DNA of 64,000 bases from Candidatus Latescibacterota bacterium. Its GTDB lineage: Bacteria; Krumholzibacteriota; Krumholzibacteriia; WVZY01. Position numbers and translations under genes: made by a program. Shown piece after piece: positions 1-64,000 of the stretch. Numbering within the stretch: position 1 is the stretch's first letter; each line of letters starts with the position of its first letter. The stretch spans positions 64,001 through 128,000 of the forward strand of contig CAWBQK010000004.1 in NCBI GenBank assembly GCA_963791045.1. Direction: 5' to 3'. Under the pieces are notes generated by a model. It had not been told where the DNA came from and did not search any database. It was given only the letters and a program-made list of their open reading frames with translations.

Positions 1-960
1 CGCGCCGTGCGACGCGCGTCCCTCGATCCCATACTTCCAACCCTTGGTCGTGCGGTACACGATTGCAGTCGGCTGACCGTTGTCGATCGTCCGCGCTTTT
101 CTCTGCGCGGCCACGATCTGTTGAAAATTCCGGCCATCCTCGACATAAATCACATTCCAGTCGTGGAGGTACGCGAACTCCATCGGCGTCCACTGAACGT
201 AATCGCCGGGTTCCTTGCCGTCGCGGCATACATGGTTGGAATCGATCGAAGCCTGGTTCCAGTCGATGTGCATGATCGCGTTGGCAAGAGACGCCGTCCC
301 AACCGCCGCCATGGCCTCACCGACACGCCCGGGTGTCATCCCGCCTTCGCCCTCGACGATGTGGACCCGCGGAGCTTTTGCGCCGTAGTAGTCGGCGGCG
401 CCATAGGCAAGACCCATCGAAGTCGCAACACCGACACCCGACGCTCCCGTCGACAGACGCACAAACGGCGTCGCCGGTGTGGGATGTCCATCGAGCGGTT
501 TGGAATTAAACTTCTTAAAGAGCGGTGTATTCGTGATCGGATTGCGCCGGAAACCAAGAAGGTCCTCGAGACGCAGCTGCATCTTCACATTTGAAGGAAG
601 CAGATCGGAAGCGCCCGCCCGCACAACTTCGTTCCTGAGCGCCCACATGGCATAAAGTCCCAGGGCCTTGTGTCCCGCCGCATATGAAATCTGATCCGCA
701 TCCCCACGATCAGGATCGGACACGTCATAATCCATCGCGTCGAACAAAATAGCTTCGACAAAACGCCCCGACGAAATCGATCCGCCCGGATGACCGGACA
801 TGGGAACATAATTGTACATCACGGCGCACAGCGATCTGTAAACGCTGTCAAATGTCTCGAATGAAGTGAGTTCTTCATCCGAGAGCGGGTTGCCGACTTT
901 TTTGAGCTCTTCGCTGATATCTATATAGACTGCTCTTCTCGGTCCAAACGCGAATGCCAT
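1..960 (-). CDS. Transketolase-like ThDP-dependent enzyme, N-terminal part (truncated by window edge)
   Basis: Absent from the ORF track because it has no stop inside the window. Manual translation from ATG at 960 (RBS AAGGAG upstream) gives MAFAFGPRR...SGHPGGSISS...YAAGHKALG...LDGHPTP...STGASGVG...VEGEGG...IDWNQ...TTKGW...SHGA, matching transketolase N-domain motifs (SGHPG, GH, GHP, TG.LG.G, GDG..N, TxKG, HG). Confidence 0.85.
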   Translation of the reverse strand, partial: MAFAFGPRRAVYIDISEELKKVGNPLSDEELTSFETFDSVYRSLCAVMYNYVPMSGHPGGSISSGRFVEAILFDAMDYDVSDPDRGDADQISYAAGHKALGLYAMWALRNEVVRAGASDLLPSNVKMQLRLEDLLGFRRNPITNTPLFKKFNSKPLDGHPTPATPFVRLSTGASGVGVATSMGLAYGAADYYGAKAPRVHIVEGEGGMTPGRVGEAMAAVGTASLANAIMHIDWNQASIDSNHVCRDGKEPGDYVQWTPMEFAYLHDWNVIYVEDGRNFQQIVAAQRKARTIDNGQPTAIVYRTTKGWKYGIEGRASHGA

Positions 961-993
961 CGTACGCTCCTTTCGCGAGCGGTTACCTCATAC

Positions 994-2292
994 TTAATAG
1001 AGATGCTCTCCAGCTTCAAAGAACCGCTTGAAGCCATCCTTGTCGAGGCTCGCCGCCTCGATCCTCCGCACACCCTCCTTGAGCGATTCCATATCGGTCG
1101 CCGTCGAGAGCCGCAAGAAATGCTTTCCCTCACTCCCTATCGCGCCGAACGACCGTCTGTCCATCGTGGCAACGCCATGCTCGTAGAGTGCAAACATCTG
1201 GAACATCGTCGACGGACTCGTCACCTTCTTTGTTTTGGCGTCCAGCGATTCGTACATCTCGATCATGCCGAGTTTTCTGCAAGCGCCGCCAATATTGGGG
1301 AATACGTAGAAAGCGCCTTCGGGCTTGTTGCACGAGACACCATCGATCGCGTTGAGCGCGTCGACAACCATATCCCGACGCTCCTGGAATTCGGTAGTCA
1401 TCGATGCGACAATGCCGCGGTTCTCATCACCATCGAGCGCCTGCTTACCGGCTTCCTGGATGAACGGTGGCGTGCACGAAATAATGTTGATGTTGAACTG
1501 CCGGAAGACCATCGCCTCTTCGACCGTGGGAAGCACGGCATAACCGAGCCGCCAGCCCGTCATCGCATACGACTTGGAGTGCCCGCTCACGAGAACGGTC
1601 TTCTCCGCCATACCCGGGAACGACACGATGCTCCGGTGTTTGTTTCCGTCAAAAATGATGTCCTCGTAGACTTCGTCCGAGTACACCCGGATGTCGGGGC
1701 TCGCCTTGTCGTTGATAACCCGCGCGATTTCCGTGAGGTCGGCTTCGGTGAGAACGCCTCCGGTCGGGTTCGAGGGCGAGTTGATTATCAGCACTTTTGT
1801 TTTTGGCGTGATCAAACGCTCAATATCGGACGCGTCAAAACGGAAGTTCTTCTCTTCCTCGAGATGGAGAGGCACCGGTTTCGCTCCGAGGAACGTCACC
1901 CACGATTCGTAGATTGGAAAGCCGGGGCTCGGATAGATGACTTCGTCGCCGGGATTGACAAAAGCCATCATCGTGTACGATATAGGCGGCTTCGCGCCGG
2001 TTGTAACGACGACTCTCTGTGGGTCGACGTCGATTCCCCGCGTCCGCTTAACCTGGGCCGCGATACTTTCCCGAAATTTGATGATCCCCTGCGGATCCGT
2101 GTAGTGTGAATTGCCGGCGTTGATATTCTTGATGCCGACATCATTGATATTCTGCGCGCTGTCAAAATCCGGCTCGCCGAGGTTGAGCTTGATGATCTTC
2201 ATCCCCTTCGCCTCGCACCGCTTGATATCATCACCGATTTTGAATGCGTTTTCCGTTCCGAGATTCAATACTCGATCAGCGAACACGCCCAT
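994..2292 (-). CDS. PLP-dependent aminotransferase, class I/II (aspartate aminotransferase family)
   Basis: Motifs LNLGEPDF, NSPSNPTG, SDEVY, SKSYAMTGWRLGY (PLP lysine), PEGAFYVF. Start placed at MGVFADRV. Confidence 0.93.
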   Translation of the reverse strand: MGVFADRVLNLGTENAFKIGDDIKRCEAKGMKIIKLNLGEPDFDSAQNINDVGIKNINAGNSHYTDPQGIIKFRESIAAQVKRTRGIDVDPQRVVVTTGAKPPISYTMMAFVNPGDEVIYPSPGFPIYESWVTFLGAKPVPLHLEEEKNFRFDASDIERLITPKTKVLIINSPSNPTGGVLTEADLTEIARVINDKASPDIRVYSDEVYEDIIFDGNKHRSIVSFPGMAEKTVLVSGHSKSYAMTGWRLGYAVLPTVEEAMVFRQFNINIISCTPPFIQEAGKQALDGDENRGIVASMTTEFQERRDMVVDALNAIDGVSCNKPEGAFYVFPNIGGACRKLGMIEMYESLDAKTKKVTSPSTMFQMFALYEHGVATMDRRSFGAIGSEGKHFLRLSTATDMESLKEGVRRIEAASLDKDGFKRFFEAGEHLY

Positions 2293-2335
2293 GGGAGCAC
2301 CCCCGCGAAAAAATACAAAATTAGGTCCCAACACT

Positions 2336-2370
2336 TAAAACAAAAGGGGCAGAATATACATTCCGCCCCT
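2336..2370 (-). terminator. Intrinsic terminator, riboswitch expression platform
   Basis: Minus strand AGGGGCGGAAT-GTAT-ATTCTGCCCCT followed by TTTGTTTT. Its 5' arm is the 3' P1 strand of aptamer 2. Confidence 0.8.
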
Positions 2371-2550
2371 GTCCTTGTTACCTGTGAGATTATCCTCTTT
2401 ACGAGGACTTACTCCTTCGGTGTCCAGGCTCACGGCCTGGCGCTTTCCAGGAGACTCCGAAACTCCAGTCCTTTTGCCTGAGAGTTTCGATCGGCCGCGG
2501 CCGTTCTTGCCCCTTCGGCGCCCGCTTTTCGCGAGTCTCTCCTGTGAGCC
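2365..2550 (-). ncRNA. Tandem glycine riboswitch (two aptamers)
   Basis: Aptamer 1: CAGGAGAG...CGCCGAAGGGGCAA...AAACTCTCAGGCAAAAGGACTG. Aptamer 2: CCTGGAAAG...CACCGAAGGAGTAA...AATCTCACAGGTAACAAGGACAGG. Both carry the GGARAG / CCGAAG / CTCTCAGG / GGAC consensus. Confidence 0.92.
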
Positions 2551-2567
2551 CGGTATGATTAAAAGCG

Positions 2568-2596
2568 ATTCTTGCATATTGGTTAACCAAAGGCAA
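2568..2596 (-). promoter_or_regulatory. Putative sigma70 promoter of the riboswitch leader
   Basis: TTGCCT-17 nt-AAGAAT with an extended -10 TG, ending just upstream of aptamer 1. Confidence 0.5.
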
Positions 2597-2844
2597 CAGA
2601 AAACGACGACTGGTCAGGGGCCCGAAATCCTGCCGCTTTTTGACATCTAACGGCCTCGAAATTGACAAATATCAAATGAAAAAGTGACCTGTTGTCCATT
2701 GCTGCCCGGCGGGTCAACACCGCCCCATTCACGCCACCACCAAAATCGCTACCCGAACAAGAACGAAGATTCTTTTAGCCGGCAATCTTCAACTAAATTT
2801 GCCGCGCGGGTTGTATTATCAGCGTTCTGTGCTATGTTTAGACC

Positions 2845-2960
2845 ACAGGATTTTCGCGAAACAAGTTTCAACCTGCCGGACGTTCTCGACTGGGTTCGGG
2901 GCCACTCTTTTGTGTCCGCGAATGATTGAGAAAGACGCACGTTCGGCAGGTTGTTTTTTT
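2845..2960 (+). ncRNA. Candidate small RNA (long rod hairpin plus U7), or a bidirectional terminator
   Basis: 15-bp stem (2869-2883 with 2939-2953) with inner stems, then TTTTTTT. Possible promoter TTGTAT-16-TATGTT at 2811-2838. Confidence 0.35.
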
Positions 2961-2978
2961 CAAGCGCCACCTTCCCCC

Positions 2979-3419
2979 TCAAGCGAAAACCTTTCTCACA
3001 ACAATCAACCCGATAATGAGCAACAACTCCACACCCGCAAGGAGGATTCCGCCTTTTTTAACGCGCTTTCCGAGATCCAACTTGTCCCGCCCCAGCTTAC
3101 GAATGGCTTTTTTAAGCCGAGCATTCTCCTGATCGAGCCTCGCTTCGGTTTTTGCAAATATCATCGAACTCTTTATCGCTTTTCCCGAGCGGGACGCCTT
3201 GAGGGAATCGGGGATTTCACTGATCGCTTGCCCTTCCTTCGCAATGTCCTCACGCAGCTTTGCCTTCTCGTCGAACACGCGCGATTGCTTTTGCTGATTC
3301 TCGACTATGGACGTTCCGACTTTTCGAAGCTCGACAACATCTTTGGAGATCACCACGCCGCCGATGATACCGCCAATGACGATCAGGACACCCAACGTGA
3401 CGCTCAATACACGTTTCAT
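2979..3419 (-). CDS. Hypothetical membrane protein (two TM helices flanking a coiled coil)
   Basis: Hydrophobic N- and C-terminal helices with a charged helical middle; RBS GGAG before the ATG. Confidence 0.75.
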   Translation of the reverse strand: MKRVLSVTLGVLIVIGGIIGGVVISKDVVELRKVGTSIVENQQKQSRVFDEKAKLREDIAKEGQAISEIPDSLKASRSGKAIKSSMIFAKTEARLDQENARLKKAIRKLGRDKLDLGKRVKKGGILLAGVELLLIIGLIVVRKVFA

Positions 3420-3440
3420 CTATTCACTCCGTATTTGATT

Positions 3441-5114
3441 TCATTGTGATCCATCGAAAACCACTTCGCCGCCGACCACAGTGTGGGTCACAGCGAGGTC
3501 GTGGAGATCGCTTTTCGGCACTTTGAACGGGTCAGAGGCCATAACCGTAAGGTCCGCTAACATACCCACTTGCACGCACCCCTTAATGCTTTCCATAAAT
3601 CCGGCGTACGCCGCCTCCCGTGTAAATCCGCTCACGGCCTCCTCCACAGTCATGCACTCTTGCGAATACCATCCCGATTCCGGCCAGCCCTCGGCGTCCT
3701 GCCGTGTGGCGGCCGCGTAGATACCCCACAATGGGTTCGCGCCTTCTACCGGGAAGTCCGATCCGCAGCAGATCACCGCACCGGTGTTCAATAATTTTCG
3801 CCACGCGTAAGCGCCCACAAGCCGCTCGCTCCCCAATCTGTCGACGGCCCAGTACATGTCGGATGTCGCGTGCGTCGGCTGCATCGACGCGATCACGCTG
3901 AGCTCTTTGAAACGGCCGATGTCTCCCGGCGCCAAAATTTGAGCGTGTTCGATCCTGAGCCGATAGTCCCCTTCTCCCGCTTCGTCCATTGCCTCTTTGT
4001 ACACATCGAGCATCAAACGGTTCGCGCCATCTCCGATCGCGTGCGTACAAACTTGAAACCCATTCTCGATCGCCAGCGTCGTCCAGCGTAGAAGCTCATC
4101 ACGTGTGTGCATCAAAAGCCCCGCGTTTCCCGGCTCATCCGAGTACGGCGCGAGGAGAGCCGCACCACGCGATCCCAACGCACCGTCCGCGTAGATCTTC
4201 AACGCCCGAATGGTGAGGTAGTGGTCGGGATCGAGCTCAGGCCCGTTCCGCATGAATTCTTCGGCAAAGGATTCCTCATCGGATTCGAGCATCCCGTATA
4301 CACGAAAGTTGAGTTCACCGTGTTCGACCAGATAGCGGAGCGCTTCGAGATCCTTCGCCCCGATACCCGCGTCATGGATACCCGTCAGTCCATAGCGGTG
4401 GCATTCGTCGATCGCCGTACGGTAGCGCTCGACCCGCTCCTCGAACGACGGCTCGGGTTTGACACTCGTCACGAGATTCTTTGCGTTGTCGATTAAAACA
4501 CCGGTCGGATTACCCGACTCATCCCTGATAATTCTCCCGCCATCGGGATCCTTCGTGTCTTTCGTGATTCCACACAACTCCATTGCGCGCTTATTGAGCC
4601 ACCCGGCATGACCGTCGACCCGCCGCAAATATACCGGGTTTGCATCGGTGCCGTCGAGATCGGCGAACGTGGGAAATTCCTTCACCGGCCAGTCGTTCTG
4701 GTCCCAACCGCGTCCCTCTATCCAGTCTCCCGGCGGCATCGTTTTCTGCCTGGCAAGAACCCGTTCGCGCGCGGCCACAGCCGAATCCGTACCTACGAGA
4801 TCCACCTGCCGTAGCGCCTTCCCCAGTCCGCTCAAATGGGCGTGGGCATCAACAAGCCCCGGCAGCACCGTCTTGCCCGTGACATCGAGCACGCGTGTAC
4901 CCGATCCCTTGAAGCGTTCCGCCTCCTCCCTGCTCCCCGTGAACACGATGTACTGGCCCCTGATGGCCACGGCTTCAACCCGCGGCTGTTCGGGGTTGAG
5001 AGTGTGGATGGTGTCGCCCACGACAATCAAATCGGCCTGTTGGGTCGAGCACGACATCATCGGAATGGCAAAAACAGCCAACAACACGACCAACAACACA
5101 TGGAAGTTCTTCAC
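3441..5114 (-). CDS. Amidohydrolase family 3 (YtcJ-like) lipoprotein
   Basis: PGLVDAHAH, KIYADGALGSRGA, HAIGD, RIEHAQ, GSDFP; lipobox-like MMSC. Confidence 0.92.
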   Translation of the reverse strand: MKNFHVLLVVLLAVFAIPMMSCSTQQADLIVVGDTIHTLNPEQPRVEAVAIRGQYIVFTGSREEAERFKGSGTRVLDVTGKTVLPGLVDAHAHLSGLGKALRQVDLVGTDSAVAARERVLARQKTMPPGDWIEGRGWDQNDWPVKEFPTFADLDGTDANPVYLRRVDGHAGWLNKRAMELCGITKDTKDPDGGRIIRDESGNPTGVLIDNAKNLVTSVKPEPSFEERVERYRTAIDECHRYGLTGIHDAGIGAKDLEALRYLVEHGELNFRVYGMLESDEESFAEEFMRNGPELDPDHYLTIRALKIYADGALGSRGAALLAPYSDEPGNAGLLMHTRDELLRWTTLAIENGFQVCTHAIGDGANRLMLDVYKEAMDEAGEGDYRLRIEHAQILAPGDIGRFKELSVIASMQPTHATSDMYWAVDRLGSERLVGAYAWRKLLNTGAVICCGSDFPVEGANPLWGIYAAATRQDAEGWPESGWYSQECMTVEEAVSGFTREAAYAGFMESIKGCVQVGMLADLTVMASDPFKVPKSDLHDLAVTHTVVGGEVVFDGSQ

Positions 5115-5129
5115 GATTCTGGTCCTTTT

Positions 5130-5714
5130 CTAAGGCCGCTCTTTTTGTGAATTTCTGAAGAAGATAGAGAGACCGATTGTAATCTCGTGTTCGTTGAAAT
5201 CCGCCACGGGATCGTTCAACACGCGTCTGTAGCCGTATTCTACACGGAAACCGGCGCGCCGGCCAACAAGCGATCGCATACCAATTCCAAAGCCGACAGG
5301 ATAGCGGCCGTGACTGAAACTTCCGACTTCCTCCTGCCGCCATCCAGCGACCAGCGACACATATGGATAGTTGCCACTCCGTCCCCATTTCTTGCCCCAA
5401 CTGACCGCGGCGGACAGATCGAATCTGTCCAGGGAGCTCACGTGCGAATAGCCCGCACCCACCTCGGCGCCCACCAGACCGTTTAGCCGTTCGGCAAACA
5501 TCCCTGTACGCACCCGCAGTGTGCCGGTTTGAATCCCCTCGACGTTCGTAAGCGCCCCGGCGACACCCAACTCGATGGCGCCCGTGTTGATCGACACCGC
5601 TTCGGCCGAATCGATTTCGGTTTCGGTCTGCGCGTACGCAAACGTCGAGGTCACCACAACAAACATGGCGATCCAAAGCCCCAAGCCTGCGACCATTCTA
5701 ACGAATCCACGCAT
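5130..5714 (-). CDS. Putative outer-membrane beta-barrel protein
   Basis: Signal peptide ending AYA-Q, amphipathic beta strands, terminal IGLSIFF strand. The start could instead be the ATG at 5696. Confidence 0.7.
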   Translation of the reverse strand: MRGFVRMVAGLGLWIAMFVVVTSTFAYAQTETEIDSAEAVSINTGAIELGVAGALTNVEGIQTGTLRVRTGMFAERLNGLVGAEVGAGYSHVSSLDRFDLSAAVSWGKKWGRSGNYPYVSLVAGWRQEEVGSFSHGRYPVGFGIGMRSLVGRRAGFRVEYGYRRVLNDPVADFNEHEITIGLSIFFRNSQKERP

Positions 5715-6818
5715 CGACGAGCTCCTTTTCCGCGGGCTTGTTTTTTGGCGTGAAGTCAATGCTCTCATCGCCGCTCGAAACGGCGAGCCAGTTCCACCAG
5801 AGCACACCGCGAACCCAGGGGTTTTCCGCGAGGGCCTCGAGCGTTCCCCAGTAGAGGTCCGCCTGCTCGTCGAAATCGACGTTCGCCTCTCTTTGGAAAT
5901 CATTGGGATACATTCCTGCGCCATCAATACTCCTGTATCCAATCTCGGTGATGAGTACGTCGCGACCGGCTTTTTTGTGGAGCAGGCGAAGCCGCTCGAT
6001 CCACGGCTGCCAGGCCGTGAGAATTTCGAAACGGCCGGTGTCGAGACGCCCGGTCAGGGGCGCGTAGAAATTCACACCGACGATGTCGAGGTCTTTCCAG
6101 AACGGGACGAGGGGCGCTTCGTCCCACGAAGCCGCGTAGGTGATTTCACCATCATAAACGCTCCTTATATCGGCGATGAGTTCTCTCCAGAGGGACTCGT
6201 GCTCGAGCGTGCCGGCAAGCTCCGTTCCGATAACGAACTGCTCCACATCCATCGCGACGGCCAGCTCGACCCACTCGAACAAAAAAGCACGGTACGATTC
6301 GAACCACGCTGCGGGATTCGACGGCGAAATCTCGGCGCGCCACGTGCCGTCTTCGAGATCGATATGAGGCTTGATCGTGACCGCCATGGGGAAACTAAGA
6401 GACTTTGCCCGCACGATCGCGTTTGCGACCGCCTGCGTCGACGGCGTCCGGGAGGGGTCGACGCGGACCTCGACGGAGGCGGCCCCATCCTGATATGCCG
6501 TCACCACGAATGCGATCGAGTTCGCGCCCGTCTGTGACACATCGCCGACGGACTCCAACCCTTCGGCGCCCCCGTACCCGTCTCGTGTCCAATCCACAAG
6601 CGTTATGCCCCTCGTGACCATACCGGAGGCGTCCGCCGGACCGGACGGCAGGTCGGAGCAACTCGGCAACACGGCGGCCACAAACGTACCGACACAGCCG
6701 ATACAAACGAGTGCCAAAAAATGAATGTTGCTTGAATGTTTGAAGCGGACACCTCTCGGGCGGCTATGCCGACACCGGCGCCGCCGACAAGAACGCCGCC
6801 GCCGTGCGGATGATTCAA
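5698..6818 (-). CDS. GH113-like (beta-mannanase/TIM-barrel) glycoside hydrolase lipoprotein; probable 1-nt frameshift near 6716-6721
   Basis: IKPHID, WRAEI.P, VIGTEL (acid/base), ITYAASW, VGVNFYAPL, ITEIGYRS (nucleophile), GVLWWNW; lipobox LPSC. The main frame lacks a convincing start. ATG 6818 overlaps the upstream TGA and joins the frame if one T is added to a T6 run. Confidence 0.75.
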
Positions 6819-8974
6819 CCTCCGTACTGGAGATCGAACTCGGTGAGCAATTTGCGGAACGTTTCGGACTCTCTAATACCGTCAAAATCGGGATCGCCTT
6901 CGATCCACTCGCGAACGTTTTTGTATCCGCTGCTCAGTGTTTTGCCCAGACACTCGCACGCTTTGTTTTCGTCTCCGAGCAGCGCATACGTCGCGGCACA
7001 GTTGTAAAGTACCAGCCCGTCCTTCGGGTTCAAATCGAGAATCCGCCCAAGGGCGTCATACGCTTTTTCCCGATCTCCAAAGAGGGTGTAAATCACACAA
7101 AAACGGCTGAGGGTCAATGGATCGTCCGGGATGATTTGAAGTGTCTTGAGACCAACCTCAAGAAATCTTTTGGCCGAATCGTTCGCTGCGGTGACGTCAC
7201 CCCGCCGCCGATGCGTCATATTGATATAAAGCCAGGGCTCGACACTACACGGTTTGATCTCGGCGCTTTCTTTATACCTTGCGAGCGCCGTGTCGAAGTC
7301 GCCCGTTACATCCGCGACGATACCCAGCCAGCGGTAGGCTTCGTAACACCGAGGCTTCTCCTGTGTAATGCGTTCGAAAGCTTCACGCGCTTCGGTGTAT
7401 TGCTTGCGGTAAAAACAAACAACGCCGAGACTGAAACGGGCAAGCGCAAGCCCGGGGTCGAGATCGAGCGCCCGTTGCGCGGCCTCGGACACACGGTCGA
7501 GCCAGAAATCGGACCCGTCGTAGTACGCGTACATATCCGTGTAAGCTTCGGCAAGATTCGCGAGCGAGAGCGCGAACGACGGATCGCTCGCCGCCGCGAA
7601 TTCATACATTCGGATTGCAGCTTCAGCGTTTTGAACGCCACCCGTCGACATAAACTCTCTGCCCCGCATGTAAAAATCGTATGCAACGGGATCGGTTGTC
7701 GGGTGTTTCGAGAAAACCTCCCGTTCCGCGTCACTGACGTGAAAACAGAGAGCATCAACCACTTCCGACGCCAGCGTCATTTGCAGCTCGATAATGTTGT
7801 CGAGTGTTCCATCGAACCGGGAGTTCCAGGTTTCGACACCGGTATTCACATCTATGATCTGAGCGTCTACTCGAATTTCATCACCCGACGTCCGTACCGA
7901 CCCCCGCAAGACAGAATCAACTCCCATGCACCGGCCCAGCTCGCGCGGATCGACATCCCTGCCGCGACACGTAAGCGAGTCGTGTTTTGACGCGAGTATG
8001 AGTTCATCGAAGCCCGACAGTCTGGATATCAAGTTCTCGGTCAGTCCCGTCGCAAGGTAGCTCTTGTCCGGGTCGCTACCCGCACAGGCAAGGTAAAGAA
8101 CCATCAGCGAAACCCGCGTCACCGTTTCCTCGGCGTTCAAAAACCCGTCGCGGGGACTGTCATCGGTTGGGCCCTCCGGACCCACACCCGCCACCACCCC
8201 GCCGGTTTCTGATTTCAAACGCTCTACGACATCGGCGACCGACCCGGGACGGTCGGAAGGATTTTTGTTCAATAGCTCGTTGGAAAGTTGAGCGAGGGAG
8301 AGTTCGTCGCCGCTGCGAACTCCCGCGGGAACCGGTGGCCTCGCATTGAACACATCGTGCGCGAGCGTTGCAGGATCTTGTCCCCGGAATGGAAGCGAGC
8401 CGGTGAGCCACTCGTATAGAATCACGCCTACCGACCACAGATCTGAGCGTTCATCGATCTCGCGTCCCTGAATCGCTTCGGGCGACATGTACGCAAGATC
8501 ATATATCGAATGTGCCAGTGCCGGTGTGCCATGCATAAAGCGTCCCATGCCAAACCAGTACACCTTCAGCCCCCCACTTTCCGTCCGTGAAATCACCCGC
8601 GGGCAGAGGCCTCCGTGCAACACGCCATTTTCATACGCCGCGCCGAGCCCGGCGAGCAGCTCTTCGAGATCGCCAACAGGTTCTTCCCCGCCATCGATAG
8701 GGACCCCGTACGCCTCGCATGAGACGAGCACATGGTCATCCGCCTCTTCCACGCCGTACACCGCCGCGACATTTCGATGGCTCATCGCGGAAATGGTCAA
8801 CATGTCCCTGATGAATTGCTGTTTGTCATTCTCGGTAAGAAAAACAGAGGTGGGAATCAAACGGAGCGTCACCGCCCTGCCGTCGGACACGTCTGTCGCA
8901 CGACGGACTGAACCTGCGTAGTCCTTGTAGATCTCTTGTTCGAGTTGAAAGTGAGAGAGTCTCTCACCGGTCAT
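6815..8974 (-). CDS. Ser/Thr kinase-like domain (catalytically degenerate) plus TolB-N-like domain and TPR repeats
   Basis: Kinase scaffold YMSPE, DERSDLWSVG, PF.G; then YLATGLTENLISRLS, GSVRTSG..IRV.AQ, AYDFYMRG; TPRs ending YNCAATYALLG. Confidence 0.85.
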   Translation of the reverse strand: MTGERLSHFQLEQEIYKDYAGSVRRATDVSDGRAVTLRLIPTSVFLTENDKQQFIRDMLTISAMSHRNVAAVYGVEEADDHVLVSCEAYGVPIDGGEEPVGDLEELLAGLGAAYENGVLHGGLCPRVISRTESGGLKVYWFGMGRFMHGTPALAHSIYDLAYMSPEAIQGREIDERSDLWSVGVILYEWLTGSLPFRGQDPATLAHDVFNARPPVPAGVRSGDELSLAQLSNELLNKNPSDRPGSVADVVERLKSETGGVVAGVGPEGPTDDSPRDGFLNAEETVTRVSLMVLYLACAGSDPDKSYLATGLTENLISRLSGFDELILASKHDSLTCRGRDVDPRELGRCMGVDSVLRGSVRTSGDEIRVDAQIIDVNTGVETWNSRFDGTLDNIIELQMTLASEVVDALCFHVSDAEREVFSKHPTTDPVAYDFYMRGREFMSTGGVQNAEAAIRMYEFAAASDPSFALSLANLAEAYTDMYAYYDGSDFWLDRVSEAAQRALDLDPGLALARFSLGVVCFYRKQYTEAREAFERITQEKPRCYEAYRWLGIVADVTGDFDTALARYKESAEIKPCSVEPWLYINMTHRRRGDVTAANDSAKRFLEVGLKTLQIIPDDPLTLSRFCVIYTLFGDREKAYDALGRILDLNPKDGLVLYNCAATYALLGDENKACECLGKTLSSGYKNVREWIEGDPDFDGIRESETFRKLLTEFDLQYGG

Positions 8975-10332
8975 GATTCGACCCGCTTGATAACAACGAG
9001 AGTGAGGTCATCGGCCTGAGGGGCATCCCCCGCAAACTCCTGGACGGCCTCGACGATGTGCTCGATAATGGCGACCGCCGGCTCCGTCTTGTGCTTTTCG
9101 ATTACGTCTTCCAGCCGGTTCTCGCCAAATTGATTTTCATTGATGTCGAACGCTTCCGTGATCCCATCGGAGAAGATTACGAGAAGGTCGCCCGAGCCAA
9201 TCGGCACGATTTCCTCTTCGAAGGGAAAGTTGTCGACGACTCCAAGAACGGTTCCGCCGGTGGAAAGGCGACTATCCCCGTTTTGAAGCGTGTTCAAATA
9301 CGGATTTTCATGCCCGGCGTTGGAGAACGTTAGGTTGTGTTGGTCGAGATCGAGCACGCCATAAAAGAGGGTGGCGAATTTCTCGGGGTCGGTACTCCGG
9401 TACAGCAATTCATTCGCGCGGTTCATCCTCAGGCTTACCGGCACGTCATGGAGGGTTTGCCCACGCAGCGTCGCCTGCAGGTTGGCCATCAAAAGAGACG
9501 CCGGCAATCCCTTGCCCGACACGTCGCCGAGACACAACGCCAACTTATTATCGGACATCGGAATAAAATCGAAATAATCGCCGCCCACCATCTGTGCCGG
9601 GATGCTCCTGCCGGAGATGTCGTAACCATCGATCTGAGGGGCCGAATCGGGCAAGAGATCGAGCTGGATTCTCGAGGCAAGTCTGACCTCTTCCTGCATT
9701 CTGATGTAAGCCTGTTGTTCCTCGTAGAGCCTGGCATTCTCGATTACCTGCGCGGATTGCATTGCGATAATCGCCAACAACCTCTGGTCTTCCTCGGTGA
9801 AACCACCGCCGCCCTTTTTGTTGTAGGCCGTCAGAACACCTTTGAGTTCCGATTTGACCATGAGCGGAACGCAAAGAATCGAGTTAATCGATTCGTCCCA
9901 AGTAATTCCGCGAAACCGCTCGTCGGCGCCGGGCGAGTTGGAAAGAAGCGCCTTTTTGTTCAGATGCATCCACCCGAGCAGGTTCTGGCTAAGATGGAAC
10001 TGCTCATGCTCCGACGATGTAACCATCGCCCGCACTAGTGTTTTCATGGGTTCGAGCGACTGCTCGCTGACCATCGTGATCACGGCCTGTTCGGCGTAGA
10101 CCGATTTCAACGACCGGCGGATAATCCGATCCATGATCCCCTGCGAGTCCCGGGACGCTCCGATCTCGCGGGCCAGCTCGTTGAGCATTGAGAGCTCTTC
10201 CAGGGCACGCGTCAACCGGATGTTTTCCTGTTTGAGGGCCTCGACGGCGGCGGGAATCACCGGCGCATCCGCGGTATCAGGCTTGGATGAAAACGCCTGG
10301 GATATTTGCCCAAAAAACCTCTTCTTCGCCAT
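8971..10332 (-). CDS. GAF-domain PP2C/SpoIIE phosphatase (RsbU-like)
   Basis: GAF (SILCVPL, EDQRLL..IA...A..IENARLY); SpoIIE motifs VGGDYFD, GDVSGKG, NAGH, FSDGITEA, DDLT. Confidence 0.93.
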   Translation of the reverse strand: MAKKRFFGQISQAFSSKPDTADAPVIPAAVEALKQENIRLTRALEELSMLNELAREIGASRDSQGIMDRIIRRSLKSVYAEQAVITMVSEQSLEPMKTLVRAMVTSSEHEQFHLSQNLLGWMHLNKKALLSNSPGADERFRGITWDESINSILCVPLMVKSELKGVLTAYNKKGGGGFTEEDQRLLAIIAMQSAQVIENARLYEEQQAYIRMQEEVRLASRIQLDLLPDSAPQIDGYDISGRSIPAQMVGGDYFDFIPMSDNKLALCLGDVSGKGLPASLLMANLQATLRGQTLHDVPVSLRMNRANELLYRSTDPEKFATLFYGVLDLDQHNLTFSNAGHENPYLNTLQNGDSRLSTGGTVLGVVDNFPFEEEIVPIGSGDLLVIFSDGITEAFDINENQFGENRLEDVIEKHKTEPAVAIIEHIVEAVQEFAGDAPQADDLTLVVIKRVES

Positions 10333-10693
10333 GATCCCCCGATTCAACTCGTTGTCATTTAATTTGTGGATAAAGACTTGCCGGCATTGTGCCGGAACGT
10401 CGCACGTCAATCCTACCGGAACACCTCGATCTGGTCAACCCGGTAAGCACAAGGTGGCATATGTGCCGTAATTCAAGATAGTTAAGGAGCCGTCCCTGGG
10501 GCAATTGTTTTTGACCGCGATCAAAAATCAAATTGCCACAGACGACGTATCTCCTTTAATATCTGACGCCTAACTACACAGCGACCCGATCGCCCCAAAC
10601 TCGCCCCCCCGTGGGGCTGGACCCTTGGTGCGAACTTTGCGTCTCAAAGGCTTGTGTTTGTCCTATTTGTAACCGATTTCGAATAGTTTATTC

Positions 10694-11677
10694 ATGAAAC
10701 GTAAGCTCCTCATCGGGTCGATTGTCAGCGGATTCTTCCTCTATCTCGCAATGCGGGACATCGAGTGGGGCGTCCTGTGGGGTGTGCTCGAACAGACACG
10801 CCCGTTGTACCTGATTCCCGCCGTGGTATTCACGCTGCTCGGGCACTATTTCCGAGCGTACCGCTGGAAGTTTATGCTGCTCCCCATCAAATCGATCAGC
10901 ACGTGGAATCTTTTCTCCGCCACCTCTATCGGTTTTATGGCGAACAACCTGCTCCCCGCGCGTCTTGGCGAGATCGTCCGTGCCTACACGGTGGGGCGCC
11001 GGGAACAGATAAGCATTTCCGCCGCTTTTGCGACGATCGTGTACGAACGCATCGTCGATGTTTTTTCTCTCATCGTTTGTTTGTGGGTGACCCTCTCGAA
11101 GGTCCCCGGACCCGAGTGGCTTCGGACCAGCGCCATGTGGCTGATCGTTCTCAATGTCGCGCTCTTCGTCGTCATGTTTTTGATGGAACGCTACCAGCAC
11201 CTCGTAAAAACCATTGTGACGAGAATCGCGAGACCACTGCCGGAACGTTGGCAGTCGAAGATTCACAGGTGGACCGAGGCATTTCTCGGCGGGCTCGCCG
11301 TGATGAGCAAGGCACACACGCTGATTCCAATAACGCTTGCGTCTTTCCCCGTGTGGATCTTCGCGATGCTCGGGATCTATTTCAGCTTTGGCGCGCTAAA
11401 CATGGAGGTCCCGCTTTTCGCGAGCCTCACACTCATCGTTCTCGTCGCGATGGGATCCATGATTCCTTCCGCGCCCGCTTATCTGGGAACCACCCAGTAC
11501 GCGTGTATTGTGGGCCTGAGTTTTTACGGGATAGCCAAGAGCGAAGCGCTCGCCTTATCGCTTCTGTATCATGCGACGCAATTCTTCCCGATTACACTCG
11601 TCGGTTTTTACTTTTTATGGAAATCAGAAATCAAGTTCGGAGATATATCGAAAGGCGGCCGCAAGGACGATGCGTGA
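10694..11677 (+). CDS. Lysylphosphatidylglycerol synthase TM-domain / UPF0104 flippase-like membrane protein
   Basis: RAYRW, IGFMANNLLPARLGEIVR, ERIVD, IPSAPAYLG; multiple TM helices. Confidence 0.88.
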   Translation: MKRKLLIGSIVSGFFLYLAMRDIEWGVLWGVLEQTRPLYLIPAVVFTLLGHYFRAYRWKFMLLPIKSISTWNLFSATSIGFMANNLLPARLGEIVRAYTVGRREQISISAAFATIVYERIVDVFSLIVCLWVTLSKVPGPEWLRTSAMWLIVLNVALFVVMFLMERYQHLVKTIVTRIARPLPERWQSKIHRWTEAFLGGLAVMSKAHTLIPITLASFPVWIFAMLGIYFSFGALNMEVPLFASLTLIVLVAMGSMIPSAPAYLGTTQYACIVGLSFYGIAKSEALALSLLYHATQFFPITLVGFYFLWKSEIKFGDISKGGRKDDA

Positions 11678-12464
11678 TTTTTCACTGGATATGTTAAGGG
11701 AGCTCCTTCTCGCGTTCAAACGCGAGGGGTATAAATTTGTTCGCTTCGAACACTACTGGAATAACAAGGCAACGTTTGATGCGGCCGACAAAACCGTGTT
11801 GTTCAGGCACGACGTCGATCGCTTCCCCGGTACGGCGCTTGCCACGGCAAAGGTCGAGTCGGAGATCGGCATCGCGGGTACCTATTTTTTTCGTGTCAAA
11901 CCACACACGTTCGACGAATCGATCATGAAGGAAATCGCCACCCTGGGTCATGAAATCGGCTACCACTACGAGAATCTCGCCGACGCCGGCGGCGACTTTG
12001 ACCAGGCGCGCGTTCTTTTTGAAGATTGTCTTGGCCGTCTCCGCGCGGTCTATCCCGTCGTGTCTGCATCGATGCACTCACGGGCGTTGTCGAAATGGGA
12101 CAACAGAACATTTTGGGACAAGTTTTCACTCGACGAGTTCGGTCTCGGCGGAGAATCCTACCGGTCCATCGACCACAATCATTATATGTATCTGGCCGAT
12201 TCGGGGAGGGACTGGAACGCGGATCGAAACGTTGTCTGGGACACCGTCGACGGCATTCAACCGCCGCGAATGGAACGGGGAACCCGCGGTCTCATTGACG
12301 AGATATCCACAAACCAGCGAATCGGAAGCGCGCAGCTTCTCATTCATCCCAACAGGTGGCCCGGCTCTTACTCCGGATATCTCGCACAGACCGGAATGGA
12401 CGCGATGATAAATATCGCCAAGACAATCATCAAATCATTAAGACGACCGGGAGAGAGGAAATAA
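11670..12464 (+). CDS. Polysaccharide deacetylase-like (NodB fold) protein
   Basis: LFRHDVD, TYFFR, GHEIGYHYE, YLADSGR, LIHPNRW; start overlaps the upstream gene end. Confidence 0.8.
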   Translation: MRDFSLDMLRELLLAFKREGYKFVRFEHYWNNKATFDAADKTVLFRHDVDRFPGTALATAKVESEIGIAGTYFFRVKPHTFDESIMKEIATLGHEIGYHYENLADAGGDFDQARVLFEDCLGRLRAVYPVVSASMHSRALSKWDNRTFWDKFSLDEFGLGGESYRSIDHNHYMYLADSGRDWNADRNVVWDTVDGIQPPRMERGTRGLIDEISTNQRIGSAQLLIHPNRWPGSYSGYLAQTGMDAMINIAKTIIKSLRRPGERK

Positions 12465-12467
12465 GAA

Positions 12468-13574
12468 ATGGAATACCGGGAGTACCGTCAGGGGGACGAG
12501 GGTGAACTGAACGATTTGTATAATATCGTGTTTGAGCGCGACCGTACAATCGACCAGTGGAAATGGGAATACATCGACACACCGGGACGTCCGTCGAAGA
12601 TCGTTGTCGTCGAAGATGAAGGCAAAGTAATCGCACATGAGGCGATGATCCCGATGCTGTTTCACGTATTCGATCGCGAAGTTCTTGGCGGCAAGATAGA
12701 AGACGCATACATCGACAAGAAATATCGCGGGCAAAAGCTTTTTGGCCCGCTCACCGAATACTGTATCGATGTCAGCGTCAAGGACGGTTACGAAATCACA
12801 TTCGGCCTCACCGCCCGCCCCGTAAATTACCAGCTTCATGTGACCCGCGGGTATCACCACATCTGCTCGCTCAACGCGTTTTTTGCCGTATTCGCCCCGG
12901 GCGCCGTCACGGATGACATTTCGCGTGTCATTGGTGCGTCATCGCTCAAAAAAACCGCCATGCGCACAGTTCTGAGTGTGCTGTCCAAAAGATTTAAAAC
13001 CAGGATCGCCCAGAATGCGGACAAACCCGACAGCTGTCGTATCGAACGAATTGAAAGGTTCGACGAACGATTTGACAGATTGTGGGAGGAGTTCATCGCC
13101 GCGAAAAAGACAATCACGCTCAAACGATCAAGCGATTTCCTCAACTGGCGATACGTGGACATTCCATACCGCGACTACGCAATATTTGCCGCGGTCGAAG
13201 GCGAGCGCGTCCTCGGATACCTCATAGCCGGCGCAGTCAACCGGCCGGACGAAGGAATCGAGGTTTTACTCGGAACAACGCCTGATTTTCTGGTCCTCCC
13301 GGGACACGAATCGGTGTACGAGCCTCTGGTCCGTCACGCCGTCGAATACTGGCGCTCGCAGAACGTTTCAATGGTCATTAGCTGGGTCCACCGCGACAGC
13401 GAGTTCGCGCGGCCGCTCGTCAGTGAACTCAAACGTATCGGATTGGTTTCATCCTTCGGACGTTATGACATTCCGGTTCTCGTCTTGAGACTCGCAGGTG
13501 ATTTCGATAAAGAGTCGTTTTACGCTGAAAGCGGCTGGCACGTGACCCAGGCTTTTGGAGGGTGTTGGGTGTGA
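12468..13574 (+). CDS. Tandem GNAT-family acyltransferase
   Basis: QWKWEY..TP, IDKKYRGQKLF (acyl-CoA loop), RSSDFLNWRY. Confidence 0.82.
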   Translation: MEYREYRQGDEGELNDLYNIVFERDRTIDQWKWEYIDTPGRPSKIVVVEDEGKVIAHEAMIPMLFHVFDREVLGGKIEDAYIDKKYRGQKLFGPLTEYCIDVSVKDGYEITFGLTARPVNYQLHVTRGYHHICSLNAFFAVFAPGAVTDDISRVIGASSLKKTAMRTVLSVLSKRFKTRIAQNADKPDSCRIERIERFDERFDRLWEEFIAAKKTITLKRSSDFLNWRYVDIPYRDYAIFAAVEGERVLGYLIAGAVNRPDEGIEVLLGTTPDFLVLPGHESVYEPLVRHAVEYWRSQNVSMVISWVHRDSEFARPLVSELKRIGLVSSFGRYDIPVLVLRLAGDFDKESFYAESGWHVTQAFGGCWV

Positions 13575-14470
13575 GACCCTGGTTCAGATATCTTGTCTAC
13601 GCCTCACTGGCATTCCTCGTCGTCGCGCTTTACAAGTCCGACTACCTGGTCATGCCTCGGATACACTCGTTCCCCGCTCTCATCGCGTCTTTTTTGTTGT
13701 TGTTCGGCGGCTTTGTCGCGGACGCATTCTCGTGGCGATCGATCCTCGGCCGCACCGGTTATCCGGTATCCCCGCGATCAAGTCTCGCGGCCGTGGGACT
13801 CTCTTCTTTCGCCAAATACATTCCCGGAAAAGTCTGGGCGCTAATGGGCCGTGCCGGCTACGTCGCGGGAAAATACGCCTATCCGCTCGCCACCGTCACT
13901 TCGGCAACGGTTACGTGGCAACTGATCATACTGTGGCTGGGGCTTGTTTTCGGCGCGACCGGACTCTACATCCTCAATTCCCCAATTTTGTGGAGTTGGC
14001 CGATCCTTCTTATGTGGGTGGGTCTCTCGATCGTGATTTTTAGCGACACGGCCCAAAATGTCGCTCAACGCTTGTTGACGCGCATCCTCCGCAAGGAAAT
14101 TCTGATTCCGCGGCTCTCGATGGCCTCCACCCTCAGCGCGCTCCCGTGGTTCGTGATCACCTGGGGCCTGATGATGGCGGGTTTTCACTTGCTCGTCGTC
14201 GCGCTCACCAGCGCCGATGTGCCCTTCAGTGTCGGGCTCGGCTTTCCGTTGTCTATTATTATGGGTATTCTTGCCATAGTCATTCCGGGTGGGCTTGGCG
14301 TACGTGAAGGCGCGATGGTTGGTTACCTGACGCTCGCCGGAGTGCCCATACAGGAAGCAACGGCCATCTCGATCGCCGCGCGTCTGTGGTTTCTGATTGC
14401 CGAGGTGTTCATTTTCCTGGTGGGAATCGCCGCGGATCCAAAGAGTTTCTCCAACCGGCCCCGATTGTAG
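13571..14470 (+). CDS. Second lysylphosphatidylglycerol synthase-domain (flippase-like) membrane protein
   Basis: AKYIPGKVW, PGGLGVREG, RLW; GTGA overlap with the GNAT stop. Confidence 0.85.
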   Translation: MRPWFRYLVYASLAFLVVALYKSDYLVMPRIHSFPALIASFLLLFGGFVADAFSWRSILGRTGYPVSPRSSLAAVGLSSFAKYIPGKVWALMGRAGYVAGKYAYPLATVTSATVTWQLIILWLGLVFGATGLYILNSPILWSWPILLMWVGLSIVIFSDTAQNVAQRLLTRILRKEILIPRLSMASTLSALPWFVITWGLMMAGFHLLVVALTSADVPFSVGLGFPLSIIMGILAIVIPGGLGVREGAMVGYLTLAGVPIQEATAISIAARLWFLIAEVFIFLVGIAADPKSFSNRPRL

Positions 14471-14488
14471 CACCGCTCATCACAAATA

Positions 14489-15437
14489 CTAATCGTTGCG
14501 CTGGCGGTTGTAATCCATATCCATCCAGATGGCAAACAGGATCGACTGGAAAGTCGTTATGAGCAGAAATACGAGGAGGATCATCGTCGTCCGCGGCGCC
14601 ACTCCTTCTATCGAGTACATATAGAAGAACCTGACGATAAGCGGAATGATCAGGAAGAAAATATTAAAAACAGCAAAAAGATAAAACAGTACCAGCGGGT
14701 GAAAATCGCGAACGACGTATCGATGCCACAACCGCCGGAAAAACAGTTTGAACAAGAGCCAACTCGTTTTTGGGATGTACTTCCACAGCTTGATCTTGCT
14801 CTTCTCGCGACCGTAAACCGGTCGAACCTCGACATCCGACACCGAGAACCCGCGGATATTCAGCATGGTCAGAATATCGGCATTATATCCGTACCCTTTT
14901 GTCATCTGGGCAATCGGGATATTTCTGAGCACTGAATTCTTTATCACCGTGTATCCGCACTGCGGGTCCATAAGCGAATAGTATCCCGTCGCGAACTTGG
15001 TGAGAATTGTCAGAATGGCGTTGCCGAAAAACCGGTACTTGGGCATAAAATCGATGTTCTGGTGGAGCAGCCGGTTGCCTTTGACATAATCCGAGCCACG
15101 ATCGATCACCTTGTCTGAGAAGTATCGACAGATCGTCGGGGTGCATCTGGTTGTCACCGGCCATTACGGCGGTAATATCGACATCGGACTCCGCACTCGC
15201 CAGGTAACCATCGATGAGTGACTGCCCAAGTCCCTTGTTCTTTTCGTGGTGGATCGGGACCACCCGGGGGTCCTTAAGCGCCTGTTCGTCGAGGAGTTCT
15301 CGTGTCTTATCCTTACTGGCATCGTTGATCACAAAGATTTTGTCGACATAGTCCGGCATCGTGGTCAACGTATCGAGAATCAAAAGCTCCTCGTTGTACG
15401 CCGGCACCACGATTCCGATTTTATGATCCTTGTACAT
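14489..15437 (-). CDS. GT2 polyprenyl-phosphate glycosyltransferase (DPM1-like) with C-terminal TM helices; +1 frameshift at about 15116
   Basis: Frame 1: VVPAYNEE, INDASKD, NKGLG, MAGDNQMHP. Frame 2: DYVKGNR, DPQCGY, YGREKSK. Removing one base in CTC-A-GAC joins them. Confidence 0.85.
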
Positions 15438-15445
15438 ACCAAGCC

Positions 15446-16405
15446 CTACTTTTTCTCGAAGTAATCTCTCGCCCAATCGACGGTCATCTCGAGCCCTTTG
15501 CGGAAGTCCGTGAGAAATTCCATGCCGAGATCTCTCTTGATCTTGGTGTTGTCGATATTGAACACCTTGATGTCACCAACCATCCAGTCATCATAGTTTA
15601 TGACCGGATCCTTCACACCAAGGATATCCGCGACCATATCGGCGAGCTCGGTAATCGTGACCGTGATACCCGACGCACAGTTGTACACTTCACCCGTAGC
15701 GGCCGGGGTTACGGCGGCGAGAAGGTTTGCCCTCACGACATCCTTGACCCAGGTAAACGTCCTCTGCTGGGTCCCGTCGCCATAGATCGTGATCGGTCTT
15801 CCCTCGATCAAACGCCGCGTAAAGATCGACACAACACCGCCTACATCGCTCGACTCCTGCCGCGGACCGTACACGTGAAAGTAGCGGAGTACCGTGGTGT
15901 CGAGGTCATAGAGCAGATTGAAACACTTCGCGTACTTTTCACCGGCGAGTTTGCTCACGCCATAGTACGAAGTCGGCACCAGGGGATGCTTCTCGTCCTG
16001 CGGATAGTACTGCGCCTCGCCGTACACCGAACCGGTCGATATATGGACGAACTTTTTGATCCCGTGATCCCGTGCAAGCTCGAGAAGGTGAAACGTGCCC
16101 TCGGCATTGATTGCGAGATCCCGAGGCGGGTTGCTCAGACAAATAGTCTTCTTCGACGCCGCCTGGTGAAAAATTACTTCCACACCGGGAATGAGTTTTT
16201 CAAGCCCCGCCCTGTCGGTGACGTCGCATTTTTCTTCATGGAAATTCGGATAACTCTTGAGAGCCGCGAGGTTCTCTGGTTTACCGGCAAAATAATCATC
16301 AACACTGATCGTCTCGACGCCCATTTTGACGAGTTCCTCGACGACATGGCTTCCAATAAAACCCGCGCCGCCCGTTACCAGTGCCTTTTTGAACGGAAAA
16401 TCCAT
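15446..16405 (-). CDS. NAD-dependent nucleotide-sugar epimerase/dehydratase (extended SDR)
   Basis: VTGGAGFIGSH, STGSVYG, YGVSK, RYFHVYGPRQ, GDGTQQRTF. Confidence 0.93.
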   Translation of the reverse strand: MDFPFKKALVTGGAGFIGSHVVEELVKMGVETISVDDYFAGKPENLAALKSYPNFHEEKCDVTDRAGLEKLIPGVEVIFHQAASKKTICLSNPPRDLAINAEGTFHLLELARDHGIKKFVHISTGSVYGEAQYYPQDEKHPLVPTSYYGVSKLAGEKYAKCFNLLYDLDTTVLRYFHVYGPRQESSDVGGVVSIFTRRLIEGRPITIYGDGTQQRTFTWVKDVVRANLLAAVTPAATGEVYNCASGITVTITELADMVADILGVKDPVINYDDWMVGDIKVFNIDNTKIKRDLGMEFLTDFRKGLEMTVDWARDYFEKK

Positions 16406-16461
16406 TCGACCCTCCACAGATCATGTATGTGCAGCACGGGGCCTCCCGTGCTTTCAAATAA

Positions 16462-17601
16462 TTAACTCGTAAACTCAACGATGGCGTCGACAACCTCACC
16501 AATCATCTCGTCGGTCAGTTCCGGATAGATCGGAACGGCGAGCGTTTCACGCGCGGCGGCCTCACTGTGCGGAAAGTCGCCTTCTTTGTAACCAAGATCG
16601 GCGAAACATTCCTGCATGTGAAACGGAACCGGGTAATAGACCTCGTTCCCGATTCCCTTATCTTTGAGAAAGCCGCGAATATCGTCACGCTTGTCGACAC
16701 GAATAACAAACTGATTGTAAATATGGCGGCGCTCGGGCATCAACTCGGGAAGCACGACACCTTTGACACCGTTCATTTCCTGAAGTCCAACCACGACGCC
16801 CGCGTCCTGGAATTTTTTACGATAAATATCAGCGTTCTTTTGCCGGCCCTCCGTCCATGCGTCGAGACGCGCAAGCTTTACCATCAGCACGGCGGCCTGG
16901 ATGGCGTCCAGTCTGAAGTTGCCCCCGATCATGCTGTGATAGTATTTGGGCTTCCCACCGTGACCACGCATGATCCTGAGTTTATCGGCACGTTCATCGT
17001 CATTCATAACAACCATCCCACCGTCCCCGATTCCACCAAGGTTTTTTGACGGGAAAAAGCTGAAACAGCCGTAATGCCCAATCGAACCGGCACGCCGGCC
17101 CTTGTATTCGGCACCGATCGCCTGGGCGCCGTCCTCGATGACGGCGAGATTGTGTTCCGATGCGATCTTCATAATCGGATCCATCTCCGCCACCTGGCCA
17201 TAGAGATGCACGGGGATGATCGCGCGCGTCTTATCGGTGATCGCCGCTTCAATACCGGCGGGATCGATATTGAACGACATCGGATCGATATCTACAAAGA
17301 CGGGTCGCGCACCGGTGCGGCTTACACAGCCGGCCGTCGCAAAAAACGAGTACGGGGTCGTGATCACTTCGTCACCCTCCCCGATCCCCTCGGTCATGAG
17401 CGAAATCAAAAGCGCGTCCGTCCCTGAGGACACGCCCACTGCGTGCTTACTTTTTGAATATTCGGCAACCGCTTCCTCGAGCTCTTTCACCTTCGGCCCC
17501 AGTATGAAGTACTGGGAAACCATCACATCGTCCACCGCCGCCATGACCTCTTCACGAATCGTGGCGTACTGTGCTTTCAGATCCAGCAGAGGTACACTCA
17601 T
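16462..17601 (-). CDS. wbpE: DegT/DnrJ/EryC1/StrS sugar aminotransferase (WbpE-like)
   Basis: VSSGTDAL, PVHLYGQ, EDGAQAIGA, SFFPSKNLG..GDGG, NFRLDAIQAA; adjacent to a WbpB-WbpD fusion. Confidence 0.9.
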   Translation of the reverse strand: MSVPLLDLKAQYATIREEVMAAVDDVMVSQYFILGPKVKELEEAVAEYSKSKHAVGVSSGTDALLISLMTEGIGEGDEVITTPYSFFATAGCVSRTGARPVFVDIDPMSFNIDPAGIEAAITDKTRAIIPVHLYGQVAEMDPIMKIASEHNLAVIEDGAQAIGAEYKGRRAGSIGHYGCFSFFPSKNLGGIGDGGMVVMNDDERADKLRIMRGHGGKPKYYHSMIGGNFRLDAIQAAVLMVKLARLDAWTEGRQKNADIYRKKFQDAGVVVGLQEMNGVKGVVLPELMPERRHIYNQFVIRVDKRDDIRGFLKDKGIGNEVYYPVPFHMQECFADLGYKEGDFPHSEAAARETLAVPIYPELTDEMIGEVVDAIVEFTS

Positions 17602-17679
17602 TTTCTCTTCCTTTTGGAGTTTCTGATTCCGCCGCGTGCAACCGACCGGGCGGATGGGTTTTCGTCAGACAGGCTTTTC

Positions 17680-19359
17680 TTATTCGGGAGTCAAATGATC
17701 CCCGTGTACAAGGTCGTCATAATACACGCCGCCGACTCTCATGTCATCCGGCAACTGATCTTCCTCGCCAATATCAAGACAGCGCAGAACGCCCGGCTCG
17801 ACCTCCTGGTACCGGAGTTTACTCTCCGGACAAGTGTATACGCCTTCTTTGTCCGGGTCCCTCAGCGGAAGCCCGTGCCGGCTCACCCAACCAGCCTGCT
17901 TCGCCGGTACGCCCATCATAAGCGCGTAATCCGGGACATCCTTCGCCACGACCGCGCCGGCACTGACAAACGCGTAACGGCCCACCGTTATGCCGCACAC
18001 CACCGTCGCGTTCGCGCCGATCGTACAGCCCCGCTTGAGGATCGTCGTTTCGTACAAGCCACGGCGAACCACCTGACTCCTTGGATTCGTCACGTTTGTC
18101 AGCACGCATGACGGGCCGAGGAATACGTCGTCCTCGATTATCGACCCGGTGTAGATCGATACGTTGTTCTGTACTTTGACGTTGTTTCCGATCACAACAC
18201 CGCGTTCAACGGTGCTGTTCTGACCGAAGATACAACCCCGGCCAATTTTTGCGTTTTTCATGATGTGGCAGAAATGCCAGATCTTTGTGCCGTCACCGAT
18301 CTCGCACGGCAAATCGACCACGGCGGTCGGATGCGCCGTATAGCCTTCGCCGGCTTTGCCGAGACTGCTTGCCCCATCCTGGTAGGCAAGCGGCTTTCCC
18401 CCGCCGTCGAGCGATACCTGGCACAGCGTGAGAATACGAAGAACACGCAAACCCTCTTCCCCATCGGTTATCGGCTGACGCCGCTTCTCAACGCATTCCA
18501 GAAAATGACGGCACTCATTCTTGAGCGGTTCCGCCGCGGGTAAATCAACGACCTCGAGATCGGCCTTGACGGCGGTGGGAACGCGGTTTTTCCATTCGAC
18601 TTTGTGCGGATATAAAACGAGTTTATCCTTGGCCGTGTCGTCGAATACGGCCATCTTTTCCGATCCGACAACAACGAGACGCTGCTCTTTGAACGGATGC
18701 AACCAGCTGACAAAGATATGACCGCGCACGCCGCTCGGAAAACGGAATTCGCTCAAGGTCACATCCACAACGCCCTTATTGAGATAATCTTCGCCGCGAC
18801 AGGACAACGACGTGGGCTCCTCGTTGAGAAGCGCCAGCATCACGGAGATGTCGTGCGGCGCAAAGCTCCACAGAATATTTTCTTCGGTTCTTATTTTTCC
18901 GATATTCAGACGATTGGAGTAGAAATACTGAACGCGACCGAGTTCGCCCGACGAAATCAGACGGGAGAGCGTTTCGACGGCGGGATGATACCGCAGAATA
19001 TGCCCCACCATGAGGATTCGCCCATGCTCGCTCGCAAGACGAACAAGCTCTTCACCATCGGGGAGGTTCGTCGCCAGTGGTTTCTCGACGTAGACATCCT
19101 TCCCCGCCTCAAGCGCCGATTTCGCAAGCATATGATGAGTTACCGCGGGAGCGCCGATGGCCACCGCTTGAATCGAGTCATCGCCCAGAACATCATCGAA
19201 ATTCGTCGTAAATCCGACATCCGGGTATGATTCTTCAATGGTCGATCGCGGGGTCTCGTCAGAGTCGCACACTACCTTTAGCGCCCCGAGCTCGTGAAAA
19301 TTCCGAACCAGGTTCCGCCCCCAATATCCCATACCGACTACGGCGACTTTGACGCTCAT
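17680..19359 (-). CDS. Fusion of Gfo/Idh/MocA dehydrogenase (WbpB-like) and hexapeptide N-acetyltransferase (WbpD-like)
   Basis: N-domain GMGYWG, VEKP, MVGH, PHD. C-domain HPTAVVD, IWHFCHI, NVKVQNNVSIY, GPSCVLTNV.NPRS, GVPA. Confidence 0.92.
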   Translation of the reverse strand: MSVKVAVVGMGYWGRNLVRNFHELGALKVVCDSDETPRSTIEESYPDVGFTTNFDDVLGDDSIQAVAIGAPAVTHHMLAKSALEAGKDVYVEKPLATNLPDGEELVRLASEHGRILMVGHILRYHPAVETLSRLISSGELGRVQYFYSNRLNIGKIRTEENILWSFAPHDISVMLALLNEEPTSLSCRGEDYLNKGVVDVTLSEFRFPSGVRGHIFVSWLHPFKEQRLVVVGSEKMAVFDDTAKDKLVLYPHKVEWKNRVPTAVKADLEVVDLPAAEPLKNECRHFLECVEKRRQPITDGEEGLRVLRILTLCQVSLDGGGKPLAYQDGASSLGKAGEGYTAHPTAVVDLPCEIGDGTKIWHFCHIMKNAKIGRGCIFGQNSTVERGVVIGNNVKVQNNVSIYTGSIIEDDVFLGPSCVLTNVTNPRSQVVRRGLYETTILKRGCTIGANATVVCGITVGRYAFVSAGAVVAKDVPDYALMMGVPAKQAGWVSRHGLPLRDPDKEGVYTCPESKLRYQEVEPGVLRCLDIGEEDQLPDDMRVGGVYYDDLVHGDHLTPE

Positions 19360-19693
19360 TTCATTCCCTTCGCTATGGCGACATCCTGGCAACGATGTCT
19401 CTCCAAGTTGCACTCCCAACCACCCGGCACGACGCGGAAATTGCACGTGGAAATGCGGTTTTTCAGCGGCGGCACCAATAAAGTAATCTATTCTAACACA
19501 TGAGGATATGCATGTCGACACGGTTGTCGACCGGCCCGATTCGCCCCACATCCACGAGGCGCTCGCACAAGACCTTGCAACCACCGGGCCAGCAAACAGA
19601 GCCGGTGCCTTCCGAACATGCTTTTTTTATGGAATTTACGACGGTATCCCTCTCACCGTTCCCCCAACCCACAGTTGTCGTCAAGAAATCATA

Positions 19694-20902
19694 TCACGGC
19701 CACAAGCCAATACGTATCCCAATCACATACAATAACTTACGAATCTGCCGCCGTCTGCGTGCGAACCCTGAACCCTGATATTCCCTGAGAAAGTCTACCA
19801 GGTAGGCACCGCCTGAATATCCGCCCCGATCTCCGCTCTGGATGAACTGGGTCCCCAGTCGGCTCAACTTGCCTGGATCGCCGCCGGGTTGGTTGCGGAT
19901 TGTATCGCTCTCGGGCGCCCGCACGGCGACCCCCGCGAAGATCGAGCGCGCCACGTCGAATGACTCTTCGTTGTAACCACCGCCGGGAAATATAAAATAT
20001 TTCGGCTCAGAGCCAAGCCTGTCCTTGATGATACGCCGAGATTCGACAAGCTCCAACTCATAACGCTGACGCCTGCCATCAGGCGATTCGTACGCCCCCG
20101 CCGCCGGGGTTTGTTTCCGCATCCGTTCGACCTCTTTGAAGAGGATCTCACGCCAGTCGGACTGCGCGAAAAAAGCGTCGCCATGCCGATGGTTTACAAA
20201 GGCACAAAGACGGGAAGCTTCATTGGCGTCGGGGAAATAACGAGTCGACTCGAGCGACTTTCCGTGCTCATACACCGGTGTGCCCCACGGGACCCGCGAC
20301 CACGCGGGCCCTTCATCGCGAATACGATCGAGATAAAGCGGTTTGTCCTCCGGGTGCGCGTTCCAGTCGAGCCAGTGATAACCGTCACCCGGGTGATGAA
20401 AATCGACTATTTTCGGACCGGTCGGGTACCAGGTGTGTGTTAACGCGTGGCATTGAACCGAAAGAACGCCGGTTTCCATTACTTTCCTAAGTTCGCTCCA
20501 CGACATAAAACCGCGCGCATCGGCGAGTGGCCGGTTGAGCGCATCGGGGCCCAGATCTCCGAGCGCCGGTCGAACACCGTCCCGCGGATCGACAAACTCC
20601 GGAGACACGAATACCGTCCCCGTAAATCCATGCCGCTCGAGGAGCGGAGCAACATAAATCCAGTTGTCCAGATACCCGTCGTCAAACGTGAGAGAAACAC
20701 TATTGGCCGGGAGAGCCGTGTCACCGGCAATATGGGCTCGAATGTCGTCGAGCGTCGCCGACCGGTACCCCGCCCTTCGCAGGTGCCGCAATTGATCGTC
20801 GAATACGCGAGCGGGCAGCGTAAACGACGGCGACTTCCACCCATCGATCGCGTGGCCGACACTGTGATACATAAGAACCGGGATTGCCGTGCCCTGTACC
20901 AT
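19694..20902 (-). CDS. Polysaccharide deacetylase family protein
   Basis: PVLMYHSV, LTFDDGY, MSWSEL, HALTH, FPGG. Confidence 0.88.
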   Translation of the reverse strand: MVQGTAIPVLMYHSVGHAIDGWKSPSFTLPARVFDDQLRHLRRAGYRSATLDDIRAHIAGDTALPANSVSLTFDDGYLDNWIYVAPLLERHGFTGTVFVSPEFVDPRDGVRPALGDLGPDALNRPLADARGFMSWSELRKVMETGVLSVQCHALTHTWYPTGPKIVDFHHPGDGYHWLDWNAHPEDKPLYLDRIRDEGPAWSRVPWGTPVYEHGKSLESTRYFPDANEASRLCAFVNHRHGDAFFAQSDWREILFKEVERMRKQTPAAGAYESPDGRRQRYELELVESRRIIKDRLGSEPKYFIFPGGGYNEESFDVARSIFAGVAVRAPESDTIRNQPGGDPGKLSRLGTQFIQSGDRGGYSGGAYLVDFLREYQGSGFARRRRQIRKLLYVIGIRIGLWP

Positions 20903-21020
20903 TCTCTCCTCAATTCGATCTATACGACCCGAATTTGTCGCCCGCCATGGCTCTCCGGCGGGATGTATTGTACCAGACCTGTGGATTTCATGACAGAAGT
21001 CATGATACAATCCCGGCTCG

Positions 21021-21578
21021 ATGACAGTAAACGACAACAATCATAACGAACCAACCCTGTTCGTCGATCTGGATGGAACTCTTATTTCCGGGGATACGCT
21101 TGTGATTTCGCTCCGCGAACTCGCGCGCCACCGGCCCTGGTCGATCCTGCTGCTTCCCTTTTTTGTACTTCGAGGCCGCGCGGCATTCAAAGCCCACGTG
21201 GCCGATCGCGTCACGCTCGATCCCGCCAAACTTCCCTACCGTCACGATGTCCTGGAATTTTTGAAGGAGGAGAAAACAAGAGGCCGTACTCTGATTCTCG
21301 CCACGGCCGCTCACAGATCGATCGGAGAACCGGTCGCGGCTTACCTCGGCATATTTGACGATGTCATGACGAGCGATCGCGTTCAAAATCTCAAAGGACG
21401 GGGCAAGCTCGATGCAATACTCGAGAGAGTGGACAACGGATCCTTCGACTACATGGGCGACAGCACGGCCGATATCCCGCTGTTCGAAAAAGCGCGCGAG
21501 TCATTGCTGGTAAATCCCACCCCGGCGCTTCTGGCACGCGTCAAGCAAACGTGCCGAGTCGGACGCGTATTCGACTAA
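21021..21578 (+). CDS. HAD-family phosphatase (type usually fused N-terminal to UbiA)
   Basis: VDLDGTL, LATAA, NLKG..K, YMGDS.AD, LVNP. Confidence 0.88.
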   Translation: MTVNDNNHNEPTLFVDLDGTLISGDTLVISLRELARHRPWSILLLPFFVLRGRAAFKAHVADRVTLDPAKLPYRHDVLEFLKEEKTRGRTLILATAAHRSIGEPVAAYLGIFDDVMTSDRVQNLKGRGKLDAILERVDNGSFDYMGDSTADIPLFEKARESLLVNPTPALLARVKQTCRVGRVFD

Positions 21579-21626
21579 ACCGACCGCACGCCCGACACTT
21601 TCAACCCGACAAACATAACGCCGGCG

Positions 21627-22640
21627 TTACCACGGAATTGACATCAAATCGGAGAATGACTGAATTGACGGCGGAAACGCGCGATACAAAACGGGCACAT
21701 CTACGAACAACAGGGCGCCAATGACGATAGTACAAGCGACGATCGACACCATCAGATAGGGTTCGCGATACAGTTTTTCGGGAGCTTGCGCGGCGCTGTG
21801 TTCTTTGAAGGAAATGGACAGGTATGTCGCCATCACCCAGGCGACCATCGGGAACGCCAACACCAGCTCGAGCCGGTAGCGGACTATAAAGGCGCCGAAG
21901 AAGAGCATCGCGACCGAGGCATAAAACATGATCGCGACTATCAGCCGCTGCTCGTTGTATACGCCGAATGATTTCCTGTAACTTTCGGCCACTCCGGAAT
22001 CGTTGATTTCCCTGTATTCAGCGTACCGTTTTATACCCATGAAGTAACTCCCCACCATCCAGTAGCTAAGCAGAAGAGACAAGGGCGGAACGGTCGTCGG
22101 ACCGACGATAAACCAACCGAGAAGAAAACGAATCGGATTGTTCACTGCCTCGGAAAGAACATCGATGTAAGGCTTGTCTTTGGATCTAATGGGAGGGACA
22201 TTGTAGACAATTCCCATCACCCACAACGCCAAAACGGCGACAACAAACGACGTCGATATCATCGAGCCCACCGCGGCGCCCAGGCCCATCAGGACCAGCC
22301 ACTGCACATATCCGAGCGGAATGTTCACCTGCCCCGCCGGGACGGGCCGGTTTTTCTTTATGGGATGCTGACGATCGAAAGGCGCGTCGAGAATCTCGTT
22401 GAGAACATAATTGCTCGAAGCAATCAACCCCGTCGACAGCAATCCAAGAATCGCCCGAATGACGAGCGACGCCGCATCGAGGTTCTCGGGCTGCATACTG
22501 ACGGCGACGATGATACCCGGCAACACAAACACGTTTTTGATCCAGTGATCGAAACGGGCAATCCGAAGATGCCCCGCCAACGAGGGCCGCGCCGTTTTTG
22601 GTTCAACTTTTTTTGGTAGCGTTCGTCCGCGTCCGTTCAT
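21627..22640 (-). CDS. UbiA-family prenyltransferase (decaprenyl-phosphate phosphoribosyltransferase-like)
   Basis: R..HWIKN, YVLNEILD...DRQHP.KK.RP..AG, KRYAE; multiple TM helices. Confidence 0.9.
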   Translation of the reverse strand: MNGRGRTLPKKVEPKTARPSLAGHLRIARFDHWIKNVFVLPGIIVAVSMQPENLDAASLVIRAILGLLSTGLIASSNYVLNEILDAPFDRQHPIKKNRPVPAGQVNIPLGYVQWLVLMGLGAAVGSMISTSFVVAVLALWVMGIVYNVPPIRSKDKPYIDVLSEAVNNPIRFLLGWFIVGPTTVPPLSLLLSYWMVGSYFMGIKRYAEYREINDSGVAESYRKSFGVYNEQRLIVAIMFYASVAMLFFGAFIVRYRLELVLAFPMVAWVMATYLSISFKEHSAAQAPEKLYREPYLMVSIVACTIVIGALLFVDVPVLYRAFPPSIQSFSDLMSIPW

Positions 22641-23085
22641 TCGCCCCGTCCGTTTCTTTTCTTTTCTATGTTTTATGAATCAAAGAGAAAATCGATTCCG
22701 CACACCGGAACAAGATCGGTCAATTCGCCAACCCGCGCAATCACGAAATCACCTTCATCACGATTTAAGCAGAAATGGCACAGATTGTGTACATACACTA
22801 AGTTACGTGGTTGTTCGTTACAGTGTACAATTTACATCATGCCACAAAACCAGAGAGGATGAGCATTGTATTCATTTGTTATCATTATCGTTAGCTCGCA
22901 TGATTCGCCGACGGGCACGGCTCATCCCGCCGGTATAAGTTCACCGGGTACCGCGAAAATACGCGGTGTTAGACCCAGAAGGTTCGGAAGATGACCCAGT
23001 TATCCACATCGCGGACCCCGAACCCGATGGAGCCCAAATTATATGAAATCTCCCGTTTTGGAAAGCGGGACGGAGGCAAACACTA

Positions 23086-23310
23086 ATGGACAATATAGTA
23101 GAAACGGTCGTGTGGGTCGCGTTGGTGGCAGGGACCGCCGCCGTTTTGCTCATTGAGCTTCCGCGCATCTGTATATGGTGTCTTGAAATCGTCGAACGGA
23201 CTCAAAACGTCCGGATTCACAAAAGGCTCCTGCATCGCAAACCAACTAAGGATGAACCTCAGAGCACACCAGATAAAGTTGAAATCATGTACCGGAGCCC
23301 CCCGCAATAA
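23086..23310 (+). CDS. Small hypothetical single-TM protein
   Basis: Strong RBS GGAGG, N-terminal hydrophobic helix, 74 aa. Confidence 0.5.
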   Translation: MDNIVETVVWVALVAGTAAVLLIELPRICIWCLEIVERTQNVRIHKRLLHRKPTKDEPQSTPDKVEIMYRSPPQ

Positions 23311-23367
23311 ATTGTATCTTTGTATGTCGAGCGCTCACCGGTTCGCGCTCATTCGAGCAGGTCTATT

Positions 23368-23574
23368 ATGCGTTACCTCGTATTTCTTGTCGGATTAGGA
23401 TGCGCCATCATAGGTATTTCCAGCCGATTCGAGGGAATCCTGTTTTCCTTCAATTTTGGCGCCGAACTCATGTCGATTGGCAGCGCCTACTTCAGGAACG
23501 ACACGCTGCTTATGCTTTGTGGCGCCGTGCTGATGCTCCTGTCGATTGCGGCGACACGCCCAAACAGGGTGTAA
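23368..23574 (+). CDS. Small hypothetical two-TM protein
   Basis: MRYLVFLVGLG... and LLMLCGAVLMLLSIAA helices. Confidence 0.45.
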   Translation: MRYLVFLVGLGCAIIGISSRFEGILFSFNFGAELMSIGSAYFRNDTLLMLCGAVLMLLSIAATRPNRV

Positions 23575-23756
23575 AGCGTTTCGACCGTGGCGCACACATA
23601 TTTGCCTTGCTGAATCCTCTTCTTGTGCCGTGAAGGCCAAACCGCTATCCTCTTGTCCATTCTCATTGCGTACGAAATTTTCTCACAGCCATCCTGGAGT
23701 CATCGCGTATAACGCAGCCAGCGCGGCGGCGCCAGACCGCCGACAAACCGGGAGGA

Positions 23757-25211
23757 ATGATGTCCGACTCGACGACACCCGAAAACCCAGCGGAAGAAAC
23801 CACCGAACCCAGGGGCATCCCCAACCCCTTTACAGAACTCATCAATTCTTTCAAAGAGTTAAGAGACGCCCCTCCGGCATTCTGGCACACCAACATGGCG
23901 TACTGGCTCGACGGCGTGTCCTATTTCGGGATGATCACCCTTCTCACGATGTTCTTTCATGATGTGGCGGGTTTGTCCGACGGCACCGGGCACAAGCTGG
24001 TATCGATCTACACGGGGCTCATCACCGGCTCGATGCTTTTATTTGGGCCGATATCCGACAAACTTGGCGTCCGTAAATCCCTCATCGTCTCCGTCGTTTT
24101 GTACATCATCGGCCGTGCGGCGCTTCCGCTCGCGCCGGAGTTCCTCACACCGGGTTCGATCTCGATCATTGTCGTCTCCGCCATCGCCCTCATCATTGCG
24201 GCCGCCGGCAACGGCTTTATGCAGCCGTCGTGTTATGCCGGTGTGAGAAAATTTACCGACGAGAAAACGGCGGCGATGGGTTACGGACTTCTCTATGCGG
24301 GGATGAATCTCGGCATAGTGGTCATCGGTTTGATCTCGCCGCGGATTCGCACTGGAATCCACATCAAGGGCCTTGTTGATTTTGACGGGTTTGGCATTAC
24401 CGGCGTGTTCTGGTTTTGTGTGCTGGTAAACCTTTTGATGCTTCTCTTATTGATCTTTTTCTTTACGCCCAAAGTTGAACGGGAAGGTGAAAAGATCGGT
24501 GCGGCACCCGCTGATGACGCGAAGACGGAGGGCGGCAGCGAAGGCAGGAGCTTTGTCCGGGATCCCATCGGCGCCACCGTCGCGTGGTTCAAGGGCAATC
24601 CCCTCTCCAACTCGCGCTTTGCCTTTTTTATTTTTATTTTGTTTCCGGTCCAGTCCTTGTTCGCATACCAATGGCTCGTGATGCCCCAGTACGTGACGCG
24701 GGCGTTCTCAGAGATTGTGGCGAACAACATGGAAAGCATCATCAACGTCGCGAATCCACTTATTGTTGTTCTCGGCGTTCCAATAATCACTGCGATGACA
24801 CGCAAAGTCTCCGTTTATAAAATGATGGTTATCGGCGCACTGGTTTCCGCCGCTCCGTCGCTGCTCTTCATTCTCGGCCCCCACTTTCCCCTGCTAATGA
24901 CCTACATTATTCTGTTCTCCATCGGAGAAGCGATGTGGCAACCACGGTTTCTTCAGTTTGCCGCTGAGCTCGCTCCGAAGGGAAAAACCGGGGCCTACAT
25001 AGCATACGCGAACATCCCGTGGTTTCTCGTCAAATCCCTCGCCGGTCTTTATACGGGGAGAATGATGGAGAGATACTGTCCAGACGGTGGCCCGTTCAAC
25101 ACTGAAATGATGTGGCTCATTTATGGGGCTGCCGCGCTAATCAGTCCGATTGGACTCATTGTCGCGCGAAAATGGGTTGAGAAGGGACTCCCGAAGACAC
25201 AGCCCAATTAG
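23757..25211 (+). CDS. MFS transporter (POT/peptide-like)
   Basis: GPISDKLGVRK (MFS motif A), GYGLLYAGMNLG, SIGEAMWQPR, APKGKTGAY; RBS GGAGG. Confidence 0.9.
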   Translation: MMSDSTTPENPAEETTEPRGIPNPFTELINSFKELRDAPPAFWHTNMAYWLDGVSYFGMITLLTMFFHDVAGLSDGTGHKLVSIYTGLITGSMLLFGPISDKLGVRKSLIVSVVLYIIGRAALPLAPEFLTPGSISIIVVSAIALIIAAAGNGFMQPSCYAGVRKFTDEKTAAMGYGLLYAGMNLGIVVIGLISPRIRTGIHIKGLVDFDGFGITGVFWFCVLVNLLMLLLLIFFFTPKVEREGEKIGAAPADDAKTEGGSEGRSFVRDPIGATVAWFKGNPLSNSRFAFFIFILFPVQSLFAYQWLVMPQYVTRAFSEIVANNMESIINVANPLIVVLGVPIITAMTRKVSVYKMMVIGALVSAAPSLLFILGPHFPLLMTYIILFSIGEAMWQPRFLQFAAELAPKGKTGAYIAYANIPWFLVKSLAGLYTGRMMERYCPDGGPFNTEMMWLIYGAAALISPIGLIVARKWVEKGLPKTQPN

Positions 25212-25223
25212 CACCCGCCCCAA

Positions 25224-25274
25224 TAAAAACAAAAGCCCGGCGTCTGAGTCTCCGATGACCCAAACGACGGGCTT
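25224..25274 (-). terminator. Intrinsic terminator between the convergent MFS and repeat-protein genes
   Basis: AAGCCCG...CGGGCTT stem followed on the minus strand by TTGTTTTTA. Confidence 0.55.
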
Positions 25275-25305
25275 ATCATTAACGCGTGACTTCAGAACGG
25301 CCGTA

Positions 25306-28300
25306 TCACTTCAGGAACACCATCTTTTTGGTCAACGTCTCGCTCCCCGCGTGGAGCCTGTAGAAATATACACCGCTTGCCACGGCATCTCCGTGTGTAT
25401 CGCGCCCATTCCAACTTTCCGAATACATACCAGGCGCCATTATCCGGTCGACGAGTGTGCGGACTTTACGACCCGACACGTCATATACGATGAGGGTGAC
25501 GATATCAGGCTGACCGACAGTGAACCCGATAGTCGTAACGGGATTGAATGGATTTGGAACGTTCTGTCCAAGCGTAAGAGCAAGGGCCGGTGTACCGTCA
25601 CCAATTCCGGTGAGGTCACCGACAACATGGACCGTCTTGTTAGCCGCGTCCGTCTCCACGATCCCGGAAGCGGACGCCGTGACAATCGCCACACCATTCG
25701 CGATAGGATCGAACGCCACTCCCCCACTCGTTACGGTGCCCGCGGACTGGTACGTGCCGACAGGTATCGTTACACTTACTGTGTCATCGGTTTCGAGTGT
25801 CGTGACAAAACCGGCGATCGCATCGTCCGAACTCGCGATCTGTGCCACCTTCGCGACCCCACCCGCGCGAACGGATTGGAGCTGGGCGAGGCCCGACAAG
25901 TCGTTCTCGGGAATACCCACCTGAACAATAAACTCGACGTCTCCTTCCACAATATCGACTGAATCCGGCAGCGATGTGATCTGTATAGCCGGCGCAACTA
26001 TGTCCATCGCCATCACGCCATCGTTGAACGTCGGCACACTTGCCGTCAGAGTTACCGTACCCGTGGTGTCGTCGATTCCATGGATGTAGAAAGTTGCATC
26101 GGTTTGGCCCGCGGTCACCGGCACATCGATGACGGCAGTACCGGGCGTTGCGGCGCCCGACGCGACAAGCAAGATCCCTGCGTCGCTGCTTTCGATATGA
26201 ATCGTCACTCCACCGTGATCGGATACTCCGAGCCGAGCCGTGACCACCCCGCTCTGGAGACCCGCGCCGACCGCAGACGGCGCACCGAGGTACGTGATGC
26301 TCTGATTCGTCACATCGACAACCCGGGTTCCGTCACCGGTCAGTACAAAACCGGGGATCGTCGCCGACACAATCGTTTGACCAACAGCCAGGCCCCGGAT
26401 CGCAACGCCTCCCTCGGCAACCGTGGCGGGCGAACCTGAATTTCCACCGTATATATCAACGGCGACCGTACCACTCGTGTCGGAAAGCGTCACGACCTCG
26501 GCAGTCCCGGAGACCGAACTCACCACGGTCGCAACCAGCGGCGGCGCTCCGACTCGCCGTTTCTGAAGCGTGTTCACGCGTGTAAATGCCGCGTCGCCAA
26601 GCCCGACGTTTATCGTAATAGCATCGGGTGGATCGGATACATCAACCGACGCCCCAATGTCTCGTATGTCCAGCGCCGGCTGAACCACATCAATAATTTC
26701 ACTACTTGATTCGAAACCTGGAACCGTCGCCATGATTGTGACCGAGCCGGTCGTGTCGTCAATGCCGTGCGCGTAAAAGTTGACCAGGGTCGACCCATCG
26801 AGGACCTCGACATCGACATAGACCTCACCCGTATCTTCTTCCGCCGCTGAGACGAGTACAATGTCCGGATCGGTGGATTCGATACGAACCGTCACACCGC
26901 CATGATTGGAAACGCTTAACACCGCCCGCAAACTCGCCGTCTGCAAACCCGACCCCACATCGCCGGGGAGTCCAATCCAGCTGATCGTCGGTGCGGTCAC
27001 GGTCACGTTTTGTGCTGCCGAAGTCATCGGGAGGAACCCGGCGGCTGACACGGACACCGTTGTCACGCCCGGCGAAAGCCCGTTGAATTCGACGCCGCCA
27101 TTGGCCACGGTGGTCGGCGACCTGGACTCACCGGCGGCCACGCTCGTCGTTACCGTTCCACTCGAGTCGGTGAGTGTTTGCAGAATTCCGATCGCCGCAT
27201 TGGAATTCGTCGCCGTCACCGTCACACCCGGCGACCCGGGACGCACTTCCATCGCGGAAACCGTCGCGTTTCCGCCGGCAGGCACGCCAACGCTCACCTG
27301 AAAAGGATCGGGCGGATCAAGTGTATCGATTGTCGTTCTAAGCGAAGAGCTGTACAAACAAATCCCCGGAGTAACAATATCGACGGTGGTCGTTTCCGGC
27401 GTAAAACCGGGCGCTGTTGTCGTCAGCATTACCGTCCCAGTGGTGTCTTCGATTCCATGAATATAGAAGTAAGCAAGGTACTGTCCGTTGGCCATCGGGA
27501 TATCGACTGACGCTTCCCCGACACTGTCACCGTGAACCGAAACCAGCCCGATATCCGTATCGTCGACTTCGACATGAACCGTGACGCCCCCATGCTGCGA
27601 CGCGCCAAGTTGTACACGCGAAGACCCCGATCGAAGTCCAGCCCCCACTTCCGCCGGCACTTGATAAATGAGTTCCGGCTGCGTCACCTCAACGTCCACA
27701 TACGCCGCCGTCGTCGGAAGGAAATTCGGAATTGATGCCGAAACCGTCGTGGTGCCCAACCCGATACCATCGAAGGCAATGCCGCCCGTCGACACGGTCC
27801 CCGCAGTCTGGTATTCGACCGGTGAGATCGTCACCGTCACGGTGTGACTTGTATCGGTCAAAGTCACCAATTGGCCCACCGTCGACTCCGAACTCACTAC
27901 CGTCGCCGTAATACCCGGTCCGCCCGCGCGGGCCCGTTGTGTTTGATAAACCAAAGACAGGTCCGTCGCAGGAATTCCGACACGGACAACAAAAACATCT
28001 TCCGCGTCAAATACATCAATCGATGTGGGAAGTCCATGAATCTGGTACGCCGGGGTCACGATCTCAGCCGCTTCGGCGTCAGGGGCAAATCCCGGAGCGC
28101 TGACAGATATCACAACAATCCCTGTTGTATCCTCGAGCCCCTGGACGTAAAAAGGCACACCAATTTGTCCATCAGCGGCGAAGATATCGAGCGAACCGTG
28201 TCCGCCGTTGGTGTACGCGTCCGCCACCAGGGCCAACGATGAATCGCCGGATTCTATATGTACCATGACACCGCCGTGCGCCCCTCCGCTCAGCGTCGCG

Positions 28301-29139
28301 CTCACCGCGCCGGTTTGAAGTCCGGCGCCTATCTCGCCGGGAAGTGACGTAATGGTTATTTTGGGCGCCTCAACCGTCACCGTCATTGTCGCGGTGTCCG
28401 TCGTGATGAAACCCGGTATGGTCGCCGTTACGTCGGTTGTCCCCGCCGCAAGACCATCGAACCCCACACCGCCCCCACTCACCGTGGACGGAGTCTGTTT
28501 TTCCCCCGCCGCAATCTCGGCGGTGACAACTTGTCCCGTGGCAGGCGTCGTCACAAGTTCCGCCGCCGTCGCATTGGTGTTGGTTATAGTCGCTGTGAGT
28601 CCCGGACCGCCGGAGCGTACTTTATTGGTCGACACAAGATAAGCGCCACCTCCGCCCACAATTCCCACCTGGACCAGAAACTCGTCCACGGGGTCAAATA
28701 CATCGTTAGACGCTGCAAGATTCCAAACCTGGACACCGGGCTGTACAATATCGCACGCCTGATTGACTTCGGCAAAACCCGGAGCGGTTGCCGTAATAGT
28801 CACCGTCCCGGTCGTGTCTTCCAACCCCTGCACGACAAATATTGCATTTATCGAGCCGTTTGGAACATACACGTCCACGTACCTGGCGCCCGCCGTAGTC
28901 TCACCCGGGGACACCAATGAAAGTGTCGTATCGCTGGTTTCGATACGCACGGTAACGCCGCCATGCTGACTGTCACTCAAACGTGCGTATATGGTGCCCG
29001 ACTGCAGGCCCGATCCGACTTCAGAATCGAAATATATGAATGAAATTGACTGAGCTGTTGCGGAAGATGAGAGAAAAACGACAAGCATGAGGCCGAGAAT
29101 ACAGATAACCGCCCTCTTAGCACCGACTGCCGAGATCAT
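25306..29139 (-). CDS. Large secreted Thr/Val/Gly-rich repeat protein with FlgD-Ig/T9SS-like C-terminal domain
   Basis: Signal peptide (ATA-Q), five ~230-aa repeats, C-terminal QNVPNPFNPVTTI...VYDVSGRKV...WNG.D..G..VASGVYFYRL...KKMVFLK. Confidence 0.88.
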   Translation of the reverse strand: MISAVGAKRAVICILGLMLVVFLSSSATAQSISFIYFDSEVGSGLQSGTIYARLSDSQHGGVTVRIETSDTTLSLVSPGETTAGARYVDVYVPNGSINAIFVVQGLEDTTGTVTITATAPGFAEVNQACDIVQPGVQVWNLAASNDVFDPVDEFLVQVGIVGGGGAYLVSTNKVRSGGPGLTATITNTNATAAELVTTPATGQVVTAEIAAGEKQTPSTVSGGGVGFDGLAAGTTDVTATIPGFITTDTATMTVTVEAPKITITSLPGEIGAGLQTGAVSATLSGGAHGGVMVHIESGDSSLALVADAYTNGGHGSLDIFAADGQIGVPFYVQGLEDTTGIVVISVSAPGFAPDAEAAEIVTPAYQIHGLPTSIDVFDAEDVFVVRVGIPATDLSLVYQTQRARAGGPGITATVVSSESTVGQLVTLTDTSHTVTVTISPVEYQTAGTVSTGGIAFDGIGLGTTTVSASIPNFLPTTAAYVDVEVTQPELIYQVPAEVGAGLRSGSSRVQLGASQHGGVTVHVEVDDTDIGLVSVHGDSVGEASVDIPMANGQYLAYFYIHGIEDTTGTVMLTTTAPGFTPETTTVDIVTPGICLYSSSLRTTIDTLDPPDPFQVSVGVPAGGNATVSAMEVRPGSPGVTVTATNSNAAIGILQTLTDSSGTVTTSVAAGESRSPTTVANGGVEFNGLSPGVTTVSVSAAGFLPMTSAAQNVTVTAPTISWIGLPGDVGSGLQTASLRAVLSVSNHGGVTVRIESTDPDIVLVSAAEEDTGEVYVDVEVLDGSTLVNFYAHGIDDTTGSVTIMATVPGFESSSEIIDVVQPALDIRDIGASVDVSDPPDAITINVGLGDAAFTRVNTLQKRRVGAPPLVATVVSSVSGTAEVVTLSDTSGTVAVDIYGGNSGSPATVAEGGVAIRGLAVGQTIVSATIPGFVLTGDGTRVVDVTNQSITYLGAPSAVGAGLQSGVVTARLGVSDHGGVTIHIESSDAGILLVASGAATPGTAVIDVPVTAGQTDATFYIHGIDDTTGTVTLTASVPTFNDGVMAMDIVAPAIQITSLPDSVDIVEGDVEFIVQVGIPENDLSGLAQLQSVRAGGVAKVAQIASSDDAIAGFVTTLETDDTVSVTIPVGTYQSAGTVTSGGVAFDPIANGVAIVTASASGIVETDAANKTVHVVGDLTGIGDGTPALALTLGQNVPNPFNPVTTIGFTVGQPDIVTLIVYDVSGRKVRTLVDRIMAPGMYSESWNGRDTHGDAVASGVYFYRLHAGSETLTKKMVFLK
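25610..29045 (-). repeat. Five tandem ~230-aa (about 690-nt) protein repeats
   Basis: Anchor (V/I)G(S/A)GL(Q/R)..HGGV..F...G(L/I)(E/D)DTTG.V recurs near 29010, 28325, 27640, 26950 and 26260. Confidence 0.88.
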
Positions 29140-29248
29140 GGCGCCCCCCCCTTGCGTGCATGTGAAGTGCAACTGGTTTAGCTATATAATTATATCACGA
29201 CAAGCCGCGGGACGTCCATCCTTGTGACGCACACCTTTGCGGTTCAGT

Positions 29249-30046
29249 TTACACTTTGAGATCTTTTTTATTGAAAGCAAAAACCGCAGCGGAGACAAGA
29301 AGGGTCAGCAATCCAATGAGCAGCGCCATCGATCCGGCCTGGACCTCTTGCCCGATGGGATTTGTTTGTCCGTAGTAGTGAAAAAGCGAGAATTTGAGCC
29401 AGGGATGAACCGCGTCGGTCAGCGGACCAAGCACGTACATAAAATAAGAAGAGACGAGTATGACAATCGCGATCCCCGACGCTGGTCTTTTTTTGTGAAA
29501 CACACAGGACCCCACCAAAGAGATTGCGCCGAACACAAAAATGACCGGGACCATGTTAAATGTCGCCCAAATCAATCGGGAAATGCTGGCGTCGAGACCG
29601 GTTATGAGAATCCCCGCGACGACACCCAATGCTATCACTATGTCCATCAAAACTACCGCCGTCGCAATCGCAGCAAACTTCTCGAGGAGGATACGCCAAC
29701 GCCTGACCGGATTGGCCATGAGAAGATCGATCGTGCCATTCTCCTCCTCACCGGCAATCGCACCTGCTCCCTGCAGAATCGCGAATATCGAAAGAATGAT
29801 CGGGAGCCACGAATCAAACAATTTCATATTGAGGAATTCTTCCGGAATGCTGAGTCCCGACTGACCGCCCACCAGTTTTTGCATGGCCGGCGGCAAAGAT
29901 TTGACGAACCCGTCCAGGTCCGCCATGTGCTGGAACGACGGGTAGATCAATATCGTCAAGCAGGTCATCGCCCCGAGCCCGATTCCCCAGCCGAGTACCT
30001 GCCCACGGAGATCGCGGAGGGTTTTTGTAAACACGCTACCGAGCAT
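29249..30046 (-). CDS. ABC-2 type transporter permease
   Basis: IAGEEENGTIDLLMANPVRR..ILLEK, FNKKDL; about six TM helices. Confidence 0.9.
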   Translation of the reverse strand: MLGSVFTKTLRDLRGQVLGWGIGLGAMTCLTILIYPSFQHMADLDGFVKSLPPAMQKLVGGQSGLSIPEEFLNMKLFDSWLPIILSIFAILQGAGAIAGEEENGTIDLLMANPVRRWRILLEKFAAIATAVVLMDIVIALGVVAGILITGLDASISRLIWATFNMVPVIFVFGAISLVGSCVFHKKRPASGIAIVILVSSYFMYVLGPLTDAVHPWLKFSLFHYYGQTNPIGQEVQAGSMALLIGLLTLLVSAAVFAFNKKDLKV

Positions 30047-30935
30047 CTTCCCCTCCTCCGTAGAGCGCGAGAAAGACCTCTTCAAGACTCGGCTCGTGGC
30101 TGATGAAATCAACCACCTCGAAACGCGCCAGTGCTTTCACCAGCGGGTCAATCGAACCCTGCACACTACACCGAAGACGTCTCGCGGAAACATCGACCTC
30201 ACTGATCGGGAGGGTCGCAAAATCCTCCACTGTTACATCCGAACCAAATGTCACTTCGATCCGGCGAACTGCCTTGTCCTTGATCGCCGCCACGTCTTCT
30301 ACAGCGACCAACTCGCCCTCGCGAACGATACCGACCCGGTCGCACACACGTTCCACTTCGGGCAGCACGTGCGACGAGAGAAACACCGTTCTTCCCGCGG
30401 CGCGCATCTCATCGACGAGCCGGTAAAATTCCTGTTGAACAAGGGGATCGAGCCCCGAAGTCGGTTCGTCGAGAATGAGAAGCTCGGGGTCGCTCATAAA
30501 CGCCTGCACGAGGCCGATCTTCTGTTTGCTACCGTGCGACAGGTCGTTGAGCGGCCGAGACAGGTCGCTTCCCAGTCGCTCCGCGAGTTCTTCCACTCGC
30601 GAACCGTCAACGCCGTGTCTCAATGAGGCGAAATACTCGAGAAATTCACGGCCGGTCAAATGATCGTAAAACAGGAATTCACCTGGGAGGTAACCGGTTC
30701 GCCGCCGAATCGCGACGCTTTCCTTTCGTGAATCCAAACCAAAAAGAGTGGCGCGCCCGGACGACGGGCGTATCAGATCGAGAAGAAGGCGGATCGTCGT
30801 GGTCTTTCCGGCCCCGTTCGGCCCGAGAAAACCAAACACCTCGCCCGATCTGATTTCGAGGTTCAGACCCGAAACCCCACGGCTGTGACCGTAGAATTTC
30901 GTGAGGTTTTCAGTTATGACAATTGCTTCGCCCAT
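30036..30935 (-). CDS. ABC transporter ATP-binding protein
   Basis: GPNGAGKTT, LSHGSKQK, LILDEPTSGLD, SSH. Confidence 0.95.
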   Translation of the reverse strand: MGEAIVITENLTKFYGHSRGVSGLNLEIRSGEVFGFLGPNGAGKTTTIRLLLDLIRPSSGRATLFGLDSRKESVAIRRRTGYLPGEFLFYDHLTGREFLEYFASLRHGVDGSRVEELAERLGSDLSRPLNDLSHGSKQKIGLVQAFMSDPELLILDEPTSGLDPLVQQEFYRLVDEMRAAGRTVFLSSHVLPEVERVCDRVGIVREGELVAVEDVAAIKDKAVRRIEVTFGSDVTVEDFATLPISEVDVSARRLRCSVQGSIDPLVKALARFEVVDFISHEPSLEEVFLALYGGGEDAR

Positions 30936-31008
30936 CACCGTTCCTGTTATTCATGCTATAATGAGATTTCAATTTATCATCACACGCGCCAGGGAGGGCG
31001 TCAAGCGA

Positions 31009-32250
31009 ATGCGAAATCTGTGGGTCTGGTCGTTATTGATGGTGTTTATATGCTGCGCCGGACCCGTCTTCGGTCAATTCGGACCCGGCGGCGATGTGGT
31101 TTTTGATAGCGGCGACAAAGCGCTCGCCATCCCCTTCGAACTCAATAGCGACAAGATATATCTCCAGGTTGAGATCAACAATGCCGGCCCATTCTGGCTC
31201 GTACTCGACACCGGATCGCCGGGGATGATTCTCGACACGCGGGTCGGAGACGAACTCGGCGTGACAACCGGCGAAGAATTCGAAGCGGGCGGGGCGGGAG
31301 AAAACCCTTTTGTTCTCGCCCCCGCGGACAGCATATTTGATGGGTCACTCCCCGGTATAACACTCCTCGACCAGCCCGCTTTTGTCGGCGGGATCGATGC
31401 CATCGTCGGCCCCTATGAGGGGCGGCGGCTCGACGGCGTTCTCGGCGGGTACAACATCTTTGCCAATTTCATCGTTGAAATCGACTACAACAAACAAATC
31501 ATCGACATATACAAACGTGACGGATATACCCAACGCGATGGCGGGACCGTCGTCCCAATCCACATTGAAGGCGGACACTCGGCCATAGAGGCACAATCCG
31601 TTCTCGCAAACGGCGACACCCTCGCCGGCGAATTTATGCTCGATACGGGGCTCAGGGGCACGGTTGTTTTTAATACGCCGTTTGTCAACAAACATGAACT
31701 CATCACAGCGCTCTCCCCCACCATTTACACCACGACGGGCGGCGGTCTCGGCGGCCAGGTAAAGACCCACGTCGGACGTCTCGCCGACTTTGTGTTTGGC
31801 GGATTCCCGCTCGGACCCATTCCAGCCGGGCTCTCCCAACTCACACGCGGGGCCTTTGCCGGTGACTATGTCGCGGGGATCATCGGATCCGCCGTCTTGC
31901 AGCATTTTTATGTGGTTTTCGACTACGCCGGCGAAAGGCTGATCTTGTACGAAAACACATACAACGCCGGCCGTCTCGACTTCGACAAGAGCGGAACGTT
32001 CCTGGTATCCGATGTCGATGACCGCTCGGTGTACCGTGTTGTAGATGTCATCGACGGTTCGCCGGCCGATGACGCGGGTCTTGCGATTGGTGACATAATC
32101 AGAGGCATTGACGGAAGCAACGCCTCTGAAATTTCACTCGAACAAGTGCGCCGTTTGTTCCGTGGGGACGCGGGCACGCAACTTAAAATCGAATACGAAC
32201 GAGACGGCCGTCTCGATACCGCGACACTTGTCCTCAAAAAAGTGATCTAG
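31009..32250 (+). CDS. Secreted twin retropepsin-like aspartyl protease with C-terminal PDZ domain
   Basis: Two LDTG motifs, DGVLG / GIIG, PDZ GSPA..AGL..GD.I; signal peptide. Confidence 0.88.
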   Translation: MRNLWVWSLLMVFICCAGPVFGQFGPGGDVVFDSGDKALAIPFELNSDKIYLQVEINNAGPFWLVLDTGSPGMILDTRVGDELGVTTGEEFEAGGAGENPFVLAPADSIFDGSLPGITLLDQPAFVGGIDAIVGPYEGRRLDGVLGGYNIFANFIVEIDYNKQIIDIYKRDGYTQRDGGTVVPIHIEGGHSAIEAQSVLANGDTLAGEFMLDTGLRGTVVFNTPFVNKHELITALSPTIYTTTGGGLGGQVKTHVGRLADFVFGGFPLGPIPAGLSQLTRGAFAGDYVAGIIGSAVLQHFYVVFDYAGERLILYENTYNAGRLDFDKSGTFLVSDVDDRSVYRVVDVIDGSPADDAGLAIGDIIRGIDGSNASEISLEQVRRLFRGDAGTQLKIEYERDGRLDTATLVLKKVI

Positions 32251-32275
32251 GCTCAATTAACAGAAAGAGATCATC

Positions 32276-33802
32276 ATGCGGGTAGCGCTTTCTTTTATCC
32301 TCGTGTTTGCCGTTTTTGTCTCCGTCGCCCACTCCCAGGAACCATTCGATGGCCTGACCATGATTTCTCCCCTGACGACAAACGATAGTTATGTTATCGA
32401 TCTTGATTACAACATCGTCAAGACATGGCATGGCACGAATCCCCCGGCAACCATCGCGCAATTGCTGCCGGACGGTTCGATATTCCGGCCGTGTATCGAT
32501 CCGGACGCCGTATTTGGTCTTGCGGGCGGTGGCGGACGTCTCCAGTTTATCAATGCCGACGATGTCATCACCTGGGATTATATTTTCTCCGATGACACCA
32601 GACGACAGCATCACGATGCCGAACCGATGCCGAACGGAAACGTCCTTATCATCGCATGGGAGAGACATACACAGGCCGAGGCAATCGCCGCGGGGCGACA
32701 AGTTGTCGGGGGCGAAATGTGGTTGACGATGATCGCTGAGATCGAACCGGTTGGCGCAACGGGTGGTAATATTGTTTGGGAATGGCACCTTTGGGATCAT
32801 CTCATCCAGGACGCCGATCCATCGAAAGACAATTATGGCGTCGTGGGCGACCATCCTGAACTCATGGACATCAACTACGGAAACGTGCCCAACAACGATT
32901 GGGATCATGCCAACGCGATTGACTACAATCCGGAGCTCGATCAAATCGTTATTAGTGTTCTAAAGATGAACGAGTTCTGGATCATCGATCACAGCACGAC
33001 AACCGAAGAGGCCGCCGGCCACACAGGCGGGCTGCGCGGACACGGCGGGGATCTGCTCTATCGATGGGGAAACCCGCAGACCTACCGCAGAGGTGATGAA
33101 TCCGATCAGTACTACTTCAATGTGCACGGCGCCAACTGGATCGACCCGTATCTTCCGGGAGCGGGCAATATCTTGACATTCAACAATGGCGACCGGCCGG
33201 CCACCAACGACGACTACTCCAGCGTCGAGGAGATTGTTCCGCCGTTGCAACCGGACGGCAATTATACGATCCTGCCGGGTGAGCCATTTGGGCCCGCCAC
33301 TCCGGTTTGGTCTTATTCACAACCGCCCGCTTTCTACGGGTTCAACCGTTGCGGAGCCTACCGTTTACCCAACGGGAACACGCTGATTTGCGAAACCGCC
33401 GACGCCAATATTTTTGAAGTGGCGATGGACGGCACAAAGGTATGGCAGTACACGGCGCCCGCCGCGGTACACCGCGCGCCGAGATACTGGTACGATATCG
33501 TGGGTATAACGGATCAACCGAGCCGCGCTTCCGTCGTACTCGAGAATTACCCAAACCCCTTCAATCCACAGACCACGATCACGTTTGATTTGCCCGTCAA
33601 CGGTCGCGCGCGGATCGATGTCTATGACGTCACGGGCGGGCTTGTGACCACGCTGTTGGACACACCTATGAGCGCGGGACCCCAACACGTCGCATGGGAT
33701 GGCCGCGACCGTCATGGCCGGCCCGCCAGCTCGGGGGTCTATTTCTACAGACTGACCGCGCCCGGTCTGACGCGAACCAACAAAATGGTCCTGTCTAAAT
33801 AA
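32276..33802 (+). CDS. Arylsulfate sulfotransferase (ASST)-like protein with FlgD-Ig/T9SS-like C-terminal domain
   Basis: QHHD...MPNGN, IVWEW...DH, DWDHANAIDY, YRWGNPQ, RLPNGNTLI; C-terminal NYPNPFNPQTTI...SGVYFYRL. Confidence 0.88.
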   Translation: MRVALSFILVFAVFVSVAHSQEPFDGLTMISPLTTNDSYVIDLDYNIVKTWHGTNPPATIAQLLPDGSIFRPCIDPDAVFGLAGGGGRLQFINADDVITWDYIFSDDTRRQHHDAEPMPNGNVLIIAWERHTQAEAIAAGRQVVGGEMWLTMIAEIEPVGATGGNIVWEWHLWDHLIQDADPSKDNYGVVGDHPELMDINYGNVPNNDWDHANAIDYNPELDQIVISVLKMNEFWIIDHSTTTEEAAGHTGGLRGHGGDLLYRWGNPQTYRRGDESDQYYFNVHGANWIDPYLPGAGNILTFNNGDRPATNDDYSSVEEIVPPLQPDGNYTILPGEPFGPATPVWSYSQPPAFYGFNRCGAYRLPNGNTLICETADANIFEVAMDGTKVWQYTAPAAVHRAPRYWYDIVGITDQPSRASVVLENYPNPFNPQTTITFDLPVNGRARIDVYDVTGGLVTTLLDTPMSAGPQHVAWDGRDRHGRPASSGVYFYRLTAPGLTRTNKMVLSK

Positions 33803-33840
33803 CTAATCGGCGACCGTTAGGTGTTCGGGAATATTGTACT

Positions 33841-34797
33841 TCAAAAAGAACCGTCTCCCGGTCCTCTTCGCAGCGAGTAACGGCGTTCGGCATACGCCGC
33901 ATCTTCCACCCAGAGCTTGCGGGCGCTCCGTCGGATCAGCGGACGTATTACCGAGCCAAACGTCTTTATGAAAAAATGAAATTGCGGGCGCTCCGACGTC
34001 GCGAGCGTTGCCTCGGTGACAATGGTCCGCCCCGGCTCTACGCGCGTCGCATGGGTCTCGACGACGGAACCAATCCCCTCCCCACCGATGATGGTCATCA
34101 CAATCGTTCTGGGTTCCGGGCAGTAAAAACGAGCATCGACTTCCATACCGAAATTCTTAAAAAAACGATACACCACACGGACTGTTATTGAGTCCTCCCG
34201 CTGATCGATGACCTTGAGACGCGCAAACGAGTGCGGATGGAAGTGAGCGCCGTGCCAGGGATCGAGTCTGTTGGCGATCACATCCTCCGGTTCGCACCGC
34301 GCTTCTTTTTGTATAACGGCGTCGAGAAACCGCACAGGCCTCGGCGGGATTATCGGGGCGGGTGTGCTATCGTCGTCCTCGCAAATTCGGATCCACACAA
34401 GCACACCGTCATCAAATGAAATCACCGGCCGCCACTTTCCGTGCGGTTCACTTCCAAGAACGAGGCCGTGCCACGGGCACACCACGCAATCGTCCTTTAC
34501 CGAACCGTCCGCGAGAGATGCTCCCATGTGCGGACATTCATCCGGCGCCACGACAACGCCCGCACTCGATCTCCACGCAACGTAGTCCCGACCTTCAATC
34601 CGAAATCGGCGGGGTTTTTCCTCGACATCCCGGGACGCCCCAACGACACACCATCCACCCGACGGAAGTTCGAGCGCCCGCTTCAGAGACTTTTCTACCC
34701 AGGGCCGACGCGCCTGGACCCAGTCCGGATCGGTTGATACCGGTTCGGCGGGTTCCAGTCCCCGTCCAAAGAGCTTTAATCCTCCGGATTCCCTCAT
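33841..34797 (-). CDS. crtV: Rieske [2Fe-2S] plus DUF5914-type protein (Streptomyces CrtV-like)
   Basis: CPHMGASL...CPWHG Rieske motif; CEPEDVIANRLDPWHG..FHPHSF, GEGIGSVVETHAT, LWVEDAAYAERRY; last gene of the crt cluster. Confidence 0.8.
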   Translation of the reverse strand: MRESGGLKLFGRGLEPAEPVSTDPDWVQARRPWVEKSLKRALELPSGGWCVVGASRDVEEKPRRFRIEGRDYVAWRSSAGVVVAPDECPHMGASLADGSVKDDCVVCPWHGLVLGSEPHGKWRPVISFDDGVLVWIRICEDDDSTPAPIIPPRPVRFLDAVIQKEARCEPEDVIANRLDPWHGAHFHPHSFARLKVIDQREDSITVRVVYRFFKNFGMEVDARFYCPEPRTIVMTIIGGEGIGSVVETHATRVEPGRTIVTEATLATSERPQFHFFIKTFGSVIRPLIRRSARKLWVEDAAYAERRYSLRRGPGDGSF

Positions 34798-34846
34798 TCC
34801 AACTCCTTCAAAGACGATGGCGCTCTATCTATCAGATAATCATGTA

Positions 34847-36346
34847 TCAGAATGCAAAGCGTGAGAACATTCCACGCGGTGAAATCGAGTACACCGGCTC
34901 AGGCTCAACACCGAGCTCGCAAAGGTAATGATTCGCCGCTATAAAGCCCGACGCGGCGGCGCGTTCCATAAGCGCGCTCGGAAAAGGCAGTTTGACGAAA
35001 TCCCCCGCTATTGAAACACCGGGGAACGGAGTCTCAACACCGGGCCTCTTTGCATAAGAACCCGGCGCGAACGCGGGGCAATCCTGCCGGACAAAAAACC
35101 GTTCATCGACAATCCGTGCGTCTTTTGTTTCCGGATACAACAAATGCAGCGCGGAAAGAAGCTCCCGCTTCAATCCTTCTTCCTGCCAATCGCTGCCGAC
35201 CGCATAGGCGTGAAGCTCGACCACCGACCCATCATTTTTTTCGGACCACTCGCGGCTCTCATCCTCGAACAACTCGTACACGGATATATTGTCGATTGAT
35301 CCCAACCCTGTCGTTCCTACGAAAGGCGAGCGCCCACTGGCCGAGGGTCGATCGAGCCAAATTCGCCAGACGGCAAACGGATTCGTGAGTGAGAGTCCCT
35401 CTACCGACGCGCGCCATTCGGGATGATCCAGGTCGGGTGAAGCGGCGACGATCTCCCGGATCGCCGGCACCGTTACCGCCAGCACAACTCCACCGGCATC
35501 GACTGACATCGACTCGGTCGAAACGCGCCATCCGTTGTCGCTTCGTCGCCTGATCCCCGTAACCGTTTCACCTTTGAAAATAGACACCCCGCGTCCACGA
35601 AGATAGTCGGCGAAAGGATTCCAGATCGATTTCGAAAACGGCGCGTTAGCCACATCAAAGATCAGACCCTCGGGGTTCCCTGTAAAATAGAAATGAAACA
35701 TCATGAGGAGTTCACCCGCCGACATCTCTCGCTCGGGGTTGAAGAACGAGTGCGCGAACACGTCGAAAAGAAGCCGCCGCGCATCGGGCGGAAAACGGAG
35801 CGAGTCGAGAAACTCACCAGCATTCATGGTATCGCGTCGTTCGTACGTTTTCTTCACATCATAAGTCAGCATCTCCATCGCCCGCCGGGCGTCGACCCGG
35901 GCCAGGTCGCGGAGTGTCAGGGCCGGGGTTCTCGCTGTTAGCGCCATGACATTCCATGGGGTCCGGCGCGGGAGGTTTGAAAAACTCTGCACCTGGCCTT
36001 CCGCCCCAAGGATTGGGTAATCATCGAGCGGAACCAGGAACCCGAGCTCCGCGTCCAACCGCCGAAGAAGCGCTTGCAGGTTGTAGTACTGTCTGAAGAA
36101 AGCGTGAAAACCCCTTTCCATTTCGAAGGTTGTGTCGTCGACAAGCTTGTCAGTCCATGCACCGGCGCGCCCGCCCAGGAACGTCTCTTTCTCGATCAAA
36201 GTGACATCAACACCGCGCTCGGCAAGAACCGTCGCCGCCGAAATACCCGCGATCCCTCCACCGACGACCACCGCGGTCGCGGTCTCGTCGACTCGAGTTT
36301 TCCCTCCGGGCCGCGGCGACATATAAGTCTGTATGGGCCTTCCCAT
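34847..36346 (-). CDS. crtU: FAD-dependent carotenoid aromatic-ring synthase (isorenieratene synthase, CrtU-like)
   Basis: VGGGIAGISAA..LAERG, LGGRAGAW, RGFHAFFRQYYNL, FAHSFF, MSAGELLMMFHFYF, VVELHAYA, ALMERAA. Confidence 0.82.
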   Translation of the reverse strand: MGRPIQTYMSPRPGGKTRVDETATAVVVGGGIAGISAATVLAERGVDVTLIEKETFLGGRAGAWTDKLVDDTTFEMERGFHAFFRQYYNLQALLRRLDAELGFLVPLDDYPILGAEGQVQSFSNLPRRTPWNVMALTARTPALTLRDLARVDARRAMEMLTYDVKKTYERRDTMNAGEFLDSLRFPPDARRLLFDVFAHSFFNPEREMSAGELLMMFHFYFTGNPEGLIFDVANAPFSKSIWNPFADYLRGRGVSIFKGETVTGIRRRSDNGWRVSTESMSVDAGGVVLAVTVPAIREIVAASPDLDHPEWRASVEGLSLTNPFAVWRIWLDRPSASGRSPFVGTTGLGSIDNISVYELFEDESREWSEKNDGSVVELHAYAVGSDWQEEGLKRELLSALHLLYPETKDARIVDERFFVRQDCPAFAPGSYAKRPGVETPFPGVSIAGDFVKLPFPSALMERAAASGFIAANHYLCELGVEPEPVYSISPRGMFSRFAF

Positions 36347-37071
36347 TATCCTTCCCTTCTTGCGACAAAGCTATGAACGACTCCACGCTGCCATCCATCC
36401 ATTGCCTCTACCCGAACGTCGACGAACCCCGCTTCTCGCAAACGCGCCGTCAAGGTGAGGACACCGTCAAATTCGAGAACGCTCCGTCTCAGATACCGGA
36501 AGATCGTCGTCGTACCGGTGAAAACAAACCCGAGCGGGATTACGATTCCCGCCGTCACCGCCTTCCAGGTAATCTGACTCCGGCGCGAATCGGCAACCGA
36601 GTATTCGTGCAGGCAGATCGTCCCGCCGGGCGAAAGCAGATTGTTCAGCCTTTTGAGACAGAGATCGGGATCCGTGACGTTCCGAATCCCATAGGCCATC
36701 AGAATGCCGTCGAACGGACCCACAGCCCCCGCGGCGGCAGGATCCATTGCATTCCCCTCTATAAACACCACGTCGCCAAGGGTCTTTTTGCCTTGCGCGA
36801 CGGCAAGCATTCCGGAGGACGCATCGAGCCCGGTAATTTCCGCGTCGGGATACTGTTTTCGTAGCGCGACCGTGGAAAGCCCGGTGCCGCAACACAGATC
36901 GAGAATCCTCGCGGTTTCGGGGAGGCCCAGGCGCTCGGCGCTCCAGCGAAGGTGCTTGGTGTACCCCGGGTTCAATGCACAGAGAAGATCATACCCTTTG
37001 GCAACGCGGTCGAATTCGGAACCGATTTCTCTTTTGTCCGCGGTTAGTCCGAGATTCTTTTCGTTTTTCAT
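36346..37071 (-). CDS. crtT: Class I SAM methyltransferase (CrtT-like)
   Basis: YDLL.ALNPGY..HLR.SA, LDLCCGTGLST, MAYGIRN, YLRRSV..FDG, GWQRGVVHSF; immediately upstream of crtU. Confidence 0.78.
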   Translation of the reverse strand: MKNEKNLGLTADKREIGSEFDRVAKGYDLLCALNPGYTKHLRWSAERLGLPETARILDLCCGTGLSTVALRKQYPDAEITGLDASSGMLAVAQGKKTLGDVVFIEGNAMDPAAAGAVGPFDGILMAYGIRNVTDPDLCLKRLNNLLSPGGTICLHEYSVADSRRSQITWKAVTAGIVIPLGFVFTGTTTIFRYLRRSVLEFDGVLTLTARLREAGFVDVRVEAMDGWQRGVVHSFVARREG

Positions 37072-37093
37072 ACGATCCTTTCGAATCCAAAGA

Positions 37094-37585
37094 TCAATAG
37101 TTGAGCTTGATCCGGATCACAATTGGATCACCAGACGTCAAAAATGATGCAGCTTCAAAACTCGGCGGTCCAAACCGGCCTTTTGCGTTATTGGAAAATC
37201 CGTAACCCTCGCTCGGGCGGCCGATGACATCGGTTTCCATCGAGTCATTTCCGTTTTCATCGTGATACACCGAAACCGCGTAGCGGCCGGACGGCACCAT
37301 TTCGATCGTGAACTCAACGGTCTCACCCGTGATCGGCAACTCCAGACGCCGGTACACTTTTTCCATTTTACCCGGGAATCCTTCGGGTGTATTGAAGAGC
37401 GCGAGTCGTATCACGCCCTCGCTGTGCTCAATCCCTTCGATAACAACCTTTACCGCCGCTGTCTTGCTCGTGTCAATTCCGGCTTCCGACGACGCCCGGC
37501 CCTCCACCCGTTTCGTACAACCGATGGCAATCGATATAAAAAGACCCGCAACAATCACGGCGATTATCGTTTTCAGATTAGTCAT
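37094..37585 (-). CDS. DUF2141-domain lipoprotein
   Basis: G.YAVSVYHDENGN..M.T...G.P.EGYGFSNNA....GPPSF; lipobox AIGC; ATGA overlap with crtB. Confidence 0.85.
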   Translation of the reverse strand: MTNLKTIIAVIVAGLFISIAIGCTKRVEGRASSEAGIDTSKTAAVKVVIEGIEHSEGVIRLALFNTPEGFPGKMEKVYRRLELPITGETVEFTIEMVPSGRYAVSVYHDENGNDSMETDVIGRPSEGYGFSNNAKGRFGPPSFEAASFLTSGDPIVIRIKLNY

Positions 37586-38538
37586 ACCGGTAGAACGTCC
37601 TCGGGAAATTGCACACGGCGGCTCGGCGCCGCCAGTCGCGACCCTGATCGGAGTCGAGCCACTGCTCGACCTGGCACTTCGGCGATCGAGCATCCCAATG
37701 CCGCCGACGTGAGTAAGAGCTTTTGAGTCAATGGAACAACGGCTCGCCCGGCGATTGGGTCGCAGTTCGCACGTCGGACTCTCGAGCCGATCGCCGAATA
37801 GACATTTCTCGCCGTCCGAATCGATAGTGCGCACCGCCACGATAGAGCGTGCAGCCCCCTGTCGCCTGAAGCATAGTAGCGCTGAGCCTCATCGAGCAGC
37901 GCGCCCGTCGATCGAGCAACGGCATTTTGCGCATGTTCGGGGAACGCCTGCCCCAGTGAACCGGCAAGGCTTGGACATCCCTCCGCAGCGAGAATTTCTT
38001 CGGGGATGTACAACCGGCCGCGATTCCAGTCCTCGAGAACATCGCGGCAAATATTGGTAATTTGCATCGCCATCCCCAGGTGGACTGCATTTCGGGTTGC
38101 ACGTTCATCCGTCACGCCCATCACGTGACACATCATAAGTCCGACCGTCCCCGCTACGCAGTAGCAGTAGCGAAGAAAAGTCTCCATATCGACGTAGATT
38201 GTGCCGACAACATCCATCTCCATCCCCGAAAGTAAATCGTCAGCGTAATCCCGATAGATCCCGCACTCTTCGGCAACACTTTGAAAGACCGCCAGGACCG
38301 GATCATCGAGGGTTCGTCCTGAATAGACATCATCAAGCTCTTTTCTCAGCCGTTCGAGAGCCGCACTTTCTTCTCCGGGCGCGGCGAGGTCGATGGCATC
38401 GTCGGCCCGTCGACACCACGCGTAGACCACGACGGCACGTTGGCGCACACCATGAGGAAGCAGCCTCGAAGCGAGGGAAAAACTCTTGGAGTGATGACGG
38501 ATGATCTCGTCACACGTCTGCAACGGGTCTTTAATCAC
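37582..38538 (-). CDS. crtB: Phytoene synthase
   Basis: SKSFSLAS, YAWCRRADDAID, GMEMD, YCYCVAGTVG, LGMAMQITNICRDV.ED...GRLY. Confidence 0.95.
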   Translation of the reverse strand: MIKDPLQTCDEIIRHHSKSFSLASRLLPHGVRQRAVVVYAWCRRADDAIDLAAPGEESAALERLRKELDDVYSGRTLDDPVLAVFQSVAEECGIYRDYADDLLSGMEMDVVGTIYVDMETFLRYCYCVAGTVGLMMCHVMGVTDERATRNAVHLGMAMQITNICRDVLEDWNRGRLYIPEEILAAEGCPSLAGSLGQAFPEHAQNAVARSTGALLDEAQRYYASGDRGLHALSWRCALSIRTARNVYSAIGSRVRRANCDPIAGRAVVPLTQKLLLTSAALGCSIAEVPGRAVARLRSGSRLAAPSRRVQFPEDVLPV

Positions 38539-40043
38539 TTGAGAAAATCCTCTATAACGAGTTTAACCGTCGCCTTCGCGGAATTCATCACGCCGGGCAC
38601 ACCGGCCCCCGGATGAGTCCCCGCTCCAACGATGTAAAGACCGGGGATTCGATCGTCACGGTTGTGTGGCCTGAACCACGCGCTCTGTGTAAGCTTCGGC
38701 GCGCAGGAGAACGCCGACCCCATATACGTGTTGTAGACGTCCTTGAAGTTCTGTGGCGTGAACCACAACTTCGTCACGATATGTTTTCGAAGATCCGGGA
38801 GGTCCCTCTCGAGGTACGCAAGAATACGGTCCGCATACTCTTCACCGATTGTGTCCCAATCGAGCGGCGCGTTTCCGAGGTGCGGCACCGGCGACAACAC
38901 GTAAAAGGTTTCGCATCCGGGGGGCGCCAAAGTCGGGTCCGTCACCGTGGGCGCGTGAAGGTACAAACTGAAATCTTCGGGGAGCTTATTGCCGTAAAAA
39001 ATATCGTCGAGCAATCCCTTGTATCGCGGCCCGAACAAGATCGTGTGGTGCGCCACCTGCTCGTCGTATCGTCGGTTGGTGCCGAAATAGAGAACAAAGA
39101 GCGACATCGACCATTCCATTTTCTCCAGCCTGCGCTTCATCGGCGCCGCATCGGCAGCCCCGCCAAGCAACGTCGAATATGTGTGGTGTACGTCGGCATT
39201 CGACACAACGAGATCGAACGGTTCACGCTCTATCGCCTGAGTACTAACAAGATGCCTTGCGCGTCCGCTTCCCTTCTCGACGTCAATCTTTGACACTTCC
39301 GTCGTGAGCCGGATCTCTCCGCCCAGTTCCTGAAAGAGCTTGACTATTGCGCGGACAAGCGCGCCGGTCCCACCCCTGGGGAAAAACACACCCCACTCGC
39401 GTTCAAGGTAATGAATCAGCGTATAAATCGAACTCGTGTCGTACGGATTGCCCCCAACGAGAAGTGAGTGAAAACTAAGCGCCTCCCTGACATGCTCATT
39501 TTTAACATAACCGCTCACTGTCTTGTAAACCGAGCGATCCGCCCTCAAGCGTATGAGCGCGGGCGCGACTCGGATCATATCTCTGAACCGCAGAAAAGGT
39601 GTCGCGGCGAGCTCTGAATATCCAGCAATGAAAACGCGGCGCGCATAGTCCGTAAATTTGAGATATCCGTCCACATCGGAGGGATTCCGCTCCCTGATTT
39701 GCGCGATCATGGATTCGGAGTCACCATTGTAATTGAATGTATCGCCGTCTTCCCAGATGAGACGATAAAAAGGATCGACGGGAATCATCTCGACGTAGTC
39801 TGCAAGAACTCGCCCCGTTTCTGAAAACAGCTCTTCAAAAATCATAGGAGCCGTTATAACCGTCGGTCCTCCGTCGAAAATAAACCCCTGATCTTCGTAC
39901 ACGTACGCCCTTCCACCTGGTCGATCGCGCTTTTCAAATACGGTGGTTTGGATACCCGCGTTCTGCATCAAAACGGCGGCGGCGAGTCCGCCGAAACCGC
40001 TTCCTATCACCGCGGCGCGCGGTGAGGATGTGCCGCTATTCAT
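38535..40043 (-). CDS. crtI: Phytoene desaturase
   Basis: VIGSGFGGLA, PGGRAYV, FDGGPTVIT, SFHSLLVGGNP, SMSLFVLYFG, QSAWFRPHNRD, GAGTHPGAGVPGV. Confidence 0.96.
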   Translation of the reverse strand: MNSGTSSPRAAVIGSGFGGLAAAVLMQNAGIQTTVFEKRDRPGGRAYVYEDQGFIFDGGPTVITAPMIFEELFSETGRVLADYVEMIPVDPFYRLIWEDGDTFNYNGDSESMIAQIRERNPSDVDGYLKFTDYARRVFIAGYSELAATPFLRFRDMIRVAPALIRLRADRSVYKTVSGYVKNEHVREALSFHSLLVGGNPYDTSSIYTLIHYLEREWGVFFPRGGTGALVRAIVKLFQELGGEIRLTTEVSKIDVEKGSGRARHLVSTQAIEREPFDLVVSNADVHHTYSTLLGGAADAAPMKRRLEKMEWSMSLFVLYFGTNRRYDEQVAHHTILFGPRYKGLLDDIFYGNKLPEDFSLYLHAPTVTDPTLAPPGCETFYVLSPVPHLGNAPLDWDTIGEEYADRILAYLERDLPDLRKHIVTKLWFTPQNFKDVYNTYMGSAFSCAPKLTQSAWFRPHNRDDRIPGLYIVGAGTHPGAGVPGVMNSAKATVKLVIEDFLK

Positions 40044-41064
40044 ATGCTTTCTCCAGTTTTTGAACGTCTTCGCAAATATATTGCATGTGCGGCGAATCGC
40101 CGATCGCGTTGTACAAGTCGGTGACGGTCTGTCCGAGATGGGCGTGGATTCGATCATGGGCCATCGGCGCCAGGACTTTTCGCATTCTATCGATGACCTT
40201 TTCGGCATCCCAGTCAATCGATACGGCGTCCGCCTGCCTGGCGATTCCGGCGTATGTCACATCATCGCAATTTTCAGCGAGCCATGCCCACGGCCATGTA
40301 GGCCGCGCGTGGCGTATGTCTTCGATTCCCTTTTCTCTTCGCTTGAGGTTATTGATACCGCTCCAATCGTCAATCATTTGGAGTCCCAGGCCGAAATTGG
40401 CCCCAAACAGCGCCAGCGCCGCTGTCGTCGGTGACGACGCCCCGGCAGCGTGAGCCCCGATCAGCGCAGCCAGCTCCATCAGCGACCCGGTTTTCAGCCG
40501 GGTCGATCGAGCGACGACGATGGGAACCTGCTTCCTGGGCACATTCGTAATCTTCACCGTAAGATCGAGCGCCTGCCCCTTGTGGCATCTGAGCAAACCC
40601 AGGCTGATATCTTCAAAAAGCGCGAGGCGCACCGGCGCATCGAGTTTGACCCGAAAAAGAAGCGTCAGCGCCAAGAAATACATCCAATTTGCTGTATTGA
40701 GAGCGACCGGCACACCGTAGCTCCTGTGCAAGGCCGGCCCACCCCTGCGCGTCTCCGAATCATCCTCAATGTCGTCGATGACGAGGGAGCCGACGTGAAG
40801 CAGTTCGACCAGCACAGGAAGGACGTCGGGCGGTCCTTCGGCCGCCCCACCGGCGAGATGCCATGAGTGCTCGAGGACCGCGGCGCGAACGCCCTTACCC
40901 GAGCGGCTGAGAATATCCCGCGCCGGATCGAGCAGCGCTCGGTTCCAAAACGCCTGATCGAGGTCTTCATAATCGGCGCCTTCCGGCGGCAGACGCTCGA
41001 ACAACCCTCGCATGAGTTCCGAGAGATCGGCGTCGGGTCCCAACAATTTGTCGGCGAGATTCAC
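40036..41064 (-). CDS. crtE: Polyprenyl (geranylgeranyl) diphosphate synthase
   Basis: GKGVR, ELLHVGSLVIDDIEDDS.TRRG, GQALD, KTGSL, QMIDD. Confidence 0.88.
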   Translation of the reverse strand: MNLADKLLGPDADLSELMRGLFERLPPEGADYEDLDQAFWNRALLDPARDILSRSGKGVRAAVLEHSWHLAGGAAEGPPDVLPVLVELLHVGSLVIDDIEDDSETRRGGPALHRSYGVPVALNTANWMYFLALTLLFRVKLDAPVRLALFEDISLGLLRCHKGQALDLTVKITNVPRKQVPIVVARSTRLKTGSLMELAALIGAHAAGASSPTTAALALFGANFGLGLQMIDDWSGINNLKRREKGIEDIRHARPTWPWAWLAENCDDVTYAGIARQADAVSIDWDAEKVIDRMRKVLAPMAHDRIHAHLGQTVTDLYNAIGDSPHMQYICEDVQKLEKAYE

Positions 41065-42218
41065 GACTGTTTTCCCCTTCTCGTTCGAAAACGAACTGAT
41101 AACCCCGCGGGGGGCTTTCCGGCCAGCAAACGAATCCGGTCGAAAAATGTCATTCGCAGAGCATAGAAACGCCTGATCGTCTCAATAGGAAACCGATAAA
41201 ACCGTTTGAATATATGCCACCGCGACTCCGGTGGATACCAGCGGAACAGAAAATTATTGAGCAGATGGCAGTACCGGGACTGGGACGCGTGGGGACGGAC
41301 CAGTTCATCGAGACCCCGCCGCGCGAGTTCTTCTGTTGAGCTCGCCGCGATGTAAGCTGCAACTCGGGCGGCGATGGGAAACGAATATCCCGTAGCCGGA
41401 TGAAACCAACCGCCCCGATAACCCGCTACGATGGGCCCCGCCGACCCGTTTGGGAGCGATCCCGTCCACGGCATCGGGAGCACCCCGGTCTCCTCGCGAA
41501 CAACGGCCGAGATGACATATCCTCGCTCCTCGGCGTACCGCATGATTTCGGCTCGAATCGCGTCTACGTTCAATTTTTGTGAATGATGAAAATAGGTGTC
41601 CTCGATGAGCAATCTGTCGGACGCCAACGGGAGAATATACATAAACCGGAATCCGTTTGTCTGATCCACCGTCGCATCCATCAACACCGGCATCTTCAAA
41701 TCGTGCGGTGTCGAAAGATCGACCTCGAGGCCCACAAATTTCTGAAAACCCGCCGTGAACTCGAGGCCATCGGCCTGCTCAGGTCCGCGGGCGTCAATCA
41801 CGACAGTCCCGGTCACTATTGCTCCGCCGGAGAGGTGAACCCCGTTGCTTTCTATCCGGCTCGCCTCCTCGCCGAGGAACAAACGGGACCCTTCATGTTT
41901 TTCGATGACGTCACGAACCACGCGGTCCATGCGATCGCTCGTTATCGCCGATAGGCGCCATCGATCGTCCACTGAAAGCCGGGGAAACAAACCGAGTAAG
42001 AAGGCCATCGGTGACACACCAGACGGCGCAACCCAATCGAGAACCGCGGGCGCGACATCTTCGGAGTGAAAACACCGCGTGTGGTTACCGCCGAGCCTGG
42101 TCTCGCGTTCGACGATGGCGATACGCACAGCCGGATTGTGCGCCCTAAGCGCAAGCGCAATCAAACCGCTTTGGAGCCCGCCCCCAACAAGTATATATTC
42201 ATATTCAGCTGCAACCAT
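41061..42218 (-). CDS. crtY: Lycopene beta-cyclase (CrtY type), with an internal compensated frameshift pair at about 41950-42023
   Basis: LVGGGLQSGLIA, GGNHT, VIDARG, FQKFVG, MDATVDQ..GFRFMY.LP, IEDTY, FHPATGYS, RFYRFP...I.RFYA. Confidence 0.9.
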   Translation of the reverse strand: MVAAEYEYILVGGGLQSGLIALALRAHNPAVRIAIVERETRLGGNHTRCFHSEDVAPAVLDWVAPSGVSPMAFLLGLFPRLSVDDRWRLSAITSDRMDRVVRDVIEKHEGSRLFLGEEASRIESNGVHLSGGAIVTGTVVIDARGPEQADGLEFTAGFQKFVGLEVDLSTPHDLKMPVLMDATVDQTNGFRFMYILPLASDRLLIEDTYFHHSQKLNVDAIRAEIMRYAEERGYVISAVVREETGVLPMPWTGSLPNGSAGPIVAGYRGGWFHPATGYSFPIAARVAAYIAASSTEELARRGLDELVRPHASQSRYCHLLNNFLFRWYPPESRWHIFKRFYRFPIETIRRFYALRMTFFDRIRLLAGKPPAGLSVRFRTRRGKQS

Positions 42219-42383
42219 GATCCTAACTTGCTTCTGTTAGATCACAATATACCAACCGGGAGACGACCGCCACGGCAATCGTATAGTATTCGCATGTCGA
42301 TTCGTCGCGGGAATCTTCGTGAGCGCCGAACAACCGGTGTATCCGTGCCCGAACCGGGGTTAGAAATTCATTTCATCGGGGGA

Positions 42384-43136
42384 TCAACGGTGGTTTTTGG
42401 GTTTTTCGAAGACCATGAAATGCTGCCATGGGAGAGCAAAACTAGTCCCAAGCCATTTGAGCCCCACCGCCTCCATTTCAACGCGGGCCTGTCGTTCCGA
42501 CATTTTGTGGAGAGGCTTCATCGGCACGTCCGGGTCCTCCGCTCGATATTCGACGAGTACGACTCGCCCGCCGGGACTGAGTGAGCTGAAGATGTTACGC
42601 ATCATCTCATATGGGTGCGAAAATTCATGGTAGGCGTCGACAAGCAGAACCATGTCGACACTTTCGTCAGGCAGTTTTGGATCGAAGATGCTCCCACGCA
42701 CCGGGATCACGTTGTCCACCCGGTTTCGAACCATCCGTTCCTGGATGAACTCGAGCATTTCGGGCTCGATGTCGACCGCGTAGACCTTTCCTTCTGGCAC
42801 AAGTGGGCTGATCCGAAACGTGAAATAGCCGGTTCCAGCGCCAATGTCCGCGACGACATCGGTCTTGGAAAGCGAGAGTTTGCGGATAAGCACATCGGGG
42901 GCCTCTTCGGCCTCGCGATCACCGCGTTCGAGCCACTCGGCACCGCGATGACCCATGACCTGCGCAATCTCTCTCCCCATATAAAACTTGCCCGTGCCGT
43001 CCCGCGATGCCTTTCCATATGTATAGACCGAGTCCGCCGTAGTCCCCGCCGAAGCGGGGACGTAGGCCAGAGTAATAGTGCACCAAGCGCCATCGCCGTT
43101 ATCGCGCGGCCCGGCCGACTTAACATGTTCGTTCAT
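42384..43136 (-). CDS. Class I SAM-dependent methyltransferase (probably exported)
   Basis: MGREIAQVMGH.GA.WLER, ADIGAGTGYF, VDAYHEF, LPWQH. A signal peptide starting at ATG 43126 is in another frame and would join near 43070. Confidence 0.85.
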   Translation of the reverse strand: MNEHVKSAGPRDNGDGAWCTITLAYVPASAGTTADSVYTYGKASRDGTGKFYMGREIAQVMGHRGAEWLERGDREAEEAPDVLIRKLSLSKTDVVADIGAGTGYFTFRISPLVPEGKVYAVDIEPEMLEFIQERMVRNRVDNVIPVRGSIFDPKLPDESVDMVLLVDAYHEFSHPYEMMRNIFSSLSPGGRVVLVEYRAEDPDVPMKPLHKMSERQARVEMEAVGLKWLGTSFALPWQHFMVFEKPKNHR

Positions 43137-43316
43137 CCCTCCTTTCCGGTGTTTCCCGGATGATTTGCGACCCCAACGCCGTCCTCCAAACCTAACCGTC
43201 CCTATACACAGGAGCAAGTGAGAACGGATGAATCCCGACCCGCCTTACTCATGCAAATATATCATGTTGTTAATTAACACGTTAGAAGATAGTGGTGAAA
43301 TTTATCAAGAATTCGG

Positions 43317-43365
43317 TTGACTGGATCTGTATGTCTGGTTATTGTCCAGGACAGTTACTAGACAT
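43317..43365 (+). promoter_or_regulatory. sigma70-like promoter overlapped by a 35-bp palindromic operator
   Basis: TTGACT (43317)-17-TATTGT (43340); dyad ATGTCTGGTTATTGTCC-A-GGACAGTTACTAGACAT at 43331-43365, 14 of 17 positions matching. Confidence 0.6.
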
Positions 43366-43408
43366 TCCGTTCCCTTTGTCGAACTCTACTAATCTTGAAG
43401 GAGTCACC

Positions 43409-44033
43409 ATGTTTAAGTATTCGATGATCGTAATTGGCCTCGTAGCCGCCCTTCTGCTCGGGGCATGTGCCGACGAAACCACCGGCCCCAATGTGAATGA
43501 TGGATTGCAAGCAAGCAAGGCCGCCCCAAAAAAGGGAACGGACTCTATCGCGCAGATCGCCACGGATGCGGGCTTCGTAGAACTCGTCGGCGCATTGTCG
43601 TACGTGGATAGCGAACTTGGGATGGGGCTTGGTCGACATGTTTATGTACGGCAAGGATCAGTACACCGTATTCGCGCCCAACGACCTCGCGTTCGAGAAC
43701 CTTTACGCACTTCTCAGCGACGTTCTCGATACACCGATCGACGAAATTACCGACATTCCCGCGGAAATAGTGCGCGACGTTCTTCTCTACCATGTTACTG
43801 ACGGCCGCCGAGCGTCTAACAGTGTCGTTCCGAAGCGGGGCGAACGCGTTATCACGCCTCTGCTCGAAGAAGCGTTTTTTGTTCGCACCGACCTCTCGAT
43901 TCGCGACGGGCTCACCGGTCTCCGTACCGATGCGCGCATCGACTCTCCCAATATTTCGGCGAGCAACGGCATCATTCATGCAATAACCGAGGTCATCGTC
44001 CCCCCGTCGGTGGTCGCAGCGCTCACCAGCTAA
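43409..44033 (+). CDS. Fasciclin (FAS1) domain lipoprotein; +1 frameshift in the G4 run at 43624-43627
   Basis: RBS AAGGAG; lipobox LGAC; second frame carries YTVFAPNDLAF, VLLYHV, ASNGIIHAITEVIVP. Confidence 0.85.
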
Positions 44034-44084
44034 AAACGAATACCGAATCTGGACGGGTCGGGTCCAGCGAGGCCCGCGTCCAGC

Positions 44085-44118
44085 GAGAGAGGCCGCTCTT
44101 CCAAGAGCGGCCTCTCTC
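44085..44118. terminator. Perfect 16-bp hairpin after the fasciclin gene, probable terminator
   Basis: GAGAGAGGCCGCTCTT-CC-AAGAGCGGCCTCTCTC between convergent genes. Confidence 0.65.
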
Positions 44119-44350
44119 CATTTGCTATACCTCGGAATGATCCGCACGGCCCCATTCAAACGTGCAAAATAGCGCAGAGAAAATAAAGCGCAATCCTATT
44201 TTAACAGAACTGCGTCACGCGTGAGCGACTGCTTTCCGGCGGAAATTGTTGGAGCGTCAAACATTGAAATCAAATGCCGAGTGTCCCGGTTTTGATCCCA
44301 TCGGAGGGGCTCGATCGAAAACATACACTGAGAAGAGGTGTCCGCAAGAG

Positions 44351-44728
44351 CTACAGAAGAATCTGCTCGGCTTCGGGCGCGCATTCTTGTTCGCGCAAAC
44401 ACTTCACGGCGTCGTTTACAGAGTTGAATGTGGAGAAGACGATACACAGCCTCGTAACCGATAAAATACTGTGAATCTTGTCCGTCACATTCGCGAGCAC
44501 CAGCTCTCCTCCGGCATCCTTCACTAGTTTGTGGGCTCCAATGAGCATCCCGACACCCTGGCTGTTCGCCCAGGGCACTTTGTGGAGATTTACGATAATG
44601 CGAGTCTTTTGCTGTTCCAGAATTCCCTCGATGAACTCCCGGAAGGTATCCGAGTTTGCTCCCCCAACCAGATGACCTTCGATGTCCACAATAACAGCAC
44701 CGTAGACTTCGCGCGTCTTGACTTTCAT
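44351..44728 (-). CDS. STAS-domain anti-sigma factor antagonist
   Basis: IIVNL.KV.WANSQGVGMLI (conserved Ser), GGELVL, ILSVTRL; RBS GGAGG. Confidence 0.88.
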   Translation of the reverse strand: MKVKTREVYGAVIVDIEGHLVGGANSDTFREFIEGILEQQKTRIIVNLHKVPWANSQGVGMLIGAHKLVKDAGGELVLANVTDKIHSILSVTRLCIVFSTFNSVNDAVKCLREQECAPEAEQILL

Positions 44729-44904
44729 TGTCCCATGCCTCCTTGACCCGTTTCGGGTGGTCCCCATCATCCCAACACCCTGCCGTGGTCTCACCCTTAA
44801 CTACCCCAAAGAGGCAACATAAGTTGCGTCGCAACGAACTATTTAAACCAACAAGCGTGAGCGCCCTCCTAACAGGTTCTCCCACAGTGTGTTACAAAAC
44901 TCAC

Positions 44905-47900
44905 TCAACGTGGCCAATCAGGCACTCCGCGCCCCGGCGTCCATGGCGCGCCGGCCGATTCGAGCTCGCGCTCGAGCGCCGGAAGGTCCGTGTCCACAAT
45001 CTGGCGCAGATCCGTGGCAGCAATCGCAAACGCCTCGGAGGCGATTTCAAAATTCTTCCTGTGAGTTGCCGTCGGCGCGGACGTGGTCCCCCACAGCCCC
45101 CATATGATCTGATTGATTCGGTCCATGATTCCCGGCATCGCCGGTTCGCTGCGATCGCTCGTCGTCGGATCGCCTCTGAACTGTTCACCCAGATCCGCCA
45201 GCCTTAACTCAAGATCGCGAGCCCATCCGAGAAACGACGGATCGAGTCCCGGTGTTTTCTCAATTGTTTGTTTGATGTATCTGACACGGTTGGCGGCCTC
45301 TTTGACCACTTCGTTTGCGCCGAATACCGCACGCTGGAGCTCGCGGGTCTGTTTTGCGAAAGCCAATACCGACTCGCGATCCGCGGGCGGGAGGGACGGC
45401 TCACCGACGGGCGCCACTTCAAAATCGACGGGGCCCGCGATCGTGGTCATCCTGCCATCGATTCGTTTGTCGAGGGATACGTTGTACGATCCCGGAAGCG
45501 CAAGGGGTCCGTAACCGTCGGACTCGAGTTTTGTCGGCTCGAAACCCGGGTAACGGAAATCCCACGTCACGCGATGAATGCCCGCAGTCGTCTCGCCATC
45601 GACTCGCCGAACGACCTCACCACGGTTGTCTCTTACGGTTAAAACGATCGCAGGATCTTCCTCACGGTCTTCCGCCTTGAGTTCATCCCATGCGGGATAA
45701 AACACGTCGTCACCCTTTTTTTGCAGTTCGCTTTCCTTCTTTTGTCTCAACGCTTGCCTGGTCTCCAGAGCGTCCTTGAGATAGTAGGTGAACGTGGCGC
45801 CGAACGGCGGGTTGGGCGCCGTGAAGAAAGCGGCTCCCTGATATGCCTTGTCTTTGCCTGCCATCGGACGGGCTTCGACGTACATCAATGCTTTCTTCAC
45901 CGGAAAGATCACTCCCTCCTTGTCGAGGGTCTCGGCGGTCAACCCGCGCAGCGGCGTGTAATCATCCAGCACGTAGAACCCGCGACCAAAGGTCCCCGCG
46001 ACAAGGTCGTTTTCGCGCCGCTGTATGGCGAGGTCGCGGACGGAGATTGTCGGAATCCCCTTCTTGAGCTGCGTCCACTTCCCGCCGCCATCAACGGTGA
46101 AGAACACGCCAAACTCGGTGCCTGCAAAAAGTAGATCGGGGTTCACGTGATCCTGCGTCACTGAGTAGACCGAGCCGCGCTCGGGCAGGCTTCCAGAAAT
46201 CAGTTTCCATTTACGCCCACGGTTTTCGCTCTTAATGACATACGGTTTGAAGTCGCCCTTTTTGTGGTTGTTGATTGCGGCGAACACAACGTTCTCGTCA
46301 AAGAGCGACGCTCGGATATCATTCACATAGGCCATTTCTGGAACATCGGCAAATTTATCCACTCTCTCCCAATTCTCGCCGCCATCCTCGGTGACCTGGA
46401 TGAGACCATCATCCGTGCCCGCATAGATCAGTCCCTCTTTGAGAGGCGATTCGCTGAGCGCCACAATGGTCCCGTAGAACGACGTCGAGTTGTTCTTCGC
46501 AACGGCGTCGACACTCCACACCCTGTCCATCACTTCGAGCTTGTTGCGGTCGAGGTTTCGGGTGAGATCTCCGCTCACCGCCCGCCAGCTGTCCCCGCGA
46601 TCGTCGCTTCGAAAGAGGATCTGCGAACCGTAATAGAGCCGTGTATGTAGATGCGGGCTGATAATGAGCCCCGAATCCCAGTTCCATCGAAGCGGCGGAC
46701 CGCCGGCATCCTCCTGAGGTTTAATATCAACTCTCTCGCCCGTTTTCTTGTCGAACCTGACGAGCCCCCCGTACTGCCACTGCGAGTAAACGATGTTGGG
46801 ATCGGTGGGATCGATGGCCGGCTCGAAACCGTCGCCAAACACAGTCACAATCCAGTCGCTGTTGCGAATCCCGTGAATGTTGTTGGTCCGCGTGGGACCG
46901 CCCTGAGTCGCGTTGTCCTGCGTTCCGCCGTACACGTTGTAAAAGGGCGTGTCATTGTCGACAGCGATTTTGTAGAACTGCGTCACGGGCAGATTCGCCG
47001 TGTAGCGGTAGTTCTTTCCGAAATCCCACGTCTCGTACAATCCGCCATCATTTCCAAGAATCAGATGGTCCGAGTCTTCGGGATCAAAGTAAATGGCGTG
47101 TTCATCGACATGTTTAAACTCACGGCCGAACCGTTCCCATGTTTTCCCCCCGTCGGACGTGACCATCACATAGGTATCAAGGGAAAACACGCGGTCAAAC
47201 ATGTGCGGATCCGCATAAATTTCCTGATAGTACTGGGGACTGCCCGAGATATAGTCGTTTTGCCGGACCCAGTTCTCTCCCCTGTCCTCCGACCGGTAAA
47301 AACCGCCTTTACCCTGCGCCGCTTCAACGATTGCATACAGGACATCGGGTTTGATTGGCGACACTGCAATTCCAATCCGTCCCATGTCTACTTCGGGAAG
47401 TCCCTTGTTTATCTTCCTCCAGTTTTCGCCGCCATCGGTTGATTTATAAATCGCCGATTCGGGACCACCGTTCAAGAGCACCCACACATGACGGCGTCTC
47501 TGGTAGGACGCGGCGTATAAAACATCGGGGTTACGCGGGTCGAAATGGACATCGGTAACACCGGTATTTTCGCTGATATCGAGGACGAGATCCCACGTCT
47601 TGCCTCCATCAATGGTCTTGTAAAGCCCTCTATCGCCCCCCGGCGACCACAGTGGACCCTGTGCGGCGACAAACACAACGTCCGTATCACGCGGGTCGAT
47701 CAGGATTTTCCCGATGTGCTCAGAGTTTTTCAAACCCACGTTCTCGAAGTGCTTCCCGCCATCGATGGATTTGTAAACCCCATCGCCATATCCGACGCTC
47801 CGCTGGCTATTGTTCTCGCCGGTGCCGACCCAGATGACATGGCGGTTGCCGGGATCGATCGCGAGACACCCGATTGAATAGGACCCGTAGGAATCAAAAA

Positions 47901-48192
47901 TCGGGTCCCACGTCGTTCCCGCATTCACCGTCTTCCAAACATTGCCGGAGCTGACCCCGATATACCATGTGCTCTTCCGCTCGGGATCGACAACGATGTC
48001 GCCGATTCGTCCCGACATAAAGGCCGGGCCGATTCCACGAAAAGACAAACCCGCCACGGCCTTTGCAACAGCGTCCGGCGGGTCCTTCTTGTCTTCGTCT
48101 TTCTTGGCTTTTGCGTTTTCGGCGAGACCACCAAAGATCACCACGCACGCGAACACACAACACAGCACCATGGCAAGCCGCGGCTTATTCAT
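44905..48192 (-). CDS. Secreted BNR/Asp-box (VPS10-like) beta-propeller glycosyl hydrolase-like protein
   Basis: RGIGPAFMSGRI, many S.DGG..W Asp-boxes, GGTQDN, GTEFG, GTFGRG. Confidence 0.9.
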   Translation of the reverse strand: MNKPRLAMVLCCVFACVVIFGGLAENAKAKKDEDKKDPPDAVAKAVAGLSFRGIGPAFMSGRIGDIVVDPERKSTWYIGVSSGNVWKTVNAGTTWDPIFDSYGSYSIGCLAIDPGNRHVIWVGTGENNSQRSVGYGDGVYKSIDGGKHFENVGLKNSEHIGKILIDPRDTDVVFVAAQGPLWSPGGDRGLYKTIDGGKTWDLVLDISENTGVTDVHFDPRNPDVLYAASYQRRRHVWVLLNGGPESAIYKSTDGGENWRKINKGLPEVDMGRIGIAVSPIKPDVLYAIVEAAQGKGGFYRSEDRGENWVRQNDYISGSPQYYQEIYADPHMFDRVFSLDTYVMVTSDGGKTWERFGREFKHVDEHAIYFDPEDSDHLILGNDGGLYETWDFGKNYRYTANLPVTQFYKIAVDNDTPFYNVYGGTQDNATQGGPTRTNNIHGIRNSDWIVTVFGDGFEPAIDPTDPNIVYSQWQYGGLVRFDKKTGERVDIKPQEDAGGPPLRWNWDSGLIISPHLHTRLYYGSQILFRSDDRGDSWRAVSGDLTRNLDRNKLEVMDRVWSVDAVAKNNSTSFYGTIVALSESPLKEGLIYAGTDDGLIQVTEDGGENWERVDKFADVPEMAYVNDIRASLFDENVVFAAINNHKKGDFKPYVIKSENRGRKWKLISGSLPERGSVYSVTQDHVNPDLLFAGTEFGVFFTVDGGGKWTQLKKGIPTISVRDLAIQRRENDLVAGTFGRGFYVLDDYTPLRGLTAETLDKEGVIFPVKKALMYVEARPMAGKDKAYQGAAFFTAPNPPFGATFTYYLKDALETRQALRQKKESELQKKGDDVFYPAWDELKAEDREEDPAIVLTVRDNRGEVVRRVDGETTAGIHRVTWDFRYPGFEPTKLESDGYGPLALPGSYNVSLDKRIDGRMTTIAGPVDFEVAPVGEPSLPPADRESVLAFAKQTRELQRAVFGANEVVKEAANRVRYIKQTIEKTPGLDPSFLGWARDLELRLADLGEQFRGDPTTSDRSEPAMPGIMDRINQIIWGLWGTTSAPTATHRKNFEIASEAFAIAATDLRQIVDTDLPALERELESAGAPWTPGRGVPDWPR

Positions 48193-48237
48193 CGGAACTC
48201 CTTTTCGCGGTTTCGGAACAACAAGTGAGCATCTCAA

Positions 48238-48750
48238 CTATATTCTCAATTTTTTATTTCTTTTCGCGATGTACGGGCGAACAAAAAGATAGAGCCCTGT
48301 TCCCCACAAACCGGTGAGGACGAGGGCCGACGGGAGAAAGATCCAAAGCTTCGCCCCCGGATGAAAAAAGCTCCCGTCGTGGATACTCTCGATAAGGTCG
48401 GAACGCCGGACGGATACCTGGAGGACCTCTCCGGTGTTGGTGTCGACCTGGACCTCGATACGGCTTTTACAGCGGACTTTGACCATTCCCTTCCACGGTC
48501 GTACGTCCAGGCGGTCGATATCATTCCACGTCTCGACTTCCGCTTCTGGGACCGACCTCGTTGCCGCGAGGATCTCATCGAATCCGATTGTGGGTTCTTT
48601 TGTCGACCCGCGCTGCGACGGCGGTTGAATCCAATCGGAATTCTTCTTGAGTTGCAGCATGACGCCGGTGACGATCACTATCACAAGAGGCAGTGCGATG
48701 AGAATCGCTCCCCAGCGGTGGAGTTTGCGATTCCATTTGGCAGCGTTCAT
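48238..48750 (-). CDS. PepSY-associated TM domain protein
   Basis: RKLHRW, TG.MLQLKK, IDRLDVRP.KG, IESIHDGSFF, TGLYLF. Confidence 0.85.
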   Translation of the reverse strand: MNAAKWNRKLHRWGAILIALPLVIVIVTGVMLQLKKNSDWIQPPSQRGSTKEPTIGFDEILAATRSVPEAEVETWNDIDRLDVRPWKGMVKVRCKSRIEVQVDTNTGEVLQVSVRRSDLIESIHDGSFFHPGAKLWIFLPSALVLTGLWGTGLYLFVRPYIAKRNKKLRI

Positions 48751-49111
48751 AGAGAGGCCCCCCGGGACAGATGATGTTTTGTTTTTTTCGTGCCGTTGAG
48801 ATCGAACACCCTGGAGGTATTCTTCATCCGATTTTGCAGAATTCAACTTGAAGGGCATTCTATCAAGGATCGGAGCGGCCGTCAAAATCAAGTATTTCTT
48901 GGCGGAATCCATTCACCTACTATGGCCCCGACCAATCGGACACAAGCCTCGAGCGCCGGCGTTTCGTCTTCGATACCTATCGCAAGCCAGTCATTCTGTG
49001 GGGAGGTTCGTATCGCAATAACAGCTAATGCCGGAACTATTCTGTTTGTGTTAGGCTAACACAATTGCAGCAGTGACAATCTTTGACTTGTTACTAAGGA
49101 AGGACGTCCGC

Positions 49112-50008
49112 ATGAAGCGATTGATATCGCCGCAATCCGTTATTACCCACCGTCAGTTTTCTGCCTTCAAGGATAGGTTATGGCCCAAACAACATAGACC
49201 GCGATCTCGTCATTTTGTCGCATTTCTAACATGTGTGTGGGCTATATCGTTGTTCTGTCTTCCAACCGGCGTTCACGCCGATCTTGGCGATGACATCGCC
49301 GATACGTTCGAGGACATAATCAATGGCCTGATCGGAACCGAATTCGGACCGGTGCAATTCAGATTTGCCTACAAACCGCCGGACGTTGTACAGCCTCCGT
49401 TTCCGCCCGTATCATTCGACTCGGTCCATGTCGATGTCACGATTCTAGGATTTGCCTTCTGTAATCCATCAAATAAGTGGGCAACGCCGGATCCGACACC
49501 GACATTTCCCTTCAATGCATATGGATGCGAGAACGTCGCCACGGTCGGAGCAACTGCCACACCGGAGGCAACCAGTTCGGAGGTCGCTGTCACCGTCAGT
49601 GATTTCTTCCTGGATCTCGAATATGTTCGAGAAACGACCCTCGCCTGTCTCGAAACCCCTGGAGGAACCCACGCCGCTGACGCCTATCTCTTGACCGAGG
49701 GCACTGTCACTATGAGTCTGACACTCGAAAGAGTGGGCACGTGTCTTCACGCCGGCATCGTTCCCGGTTCGGTCGAAGTGATCCTGACAGAGAAAGAACA
49801 CGGGTTGCAAACCGATGAATGTCTGGATCTTGTGTGGCCGCTCTTCTCCGTTTTCTTCTATGACATGGTCAATGCCACCGCGAGCGCGGCACTCGAATCA
49901 GCTCTTACGGGTATGATAGCAGATATCAACGCCGTACTCTGTCCATTGACACCTGTCGCACATTCGACATGGGGCGGAGTGAAAGATCGTTATCGGGATT
50001 CCCAATAA
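49112..50008 (+). CDS. Secreted hypothetical protein with C-terminal PV...STWG..K...R tail
   Basis: Signal peptide ending GVHA-D; several Cys; ends TPVAHSTWGGVKDRYRDSQ. Confidence 0.7.
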   Translation: MKRLISPQSVITHRQFSAFKDRLWPKQHRPRSRHFVAFLTCVWAISLFCLPTGVHADLGDDIADTFEDIINGLIGTEFGPVQFRFAYKPPDVVQPPFPPVSFDSVHVDVTILGFAFCNPSNKWATPDPTPTFPFNAYGCENVATVGATATPEATSSEVAVTVSDFFLDLEYVRETTLACLETPGGTHAADAYLLTEGTVTMSLTLERVGTCLHAGIVPGSVEVILTEKEHGLQTDECLDLVWPLFSVFFYDMVNATASAALESALTGMIADINAVLCPLTPVAHSTWGGVKDRYRDSQ

Positions 50009-50035
50009 GATTGCTCACGGAACCGAAAATCGTGA

Positions 50036-50066
50036 CGGGCCAGCCAACGGGCTGGCCCGCTCTTTT
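50036..50066 (+). terminator. Intrinsic terminator
   Basis: CGGGCCAGCC-AACG-GGCTGGCCCG followed by CTCTTTT. Confidence 0.65.
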
Positions 50067-50110
50067 GGTTGTGGCCGGCACCCTCGCGGCCGTCGGCGAC
50101 AACAAACAAC

Positions 50111-53100
50111 CTAATGCAATTTCGCCCCCCACTTATCTTCCACCAGTGTATAGAGAACCGGCAGCACAATCTGCGTCAACAGTAGCGACGTGACCAGCCC
50201 ACCCAACACCACAGTGGCCAGCGGGCGCTGGATCTCCGAACCGTTGCCCGTAGCATAAATGAGAGGGAGAAGGCCGAGGAGGGTCGTGAGCGCCGTCATA
50301 AGCAGCGGCCGGAAGCGCAGCTCGCAACCGCGCGTCACTGCGTCTATGGTGTCCATACCGTCCGCGCGAAGTTGATTGATGAACGTAATGAGTACGGTGC
50401 CGTTCTCGACGGCGATTCCGAAAAGAGCTATAAATCCGATCGTTGCGGGAACACTCAGATCCATCCGCAGCAGGACCATCGCCAGAATAGCGCCGATGAG
50501 AGCAAACGGCAGGTTCACCAGAACGAGGAGCGCGCTTCGCATCGAGTTAAAAGTCGAGAAGAGCATCAGGAAAATCAAAAGTATCGATATCGGTACAACG
50601 ATACCCAGTCTGTGCATGGCCCGCTGCTGGTTCTCGAACTGTCCCCCGTACTCGACATAGTAGCCGGCGGGAAGCGCTTCCACCACCGGCTCTATCCGCT
50701 GCTGGACTTCGGTCACAAAACTACCCATGTCCCTGCCGCGAATATTCGATTCGACGACAACGCGGCGCATCCCATTCTCGCGGCTAATCTGCGCCGGCGC
50801 TTCTATCTGGTTGATTGCAGCCAGCTGACCAAGCGGTACGTTTGTCCCTTCCGGCGAAGATATGAGGATACGCTCGAGCGCTTCAATGTCGGCCCTGTAC
50901 TCCTCCGGAAAACGCACCAGGACGGCGAAGCGCTTTTGACCCTCCACGACGGTCGAGGCGATTTTGCCACCCACGGCGGTCTCGACAATATCGTTGATGT
51001 CGGCAAGATTAATCTTGTGCCGGGCGATCGCCGTGCGGTCAACGACGATTTCAACCTGGCTGAATCCCGCTACCTGCTCCACTTTGACGTCCTCTGCACC
51101 CTCAATGCCGCCAATCGCGAACGCGATCCGGTTGGCGTTCTCCCTGAGAATCTCCAGATCGCTCCCAAACACCTTGATGGCCACATCGCTCTTGATGCCG
51201 GACACGAGTTCGTTGACCCTGAGCGCGATCGGCTGCGAAAAGGAGAGTCGAATCCCGGGGATCTTGCTCAATTCTATTTGAATGCCGTCAACCAGCTCTT
51301 CCCTGTTTCGGCCGGTACGCCACTCTCGCTGTGGATGGAGCATGATGAATACGTCGCTCTGTTCCGGGCCCATCGGATCCTCGGATATTTCCGCGCGACC
51401 GGTTTTGGTCACGACGGTTTTGACCTCGGGAAATCTCTCCAGGAGAACCCGCTCGATCTCGGTACCCACGGCAACAGATCCTTCGAGCGATGCCGACGGC
51501 AGTCGGACAATATTGACCGCGATGGCACCCTCGTTAAGCGACGGCAAAAACTCCGTTCCTATTAACGGCGTCAGGAGGAGCGAAACCGCCAGCACACCAA
51601 ATGCTATGAGGATCGTTCGTCTGCGTCTCTTTAGTGTCCACGAAAGGACCCTCAAATAACTCTGTTTCATCACTCTGACCAGCGCGTTCTCCCGGGACAC
51701 AACCCCCTCACGAAGAAAGAGTGAGCACAACACCGGCACGATCGTAAACGACACCAAAAGCGAACCGATCATGGCGAAACACACCGTAAGCGCGAGAGGC
51801 CGGAACATCTTGCCTTCCATACCCTCGAGCAAAAGAATCGGAACAAATACGACGATGATAATGACAATAGCGAACAATAGCGGACGCGCGACCTCGCATA
51901 CAGCCCGGTACGTGATCTCAATACGGGAAGCAGCCGCGTTTTTGGCGTCGGAGAGGTGCCGCGAGATGTTTTCCGCAATAACAACAGACGCATCCACGAT
52001 CATACCAATGGCGATCGCCAAACCGCCGAGACTCATCAAGTTCGCCGTTACCCCCTGCCATTTCATCATGATGAACGCGAACATCGCCGTCAGAGGAAGC
52101 GACAGTGCCACGATGACCGATGCCCGCAAATTACCAAGAAACAAAAACAGAATAATAACGACGAATATGCTCCCCTGCAGGAGCGCGAAACCGACCGTGC
52201 GGATGCATGCCTGGATGAGAGACGTGCGATCGTAGAATGGATCTATACGCACATCATCCGGCAGGCTCGCCTGGATCTTGGGCACGGTCTTCTTCACGCG
52301 GTCGACAACTATCTTGGAGTTCTCGCCCTTTAGCATGATGACCATTCCAGCGACGGTTTCGCCTTTGGCATCTCGCGACACCGCGCCCTGTCTCGTTTCG
52401 GCACCGGGCTGCACGGTGGCAACGTCTTTCAAATAGATGGGTGTACCGTCCGAAGCCTCGAGTACGATGTTCTCAATGTCAGATATGGTTTGGATAAGTC
52501 CCACGCTTCGAACATACGACTGTTCCCATCCCTGGATCAGAAAGTTGCCGCCCGCATTGGCGTTGTTCCTTTTGATCGCCTCCATGACCCCGTCAAGCGT
52601 CTGCCCGTATTTCAAAAGCTGGTTGGGATTGACAAGGACCTGATACTGCTTGACCAGACCTCCAAAACTGTTGACCTCGTTGACTCCCGCGAGTGACTTG
52701 AGCTGCGGGGCTATTATCCAGTCCTGGATTGTTCGAAGCTCCATCGGTGTCCGAGTGTCGCTCTCCACCGTGTACTGGTAGATCTCTCCGAGCCCGGTGC
52801 TGATGGGCCCCATCTCGGGTTCCACGAATTCCGGGAGCGTCTCTTTCGCCGATTGCAGGCGTTCGAATACAAGCTGCCTCGCAAAATAGGTATCCACATG
52901 GTCCTCAAAGACAACGATCACCTGGGACAGAGCGGCCTTCGACAGGGAGCGCACAAGTGATACATCCGGCAAACCCTGCATGGCCAGTTCGATGGGAAAC
53001 GTGATTTGCTGCTCTACATCGACAGGGGCAAGTCCCGGCGCCTCGGTCAGGATCATCACCTGAACGTTGGTCACGTCGGGAAAGGCGTCGATGGGCAGGA

Positions 53101-53197
53101 GGTTCCACGCGAGGATACCGCCGAGCATCAATACAATGGTGGCGATGATCACCAGCAATCGTTGATGAAGGACAAATTGAATCAGTTTGTCGAGCAT
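50111..53197 (-). CDS. czcA: CusA/CzcA heavy-metal efflux RND permease
   Basis: LPIDAFPDVTNVQV, GPISTGLGEIYQY, ANLMSLGG, EGKMFRPLA, GGQFENQQRA, R.RP.LMTA, GSEIQRPLATVV.GG. Confidence 0.95.
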   Translation of the reverse strand: MLDKLIQFVLHQRLLVIIATIVLMLGGILAWNLLPIDAFPDVTNVQVMILTEAPGLAPVDVEQQITFPIELAMQGLPDVSLVRSLSKAALSQVIVVFEDHVDTYFARQLVFERLQSAKETLPEFVEPEMGPISTGLGEIYQYTVESDTRTPMELRTIQDWIIAPQLKSLAGVNEVNSFGGLVKQYQVLVNPNQLLKYGQTLDGVMEAIKRNNANAGGNFLIQGWEQSYVRSVGLIQTISDIENIVLEASDGTPIYLKDVATVQPGAETRQGAVSRDAKGETVAGMVIMLKGENSKIVVDRVKKTVPKIQASLPDDVRIDPFYDRTSLIQACIRTVGFALLQGSIFVVIILFLFLGNLRASVIVALSLPLTAMFAFIMMKWQGVTANLMSLGGLAIAIGMIVDASVVIAENISRHLSDAKNAAASRIEITYRAVCEVARPLLFAIVIIIVVFVPILLLEGMEGKMFRPLALTVCFAMIGSLLVSFTIVPVLCSLFLREGVVSRENALVRVMKQSYLRVLSWTLKRRRRTILIAFGVLAVSLLLTPLIGTEFLPSLNEGAIAVNIVRLPSASLEGSVAVGTEIERVLLERFPEVKTVVTKTGRAEISEDPMGPEQSDVFIMLHPQREWRTGRNREELVDGIQIELSKIPGIRLSFSQPIALRVNELVSGIKSDVAIKVFGSDLEILRENANRIAFAIGGIEGAEDVKVEQVAGFSQVEIVVDRTAIARHKINLADINDIVETAVGGKIASTVVEGQKRFAVLVRFPEEYRADIEALERILISSPEGTNVPLGQLAAINQIEAPAQISRENGMRRVVVESNIRGRDMGSFVTEVQQRIEPVVEALPAGYYVEYGGQFENQQRAMHRLGIVVPISILLIFLMLFSTFNSMRSALLVLVNLPFALIGAILAMVLLRMDLSVPATIGFIALFGIAVENGTVLITFINQLRADGMDTIDAVTRGCELRFRPLLMTALTTLLGLLPLIYATGNGSEIQRPLATVVLGGLVTSLLLTQIVLPVLYTLVEDKWGAKLH

Positions 53198-53206
53198 GTC
53201 CCTCTC

Positions 53207-54548
53207 CTAGTCTGCGCAACCGGCGCCCATTTTTTCTCGAAGGACGTCCGATTTCAAAAGGAACGCACCCTCGGTAACAATTCGATCACCCGGCCGCAGG
53301 CCTTCGAGCACTTCGACCATGTCAAAAAACACACGGCCCTTACGAATCGAGCGGCGGACATAGAATCCTTCTTTCCAGTGGATGAACACAAAGTCATCCC
53401 CCTCGTCGGACAGGAGCGCCCCCACTGGAACCGCAAGTACCGTTTGTTCTCCCCGCAGCCCGATACGAATCTTACAAAACATACCCGGCCGCAACAGTCC
53501 GTCGGAATTCAGGACCGTCGCACGCACCTTGATCGTCCGCGTTGTCTCATCCATGGTCGCCCCGATATAGTCGATCGCGCCTGCGAAAGGCGTATCGGGA
53601 AACGCGCTCACATGCACATCGACCGGAATCGGCCCGTCCTTTTCAGCTGTCAGAAGCCGGGGCAGATCCTTCTCGTAAATATCGACCCACGCCCACACGC
53701 TGCTGAGATCCGCCACGAGCAGAACGTCCTCGCCCGGCTCGACCAGCTCCCCCATCACAGCGTGTTTTTGAATGACTGTGCCGGCGATGGACGCCCGGAC
53801 CGGCAACCGTCCGGTGTTGCCGTTACGATTATCCGTTCTCAACGCCACGAGATCATCATCGGTGAGTCCGAAGACACGGAGCGCATCCGAGGCCCCCGTC
53901 ATCTCTGCGTTGTATTTCTCAAAAGCGATCTGAGCCTCTATCAAATCCTGCTCCGAGGAGATATTCTGTTCCTTGAGACGCTTTTCCCTGTCGAAATTTG
54001 TGCGGGAGAGTTCAGCCAGCGAACGGCTGAGTTCGTAGGCAGCGAGCGTTTTCCCGAGCTCAACGCTGCTGATCTCGAAAAGAAGATCGCCCCGTTCTAT
54101 CCGGGCGCCGATATCGACATACACCTTTTCGATGATGCCGGGAATGCGCGGGCTCACATGCACAGCCTGGTTCTCGTTCAGCTGGATCTCTCCGGTGACA
54201 TCAAGACCAATGGTCACCCGTCTCTCGTCCACGGTATCGATAGACAAGAGCCCGCCGGCGATCCCGGTTGAGTCTTTCATCAGATCCGGCGACACCTTGA
54301 CGACGCCTATTTCATAGCGGCATTCGTCACACATATAGGTTGCCATATCATGTTCGCAACGAGCTTCCGCGATCTCGTTCAATGACAACAATGCGAAATT
54401 CTCTTCTGCGTCTCCGTGTTCGGCGTGAGCATTCACCGGTTCCGCGTTGGGCGAACTATCCTGCCCGCAACCAATGCACATACCCATTACCGAGGATCGC
54501 CGCGATCGCAACGCTCCTTCGCCCGCCAAAAGAAACAATCCGTCTCAT
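53207..54548 (-). CDS. czcB: RND periplasmic adaptor (CzcB/CusB-like) lipoprotein; +1 frameshift near 54491
   Basis: V.PRIPG, ADLSSVW, TRTIKVRA, LRPGMF, GL..GDRIV..GAFLLKS. ATG 54548 has RBS GGAGGAG but is one base out of frame with the lipobox CIGC. Confidence 0.88.
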
Positions 54549-54562
54549 GTCCGCTCCTCCAA

Positions 54563-55942
54563 CTAGGATGATCCGCCTTCAAAAAATGAATCTAGTCCGG
54601 TTCCGACGAGACTCTCAACGAGCGCCACAGCACGGTGGAAACGAGCCAGGGAGTCGATGAGACGCGCATTCGCCTCTGCAAAGGTCCGCTGCGAATCCAG
54701 GACTTCCAGGTAACCGAACTTGCCCTCGCTGTAGCCGCTCCGTGCCGCTTCGAACGCCCGCCCGGCTGCGGGGACGACTTCGTTCTCCAAAGCAAGAGCT
54801 TCGGCGCGGGCACTCACCAGCGCTTCATATGATTCCCGCAGAGCCGTTGTTATACGCAAATGGGCCGCTTTTGACCGGCGCTCAGTTTGCGCGATCTTGT
54901 AACGCGCCTCCTGGATGCCTCCCTGATTTCGATCAAATATGGGTATCGGCAAACTTATACCCACCGTGAAAGCATAAACATCGCCCTCCCCAAACCATCT
55001 CATGCCTCCGCTGAGCGTCAGGTTCACGGCCCGTTGTGCCCGCTCAAGAGCGAGCCCGGCAAGACGGTGTTCCATCTCACCGGCCCATCGGGCAACGGCC
55101 GGGTTCTCATAGACGAGCGAGTCCAGGGATTCGAAAGATGGTACTTGCTCCACGTAGTCGAGGGTGCCTGTCGCTTGCGAAAACTGCGGCGCGTTACTCC
55201 CCCAGGTTTCGGCCAATCGCTTTCTCGCTATTCGCAAATTGCTCTTCGCCGTTACCAGTTTAATTTTTGTGTTGGCCAACTCGATGGCCGCTTTGGTTTC
55301 TTCGAGAGGCGACACCTTGCCCGCTCTGACCCGTTCCTTCACCACACCTGCCATCTCCTCAGAGAGACGGTATAGATCTTCCATCAATTCGAGTTGACTT
55401 TGCGCGGTGAGAACGTCAATGAAGCTAAGTGTGGCGTCGGTCAAAACCGTCAGCCGTTCTGTTTCGTAGTCATAACGGGCGAGTTGGGTCTCGGCGTCCA
55501 TGACTTGTCTCCGGGCACCGCGCTTGCCCCCTAGTTCGATGACTTGACTCAACCGAACCGTCGTTTCAGCCACGTCGAGACCCGCGAAAGGTCCGTCGCC
55601 GCCGAACTCCTCAAGCTCAACTTCGAGTTCAGGGTTGGGCCGCAGGCCGGCTTGCAGAGCGCGGGCTTCGCTTATGCGTATACTCCAGGAAACGTCCGCC
55701 AGCCGGGGATTTTGCAGAAGCGACAGGGCAAGGGCGTCCCGAAAATAAAGCTCCCCAGCCGATTCACGAACTTCCGGTTGTGTCGATGCCGGCGGTTCTG
55801 GATCCGCCGGCGCCAGGTATGCTTCGGTCTCGTTTCCGAGCGGTCGCGGCACCGGCGGAGTTGTATCGATTCGATGGGACGCGCATCCGGTGAGGACGAA
55901 AACGGCCGTCATGGACATGGTCGTCAGATATCGTCCGAACAT
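54563..55942 (-). CDS. czcC: TolC-family outer-membrane efflux protein (CzcC-like)
   Basis: Lipobox LTGC, QAGLRPNP, IELGGKR, PIPIFDRNQG, GY.EGKF..LEVLD.QR. Confidence 0.92.
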   Translation of the reverse strand: MFGRYLTTMSMTAVFVLTGCASHRIDTTPPVPRPLGNETEAYLAPADPEPPASTQPEVRESAGELYFRDALALSLLQNPRLADVSWSIRISEARALQAGLRPNPELEVELEEFGGDGPFAGLDVAETTVRLSQVIELGGKRGARRQVMDAETQLARYDYETERLTVLTDATLSFIDVLTAQSQLELMEDLYRLSEEMAGVVKERVRAGKVSPLEETKAAIELANTKIKLVTAKSNLRIARKRLAETWGSNAPQFSQATGTLDYVEQVPSFESLDSLVYENPAVARWAGEMEHRLAGLALERAQRAVNLTLSGGMRWFGEGDVYAFTVGISLPIPIFDRNQGGIQEARYKIAQTERRSKAAHLRITTALRESYEALVSARAEALALENEVVPAAGRAFEAARSGYSEGKFGYLEVLDSQRTFAEANARLIDSLARFHRAVALVESLVGTGLDSFFEGGSS

Positions 55943-56076
55943 GAGAAATTCCTCACAAGTGAAAAGTCATCGCATCTGTGCGTGTATTCAATCGCTAACG
56001 CACGAGCTATGGCGAAAAGGATCGAATCCAGTAAATAGATTAAAAACGCGGATTAGTTGGCAATATGAGCGAAGGC

Positions 56077-56505
56077 CTAAAGGAGAAGGAACGTGGACTT
56101 GATGGGGATCATCGCAAGTTCAGCGGGATTTACAGCACTCACGAACAGCTTCTTCGCACCGGAAGCGGTACCGCTCACCGGGATGATCGAATGCTGAACC
56201 GGAATCATATCCGAATTATCTTTGTGCGACGGTACTTTGAACGGATTTGCCGATACCAGGGTGTCCGAACAGGGCCCGCAAGAGCTGTGCCCTGCAGATT
56301 CCAGATCGGATGCGGCGAAGAACAGAGACGACGGCATATGGGCTTGCACGGAAGGGGAACAGCACTCGTCGAAGGTCTTCTCGACGGCGAAGTGGCCCTC
56401 TTCTCCACGGCACAGAATCACCCCGGGCAAGAGTCCCTGCCCCAGGAGCGCGATAATCACCGCAAAGATCGCCATATGACGGCTGTATTTCATGTTGTTT
56501 AACAT
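56077..56505 (-). CDS. Exported Cys/His-rich putative metal-binding protein upstream of czcCBA (CzcI-like position)
   Basis: Hydrophobic N-terminus, LCRGEEGHFAVE, ECC, HSSCGPCSD, ends STFLLL. Start could be 56493. Confidence 0.65.
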   Translation of the reverse strand: MLNNMKYSRHMAIFAVIIALLGQGLLPGVILCRGEEGHFAVEKTFDECCSPSVQAHMPSSLFFAASDLESAGHSSCGPCSDTLVSANPFKVPSHKDNSDMIPVQHSIIPVSGTASGAKKLFVSAVNPAELAMIPIKSTFLLL

Positions 56506-56537
56506 AACGAATTCTATACCGTTAGCCAAGAAGAAGA

Positions 56538-56614
56538 TGGAGGCGGCACCCGGATTCGAACCGGGGAATAACGGTTTTGCAGACCGTCGCCTTAAACCAC
56601 TTGGCTATGCCGCC
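56538..56614 (-). tRNA. tRNA-Cys (GCA)
   Basis: GGCGGCATAGCCAAGTGGTTTAAGGCGACGGTCTGCAAAACCGTTATTCCCCGGTTCGAATCCGGGTGCCGCCTCCA: cloverleaf, anticodon GCA, encoded CCA. Confidence 0.97.
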
Positions 56615-56801
56615 TCAAGAAGGATGGTTTTGAATTTTCACCGCCCTGACCGCGTCAACTCAACTTAGAGACCGGTTAGAGGGCGTTAACCCAAACCAAT
56701 ATGTAGTCAGACTCTACGCGAATACTACCGTCTCCAATCCGCAAAATCAACAACCGTTTTTGGAGGTGCAAATTACGGGCCACAGGACAATATCCCGCCG
56801 C

Positions 56802-57590
56802 TCACTTCCCCTCTGCACTCGGCGGTTCGATCCGCCTAAGCACACGGGCGGGGACGCCGCCCACAACGGTATAGGGTTCCACGTCCGCATTCACCACGGC
56901 CCCCGCTGCAATCACCGCATGATCACCGATCGTGACCCCACCGAGAATGACCGTATGCGCCCCGATCCAGACATTGTCCCCGATTCGAATCGGACGGCCG
57001 AAATAGGCCTGGTCCAAAGTATCCGTGTCGATCTTTTCAAAATCATGGTTGCCGCAGACGATGACGGCTTGCGCCGCGATCAAAACATTGTCGCCCATGG
57101 TGATTCCCCCCTGCCCCGCGCTAATCACCGCATCAACCCCGATCCAACAGTTCTCTCCGGTCACAATACCCTCATTGGGTTTTGCGTTCGACACGTATGA
57201 ACACAGATACGCGCCGCGCATGACCCTCGTCCCGGCGCCAAGTTCGATCGCCGCAACGGACGAGTGCAAACGACAATGGCGATCGACATACACGCCCCGC
57301 CCCATGCGGATGGTATCCATATAAAACAACTCGACGCCCGGTTCGACATATGCGTTCTCGGAGCCTTTTGCGAACAGCGGCCGGTAAAGGAACGACCGTA
57401 TCAGCAGACCGGGAGGCCCCGGGATCCACGACACCAGCGTTTGCAGGCCCTGTTCGAGGAGGTATCGCGCCGTACTTCGTGCTCGCGTTTTGAGGTAAAG
57501 CATGGCCGCGTCCGATGACGCGTCCGACATGTAGTCGCGGAGGCTTTCTTTTTCGGGGGACGAACCGGTGTCGTGCGGTGAATCACTCAT
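56802..57590 (-). CDS. Hexapeptide-repeat acyltransferase
   Basis: GNHDF, IRIGDNVWIGA...ILGGVTIG..AVIAAGAVV..DV.PY.VVGGVPA; TGATG overlap with the upstream gene. Confidence 0.88.
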   Translation of the reverse strand: MSDSPHDTGSSPEKESLRDYMSDASSDAAMLYLKTRARSTARYLLEQGLQTLVSWIPGPPGLLIRSFLYRPLFAKGSENAYVEPGVELFYMDTIRMGRGVYVDRHCRLHSSVAAIELGAGTRVMRGAYLCSYVSNAKPNEGIVTGENCWIGVDAVISAGQGGITMGDNVLIAAQAVIVCGNHDFEKIDTDTLDQAYFGRPIRIGDNVWIGAHTVILGGVTIGDHAVIAAGAVVNADVEPYTVVGGVPARVLRRIEPPSAEGK

Positions 57591-58225
57591 CAGATAAGCT
57601 CCCACTCAACCGTCACCGAGTCGTGAGCGTCGACATCCTCGGGTTCGATATCCGGCATCCTCGCTTCACACATCATCTCGGACGGCATCGAATAACCCAC
57701 CGATCGGAAATGGATCTCGGACCATCCGTATTCCATCTTTAGTACTTTACCCAAACGACAGCCAGCCGCGGACGCGATGGCTTTCGCATTTTTTTGTGCC
57801 GTTTTAGTGGCATCGACGAGAACGGCTTCCCGAACCGCCGCCTTATCCGTCACTTCAAAATGAATGTTGAACTCTGCCTGGATCGACTCGGTCGCCACCG
57901 CTTCGAATGCCTGGTTCAACCTATCGCGATCGACGGGAAGTTCGAGACGCAGGTTGTGCTTGGCGATCCACCCGTTGAACACCCTCTCGTCTTCTACATA
58001 TTTATAATCGGCGTCCACATCGAATCGCGTTGTCTTGAGCTGCTTTCGATCGATGTCGACACTGGAGAGTTTCTCACGAAGTTCGGCGACGCGCTCGTTC
58101 AGATCTTCAACCGCGGCGGTGTATTCCCGGCTGAAAGAGTTCATTTCAAATGTGATCACCGTCATATCCGGCGGGAGGCTGACGTTCCCGACCCCCTTTA
58201 CCGAGATGGTGGGTTCGTTGCCCAT
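57590..58225 (-). CDS. SIMPL (DUF541) domain protein
   Basis: TISVKG.G....PPD, A...A...A..IA.AAG..LG, V.V.WEL; RBS AAGGAG. Confidence 0.85.
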   Translation of the reverse strand: MGNEPTISVKGVGNVSLPPDMTVITFEMNSFSREYTAAVEDLNERVAELREKLSSVDIDRKQLKTTRFDVDADYKYVEDERVFNGWIAKHNLRLELPVDRDRLNQAFEAVATESIQAEFNIHFEVTDKAAVREAVLVDATKTAQKNAKAIASAAGCRLGKVLKMEYGWSEIHFRSVGYSMPSEMMCEARMPDIEPEDVDAHDSVTVEWELI

Positions 58226-58273
58226 AAGAGCTCCTTCCTGTGGATCGGTGATTTTTGAGGCAGGCAATAAAAA

Positions 58274-58348
58274 TGGAGCGGGAAACGGGATTCGAACCCG
58301 CGACATCGACCTTGGCAAGGTCGCGCTCTACCACTGAGCTATTCCCGC
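58274..58348 (-). tRNA. tRNA-Gly (GCC)
   Basis: GCGGGAATAGCTCAGTGGTAGAGCGCGACCTTGCCAAGGTCGATGTCGCGGGTTCGAATCCCGTTTCCCGCTCCA: anticodon GCC, encoded CCA. Confidence 0.97.
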
Positions 58349-58364
58349 TCCTTTATTGGTGTAA

Positions 58365-58392
58365 AGTATATGCGTAAAACGAGCTGTGTCAA
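58365..58392 (-). promoter_or_regulatory. sigma70 promoter of tRNA-Gly
   Basis: TTGACA-16 nt-TATACT, ending 16 nt upstream of the tRNA 5' end. Confidence 0.75.
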
Positions 58393-58500
58393 CCGCAATT
58401 TGCTTTGTGACATAGGATTGACAGCAATTCCTCAAGACAGCCGCCGCCATCGACGCCCGATCCGGGCCACCCGGCAGACTCCGTCCAGGCGATGAGCCGC

Positions 58501-59055
58501 CTACAGGCCGTCGGTCCTCTCCGGCATCAATATCGTGCCCGACACAATCCACGCATCGCCATATCCCGCCTCGCGACATCGGTCACGAAGCGCTTCAGCA
58601 GCCTCTCTCGTGGGACAGTCACCAACACGGACCTTATAGACACCATCGACGTGGTCGACATAAGCCGGAGTTCCAATCCGCGCGGAAACGGCCGACCTGA
58701 CCGACTGCGCCGCTTCTTCGCTCCCCGAAGCCATAACCTGCACCCGGTACCCGTCCATTGTTTTACGGGTTGTCTCCGTGGTCTGCGCCGGCATCTCCAC
58801 CGGCGGCGTCTCCACGTTCTCGACGGCAACGGCGTCATCGGTCACCGGCATTTCTTCAAATGTCTCCGCGTTGTCGACTTCTTTTTTTACGTCCTTTTCC
58901 GCGAGCGGCGGCACGTCCCCTTCGCTCTCCAGCTTGTACGGCTCGGCGCTCGGATCGGTGGGGGGCGGCTTCTTCGTGGCGGTGTTGCACCCGCCGAGGA
59001 AAACTCCTGACACAAACATGACCATTATAATGAGGACCAAAATTGCCTTCGGCAT
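58501..59055 (-). CDS. SPOR-domain lipoprotein
   Basis: Lipobox LGGC, low-complexity linker, GYRVQV.A, YKVRVG, AGY.DAWIV. Confidence 0.88.
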   Translation of the reverse strand: MPKAILVLIIMVMFVSGVFLGGCNTATKKPPPTDPSAEPYKLESEGDVPPLAEKDVKKEVDNAETFEEMPVTDDAVAVENVETPPVEMPAQTTETTRKTMDGYRVQVMASGSEEAAQSVRSAVSARIGTPAYVDHVDGVYKVRVGDCPTREAAEALRDRCREAGYGDAWIVSGTILMPERTDGL

Positions 59056-59214
59056 AGGAACTCCTTGTGATGTAACCGCCGTATATAACCGGATACACAA
59101 ATCCGGCATCCGGGTGCCCAGATTAGCAGAGGTTTTTTGATAATGGAAAGGGGAATCTCTCTTTTCCGGTGAGCCACCATCCGCCCCGACACGCCCCGCG
59201 ACCGCCCCATCACC

Positions 59215-60363
59215 CTACAAGAGGTCCAGGTAGTACTGCTCGACCTCGTCGGTCACGCGGTCCCAGTTGAACCGTTCCTCAATCCGCTCGCGCCCCCTTC
59301 GTCCCCGCTCGGCCACAACGGTCGAATCCTTCAGCAGCTCCTGAAGCAAAAACCGCAAGTCGCTCACATCATTGGTCTTGAAGTATACGGCCACATCCCC
59401 GCCTACCTCCGAGTTCTCCGGAATATCACTGAGCAGAGCGCATCGGCCAAACCCCATTGCCTCGCACACGGTAATGGGAAGTCCCTCAACCTCCGAGGCC
59501 AGGACATATAAATGGGCATTGGAATACAGTTCTTCGAGAACCTCGCCGTACAGATCGCCGGTGAAAATCACGCGGTCGTCGGCCATCTCTTCGAGCCGCC
59601 GGGAGTAATCCGTCCGCGGCATCTCGCTCCCGACCACCACCAGTTTGAGCGGGGTATCGACCGACGCAAACGCCTTGAGCAGAGTGTGGACTCCCCTGTC
59701 GGGTATGATCCTTCCAACGGTGAGGATGTAGTCGCCGCCCTCGAGCCCTATTTGTTTGATCCGGTTCGGAGGTTTGATCGGCAAGATCGTCGCGCCGTTG
59801 GGGATATAGCGCGCACTCACCCCATACTTTCTTCCAATGTAGTCGCGCAATATTTCCGAAACCGCAATGACACCGCGACTCGAGCGAATCGCCGTTTCCT
59901 CGCCTTTCAACAGGGCGCGTTTCGCCCACTTGCCCCACTTCACCTGCCGCCAGTCGAGCGCATGGATGGTGGACACCACGGTTTGACCACCAAGACGAGC
60001 CACGGGCGCAAACGCCGACGGGCCGATTCCATGAAAGTGAACAATATCGAACGATCGCCGAAACGCCGTCTCGAGCGCGCAGAAAAAAGTGTGTGACGCG
60101 GCATCAAGATGTTTGGTGGGAACGCTGGGGCGATAAACGAGCCGGACACCCTTGTATGTGAACCCAGTGGGTCCTTTGTTCAACCCGTCGACTTTTGCAA
60201 TCGCCGCGTCTTCGGGTTTAAAACGATTTCGGCAAAAAACGGATACTTCGTGACCCCGCGCGGCAAGACGTGTGGAAATCTGATCGACATGCGTTTCGAT
60301 TCCGCCGAACCGGGCGGGTATCCCTTTCTGACCGATCATGGCAATTCGCAAGAGCCGGCGCAT
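59215..60363 (-). CDS. Glycosyltransferase family 4
   Basis: GQKGIPARFGGIETHV, VGRIIP.RG, EGLPITVCEAM, SDIPEN. Confidence 0.92.
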   Translation of the reverse strand: MRRLLRIAMIGQKGIPARFGGIETHVDQISTRLAARGHEVSVFCRNRFKPEDAAIAKVDGLNKGPTGFTYKGVRLVYRPSVPTKHLDAASHTFFCALETAFRRSFDIVHFHGIGPSAFAPVARLGGQTVVSTIHALDWRQVKWGKWAKRALLKGEETAIRSSRGVIAVSEILRDYIGRKYGVSARYIPNGATILPIKPPNRIKQIGLEGGDYILTVGRIIPDRGVHTLLKAFASVDTPLKLVVVGSEMPRTDYSRRLEEMADDRVIFTGDLYGEVLEELYSNAHLYVLASEVEGLPITVCEAMGFGRCALLSDIPENSEVGGDVAVYFKTNDVSDLRFLLQELLKDSTVVAERGRRGRERIEERFNWDRVTDEVEQYYLDLL

Positions 60364-61619
60364 ACTACTACACCTCTCCCTGCGGACCCAATCGCACGCT
60401 CGTAAAGCGATTCGATCGTGTCGAGATGACGCGCTTCGGTCAGCTTATCGGAGATCGCCTTGCGCCCCCTATGACCGATCTCCGCCGCGCGTGTTCCATC
60501 CGTCCACAAGGTTCGAATCGCCGTGGCAAGCGCGCACGCGTCCCCCACTGGAAAAACGATTCCGCCACAGAGTTCGGCCAGTTCCGGCAGACCACCCATG
60601 TTCGAGACAACAATGGGAACACCGAGATCCATTGCCTCGAGAACTGTGAAAGGCGCGTTCTCGGGACTCTCGGTCGGGAGCACAACCGCCGTTGCCCGCC
60701 GTATCACCATATCGAGTTCGGGTTTTCGCAGATGCCCGGTAAAAACGACATTTCTTATACCCGATGATGTAACGCGCTCACGAAGCGCCGATCCCAGAGG
60801 CCCATCTCCGCAGACAACCATCGCGACATCGGGGATTCGACACACCGCGTCGAACAACGTCGGCAGACCTTTTTCAGCGCTGAGTCTTCCAAAATACAGA
60901 ATGTATTTCTCAGGGAGATCATCAAGCCCACCGCTCGCCGCGGCTCCATCACTCGTCTCAGCCGGCACGTAGGGCGGAACATACACTACCCTGTCATCCG
61001 AGTAACCCGCTTCGACAAACGTATCGCGCATAAACCGGCTCGGCGCAAAAAAGAAACGGATGTCGTCGTACACGTGTGTCCATTTCTGATAGTACGCCTC
61101 AAGCGAAAGGAGCGCGCTCCGCGCAAACGATCCATCGTGGCACCGCGTGGTTGCTGCTTTCAAAAAATGGCCGCCGCGGCACTTGTAACAATACGCTTTC
61201 CCGTCAAAAAGCGAGTAGTTCGGGCACACCAGCTTGTAATCATGAAGCGTCATGACAACAGGCACGCCGGCCCGAGTTAGAACCGGAATGATCGATGGGG
61301 TTATCTGATGGTAGATATTGTGGAGGTGGGCGATATCGGGCTTCACCGCGGCGATGAGACGCTCAATATTGCGTGCCGCTTCCTTCGACCTGATAAACGA
61401 AACGCCGGCTGTGACATCGTAAGATTTGGCGTCACGAGCGGCGTAGTCCTTTTCGCCGACGAAATAATCAGAGAACGGGGATTCAAGGTTTTGCGGATGG
61501 CGCATCGAGAAATGACTCACATTATGGCCGCGTTTCTCGAGGGATTGCGACAACGAGAACAAATACCTTTCGGTCCCCCCCTTCTCGTAATAGAACTTGT
61601 TTATCTGTAAAACATGCAT
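60336..61619 (-). CDS. Glycosyltransferase family 4
   Basis: KFYYEKGGTE, HLHNIYHQ, TLHDYKLVCP, YFGRLSAEKG, ENAPFTVLEAM. Confidence 0.92.
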   Translation of the reverse strand: MHVLQINKFYYEKGGTERYLFSLSQSLEKRGHNVSHFSMRHPQNLESPFSDYFVGEKDYAARDAKSYDVTAGVSFIRSKEAARNIERLIAAVKPDIAHLHNIYHQITPSIIPVLTRAGVPVVMTLHDYKLVCPNYSLFDGKAYCYKCRGGHFLKAATTRCHDGSFARSALLSLEAYYQKWTHVYDDIRFFFAPSRFMRDTFVEAGYSDDRVVYVPPYVPAETSDGAAASGGLDDLPEKYILYFGRLSAEKGLPTLFDAVCRIPDVAMVVCGDGPLGSALRERVTSSGIRNVVFTGHLRKPELDMVIRRATAVVLPTESPENAPFTVLEAMDLGVPIVVSNMGGLPELAELCGGIVFPVGDACALATAIRTLWTDGTRAAEIGHRGRKAISDKLTEARHLDTIESLYERAIGSAGRGVVVCAGSCELP

Positions 61620-61643
61620 CCCGCAGCACAATACATATAATGA

Positions 61644-62633
61644 CTAGTTACCCAGGTGACGTTTTGCCTTTTCGACGGCGATCCACGAGAGAGCCTGCGG
61701 CATGTTGCGCTTGAGCGCCGATCTTGCCGTACAGATCATCCAGCATTTTTCGCATCCGTCGATTTCTTTTCTGACTTTGTCAGCGGCATCGCTTTCCCAA
61801 ACCTCTTCGAAGGTGTGTCCCTTGAGATCACCCATCGCCGAGGGCACGGTGAGACACGGGTATACGATCCCTTCCGGTGCAAGGTAAAAGAAATCAAGCC
61901 CCGCGCTGCATTTGAGAATCCGGCGCCCCTCTTCGTTGAAGACGAGCGAACCCTGCTCGAAGTAAGCCCGCATCCAGCGTTTTGGATGATAGCTTAGAAG
62001 TTCCTTCTTTATAACATACCCGAGGGCGTCGGCCAGTTCGCCATTTTGCACACCCTGGTTTTCCTGCGTGCTGAAATAAATGTCGGAGTTCTGCGCGACG
62101 GCGGTCGTAAACTGGAACCCAAGGGACTCGGCAAGGTCGTACACTTTTTCCATCTCGCCGACATTGTCGTTCATCGCGGTAAACCCGATACGGACGTTCT
62201 TGAATTCGCGTTCCTTGAGAGCCTTCAGCGTGCCGAGCGATTTGTCGTACGCCCTGGGTATCCCGCGAATCTTGTTATGAATCTCGCCAATTCCGTCGAG
62301 AGAGACCCCGATACCGATATTGGGGATGTGCTTCCGGAGATCCTCCATCTTGGTGATGATTTGATCCTCACGAAATCCATTGGTCGACACGACTATCCTG
62401 GGGCCGCCGCACTTGTTATGGACCGTTTTCACGATATCGACGAGATCTTTGCGCATAAAGGCTTCGCCGCCCGAAATATTGATATCCCGCAGCGTCGAAG
62501 GGACCTTGGCGTAGTCGTCCACGGTCAAGAATTCCTGCGGATCGATCTTCCAGATGTTGCACATCTGGCATCGTGCATCACACCGATAGGTGACGGCAAT
62601 AATTGCGTCGGTGGGGTATGCGGGCTGACCCAT
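61644..62633 (-). CDS. Radical SAM protein with SPASM/twitch domain
   Basis: CDARCQMC, SGGE, STNG, SLDG; C-terminal CSAG...G.VYPC...GCEKCWMIC. Confidence 0.92.
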   Translation of the reverse strand: MGQPAYPTDAIIAVTYRCDARCQMCNIWKIDPQEFLTVDDYAKVPSTLRDINISGGEAFMRKDLVDIVKTVHNKCGGPRIVVSTNGFREDQIITKMEDLRKHIPNIGIGVSLDGIGEIHNKIRGIPRAYDKSLGTLKALKEREFKNVRIGFTAMNDNVGEMEKVYDLAESLGFQFTTAVAQNSDIYFSTQENQGVQNGELADALGYVIKKELLSYHPKRWMRAYFEQGSLVFNEEGRRILKCSAGLDFFYLAPEGIVYPCLTVPSAMGDLKGHTFEEVWESDAADKVRKEIDGCEKCWMICTARSALKRNMPQALSWIAVEKAKRHLGN

Positions 62634-62645
62634 AACTGTAATTCC

Positions 62646-63779
62646 TTATATTACAAGGCGTTGAAACAACGCGTCAAATTTCGCTACCATCTTTTCGACG
62701 GTGTACCGTTCCTGGACCGTCTCGCGGGCCCGCTCGATAATTTGTTTCGTTTCTTGTGGTTTGTCAAATATATGACATAAAGCCTCTGAAAGTCCAACTG
62801 CATCGGCTGGAGCAATGAGCTTGCCATTCCACCCGTCTTCTATAATATCCCCTACCGATCCGACCGCGCTCGCCACGACCGGCGCGCCGGCCGCCATCGC
62901 CTCGAGAACGGCGAGCGGAAGCGTTTCCACGGCCGGGTGTGACGGGAGCACGACCGCGTCCGCCATATGGAGAATGTCGGGGATGTCATCGCGTATACCG
63001 AGAAAACTGACGCTTTCCTCCAGGCCCAGGCGCGCCCTTTCAGTCTCGAGTCGCGCTCGTTCCGGTCCGTCTCCCACGGCGAGAAACTTCACTCCCAAAT
63101 CGGGTCTTGTGTCGTTGATCGATTTCGCCGCGGCCAAAAGCGCCGAGTGCGCCTTTTCCGGCCTGAGAACCGCCACCATCGCGACCACTTTGTCATCTTC
63201 CCTCAAACCCAGTTCCGTGCGAAGCGCCGCGACGCGGGTCGGATCGACGGAGCCGAAGCGTTCGGTATCGATCCCATTCTCGATGATAACGATCTTCTCC
63301 CTTTCAACCTCTTCAACATCGTGAAGATACGAAGCGTGGGCCTCGCTCAACGCAACGACCACCGTGGTTTGCCGCATAAGAAGGCGATCCCACACCGTGA
63401 AGCTCCTCGTCGTCTCCATTCTCCCCGTCGAATGGGACGCCACGACGCGAACCGGCACCCGCGCCAGAACTGACGCAATACGCCCCCAGAACATCGCGTT
63501 GTGGTGATCTATCGAGAAGAATATGTCCGGTGAAAATGATCGCAGAATCGGCACGAGCCGCGCGAGAACCAACGGATCGGTACGGTGCCGCTGGAGACCG
63601 TGGTGGTAACGCACGCCCTCTCCCACGATGCGGTTCCCTACCGTGCCCGGGTCTTTGAGAAAGCAAAGCTCCGAATCGTAGCTGTCAGCCGGAAGCCTTG
63701 TGATCAAATTATATAAAACGTTTTCCGCTCCCCCGACCTCAAGCGTGGAAGCGATAAACGCGATCTTGATTTTACTCAC
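62646..63779 (-). CDS. Glycosyltransferase family 4
   Basis: GGAE, I.NGID, LRPEK.H, VGDGPE, ETLPLAVLEAMAAG.PVVAS.VG. Confidence 0.92.
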   Translation of the reverse strand: MSKIKIAFIASTLEVGGAENVLYNLITRLPADSYDSELCFLKDPGTVGNRIVGEGVRYHHGLQRHRTDPLVLARLVPILRSFSPDIFFSIDHHNAMFWGRIASVLARVPVRVVASHSTGRMETTRSFTVWDRLLMRQTTVVVALSEAHASYLHDVEEVEREKIVIIENGIDTERFGSVDPTRVAALRTELGLREDDKVVAMVAVLRPEKAHSALLAAAKSINDTRPDLGVKFLAVGDGPERARLETERARLGLEESVSFLGIRDDIPDILHMADAVVLPSHPAVETLPLAVLEAMAAGAPVVASAVGSVGDIIEDGWNGKLIAPADAVGLSEALCHIFDKPQETKQIIERARETVQERYTVEKMVAKFDALFQRLVI

Positions 63780-63797
63780 GGATGGATATGAATGATA

Positions 63798-64000
63798 TCA
63801 GACGTACGGACCGCAATCGCGGATTTTGGTTACACAATTTAGATCGTGGATCGACCCCTGGACACGCGCCGGGTTCCCGTAGACGACCACCTCGGGAGGG
63901 ATGTCTTTTGTGACCACGGCGCCGCTCCCGATGAGTGACCGCTCACCAATCGTGATATACGGCAAAATCGTCGCGTTGACGCCGATCTGGACACCGCGCT
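63798..64000 (-). CDS. Hexapeptide-repeat acyltransferase, C-terminal fragment (truncated by window edge)
   Basis: Manual translation RGVQIGVNATILPYITIGERSLIGSGAVVTKDIPPEVVVYGNPARV...PYV-stop. Confidence 0.85.
   Translation of the reverse strand, partial: RGVQIGVNATILPYITIGERSLIGSGAVVTKDIPPEVVVYGNPARVQGSIHDLNCVTKIRDCGPYV

Follow-up and report, generated by a model that had tools for sequence, protein, structure and literature searches.

A tandem glycine riboswitch precedes genes for a class I aminotransferase and a divergent long transketolase-family protein in a Candidatus Latescibacterota bacterium

The 64,000-nt stretch of Candidatus Latescibacterota DNA analyzed here (the window) begins with an operon located entirely on the minus strand. 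A glycine riboswitch is followed by two genes, encoding an aminotransferase (AT) and an unusually long member of the transketolase (TK) family. In the direction of transcription, the features are:

2568..2596, minus strand: weak candidate promoter, found by eye; TTGCCT (2596-2591), 17-nt spacer, AAGAAT (2573-2568)
2457..2554, minus strand: glycine riboswitch aptamer 1; RF00504, 63.7 bits, E 7.1e-11, full model (1-94)
2359..2460, minus strand: glycine riboswitch aptamer 2; RF00504, 38.8 bits, E 5.3e-7, full model
2336..2370, minus strand: intrinsic terminator (expression platform); stem 2370-2345 with 11 pairs, 6 of them G-C, a 4-nt loop and a TTTGTTTT tail
994..2292, minus strand: class I (AspAT-like) aminotransferase, 432 aa; PF00155, start ATG 2292
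961..993, minus strand: intergenic spacer, 33 nt; RBS AAAGGAG 7 nt before the TK ATG
1..960, minus strand: long transketolase-family gene, first 320 of 786 codons; PF00456, PF02779, PF22613

The two aptamers are arranged head to tail (2554-2457 and 2460-2359), ahead of the terminator and the AT start codon at 2292. Both exceed the RF00504 gathering score of 32, which bears out the tandem glycine riboswitch proposed in the earlier note. Aptamer 2 was missed when 800 nt were searched (Rfam gathering; E ≤ 10) and was found in a 136-nt scan with lax filters; the same two matches were recovered by a whole-genome scan. It is the more divergent of the two (the cores read GGAAAG, CACCGAAGGAGUAA and CUCACAGGUAACAAGGAC). 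In an alignment of five genomes its cores are invariant and the stems and loops of P2 and P3b vary in sequence.

The terminator, also predicted earlier, is conserved in the aligned relatives and is present in the ligand-free MFE fold, from which P1 is absent (z -3.5). Its 5′ arm, AGGGGCGGAAU, has AGGGG in common with the 3′ strand of P1 of aptamer 2, and because of this overlap the device should be an ON switch. In the absence of glycine the terminator would form, and upon glycine binding P1 of aptamer 2 would take AGGGG from the terminator arm and permit read-through. Judged from its sequence, the 5′ leader of this two-gene operon carries a classic ON-type riboswitch with two glycine aptamers in tandem.

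The promoter claimed for this region could not be confirmed beyond chance. The candidate, suitably placed about 10 nt ahead of aptamer 1, matches a sigma-70-like consensus at 8 of 12 positions and was not listed by our consensus scan because this score lies below the 9/12 threshold; no site of at least 9/12 was detected by that scan upstream of aptamer 1. The −10-like A.AAT, partly conserved in four of five aligned relatives, is the only part of the promoter kept in this way.

The AT reading frame is open over 994-2334 from a GTG (2334) directly behind the terminator tail. GGGGGTG is found upstream of ATG 2292, three homologues (L106, L110 and L113) also have 432 aa according to an ORF scan, and the alignments of AT with its homologues begin at residues 8-18; the true start is probably ATG 2292. 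PF00155 (Aminotran_1_2) covers the whole length of the protein (204 bits, E 3.7e-60, profile positions 2-361 of 361), in agreement with its earlier description as a class I/II aminotransferase. The PLP-lysine motif of such enzymes is S-x-S-K...G-x-R, and SGHSKSYAMTGWRLGY was identified by eye in the AT translation. The best NCBIfam model, PRK06107, has a cut-off of 617 bits and gave 281.8. Among the best 25 of 74 matched families no curated equivalog reached its cut-off, and AT could not be matched at equivalog level to the aspartate, alanine or LL-DAP aminotransferases. Its closest relatives in the PDB are archaeal and bacterial aspartate, aromatic and prephenate aminotransferases.

The gap between the two genes is exactly the 33 nt that had been reported. 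The expectation that the operon continues beyond the window also proved correct: the TK gene extends 1.4 kb further (contig 4 of the source genome G000, positions 62600-64000, equivalent to L002:15600-17000), where the operon ends. Pfam models matched the complete protein with 58.6 bits (PF00456), 40.2 bits (PF02779) and 22.3 bits (PF22613, under its cut-off of 27). Its AF2 model (pLDDT 85.7, pTM 0.89) was used in a Foldseek search, in which every listed PDB match in the top 49 ranks was a transketolase (target-normalised TM 0.76-0.80; 18-22% identity to solved TKs), as were all 41 PDB profile matches. These 41 matches also counter an identity as pyruvate dehydrogenase E1, DXS or phosphoketolase, which was rejected on the low scores of aceE (15.9 bits) and DXS (19 bits) and the lack of an XFP Pfam match. 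The curated models NF004559 (133 bits against a cut-off of 488), TIGR00232 (98.5 against 682) and NF004556 (82 against 575) all fell short; overall, scores of 98-133 bits stand against curated cut-offs of 488-788. We therefore assign the protein to a new clade within the TK family rather than to TktA.

In 30 members of this clade, residues H57, H97, H159, E205, N235, H318, R442 and E503 are invariant, as are H566, D574, H578 and R628. They align with catalytic or phosphate-binding positions of the canonical TK of G000; all but E205 and N235 correspond, in E. coli numbering, to H26, H66, H100, H261, R358, E411, H461, D469, H473 and R520. The ThDP/metal motif G-E-G...(I-D-W-)N differs from the canonical G-D-G...N by a conservative Asp-to-Glu change (E205). 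The transketolase-like gene of the earlier note is predicted to encode a protein with a TK fold, the PP, Pyr and C-terminal domains lying in one chain, in which the catalytic and phosphate-site residues that were checked are kept; the S385 position (E. coli numbering) is Ala.

Beyond the TK gene lies a GC-rich hairpin, at which the operon ends, and the next, unrelated gene is preceded by a strong promoter-like site (11/12). The genes behind this site encode secreted FG-GAP, Big_5 and T9SS proteins. The genes following the riboswitch are therefore AT and TK only, and neither gcvTHP nor a transporter, which could have provided another explanation for the riboswitch, is present in the operon. The source genome (81% complete, 5.8% contamination) carries its gcvT-H-PA-PB operon elsewhere, and a search of 2.5 kb covering the beginning of gcvT and the sequence ahead of it gave no riboswitch at E ≤ 1. 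The whole-genome scan, in which 150 of 419 candidates were scored, found a single glycine riboswitch. All four riboswitch-carrying relatives, like G000 itself, have gcvT and gcvP elsewhere in the genome. In a search for expression data, none of the sequencing runs contained more than 0.12 of the sampled words, and no RNA run was among those listed.

Within the same lineage, the riboswitch-AT-TK arrangement is intact in four further genomes (G084, G117, G125 and L110) and at full length in a metagenome contig (L161), with identities of 73-84% for AT and 69-77% for TK, so that the synteny is conserved. Two other riboswitch loci are cut short (L162 stops 82 residues into TK, L163 inside AT), and in G131 the arrangement is split. 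Wherever an intact riboswitch locus reaches far enough, TK directly follows AT. None of the computable observations that the earlier note had named as counting against its proposal, such as gcvTHP in the same operon or a lack of conserved synteny, was made.

A riboswitch ahead of the pair occurs in a single family-level lineage. The majority of AT-TK pairs, found in several phyla, are without it (L108, L109, L122, L125, L126, L130, L131, L005, L030, L037 and L039). The long TK is directly downstream in 13 of 27 loci of AT orthologues (at least 50% identity); in the remaining 14 (including L123, whose contig ends inside AT) it was not seen, and the neighbours of TK-less orthologues are mixed (glycosyltransferase, sulfite reductase, DAO-family oxidoreductase, thiolase, acyl-CoA ligase). 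Viewed from the long TK, a class I AT is adjacent in 12 of 37 loci, in three different arrangements, and 24 of the best 30 long-TK loci of the phylum lack an adjacent AT. Besides AT, no conserved neighbour of the long TK emerged from these 37 + 30 loci, as assessed by crude longest-ORF calls, which fail in high-GC DNA. No fused AT-TK protein was found among proteins of 1377-3930 aa, which is weak evidence, since a simple fusion would measure about 1220 aa and belong to a length class covered by its best 120 matches.

In Zixibacteria and Ignavibacteria, the long TK is found in the neighbourhood of a tryptophanase-family lyase, alanine racemase and murein-peptide hydrolases, a setting more suggestive of alanine and pyruvate than of serine.

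Besides the operon gene, G000 has a canonical TK and a paralogue; in G084 and G125 the operon TK and its paralogue are the only TK-family candidates. In a sample of 151 genomes of the phylum, canonical TK is absent (at E ≤ 1e-80) from 48 of 62 genomes carrying long-TK orthologues. It is present in 14/62 carriers versus 26/89 non-carriers, which reveals no overall anticorrelation. Five genomes without canonical TK were checked: all five have ribulose-phosphate 3-epimerase (Rpe) and none has phosphoketolase. The long TKs form a large, uncharacterised clade, and since they are the only TK candidates in many Rpe-bearing relatives, the operon member is probably a real transketolase. In many related lineages the housekeeping role seems to fall to the long TK.

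The earlier note had suggested that carbon of glycine or serine passes via hydroxypyruvate or glyoxylate to TK and on to sugar phosphates, a route that appears plausible, and the conserved residues of an apparently real TK fit its hydroxypyruvate chemistry. In the form that we favour, the operon would act when glycine, and with it serine, is in excess, the two being interconverted by SHMT and by glycine cleavage, which is itself unregulated. AT would deaminate serine to hydroxypyruvate, and the second gene product, as a functional ThDP-dependent transketolase of the divergent long clade, would transfer the ketol group of hydroxypyruvate, irreversibly and with release of CO2, to an aldose phosphate, e.g. 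glyceraldehyde-3-P. Amino-acid carbon would in this way reach the pentose-phosphate pool, and the operon would act as an overflow and assimilation route for glycine and serine that complements glycine cleavage. We regard this serine-to-pentose-phosphate route under glycine control as possible rather than probable. In its favour, besides the conserved synteny and the AT-TK adjacency beyond the lineage, few other sinks were found in the five genomes with the riboswitch (G000, G084, G117, G125 and G131). Malate synthase and glyoxylate carboligase above cut-off were both absent (0/5 each), as was class I glycerate kinase (0/5, and 0/13 genomes of the family); MOFRL glycerate kinase occurs in 2/5 carriers and 3/13 genomes of the family. 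The nearest relatives of AT (aspartate, aromatic and prephenate enzymes) and its scores below every listed equivalog cut-off count against it, as do the restriction of the riboswitch to one lineage, the mostly solitary occurrence of the long TK, the lack of an overall anticorrelation with canonical TK, the incompleteness and contamination of G000, and the gene neighbourhood in Zixibacteria and Ignavibacteria. It would also be odd to place a housekeeping enzyme under tight glycine dependence in G084 and G125, where the operon gene and its paralogue are the only TK candidates. Moreover, a TK that looks housekeeping in many lineages needs no special pathway to account for its presence in an operon.

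A broader form of this idea, which we consider rather doubtful, is that AT and the long TK constitute a conserved module in at least six phylum-level lineages, a natural counterpart of the engineered transaminase-transketolase cascades, converting serine or glycine via hydroxypyruvate or glyoxylate directly into pentose or tetrose phosphates and CO2. One Latescibacterota/Krumholzibacteriia lineage would then have captured for it the riboswitch that governs glycine cleavage elsewhere, and the ~785-aa long TK would be the functional but unrecognised TK of many candidate phyla seemingly devoid of TktA.

The housekeeping appearance of the long TK in related lineages also opens a reading without a new pathway, which is a serious rival, even though we judge it unlikely. 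Glycine would serve as a proxy for peptides in a regulon for growth on amino acids, composed of a broad Asp/Ala/Glu aminotransferase and an ordinary pentose-phosphate TK without any hand-off of a metabolite; transamination would be raised together with the TK needed for gluconeogenic synthesis of ribose-5-P and erythrose-4-P. The kinship of AT, the conservation of all checked TK residues, the role of the long TK as sole candidate in many Rpe-bearing relatives and its mostly solitary occurrence in variable contexts all agree with such a regulon. So do the secreted protease-like and T9SS proteins adjoining the operon, which suggest a polymer or peptide degrader. However, one would not expect unrelated housekeeping genes to be neighbours in several phyla and in three arrangements, as AT and TK are, and G000 already possesses a canonical TK and a paralogue. 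Finally, the glycine riboswitches described in PMC2211319 and PMC6944388, as far as their available text goes, control glycine-specific functions.

It is improbable, in our view, that the hand-off runs through glyoxylate, with AT converting glycine to glyoxylate and the ThDP enzyme removing this toxic product. Glyoxylate might accept the ketol group of xylulose-5-P or fructose-6-P, yielding a 3-oxo-tetronate that may decarboxylate to dihydroxyacetone, or might itself be decarboxylated, with the C1 unit added to an aldose phosphate. The sensed ligand is glycine, of which glyoxylate is the direct transamination product, and a glyoxylate-consuming precedent exists in the glycine riboswitch on malate synthase of SAR11-type fragments (available text of PMC2211319). 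The lack of malate synthase and of glyoxylate carboligase above cut-off in the riboswitch carriers also agrees with this route. Against it, the long-TK active site resembles that of an ordinary TK and has both of the His residues that contact the donor hydroxymethyl group in canonical TK. No family-specific change toward a carboxylate acceptor was identified, and the two proposed reactions are hypothetical for enzymes of the TK family.

A missing serine dehydratase was dropped as support for any scheme: the iron-sulfur enzyme occurs in only 6 of the 151 phylum-sample genomes, and its absence is uninformative because of this rarity. G000 has one PF03313 match, which tblastn with the serine dehydratase fragments of G097 had missed.

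Least probable is that AT alone responds to glycine (for nitrogen harvest or detoxification), with TK a passenger behind an internal promoter, or that the pair makes a specialised product outside central carbon flow: the TK-less, variably surrounded AT orthologues and the 115-nt spacer of G084, with room for a promoter, are in its favour, whereas the spacer of G000 holds only an RBS, those of G117 and G125 measure 19-42 nt, and TK is retained behind AT in every intact riboswitch locus of sufficient length.

The riboswitch class is textbook and its AT-TK regulon is not. Glycine, as the ligand, gives a clue to what two very widespread protein clades, both uncharacterised, may do. Should the module indeed move serine or glycine carbon to sugar phosphates, it would represent a new route of amino-acid assimilation and could supply natural enzymes for C-C bond formation driven by hydroxypyruvate. 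Independently of this, the evidence suggests that the divergent long TK replaces TktA in many uncultured lineages, which bears on metabolic reconstructions that now rate these genomes as having an incomplete non-oxidative pentose-phosphate pathway. We found no literature describing a natural AT-TK operon or route, or a glycine riboswitch with transketolase; the supplement of PMC6944388 may list rarer contexts.

A counterpart was found in G097, from another family of the same class, where a tandem glycine riboswitch heads gcvT-gcvP-sdaB-sdaA. By its gene content that operon is a route from glycine via serine to pyruvate, and AT-TK occupies the equivalent position behind the riboswitch here. The Bacillus subtilis-type riboswitch-gcvT-gcvPA-gcvPB system likewise has tandem aptamers, a single platform in which terminator and second-aptamer P1 are in competition, and ON logic; the difference is that AspAT-like AT and long TK are the targets here, and the gcv operon of the genome is riboswitch-free. 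In the serine cycle, serine-glyoxylate aminotransferase (class V), hydroxypyruvate reductase and glycerate kinase act in succession. Serine deaminated to hydroxypyruvate would enter central carbon metabolism in both cases. In the cycle, however, hydroxypyruvate is reduced to glycerate, whereas here TK is co-transcribed and class I glycerate kinase is absent from the family genomes.

Canonical TK (TktA; TIGR00232, PDB 1qgd, 2r5n, 8cip) and the long TK share the three-domain fold, the catalytic His, the activating Glu and the phosphate-site Arg/His. The long TK is approximately 120 residues longer, owing to an N-terminal extension and a helical linker insertion of ~100 residues (~330-440), and has GEG for GDG and Ala at the Ser position of GGSADL.

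Described targets of glycine riboswitches include gcv, transporters, malate synthase and serC (PMC2211319, PMC6944388), the gcv and transporter contexts being discussed in the latter. The marine-metagenome riboswitches on glcB and serC (PMC2211319) resemble the present one in that their targets, one of them an aminotransferase, are enzymes other than gcv that act on glycine, serine or glyoxylate metabolism; SerC belongs to class V, in contrast to the class I AT, and the available text on these riboswitches reports no ThDP enzyme (the word "transketolase" occurs 0 times). GapMind 2026 (PMC13759103), in its accessible part, treats GlyXL/GlyXS, which is unrelated to the AT-TK operon. The use of hydroxypyruvate, formed from serine by a transaminase, as a TK donor is established in engineered cascades, according to the available portions of PMC6140825 and PMC5813273. 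The enzyme classes used there, and their order, are those that the operon would imply, but the cascades are man-made one-pot systems.

With 17 kb upstream of the window taken in to complete it, the operon comprises two genes, encoding a class I aminotransferase (AT) and a 786-aa transketolase-family protein (the long TK). The genes and their leader are arranged as follows (window positions):

2596-2568, minus strand: weak candidate promoter, TTGCCT-17-AAGAAT, 8/12 match, recognized by eye
2457-2554, minus strand: glycine aptamer 1, full-length Rfam match, 63.7 bits (gathering score 32)
2359-2460, minus strand: glycine aptamer 2, full-length match, 38.8 bits (E 5e-7), abutting aptamer 1
2370-2345, minus strand: intrinsic terminator after aptamer 2, 11-bp stem, then TTTGTTTT
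994-2334, minus strand: AT open reading frame, start most likely ATG 2292 with GGGGGTG upstream of it
961-993, minus strand: 33-nt AT-TK spacer with an AAAGGAG ribosome-binding site inside
from 960 out of the window, minus strand: long TK gene, 786 aa, with PF00456, PF02779 and a sub-threshold PF22613 match

The earlier note had placed a promoter, a tandem glycine riboswitch and a terminator before the AT gene, and a transketolase-like gene 33 nt beyond it. The spacing is exact, and both aptamers and the terminator were recovered; the promoter is the weakest element of the operon, as the consensus scan found none upstream of aptamer 1. Aptamer 2 was detected only on scanning the short stretch, and a genome-wide scan (150 of 419 candidates scored) of the source genome (3.66 Mb, 21 contigs, 81% complete, 5.8% contamination; window = G000:C4:64001-128000) gave the same two matches and no others. 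Judged by these matches, the RNA is a standard RF00504 member. The 5′ arm of the terminator, AGGGGCGGAAU, includes AGGGG, the partner of CUCCU in P1 of aptamer 2, and the ligand-free minimum-energy fold (z = -3.5) contains the terminator stem together with P2 and P3 of aptamer 2, with P1 absent. In five aligned leaders the aptamer cores are invariant and the terminator is conserved, P2 and P3b being variable. The riboswitch is thus predicted to have the classic glycine-ON arrangement, placing transcription of the AT and long TK genes under glycine-ON control.

The earlier note also expected the operon to continue beyond the window. Only the cut-off TK gene does so; beyond its end come a GC-rich hairpin that lacks a T run, a promoter-like site (11/12) and genes for unrelated secreted proteins. 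The same note had named gcvTHP or a glycine transporter further down the operon as one finding that would speak against a new route; no gcv gene and no transporter gene is present in the operon as completed by those 17 kb. The gcvT-gcvH-gcvPA-gcvPB genes of the source genome lie on another contig, where no Rfam match at E<=1 turned up in 2.5 kb that cover the start of gcvT and the region before it.

In the stretch just upstream of window position 1 (L002:5203-14639, minus strand), the first of the secreted proteins (2241 aa) has nine FG-GAP repeats together with Big_5, beta-propellers and a matrixin-like M10 domain. Next comes a 906-aa protein with a C-terminal sorting domain of the Por/T9SS type, and TPR and CHAT-domain proteins are encoded further along. 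On the other side, a 216-aa open reading frame without a Pfam or NCBIfam match (2799-3449, plus strand) is divergent from the riboswitch leader and lies beside the gene of a 557-aa Amidohydro_3 protein (3441-5114, minus strand; 364 bits, below every equivalog cut-off). Two tRNA genes (56541-56614 and 58277-58348, minus strand) scored 68.9 and 73.2 bits.

By sequence, the TK-like protein is a remote member of the transketolase family. Its best curated TK model gave 133 bits (cut-off 488) and its best PDB sequence match is human TK (E 5e-19); a profile of 30 long-TK family sequences matched 41 PDB entries, all of them transketolases (41/41). In structure searches with the AlphaFold model (pLDDT 85.7, pTM 0.89), solved transketolases occupied all ranks listed among the top 49, with a target-normalised TM of 0.76-0.80 and 18-22% identity. 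Alignment with the canonical TK of the same genome and with 29 relatives revealed that the TK catalytic set is invariant among the relatives: the His residues of SGHPG, GH, GHP and HG, the Asn of the metal motif, the Arg that binds phosphate, the cofactor Glu, the H...D...H triad within HAGxKTGEDGPTH, and the Arg of TRP. In contrast to the canonical enzyme, the long TK has GEG for GDG and Ala at the Ser position of GGSADL, and it is extended at its N-terminus and by a helical insertion of approximately 100 residues in the linker. This clade is large, as at least 4473 of 8000 candidate proteins scored E<=1e-10, and its 120 best members (68-88% identical, 747-811 aa) are named “transketolase” or “hypothetical protein” in their sources. 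Being below the curated TK equivalog thresholds and agreeing with transketolases in modelled structure and catalytic residues, the long TK has been filed as a new clade of the family.

Besides the long TK, the source genome has genes for a canonical TK (PF00456, 475 bits) and for an 814-aa long-TK paralogue (G000:C13:204215-206503; L041:1039-3483), 28% identical over the full length and of the same architecture, including the linker insertion. A polyprenyl synthetase gene (L041:45-1067) directly precedes the latter. Two Planctomycetota loci (L009, L017) have a pair of TK-like genes no more than approximately 6 kb apart, and in a Bacteroidetes-labelled MAG (L010:7001-9379) the long TK contains one in-frame stop, so that it reads as an ORF of 669 aa and another of 131 aa.

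We surveyed a 151-genome sample of the phylum, with orthologues defined by >=56% identity and canonical TK by E<=1e-80. A long-TK orthologue was found in 62 genomes, paralogue-level matches only in 19 more, and a canonical TK in 40. The latter was missing from 48 of the 62 orthologue carriers; counts by family were obtained for f5 (long-TK match 33/33, canonical TK 3/33), f3 (9/10 and 0/10) and f8 (5/6 and 0/6). A PF00456 scan of ten genomes without canonical TK (G084, G125, G034, G097, G041, G013, G018, G022, G019 and G031) detected no canonical or split TK, the only matches being weak ones to long TK-likes, to proteins of AceE size (~900 aa and above) and to frames of DXS size (~650 aa). Since ribulose-phosphate 3-epimerase is present in all five genomes checked and phosphoketolase in none (0/5), TK activity is expected there, for which the long form is the sole candidate. 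Overall, the two enzymes are not anticorrelated (canonical TK in 14/62 carriers and 26/89 non-carriers), which argues against simple replacement; this is because family f6 mostly lacks canonical TK (present in 5/60), the TK-like candidates in the five f6 genomes scanned being of the paralogue type only. In our reading, both long clades are probably real transketolases.

The glycine riboswitch is present in 7 of the 151 genomes (6 above cut-off), five of which (G000, G084, G117, G125 and G131) belong to the window's own family (10 genomes in the sample). The order of riboswitch, AT and TK, whose conservation the earlier note had made a check, is intact in G084, G117 and G125 (tandem riboswitch, AT of 73-84% and long TK of 69-77% identity), in locus L110 (66.2 bits) and in metagenome contig L161. 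Two further contigs carry the riboswitch and end within the AT gene (L163) or, after the AT, 82 residues into the TK (L162). In G131 (same record as G001; a single-contig MAG) the tandem riboswitch stands with AT residues 5-117 at 896 kb (C1:896204-896405), and AT residues 163-446 with the long TK are at 2.57 Mb (C1:2.572 Mb), approximately 1.68 Mb away (L055:11820-12405, L124); the break within the AT reflects either rearrangement or misassembly.

The AT-TK pair extends beyond the riboswitch, which most pairs lack. A class I AT (34-82% identity to that of the source genome) adjoins the long TK in 12 of 37 genome loci, lying upstream or downstream on the same strand, or divergently. Conversely, a long TK is directly downstream in 13 of 27 loci with AT orthologues (>=50% identity; one further contig ends before the next gene), with record titles naming Latescibacterota, Krumholzibacteriia, Gemmatimonadota, Chitinivibrionia, Melainabacteria, Myxococcales and Thermoanaerobaculia; AT loci without an adjoining TK have heterogeneous neighbours. 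Within the phylum sample, only the window's family shows an adjoining AT (6 of the 30 best long-TK loci). In Zixibacteria/Ignavibacteria (L018:5425-15712, L019, L031, L033) the long TK precedes another, shorter AspAT-like gene within a conserved cluster encoding, in order, a tryptophanase-family lyase, long TK, AspAT-like AT, alanine racemase, NlpC/P60 (two copies), a C39-like peptidase, LD-carboxypeptidase and, in 3/4 loci, an L-Ala-D/L-Glu-epimerase-like protein. It resembles a cluster for murein-peptide salvage that has a TK at its centre. No canonical TK was found in the two complete Zixibacteria chromosomes.

The earlier note proposed that glycine/serine carbon reaches the TK via hydroxypyruvate or glyoxylate, and the TK-type active site and the conserved pair are in keeping with this. 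The AT would convert an amino acid whose level follows that of glycine to a 2-oxo acid, which the TK would consume. The most likely route would be from serine to hydroxypyruvate as the TK donor, because the long TK has an ordinary TK active site, hydroxypyruvate serves transketolases as a general, irreversible donor, the riboswitch holds the place it has before a gcv-sda operon in a relative, and other sinks are mostly absent from the five riboswitch carriers. Malate synthase, glyoxylate carboligase over cut-off and class I glycerate kinase occur in 0/5 and MOFRL-type glycerate kinase in 2/5, which is weak evidence as the genomes are 80-95% complete. The lack of serine dehydratase fails as support, since few genomes anywhere in the phylum sample have the enzyme (6/151). 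Nearly as likely as the hydroxypyruvate route is a mundane regulon that pairs general transamination with a housekeeping TK when cells grow on peptides; the direct glyoxylate variant ranks third.

In the relative just mentioned (G097; another family of the same class), the tandem glycine riboswitch, unlike that of the window, heads gcvT-gcvP-sdaB-sdaA, and the long TK lies elsewhere. Its gcvT (L070:402-1357, G097:C11) is read as two ORFs in succession, which cover GCV_T profile positions 1-158 and 203-255, and the alpha chain of sdaA type is likewise split; both breaks are due to frameshifts or sequencing errors. Glycine-riboswitch targets named in the literature searched are malate synthase and serC (PMC2211319), gcv and transporters (PMC6944388) and GlyXS/GlyXL (PMC13759103), and transaminase-TK coupling exists as engineered cascades (PMC6140825, PMC5813273). 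What seems new here is the regulon, class I AT plus long TK, of a known riboswitch class, of which we found no earlier description in the literature searched (the supplementary context table of PMC6944388 being outside its scope). The glycine/serine-to-sugar-phosphate hypothesis would be novel if true, and it is testable.

Follow-up and report, generated by a model that had tools for sequence, protein, structure and literature searches.

The isorenieratene cluster of Streptomyces (S. griseus, S. coelicolor, S. rimosus) is composed of crtEIBV and crtYTU, and in S. anulatus crtY-T-U faces crtE-I-B-DUF5914. CrtU of this cluster contains no Rieske insert, and CrtV consists of a Rieske domain and DUF5914. 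CrtU alone suffices for the formation of isorenieratene in heterologous hosts, E. coli included, and phenolic isorenieratene derivatives are known in Streptomyces and Brevibacterium. Phototrophs have a different form of the enzyme: in the okenone-type CrtU of Thiodictyon (634 aa) and the CruE-like protein of the cyanobacterium Calothrix (650 aa) a Rieske domain is inserted mid-chain. The Thiodictyon gene is located among photosynthesis genes, unlike the crtU described below, and a DUF5914 partner was not found beside either gene. The zeaxanthin cluster of Pantoea (crtEXYIBZ) leads to beta-carotene via CrtE/B/I/Y.

The window studied here, i.e., the whole analysed stretch of 64,000 nucleotides, belongs to a 192-kb contig of a Candidatus Latescibacterota genome (G000). 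Sequence reading and family searches revealed in it eight co-directional crt-type genes, all present on the minus strand at positions 33841–42218 in the 5'-3' order crtY, crtE, crtI, crtB, a DUF2141 lipoprotein gene, crtT, crtU and crtV. Overlaps occur at five of the seven junctions (crtY/crtE, crtI/crtB and crtB/DUF2141 by 4 nt, crtE/crtI by 8 nt, crtT/crtU by 1 nt), and the other two are gaps of 22 nt (DUF2141/crtT) and 49 nt (crtU/crtV). The family matches and coordinates agree with the initial annotation, which had proposed this gene content and order on one strand with mostly overlapping stop and start codons. The intergenic stretch of 165 nt upstream of crtY (42219–42383, minus strand) is the presumed promoter region. 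A scan with the sigma-70 consensus gave no match inside it, and over the entire region the matches were no commoner than in shuffled sequences. A methyltransferase ORF upstream of crtY (42384–43217) has a counterpart in none of 58 related loci. We consider it probable that the eight genes form a single operon by which a non-phototrophic member of the Krumholzibacteriota/'Latescibacterota' that respires oxygen makes an aromatic carotenoid of the isorenieratene type, with phi-rings.

The operon comprises the same seven gene types as the Streptomyces cluster. Unlike the latter, with its two facing operons, it is a single operon read in one direction, it contains the additional DUF2141 lipoprotein gene, its CrtI, CrtY and CrtB are of another type, and its host is a Gram-negative candidate lineage. 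Actinobacterial-type CrtE/I/B/Y encoded in two facing operons were not found in the window.

The crtY gene (41061–42218, minus strand) encodes a predicted lycopene beta-cyclase of 385 aa (Lycopene_cycl PF05834, 7.7e-60), which passed the cut-off of the NCBIfam equivalog TIGR01789 (291.5 bits, cut-off 215.2). It is 37–38.5% identical to Pantoea CrtY and about 30% identical, in a partial alignment, to that of Streptomyces; Streptomyces was absent from the 108 matching plasmid records. The predicted phytoene desaturase gene crtI (38535–40043, minus strand; 502 aa; TIGR02734 crtI_fam, 2.3e-196, 653 bits) starts with the ATG at 40043, inside the crtE stop region, and not at 40217 as does the longest ORF. 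Its product shows 57–59% identity to CrtI of Pantoea and Comamonas vs 33% to that of Streptomyces. The predicted phytoene synthase CrtB (37582–38538, minus strand; 318 aa; SQS_PSY PF00494, 3.1e-68) has phytoene synthase models as its top NCBIfam matches, under their cut-offs, and is 37% identical to the Streptomyces protein; the start of its gene overlaps the crtI stop (GTGA). The gene in the crtE position (40036–41064, minus strand) encodes a polyprenyl diphosphate synthase of 342 aa (polyprenyl_synt PF00348, 7.4e-36), a putative GGPP synthase, and its start overlaps the crtY stop (GTGA). This protein reached the cut-off of no NCBIfam model and gave no Streptomyces match at E 1e-5; the gene is kept at the same place in related loci with 41–73% identity.

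Judged by these identities, CrtI, CrtY and CrtB are of proteobacterial type, CrtI and CrtY being of the Pantoea type. The genes crtZ and crtX of the Pantoea cluster are missing from the operon, which has the putative aromatisation module T-U-V in their place; formation of beta-carotene via CrtE/B/I/Y, common to both, is predicted for the window. The T-U-V genes are contiguous in the window, and their products are 43% (CrtT), 47% (CrtU) and 47% (CrtV) identical to those of S. anulatus. The proposal that Proteobacteria-like crtY and crtI are joined in a mosaic to a Streptomyces-type T-U-V module therefore holds.

The DUF2141 gene (37094–37585, minus strand; 163 aa; PF09912, 9.9e-34) starts with the ATG at 37585, not at 37840 of the longest ORF. 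Its product has a signal peptide and a Cys lipobox as read from its sequence, and the N-terminal hydrophobic helix followed by Cys is kept in seven of nine aligned homologues. The structural model is a beta-sandwich (pLDDT 84.4) that matched no PDB fold at E <= 1e-3. In 15 of the 58 related loci the gene has crtB on one side and crtT/U on the other, and the lipoprotein may be an accessory protein of the envelope.

The crtT gene (36346–37071, minus strand) encodes a class I SAM-dependent methyltransferase of the UbiE/MenG type (241 aa; Ubie_methyltran PF01209, 2.2e-25), with matches to the UbiE/MenG NCBIfam models under their cut-offs; its S. anulatus counterpart is the methyltransferase between crtY and crtU. 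It adjoins crtU in 46 of 53 loci and is absent from L008, L009, L028, L029, L031 and L055. In S. viridifaciens a crtT remnant of 65 aa was found, and the S. rimosus record L076 gave no crtT match.

The crtU-like gene (34847–36346, minus strand) encodes a FAD-dependent carotenoid desaturase of 499 aa (Amino_oxidase PF01593, 1.1e-34), a putative beta-ring aromatase. It also matches NAD_binding_8, its N-terminal GxGxxG dinucleotide-binding motif contains the invariant residues G29, G30, G31 and G34, and it has the PDS-type FAD-dependent amine-oxidase fold, with plant phytoene desaturase (5mog) as the closest solved structure. The identity to Streptomyces CrtUs is 44–47%. A CrtU model is absent from NCBIfam, and the best match there was HpnE (158 bits vs a cut-off of 283); homologues carry the JGI name isorenieratene synthase (KEGG K09879, as JGI names CrtU). 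The phototroph CrtU/CruE proteins have a homologous desaturase fold and are 31–36% identical to the window protein in two blocks. The latter contains no Rieske insert, and the insertion point of the phototroph proteins aligns between its residues 263 and 264.

We placed this protein in a tree of 64 sequences that comprised 62 Rieske-less CrtUs, the Calothrix CruE-like protein and the Thiodictyon CrtU, and was built without green-sulfur-bacterial CrtU, Brevibacterium CrtU and other desaturase families. The 62 Rieske-less CrtUs were split from the Calothrix and Thiodictyon forms with SH-aLRT support of 100, and 57 sequences from Gram-negative MAGs formed one group (97) beside a clade of four Streptomycetaceae sequences (100). 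The window CrtU thus groups with the four Streptomycetaceae CrtUs, apart from the two Rieske-insert outgroups, these being the only reference CrtUs in the tree. It is quite improbable that the enzyme of the Gram-negative group is another desaturase and its product non-aromatic, even though the literature searched contains no demonstrated product for the 57-sequence group, the identity to Streptomyces CrtU is modest and a specific NCBIfam assignment is lacking. The grouping with Streptomyces CrtU speaks against such a function, as do the accessory genes T and V common to this clade and the Streptomyces cluster and the co-occurring beta-cyclase, which would supply the substrate expected of an aromatase.

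The last gene, crtV (33841–34797, minus strand), encodes a protein of 318 aa that combines a Rieske [2Fe-2S] domain (PF00355, 9.5e-13) with DUF5914 (PF19299, 3.5e-69). The Rieske ligands CxH...CxxH (C88, H90, C107, H110) are invariant in 59 homologues. So are D179, H182, H187 and D299, residues of the 2-His-1-carboxylate type in the sequence alignment, and an alignment of 31 sequences repeated both results. The mononuclear iron site of Rieske oxygenases has the form D-x2-H-x4-H plus a distal carboxylate. In the structural model (pLDDT 88.6, pTM 0.86) the Rieske domain is followed by a catalytic helix-grip domain, and Foldseek gave full-length matches to GxtA/SxtT, KshA, DdmC, CntA and CarAa (E about 4e-13). 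The alpha3-type Rieske oxygenases (KshA, DdmC, SxtT/GxtA, CntA) align with the model over ~300–330 columns at 13–17% identity and share with it the Cys/His and Asp/His ligands; KshA and DdmC also match its Rieske domain by sequence. In contrast to them, the catalytic domain of CrtV is recognised only as DUF5914, and CrtV is bound to a carotenoid gene context. The family is compact, with 66 representatives at E <= 1e-30 among 1.84 billion, and 97 longer homologues contained fusions to CrtB (72), CrtU (23) and a cyclase, CrtY (1). The model and the ligands lead us to infer that CrtV (DUF5914) is a complete Rieske non-haem-iron oxygenase, which is a new assignment.

This gene arrangement recurs in other genomes. 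Of the 58 related loci, five repeat the full eight-gene order and 22 combine Y, I, B, U and V; where >=1 kb of downstream sequence is available (53 loci), crtV directly follows crtU in 52 cases, so that the arrangement is not due to chance. Operons of this kind are present in several other non-photosynthetic phyla, the T-U-V module having been found in sediment, soil and sludge MAGs whose titles include Gemmatimonadota, Myxococcota and Spirochaetia, among others. Thus, the operon is of a widespread type and is not peculiar to one genome. The initial annotation had called it an unrecognised source of aromatic carotenoids. This cannot be upheld in view of the JGI naming of homologues and of earlier papers on CrtU or its clusters, two of which hint at CrtU in non-phototrophs: CrtU homologues are reported from an apparently non-phototrophic uncultured phylum (Ward and Shih, 2022; PMC9342728), CrtU is listed in Myxococcota (Li et al., 2023; PMC10576062), and an antiSMASH-based list includes isorenieratene clusters of marine Gemmatimonadota MAGs (PMC11316326). 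For non-actinobacterial members of the window CrtU clade, we found no demonstrated product in the literature searched.

Each catalytic step of the following scheme, and its product, is a prediction. GGPP would come from the crtE-position synthase, phytoene from CrtB, lycopene from the Pantoea-type CrtI and beta-carotene from CrtY. The Rieske-less CrtU would then carry out beta-ring desaturation and a methyl shift, leading via beta-isorenieratene to isorenieratene, as in its Streptomyces relatives. CrtV would act together with CrtU, either in electron transfer through its [2Fe-2S] centre or, which we rank as likelier, in oxygenation of the aromatic end group, and the UbiE-like CrtT, dispensable in some lineages, would methylate the product last.

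Since CrtV models as a complete Rieske oxygenase, the end product may be a modified aromatic carotenoid. A refinement of the above scheme, differing from it in the end product alone, takes isorenieratene as an intermediate only: CrtV would hydroxylate the phi-ring or a ring methyl and CrtT would methylate the new group, which we regard as plausible, at somewhat below an even chance. It accords with the structure of CrtV (the entire fold of a catalytic Rieske oxygenase, with invariant ligands for Fe and [2Fe-2S]), the retention of crtV beside crtU, the phenolic derivatives mentioned above and the aerobic oxidase of the host (see below). The loss of crtT from lineages that keep crtV, including the remnant in S. 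viridifaciens and the missing match in S. rimosus L076, fits an optional last step. However, the operon contains no gene for a reductase or ferredoxin partner, and the literature searched contains no mention of DUF5914 or PF19299. Moreover, an S. rimosus crtEIBV+crtYU construct is reported to yield isorenieratene, as identified by high-resolution MS (PMC13098539; the L076 sequence compared here is from a different strain record), and the finding of isorenieratene with CrtV present speaks against its being fully converted into an oxygenated product.

The role of CrtV could also be confined to that of a redox partner, its Rieske centre taking electrons from the CrtU flavin and DUF5914 performing no oxygenation. 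The Rieske domain inserted in the phototroph proteins, the nearly constant pairing of Rieske-less CrtUs with CrtV and the 23 clusters of CrtU-CrtV fusions would suit this role, which we nevertheless consider unlikely: pure electron transfer would not need the catalytic-domain residues D179, H182, H187 and D299 to be invariant, and CrtV is fused more often to CrtB than to CrtU, so the fusions track gene adjacency and not a specific contact with CrtU. If CrtU alone suffices, as in E. coli, then CrtV is not required for aromatisation.

As for the host, the same-family genomes G010 and G012 (loci L010 and L011) are records titled Ca. Latescibacterota, the titles of the class relatives name Latescibacterota or Krumholzibacteriota, and the RpoB fragment of the host genome is 93% identical to that of G010, which bears out the lineage first suggested by the flanking genes. 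The tests made did not point to a chimeric contig, a possibility raised in the initial annotation: within the 192-kb contig the sequence on either side of the operon matches the family genomes G010, G012 and G002 at 71–77% DNA identity and shows local synteny with G010/G012 (one block, at window positions 14.5–25.2 kb, corresponds to 811–823 kb of G010), and GC content is even across the window (0.52–0.59). It should be mentioned that the crt proteins are closer to those of L008/L009 (CrtU 76–77%, CrtI 80–81%) than to those of the same-family L010/L011 (68% and 77%), while the RpoB fragment is only 61% identical to that of the L008/L009 hosts, and that contamination of the genome is estimated at 5.8%. 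That misbinning or chimerism brought in the operon of some other organism, e.g., the L008/L009 host, is still highly improbable given the flanks, one block of which is syntenic, and the GC content. In the CrtU tree the window and L008/L009 are sister to L010 and L011, which fits a family-native cluster passed on to the L008/L009 lineage.

The absence of phototrophy genes, which had been put forward as a check, was borne out as far as the genomes reach. Photo_RC was found in none of 61 genomes (G000 and 60 relatives), and neither was PsaA/PsaB, though the PsaA_PsaB model matched a cyanobacterium only among the controls and so may not reach green-sulfur-type centres; BchL gave no match above the cut-off in G000. 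The combination typical of a green-sulfur-type producer, a type I reaction centre with bacteriochlorophyll genes, was thus not detected in this set; as G000 is only 80.9% complete, with the above contamination, the result does not prove that this particular genome lacks photosynthesis genes. The rhodopsin model matched neither G000 nor any of 14 control genomes, so that this blank carries no weight. G000 contains a haem-copper oxidase (COX1, 507 bits). From these gene contents the host is oxygen-respiring and apparently non-photosynthetic.

A broader hypothesis, which we offer tentatively and consider rather unlikely in its entirety, is that T-U-V is a three-enzyme system with CrtV as a carotenoid-specific Rieske oxygenase, and that it enables aerobic heterotrophs from five or more phyla (Krumholzibacteriota/'Latescibacterota', Gemmatimonadota, Myxococcota, Spirochaetota and a lineage titled Acidobacteriota) to produce aromatic carotenoids with hydroxyl or methoxy groups. 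The operon would then move between phyla, its hosts would be a large unmeasured source of isorenieratane-type fossils from oxic, non-sulfidic settings, and carotenoid ring aromatases would generally depend on a Rieske centre, be it an inserted domain, a fused one or a separate protein. Placing DUF5914/CrtV among the Rieske oxygenases gives a testable function to a so far unexplained gene of the Streptomyces cluster.

Isorenieratane and related aryl isoprenoids serve as indicators of green sulfur bacteria and of euxinia in the photic zone. Cyanobacteria and actinobacteria have likewise gained acceptance as sources (Cui et al., 2020; PMC7395447). The window contributes an operon that is complete, conserved and laterally mobile and occurs in Gram-negative lineages which respire oxygen and are non-phototrophic. 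Should this operon be expressed and its products be carotenoids with phi-rings, isorenieratane would have still more possible sources, and compound-specific carbon isotopes would then be needed to separate them.

Eight co-directional ORFs were read on the minus strand between positions 33841 and 42218 of the window, and their Pfam and NCBIfam families, together with direct reading of the sequence, bear out the eight-gene operon proposed in the initial annotation. In order of transcription they encode a lycopene beta-cyclase (crtY; NCBIfam CrtY equivalog, 291.5 bits against a cut-off of 215.2), a polyprenyl diphosphate synthase in the crtE position, a CrtI-family phytoene desaturase (653 bits; start moved to the ATG at 40043), a phytoene synthase (crtB), a DUF2141 protein, a UbiE-type SAM methyltransferase (crtT), a crtU-like flavoprotein with the amine-oxidase fold and a Rieske + DUF5914 protein (crtV). 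Neighboring genes overlap by 1–8 nt at five of the seven junctions and are separated by 22 and 49 nt at the remaining two. By homology, the pathway would lead to beta-carotene, which CrtU would then aromatise. With its start moved to the ATG at 37585, the DUF2141 protein has 163 aa, a signal peptide and a lipobox cysteine. Its predicted model is a beta-sandwich, for which the fold search gave no PDB match at E <= 1e-3, and a query of the protein atlas returned other DUF2141 clusters only. Scanning the operon region for promoters and terminators revealed sites no more numerous than in shuffled sequences. Four public sequencing runs carry only minor shares (0.08–0.10) of the operon's words, and no RNA run was among the listed holders. 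We discounted a methyltransferase ORF immediately upstream (42384–43217) as a possible ninth member of the operon, since none of 58 related loci has an equivalent.

The window lies within a 192-kb contig of a 3.66 Mb genome (G000; 21 contigs, 80.9% complete, 5.8% contamination). A chimeric origin, which would have undermined the proposal, is not what we found: the contig is native to the family of G000. Both flanks of the operon have 71–77% DNA identity to family genomes, the 14.5–25.2 kb region is syntenic with 811–823 kb of the same-family genome G010, a second pair of matches lies near 59–62 kb, and the GC content is even along the window. The RpoB fragment of G000 is 93% identical to that of G010. 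In the same neighborhood, a UbiA-family prenyltransferase gene (21627–22640, minus strand) lies inside the G010-syntenic block, about 11 kb from the operon, and a 1288-aa ORF (25306–29172, minus strand) without a Pfam match at E <= 1e-5 is partly covered by a G010 DNA match of 64% identity. The genes for tRNA-Cys(GCA) (56538–56614) and tRNA-Gly(GCC) (58274–58348), both on the minus strand, are 95–96% identical to stretches of family genomes. Convergent on crtV is a plus-strand gene (32276–33802) for an arylsulfotransferase-like protein, whose C-terminal FlgD_ig domain is possibly a secretion-sorting tag, and an RND efflux operon (50111–55942, minus strand) encodes an AcrB-type pump, an HlyD-type adaptor and an outer-membrane factor. 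It should be mentioned that on another contig (C5:44991–48769, L070) the rpoB matches fall in three reading frames, contain in-frame TGA codons and come in nine pieces, none above the family cut-off, which suggests assembly indel errors or disruption of the gene; the crt genes are nevertheless intact.

The host was described from the outset as apparently non-phototrophic, and the gene content agrees. Neither type I nor type II reaction-centre families were detected in G000 or its 60 relatives, a set of 61 genomes of which 39 have a completeness of 90% or more, and the best BchL score in G000, itself 80.9% complete, is far below the cut-off. The rhodopsin model had no match in G000, but control genomes likewise gave none. 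A haem-copper oxidase subunit I was found in G000 (507 bits).

To describe the wider distribution, we collected 58 loci encoding close CrtU relatives from a search of one genome per species and scored the operon genes by tblastn with the window proteins. Their titles name Ca. Latescibacterota, Ca. Krumholzibacteriota, Gemmatimonadota, Myxococcota/"Deltaproteobacteria", Spirochaetia, one Acidobacteriota MAG and one Alphaproteobacteria MAG. The common gene order is Y-E-I-B-(DUF2141)-T-U-V; the complete set of eight is seen in 5 loci, and 22 of the 58 combine Y, I, B, U and V. The last two genes are nearly always paired: of the 53 loci for which enough sequence is available, 52 have a crtV start less than 400 nt beyond crtU, on the same strand in 48, and the sole exception is the only isolate, Nannocystis bainbridge (L035), which does carry crtT-crtU. 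The crtT gene directly precedes crtU in 46 of the 53. It is missing between DUF2141 and crtU in two loci (L008 and L009), survives as a 65-aa remnant in S. viridifaciens (L078:6648–6845) and was not detected in the S. rimosus record (L076), with crtV retained in all four. No flank synteny was found between the window and the 58 loci.

The mosaic character suspected in the initial annotation is real. The annotated S. anulatus locus has a lycopene cyclase, a class I methyltransferase and an oxidoreductase facing a polyprenyl synthase, a phytoene desaturase, a phytoene synthase and a DUF5914 protein, i.e., the crtYTU/crtEIBV arrangement given for Streptomyces in the available text of two papers (PMC13505331, PMC13098539). 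Compared with this locus, the window CrtT, CrtU and CrtV are 43, 47 and 47% identical, whereas CrtI (33%), CrtB (37%, partial) and CrtY (30%, partial) are more distant and the crtE-position protein has no match. In contrast, CrtI is 57–59% identical to the Pantoea and Comamonas proteins and CrtY 37–38.5% identical to that of Pantoea, and none of the 108 records matching CrtY is from Streptomyces. By identity, therefore, the T-U-V module is nearest to the Streptomyces type, and CrtI and CrtY to the Pantoea type. Since the mosaic is common to all Gram-negative loci, it is old and not peculiar to G000. CrtU homologues of 44–47% identity are also carried by Streptomycetaceae replicons in the plasmid collection.

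In a tree of 64 CrtU rows (partial rows L038, L059 and L063 were dropped), 62 proteins free of a Rieske insert are split from the Calothrix CruE-like and Thiodictyon proteins (SH-aLRT 100). Streptomycetaceae are represented by four rows, which make up one clade (100), and the 57 Gram-negative rows cluster as a single group (97). The window protein is thus a probable member of the CrtU clade, as judged by a phylogeny whose reference sequences come from Streptomycetaceae, Thiodictyon and Calothrix. In the Thiodictyon (L069:5791–7695) and Calothrix (L068:3735–5687) proteins a Rieske domain is inserted at a point aligning between residues 263 and 264 of the window CrtU. Both also have an N-terminal extension, absent in the window CrtU, in which an Arg-Arg motif precedes a hydrophobic stretch, resembling a twin-arginine signal.

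In CrtV, the four Rieske ligands (C88, H90, C107 and H110) show no variation among 59 homologues including those of Streptomycetaceae, and neither do D179, H182, H187 and D299, which would correspond to the D-x2-H-x4-H and carboxylate iron site known from Rieske oxygenases. According to the predicted model (pLDDT 88.6, pTM 0.86), DUF5914 is the catalytic domain of an alpha3-type Rieske oxygenase, because the model matches such enzymes over its whole length (GxtA/SxtT, KshA, dicamba monooxygenase, guaiacol O-demethylase, CntA and carbazole dioxygenase; E about 4e-13). The family is compact, with 66 representatives at E <= 1e-30 in 1.84 billion. Among 97 longer homologues, 72 are CrtB+Rieske+DUF5914 proteins (from Nocardioides and other actinobacteria), 23 are CrtU+Rieske+DUF5914 proteins, one is a lycopene cyclase fusion and one is of another kind; CrtV is always the C-terminal part. 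Inserted, fused and adjacent forms are all seen, and the Rieske centre therefore accompanies the aromatase family in three ways.

Two observations, the strict conservation of the catalytic ligands and the loss of crtT from lineages in which crtV is retained, lead us to favor a scheme in which CrtV would oxygenate the aromatic end group as a tailoring step, optionally followed by methylation by CrtT. Alternatively, CrtV may be purely a redox partner of CrtU, as the Rieske domains inserted in the Thiodictyon and Calothrix enzymes would suggest. The nearest functional anchor for CrtU is a S. rimosus crtEIBV+crtYU construct that, in the accessible portion of the report, produced isorenieratene (PMC13098539); that this product was still obtained with crtV present speaks against full conversion to an oxygenated one. 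The predicted CrtU–CrtV complex scored 0.15, below the 0.32 mark, which counts neither for nor against a complex. In the literature searched we found no link between CrtU and a Rieske protein, no mention of DUF5914/PF19299 and no function for crtV; supplementary CrtU trees (PMC9342728 S2 Fig; PMC2889829 Fig S13) may show relatives.

Within the relatives of G000 the distribution of CrtU is patchy. It was found in 7 of 60 genomes. The family of G000 contributes two of these (from 12 genomes), two further families four and one (from 5 genomes each), and the sister family, with 23 genomes, none. The family members G010 and G012 contain L010 and L011, titled Ca. Latescibacterota; at the class level, L024 (Ca. 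Latescibacterota) is contained in G057, the coordinates of L026 (Ca. Krumholzibacteriota) match a same-class genome, and L027 (Krumholzibacteriia) clusters with G037. In the 64-row tree L008/L009 form the sister group of the window CrtU (99), and L010 + L011 that of all three together (98). The hosts of L008/L009 are distant, as gauged by their RpoB fragment, which is 61% identical (that of a Gemmatimonadales MAG is 65%). An AU test on a 20-row subset (LG+G4), with the group named after inspection of the tree, rejected a grouping of the window with L010 and L011 to the exclusion of L008/L009 (p-AU 0.0057). The simplest reading is that the cluster was resident in the family of G000 and may then have passed to the distant L008/L009 lineage. 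In G010 the crt cluster is sited away from the homologues of the window's flanks.

At E <= 1e-10 there were at least 5899 CrtU and at least 4541 CrtV matches, each among 8000 scored candidates from a large protein collection. Many homologues of either protein carry the JGI name "isorenieratene synthase", stand-alone Rieske + DUF5914 proteins being named like CrtU. The shared name probably stems from reference sets holding fused or Rieske-bearing forms, and label-based counts of crtU may therefore be inflated.

The description of the operon as an unrecognised source of aromatic carotenoids thus needs narrowing: the gene kinds are known and labelled by annotation pipelines, but nothing on Krumholzibacteriota or Latescibacterota was found in the literature searched. 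CrtU in non-phototrophs is hinted at in the consulted sections of two papers (PMC9342728, PMC10576062), and isorenieratene-type clusters are listed for marine Gemmatimonadota in those of a third (PMC11316326). Two leads go beyond this: the wide occurrence and mobility of the operon, and the link of CrtV, a putative Rieske oxygenase, to the aromatase.
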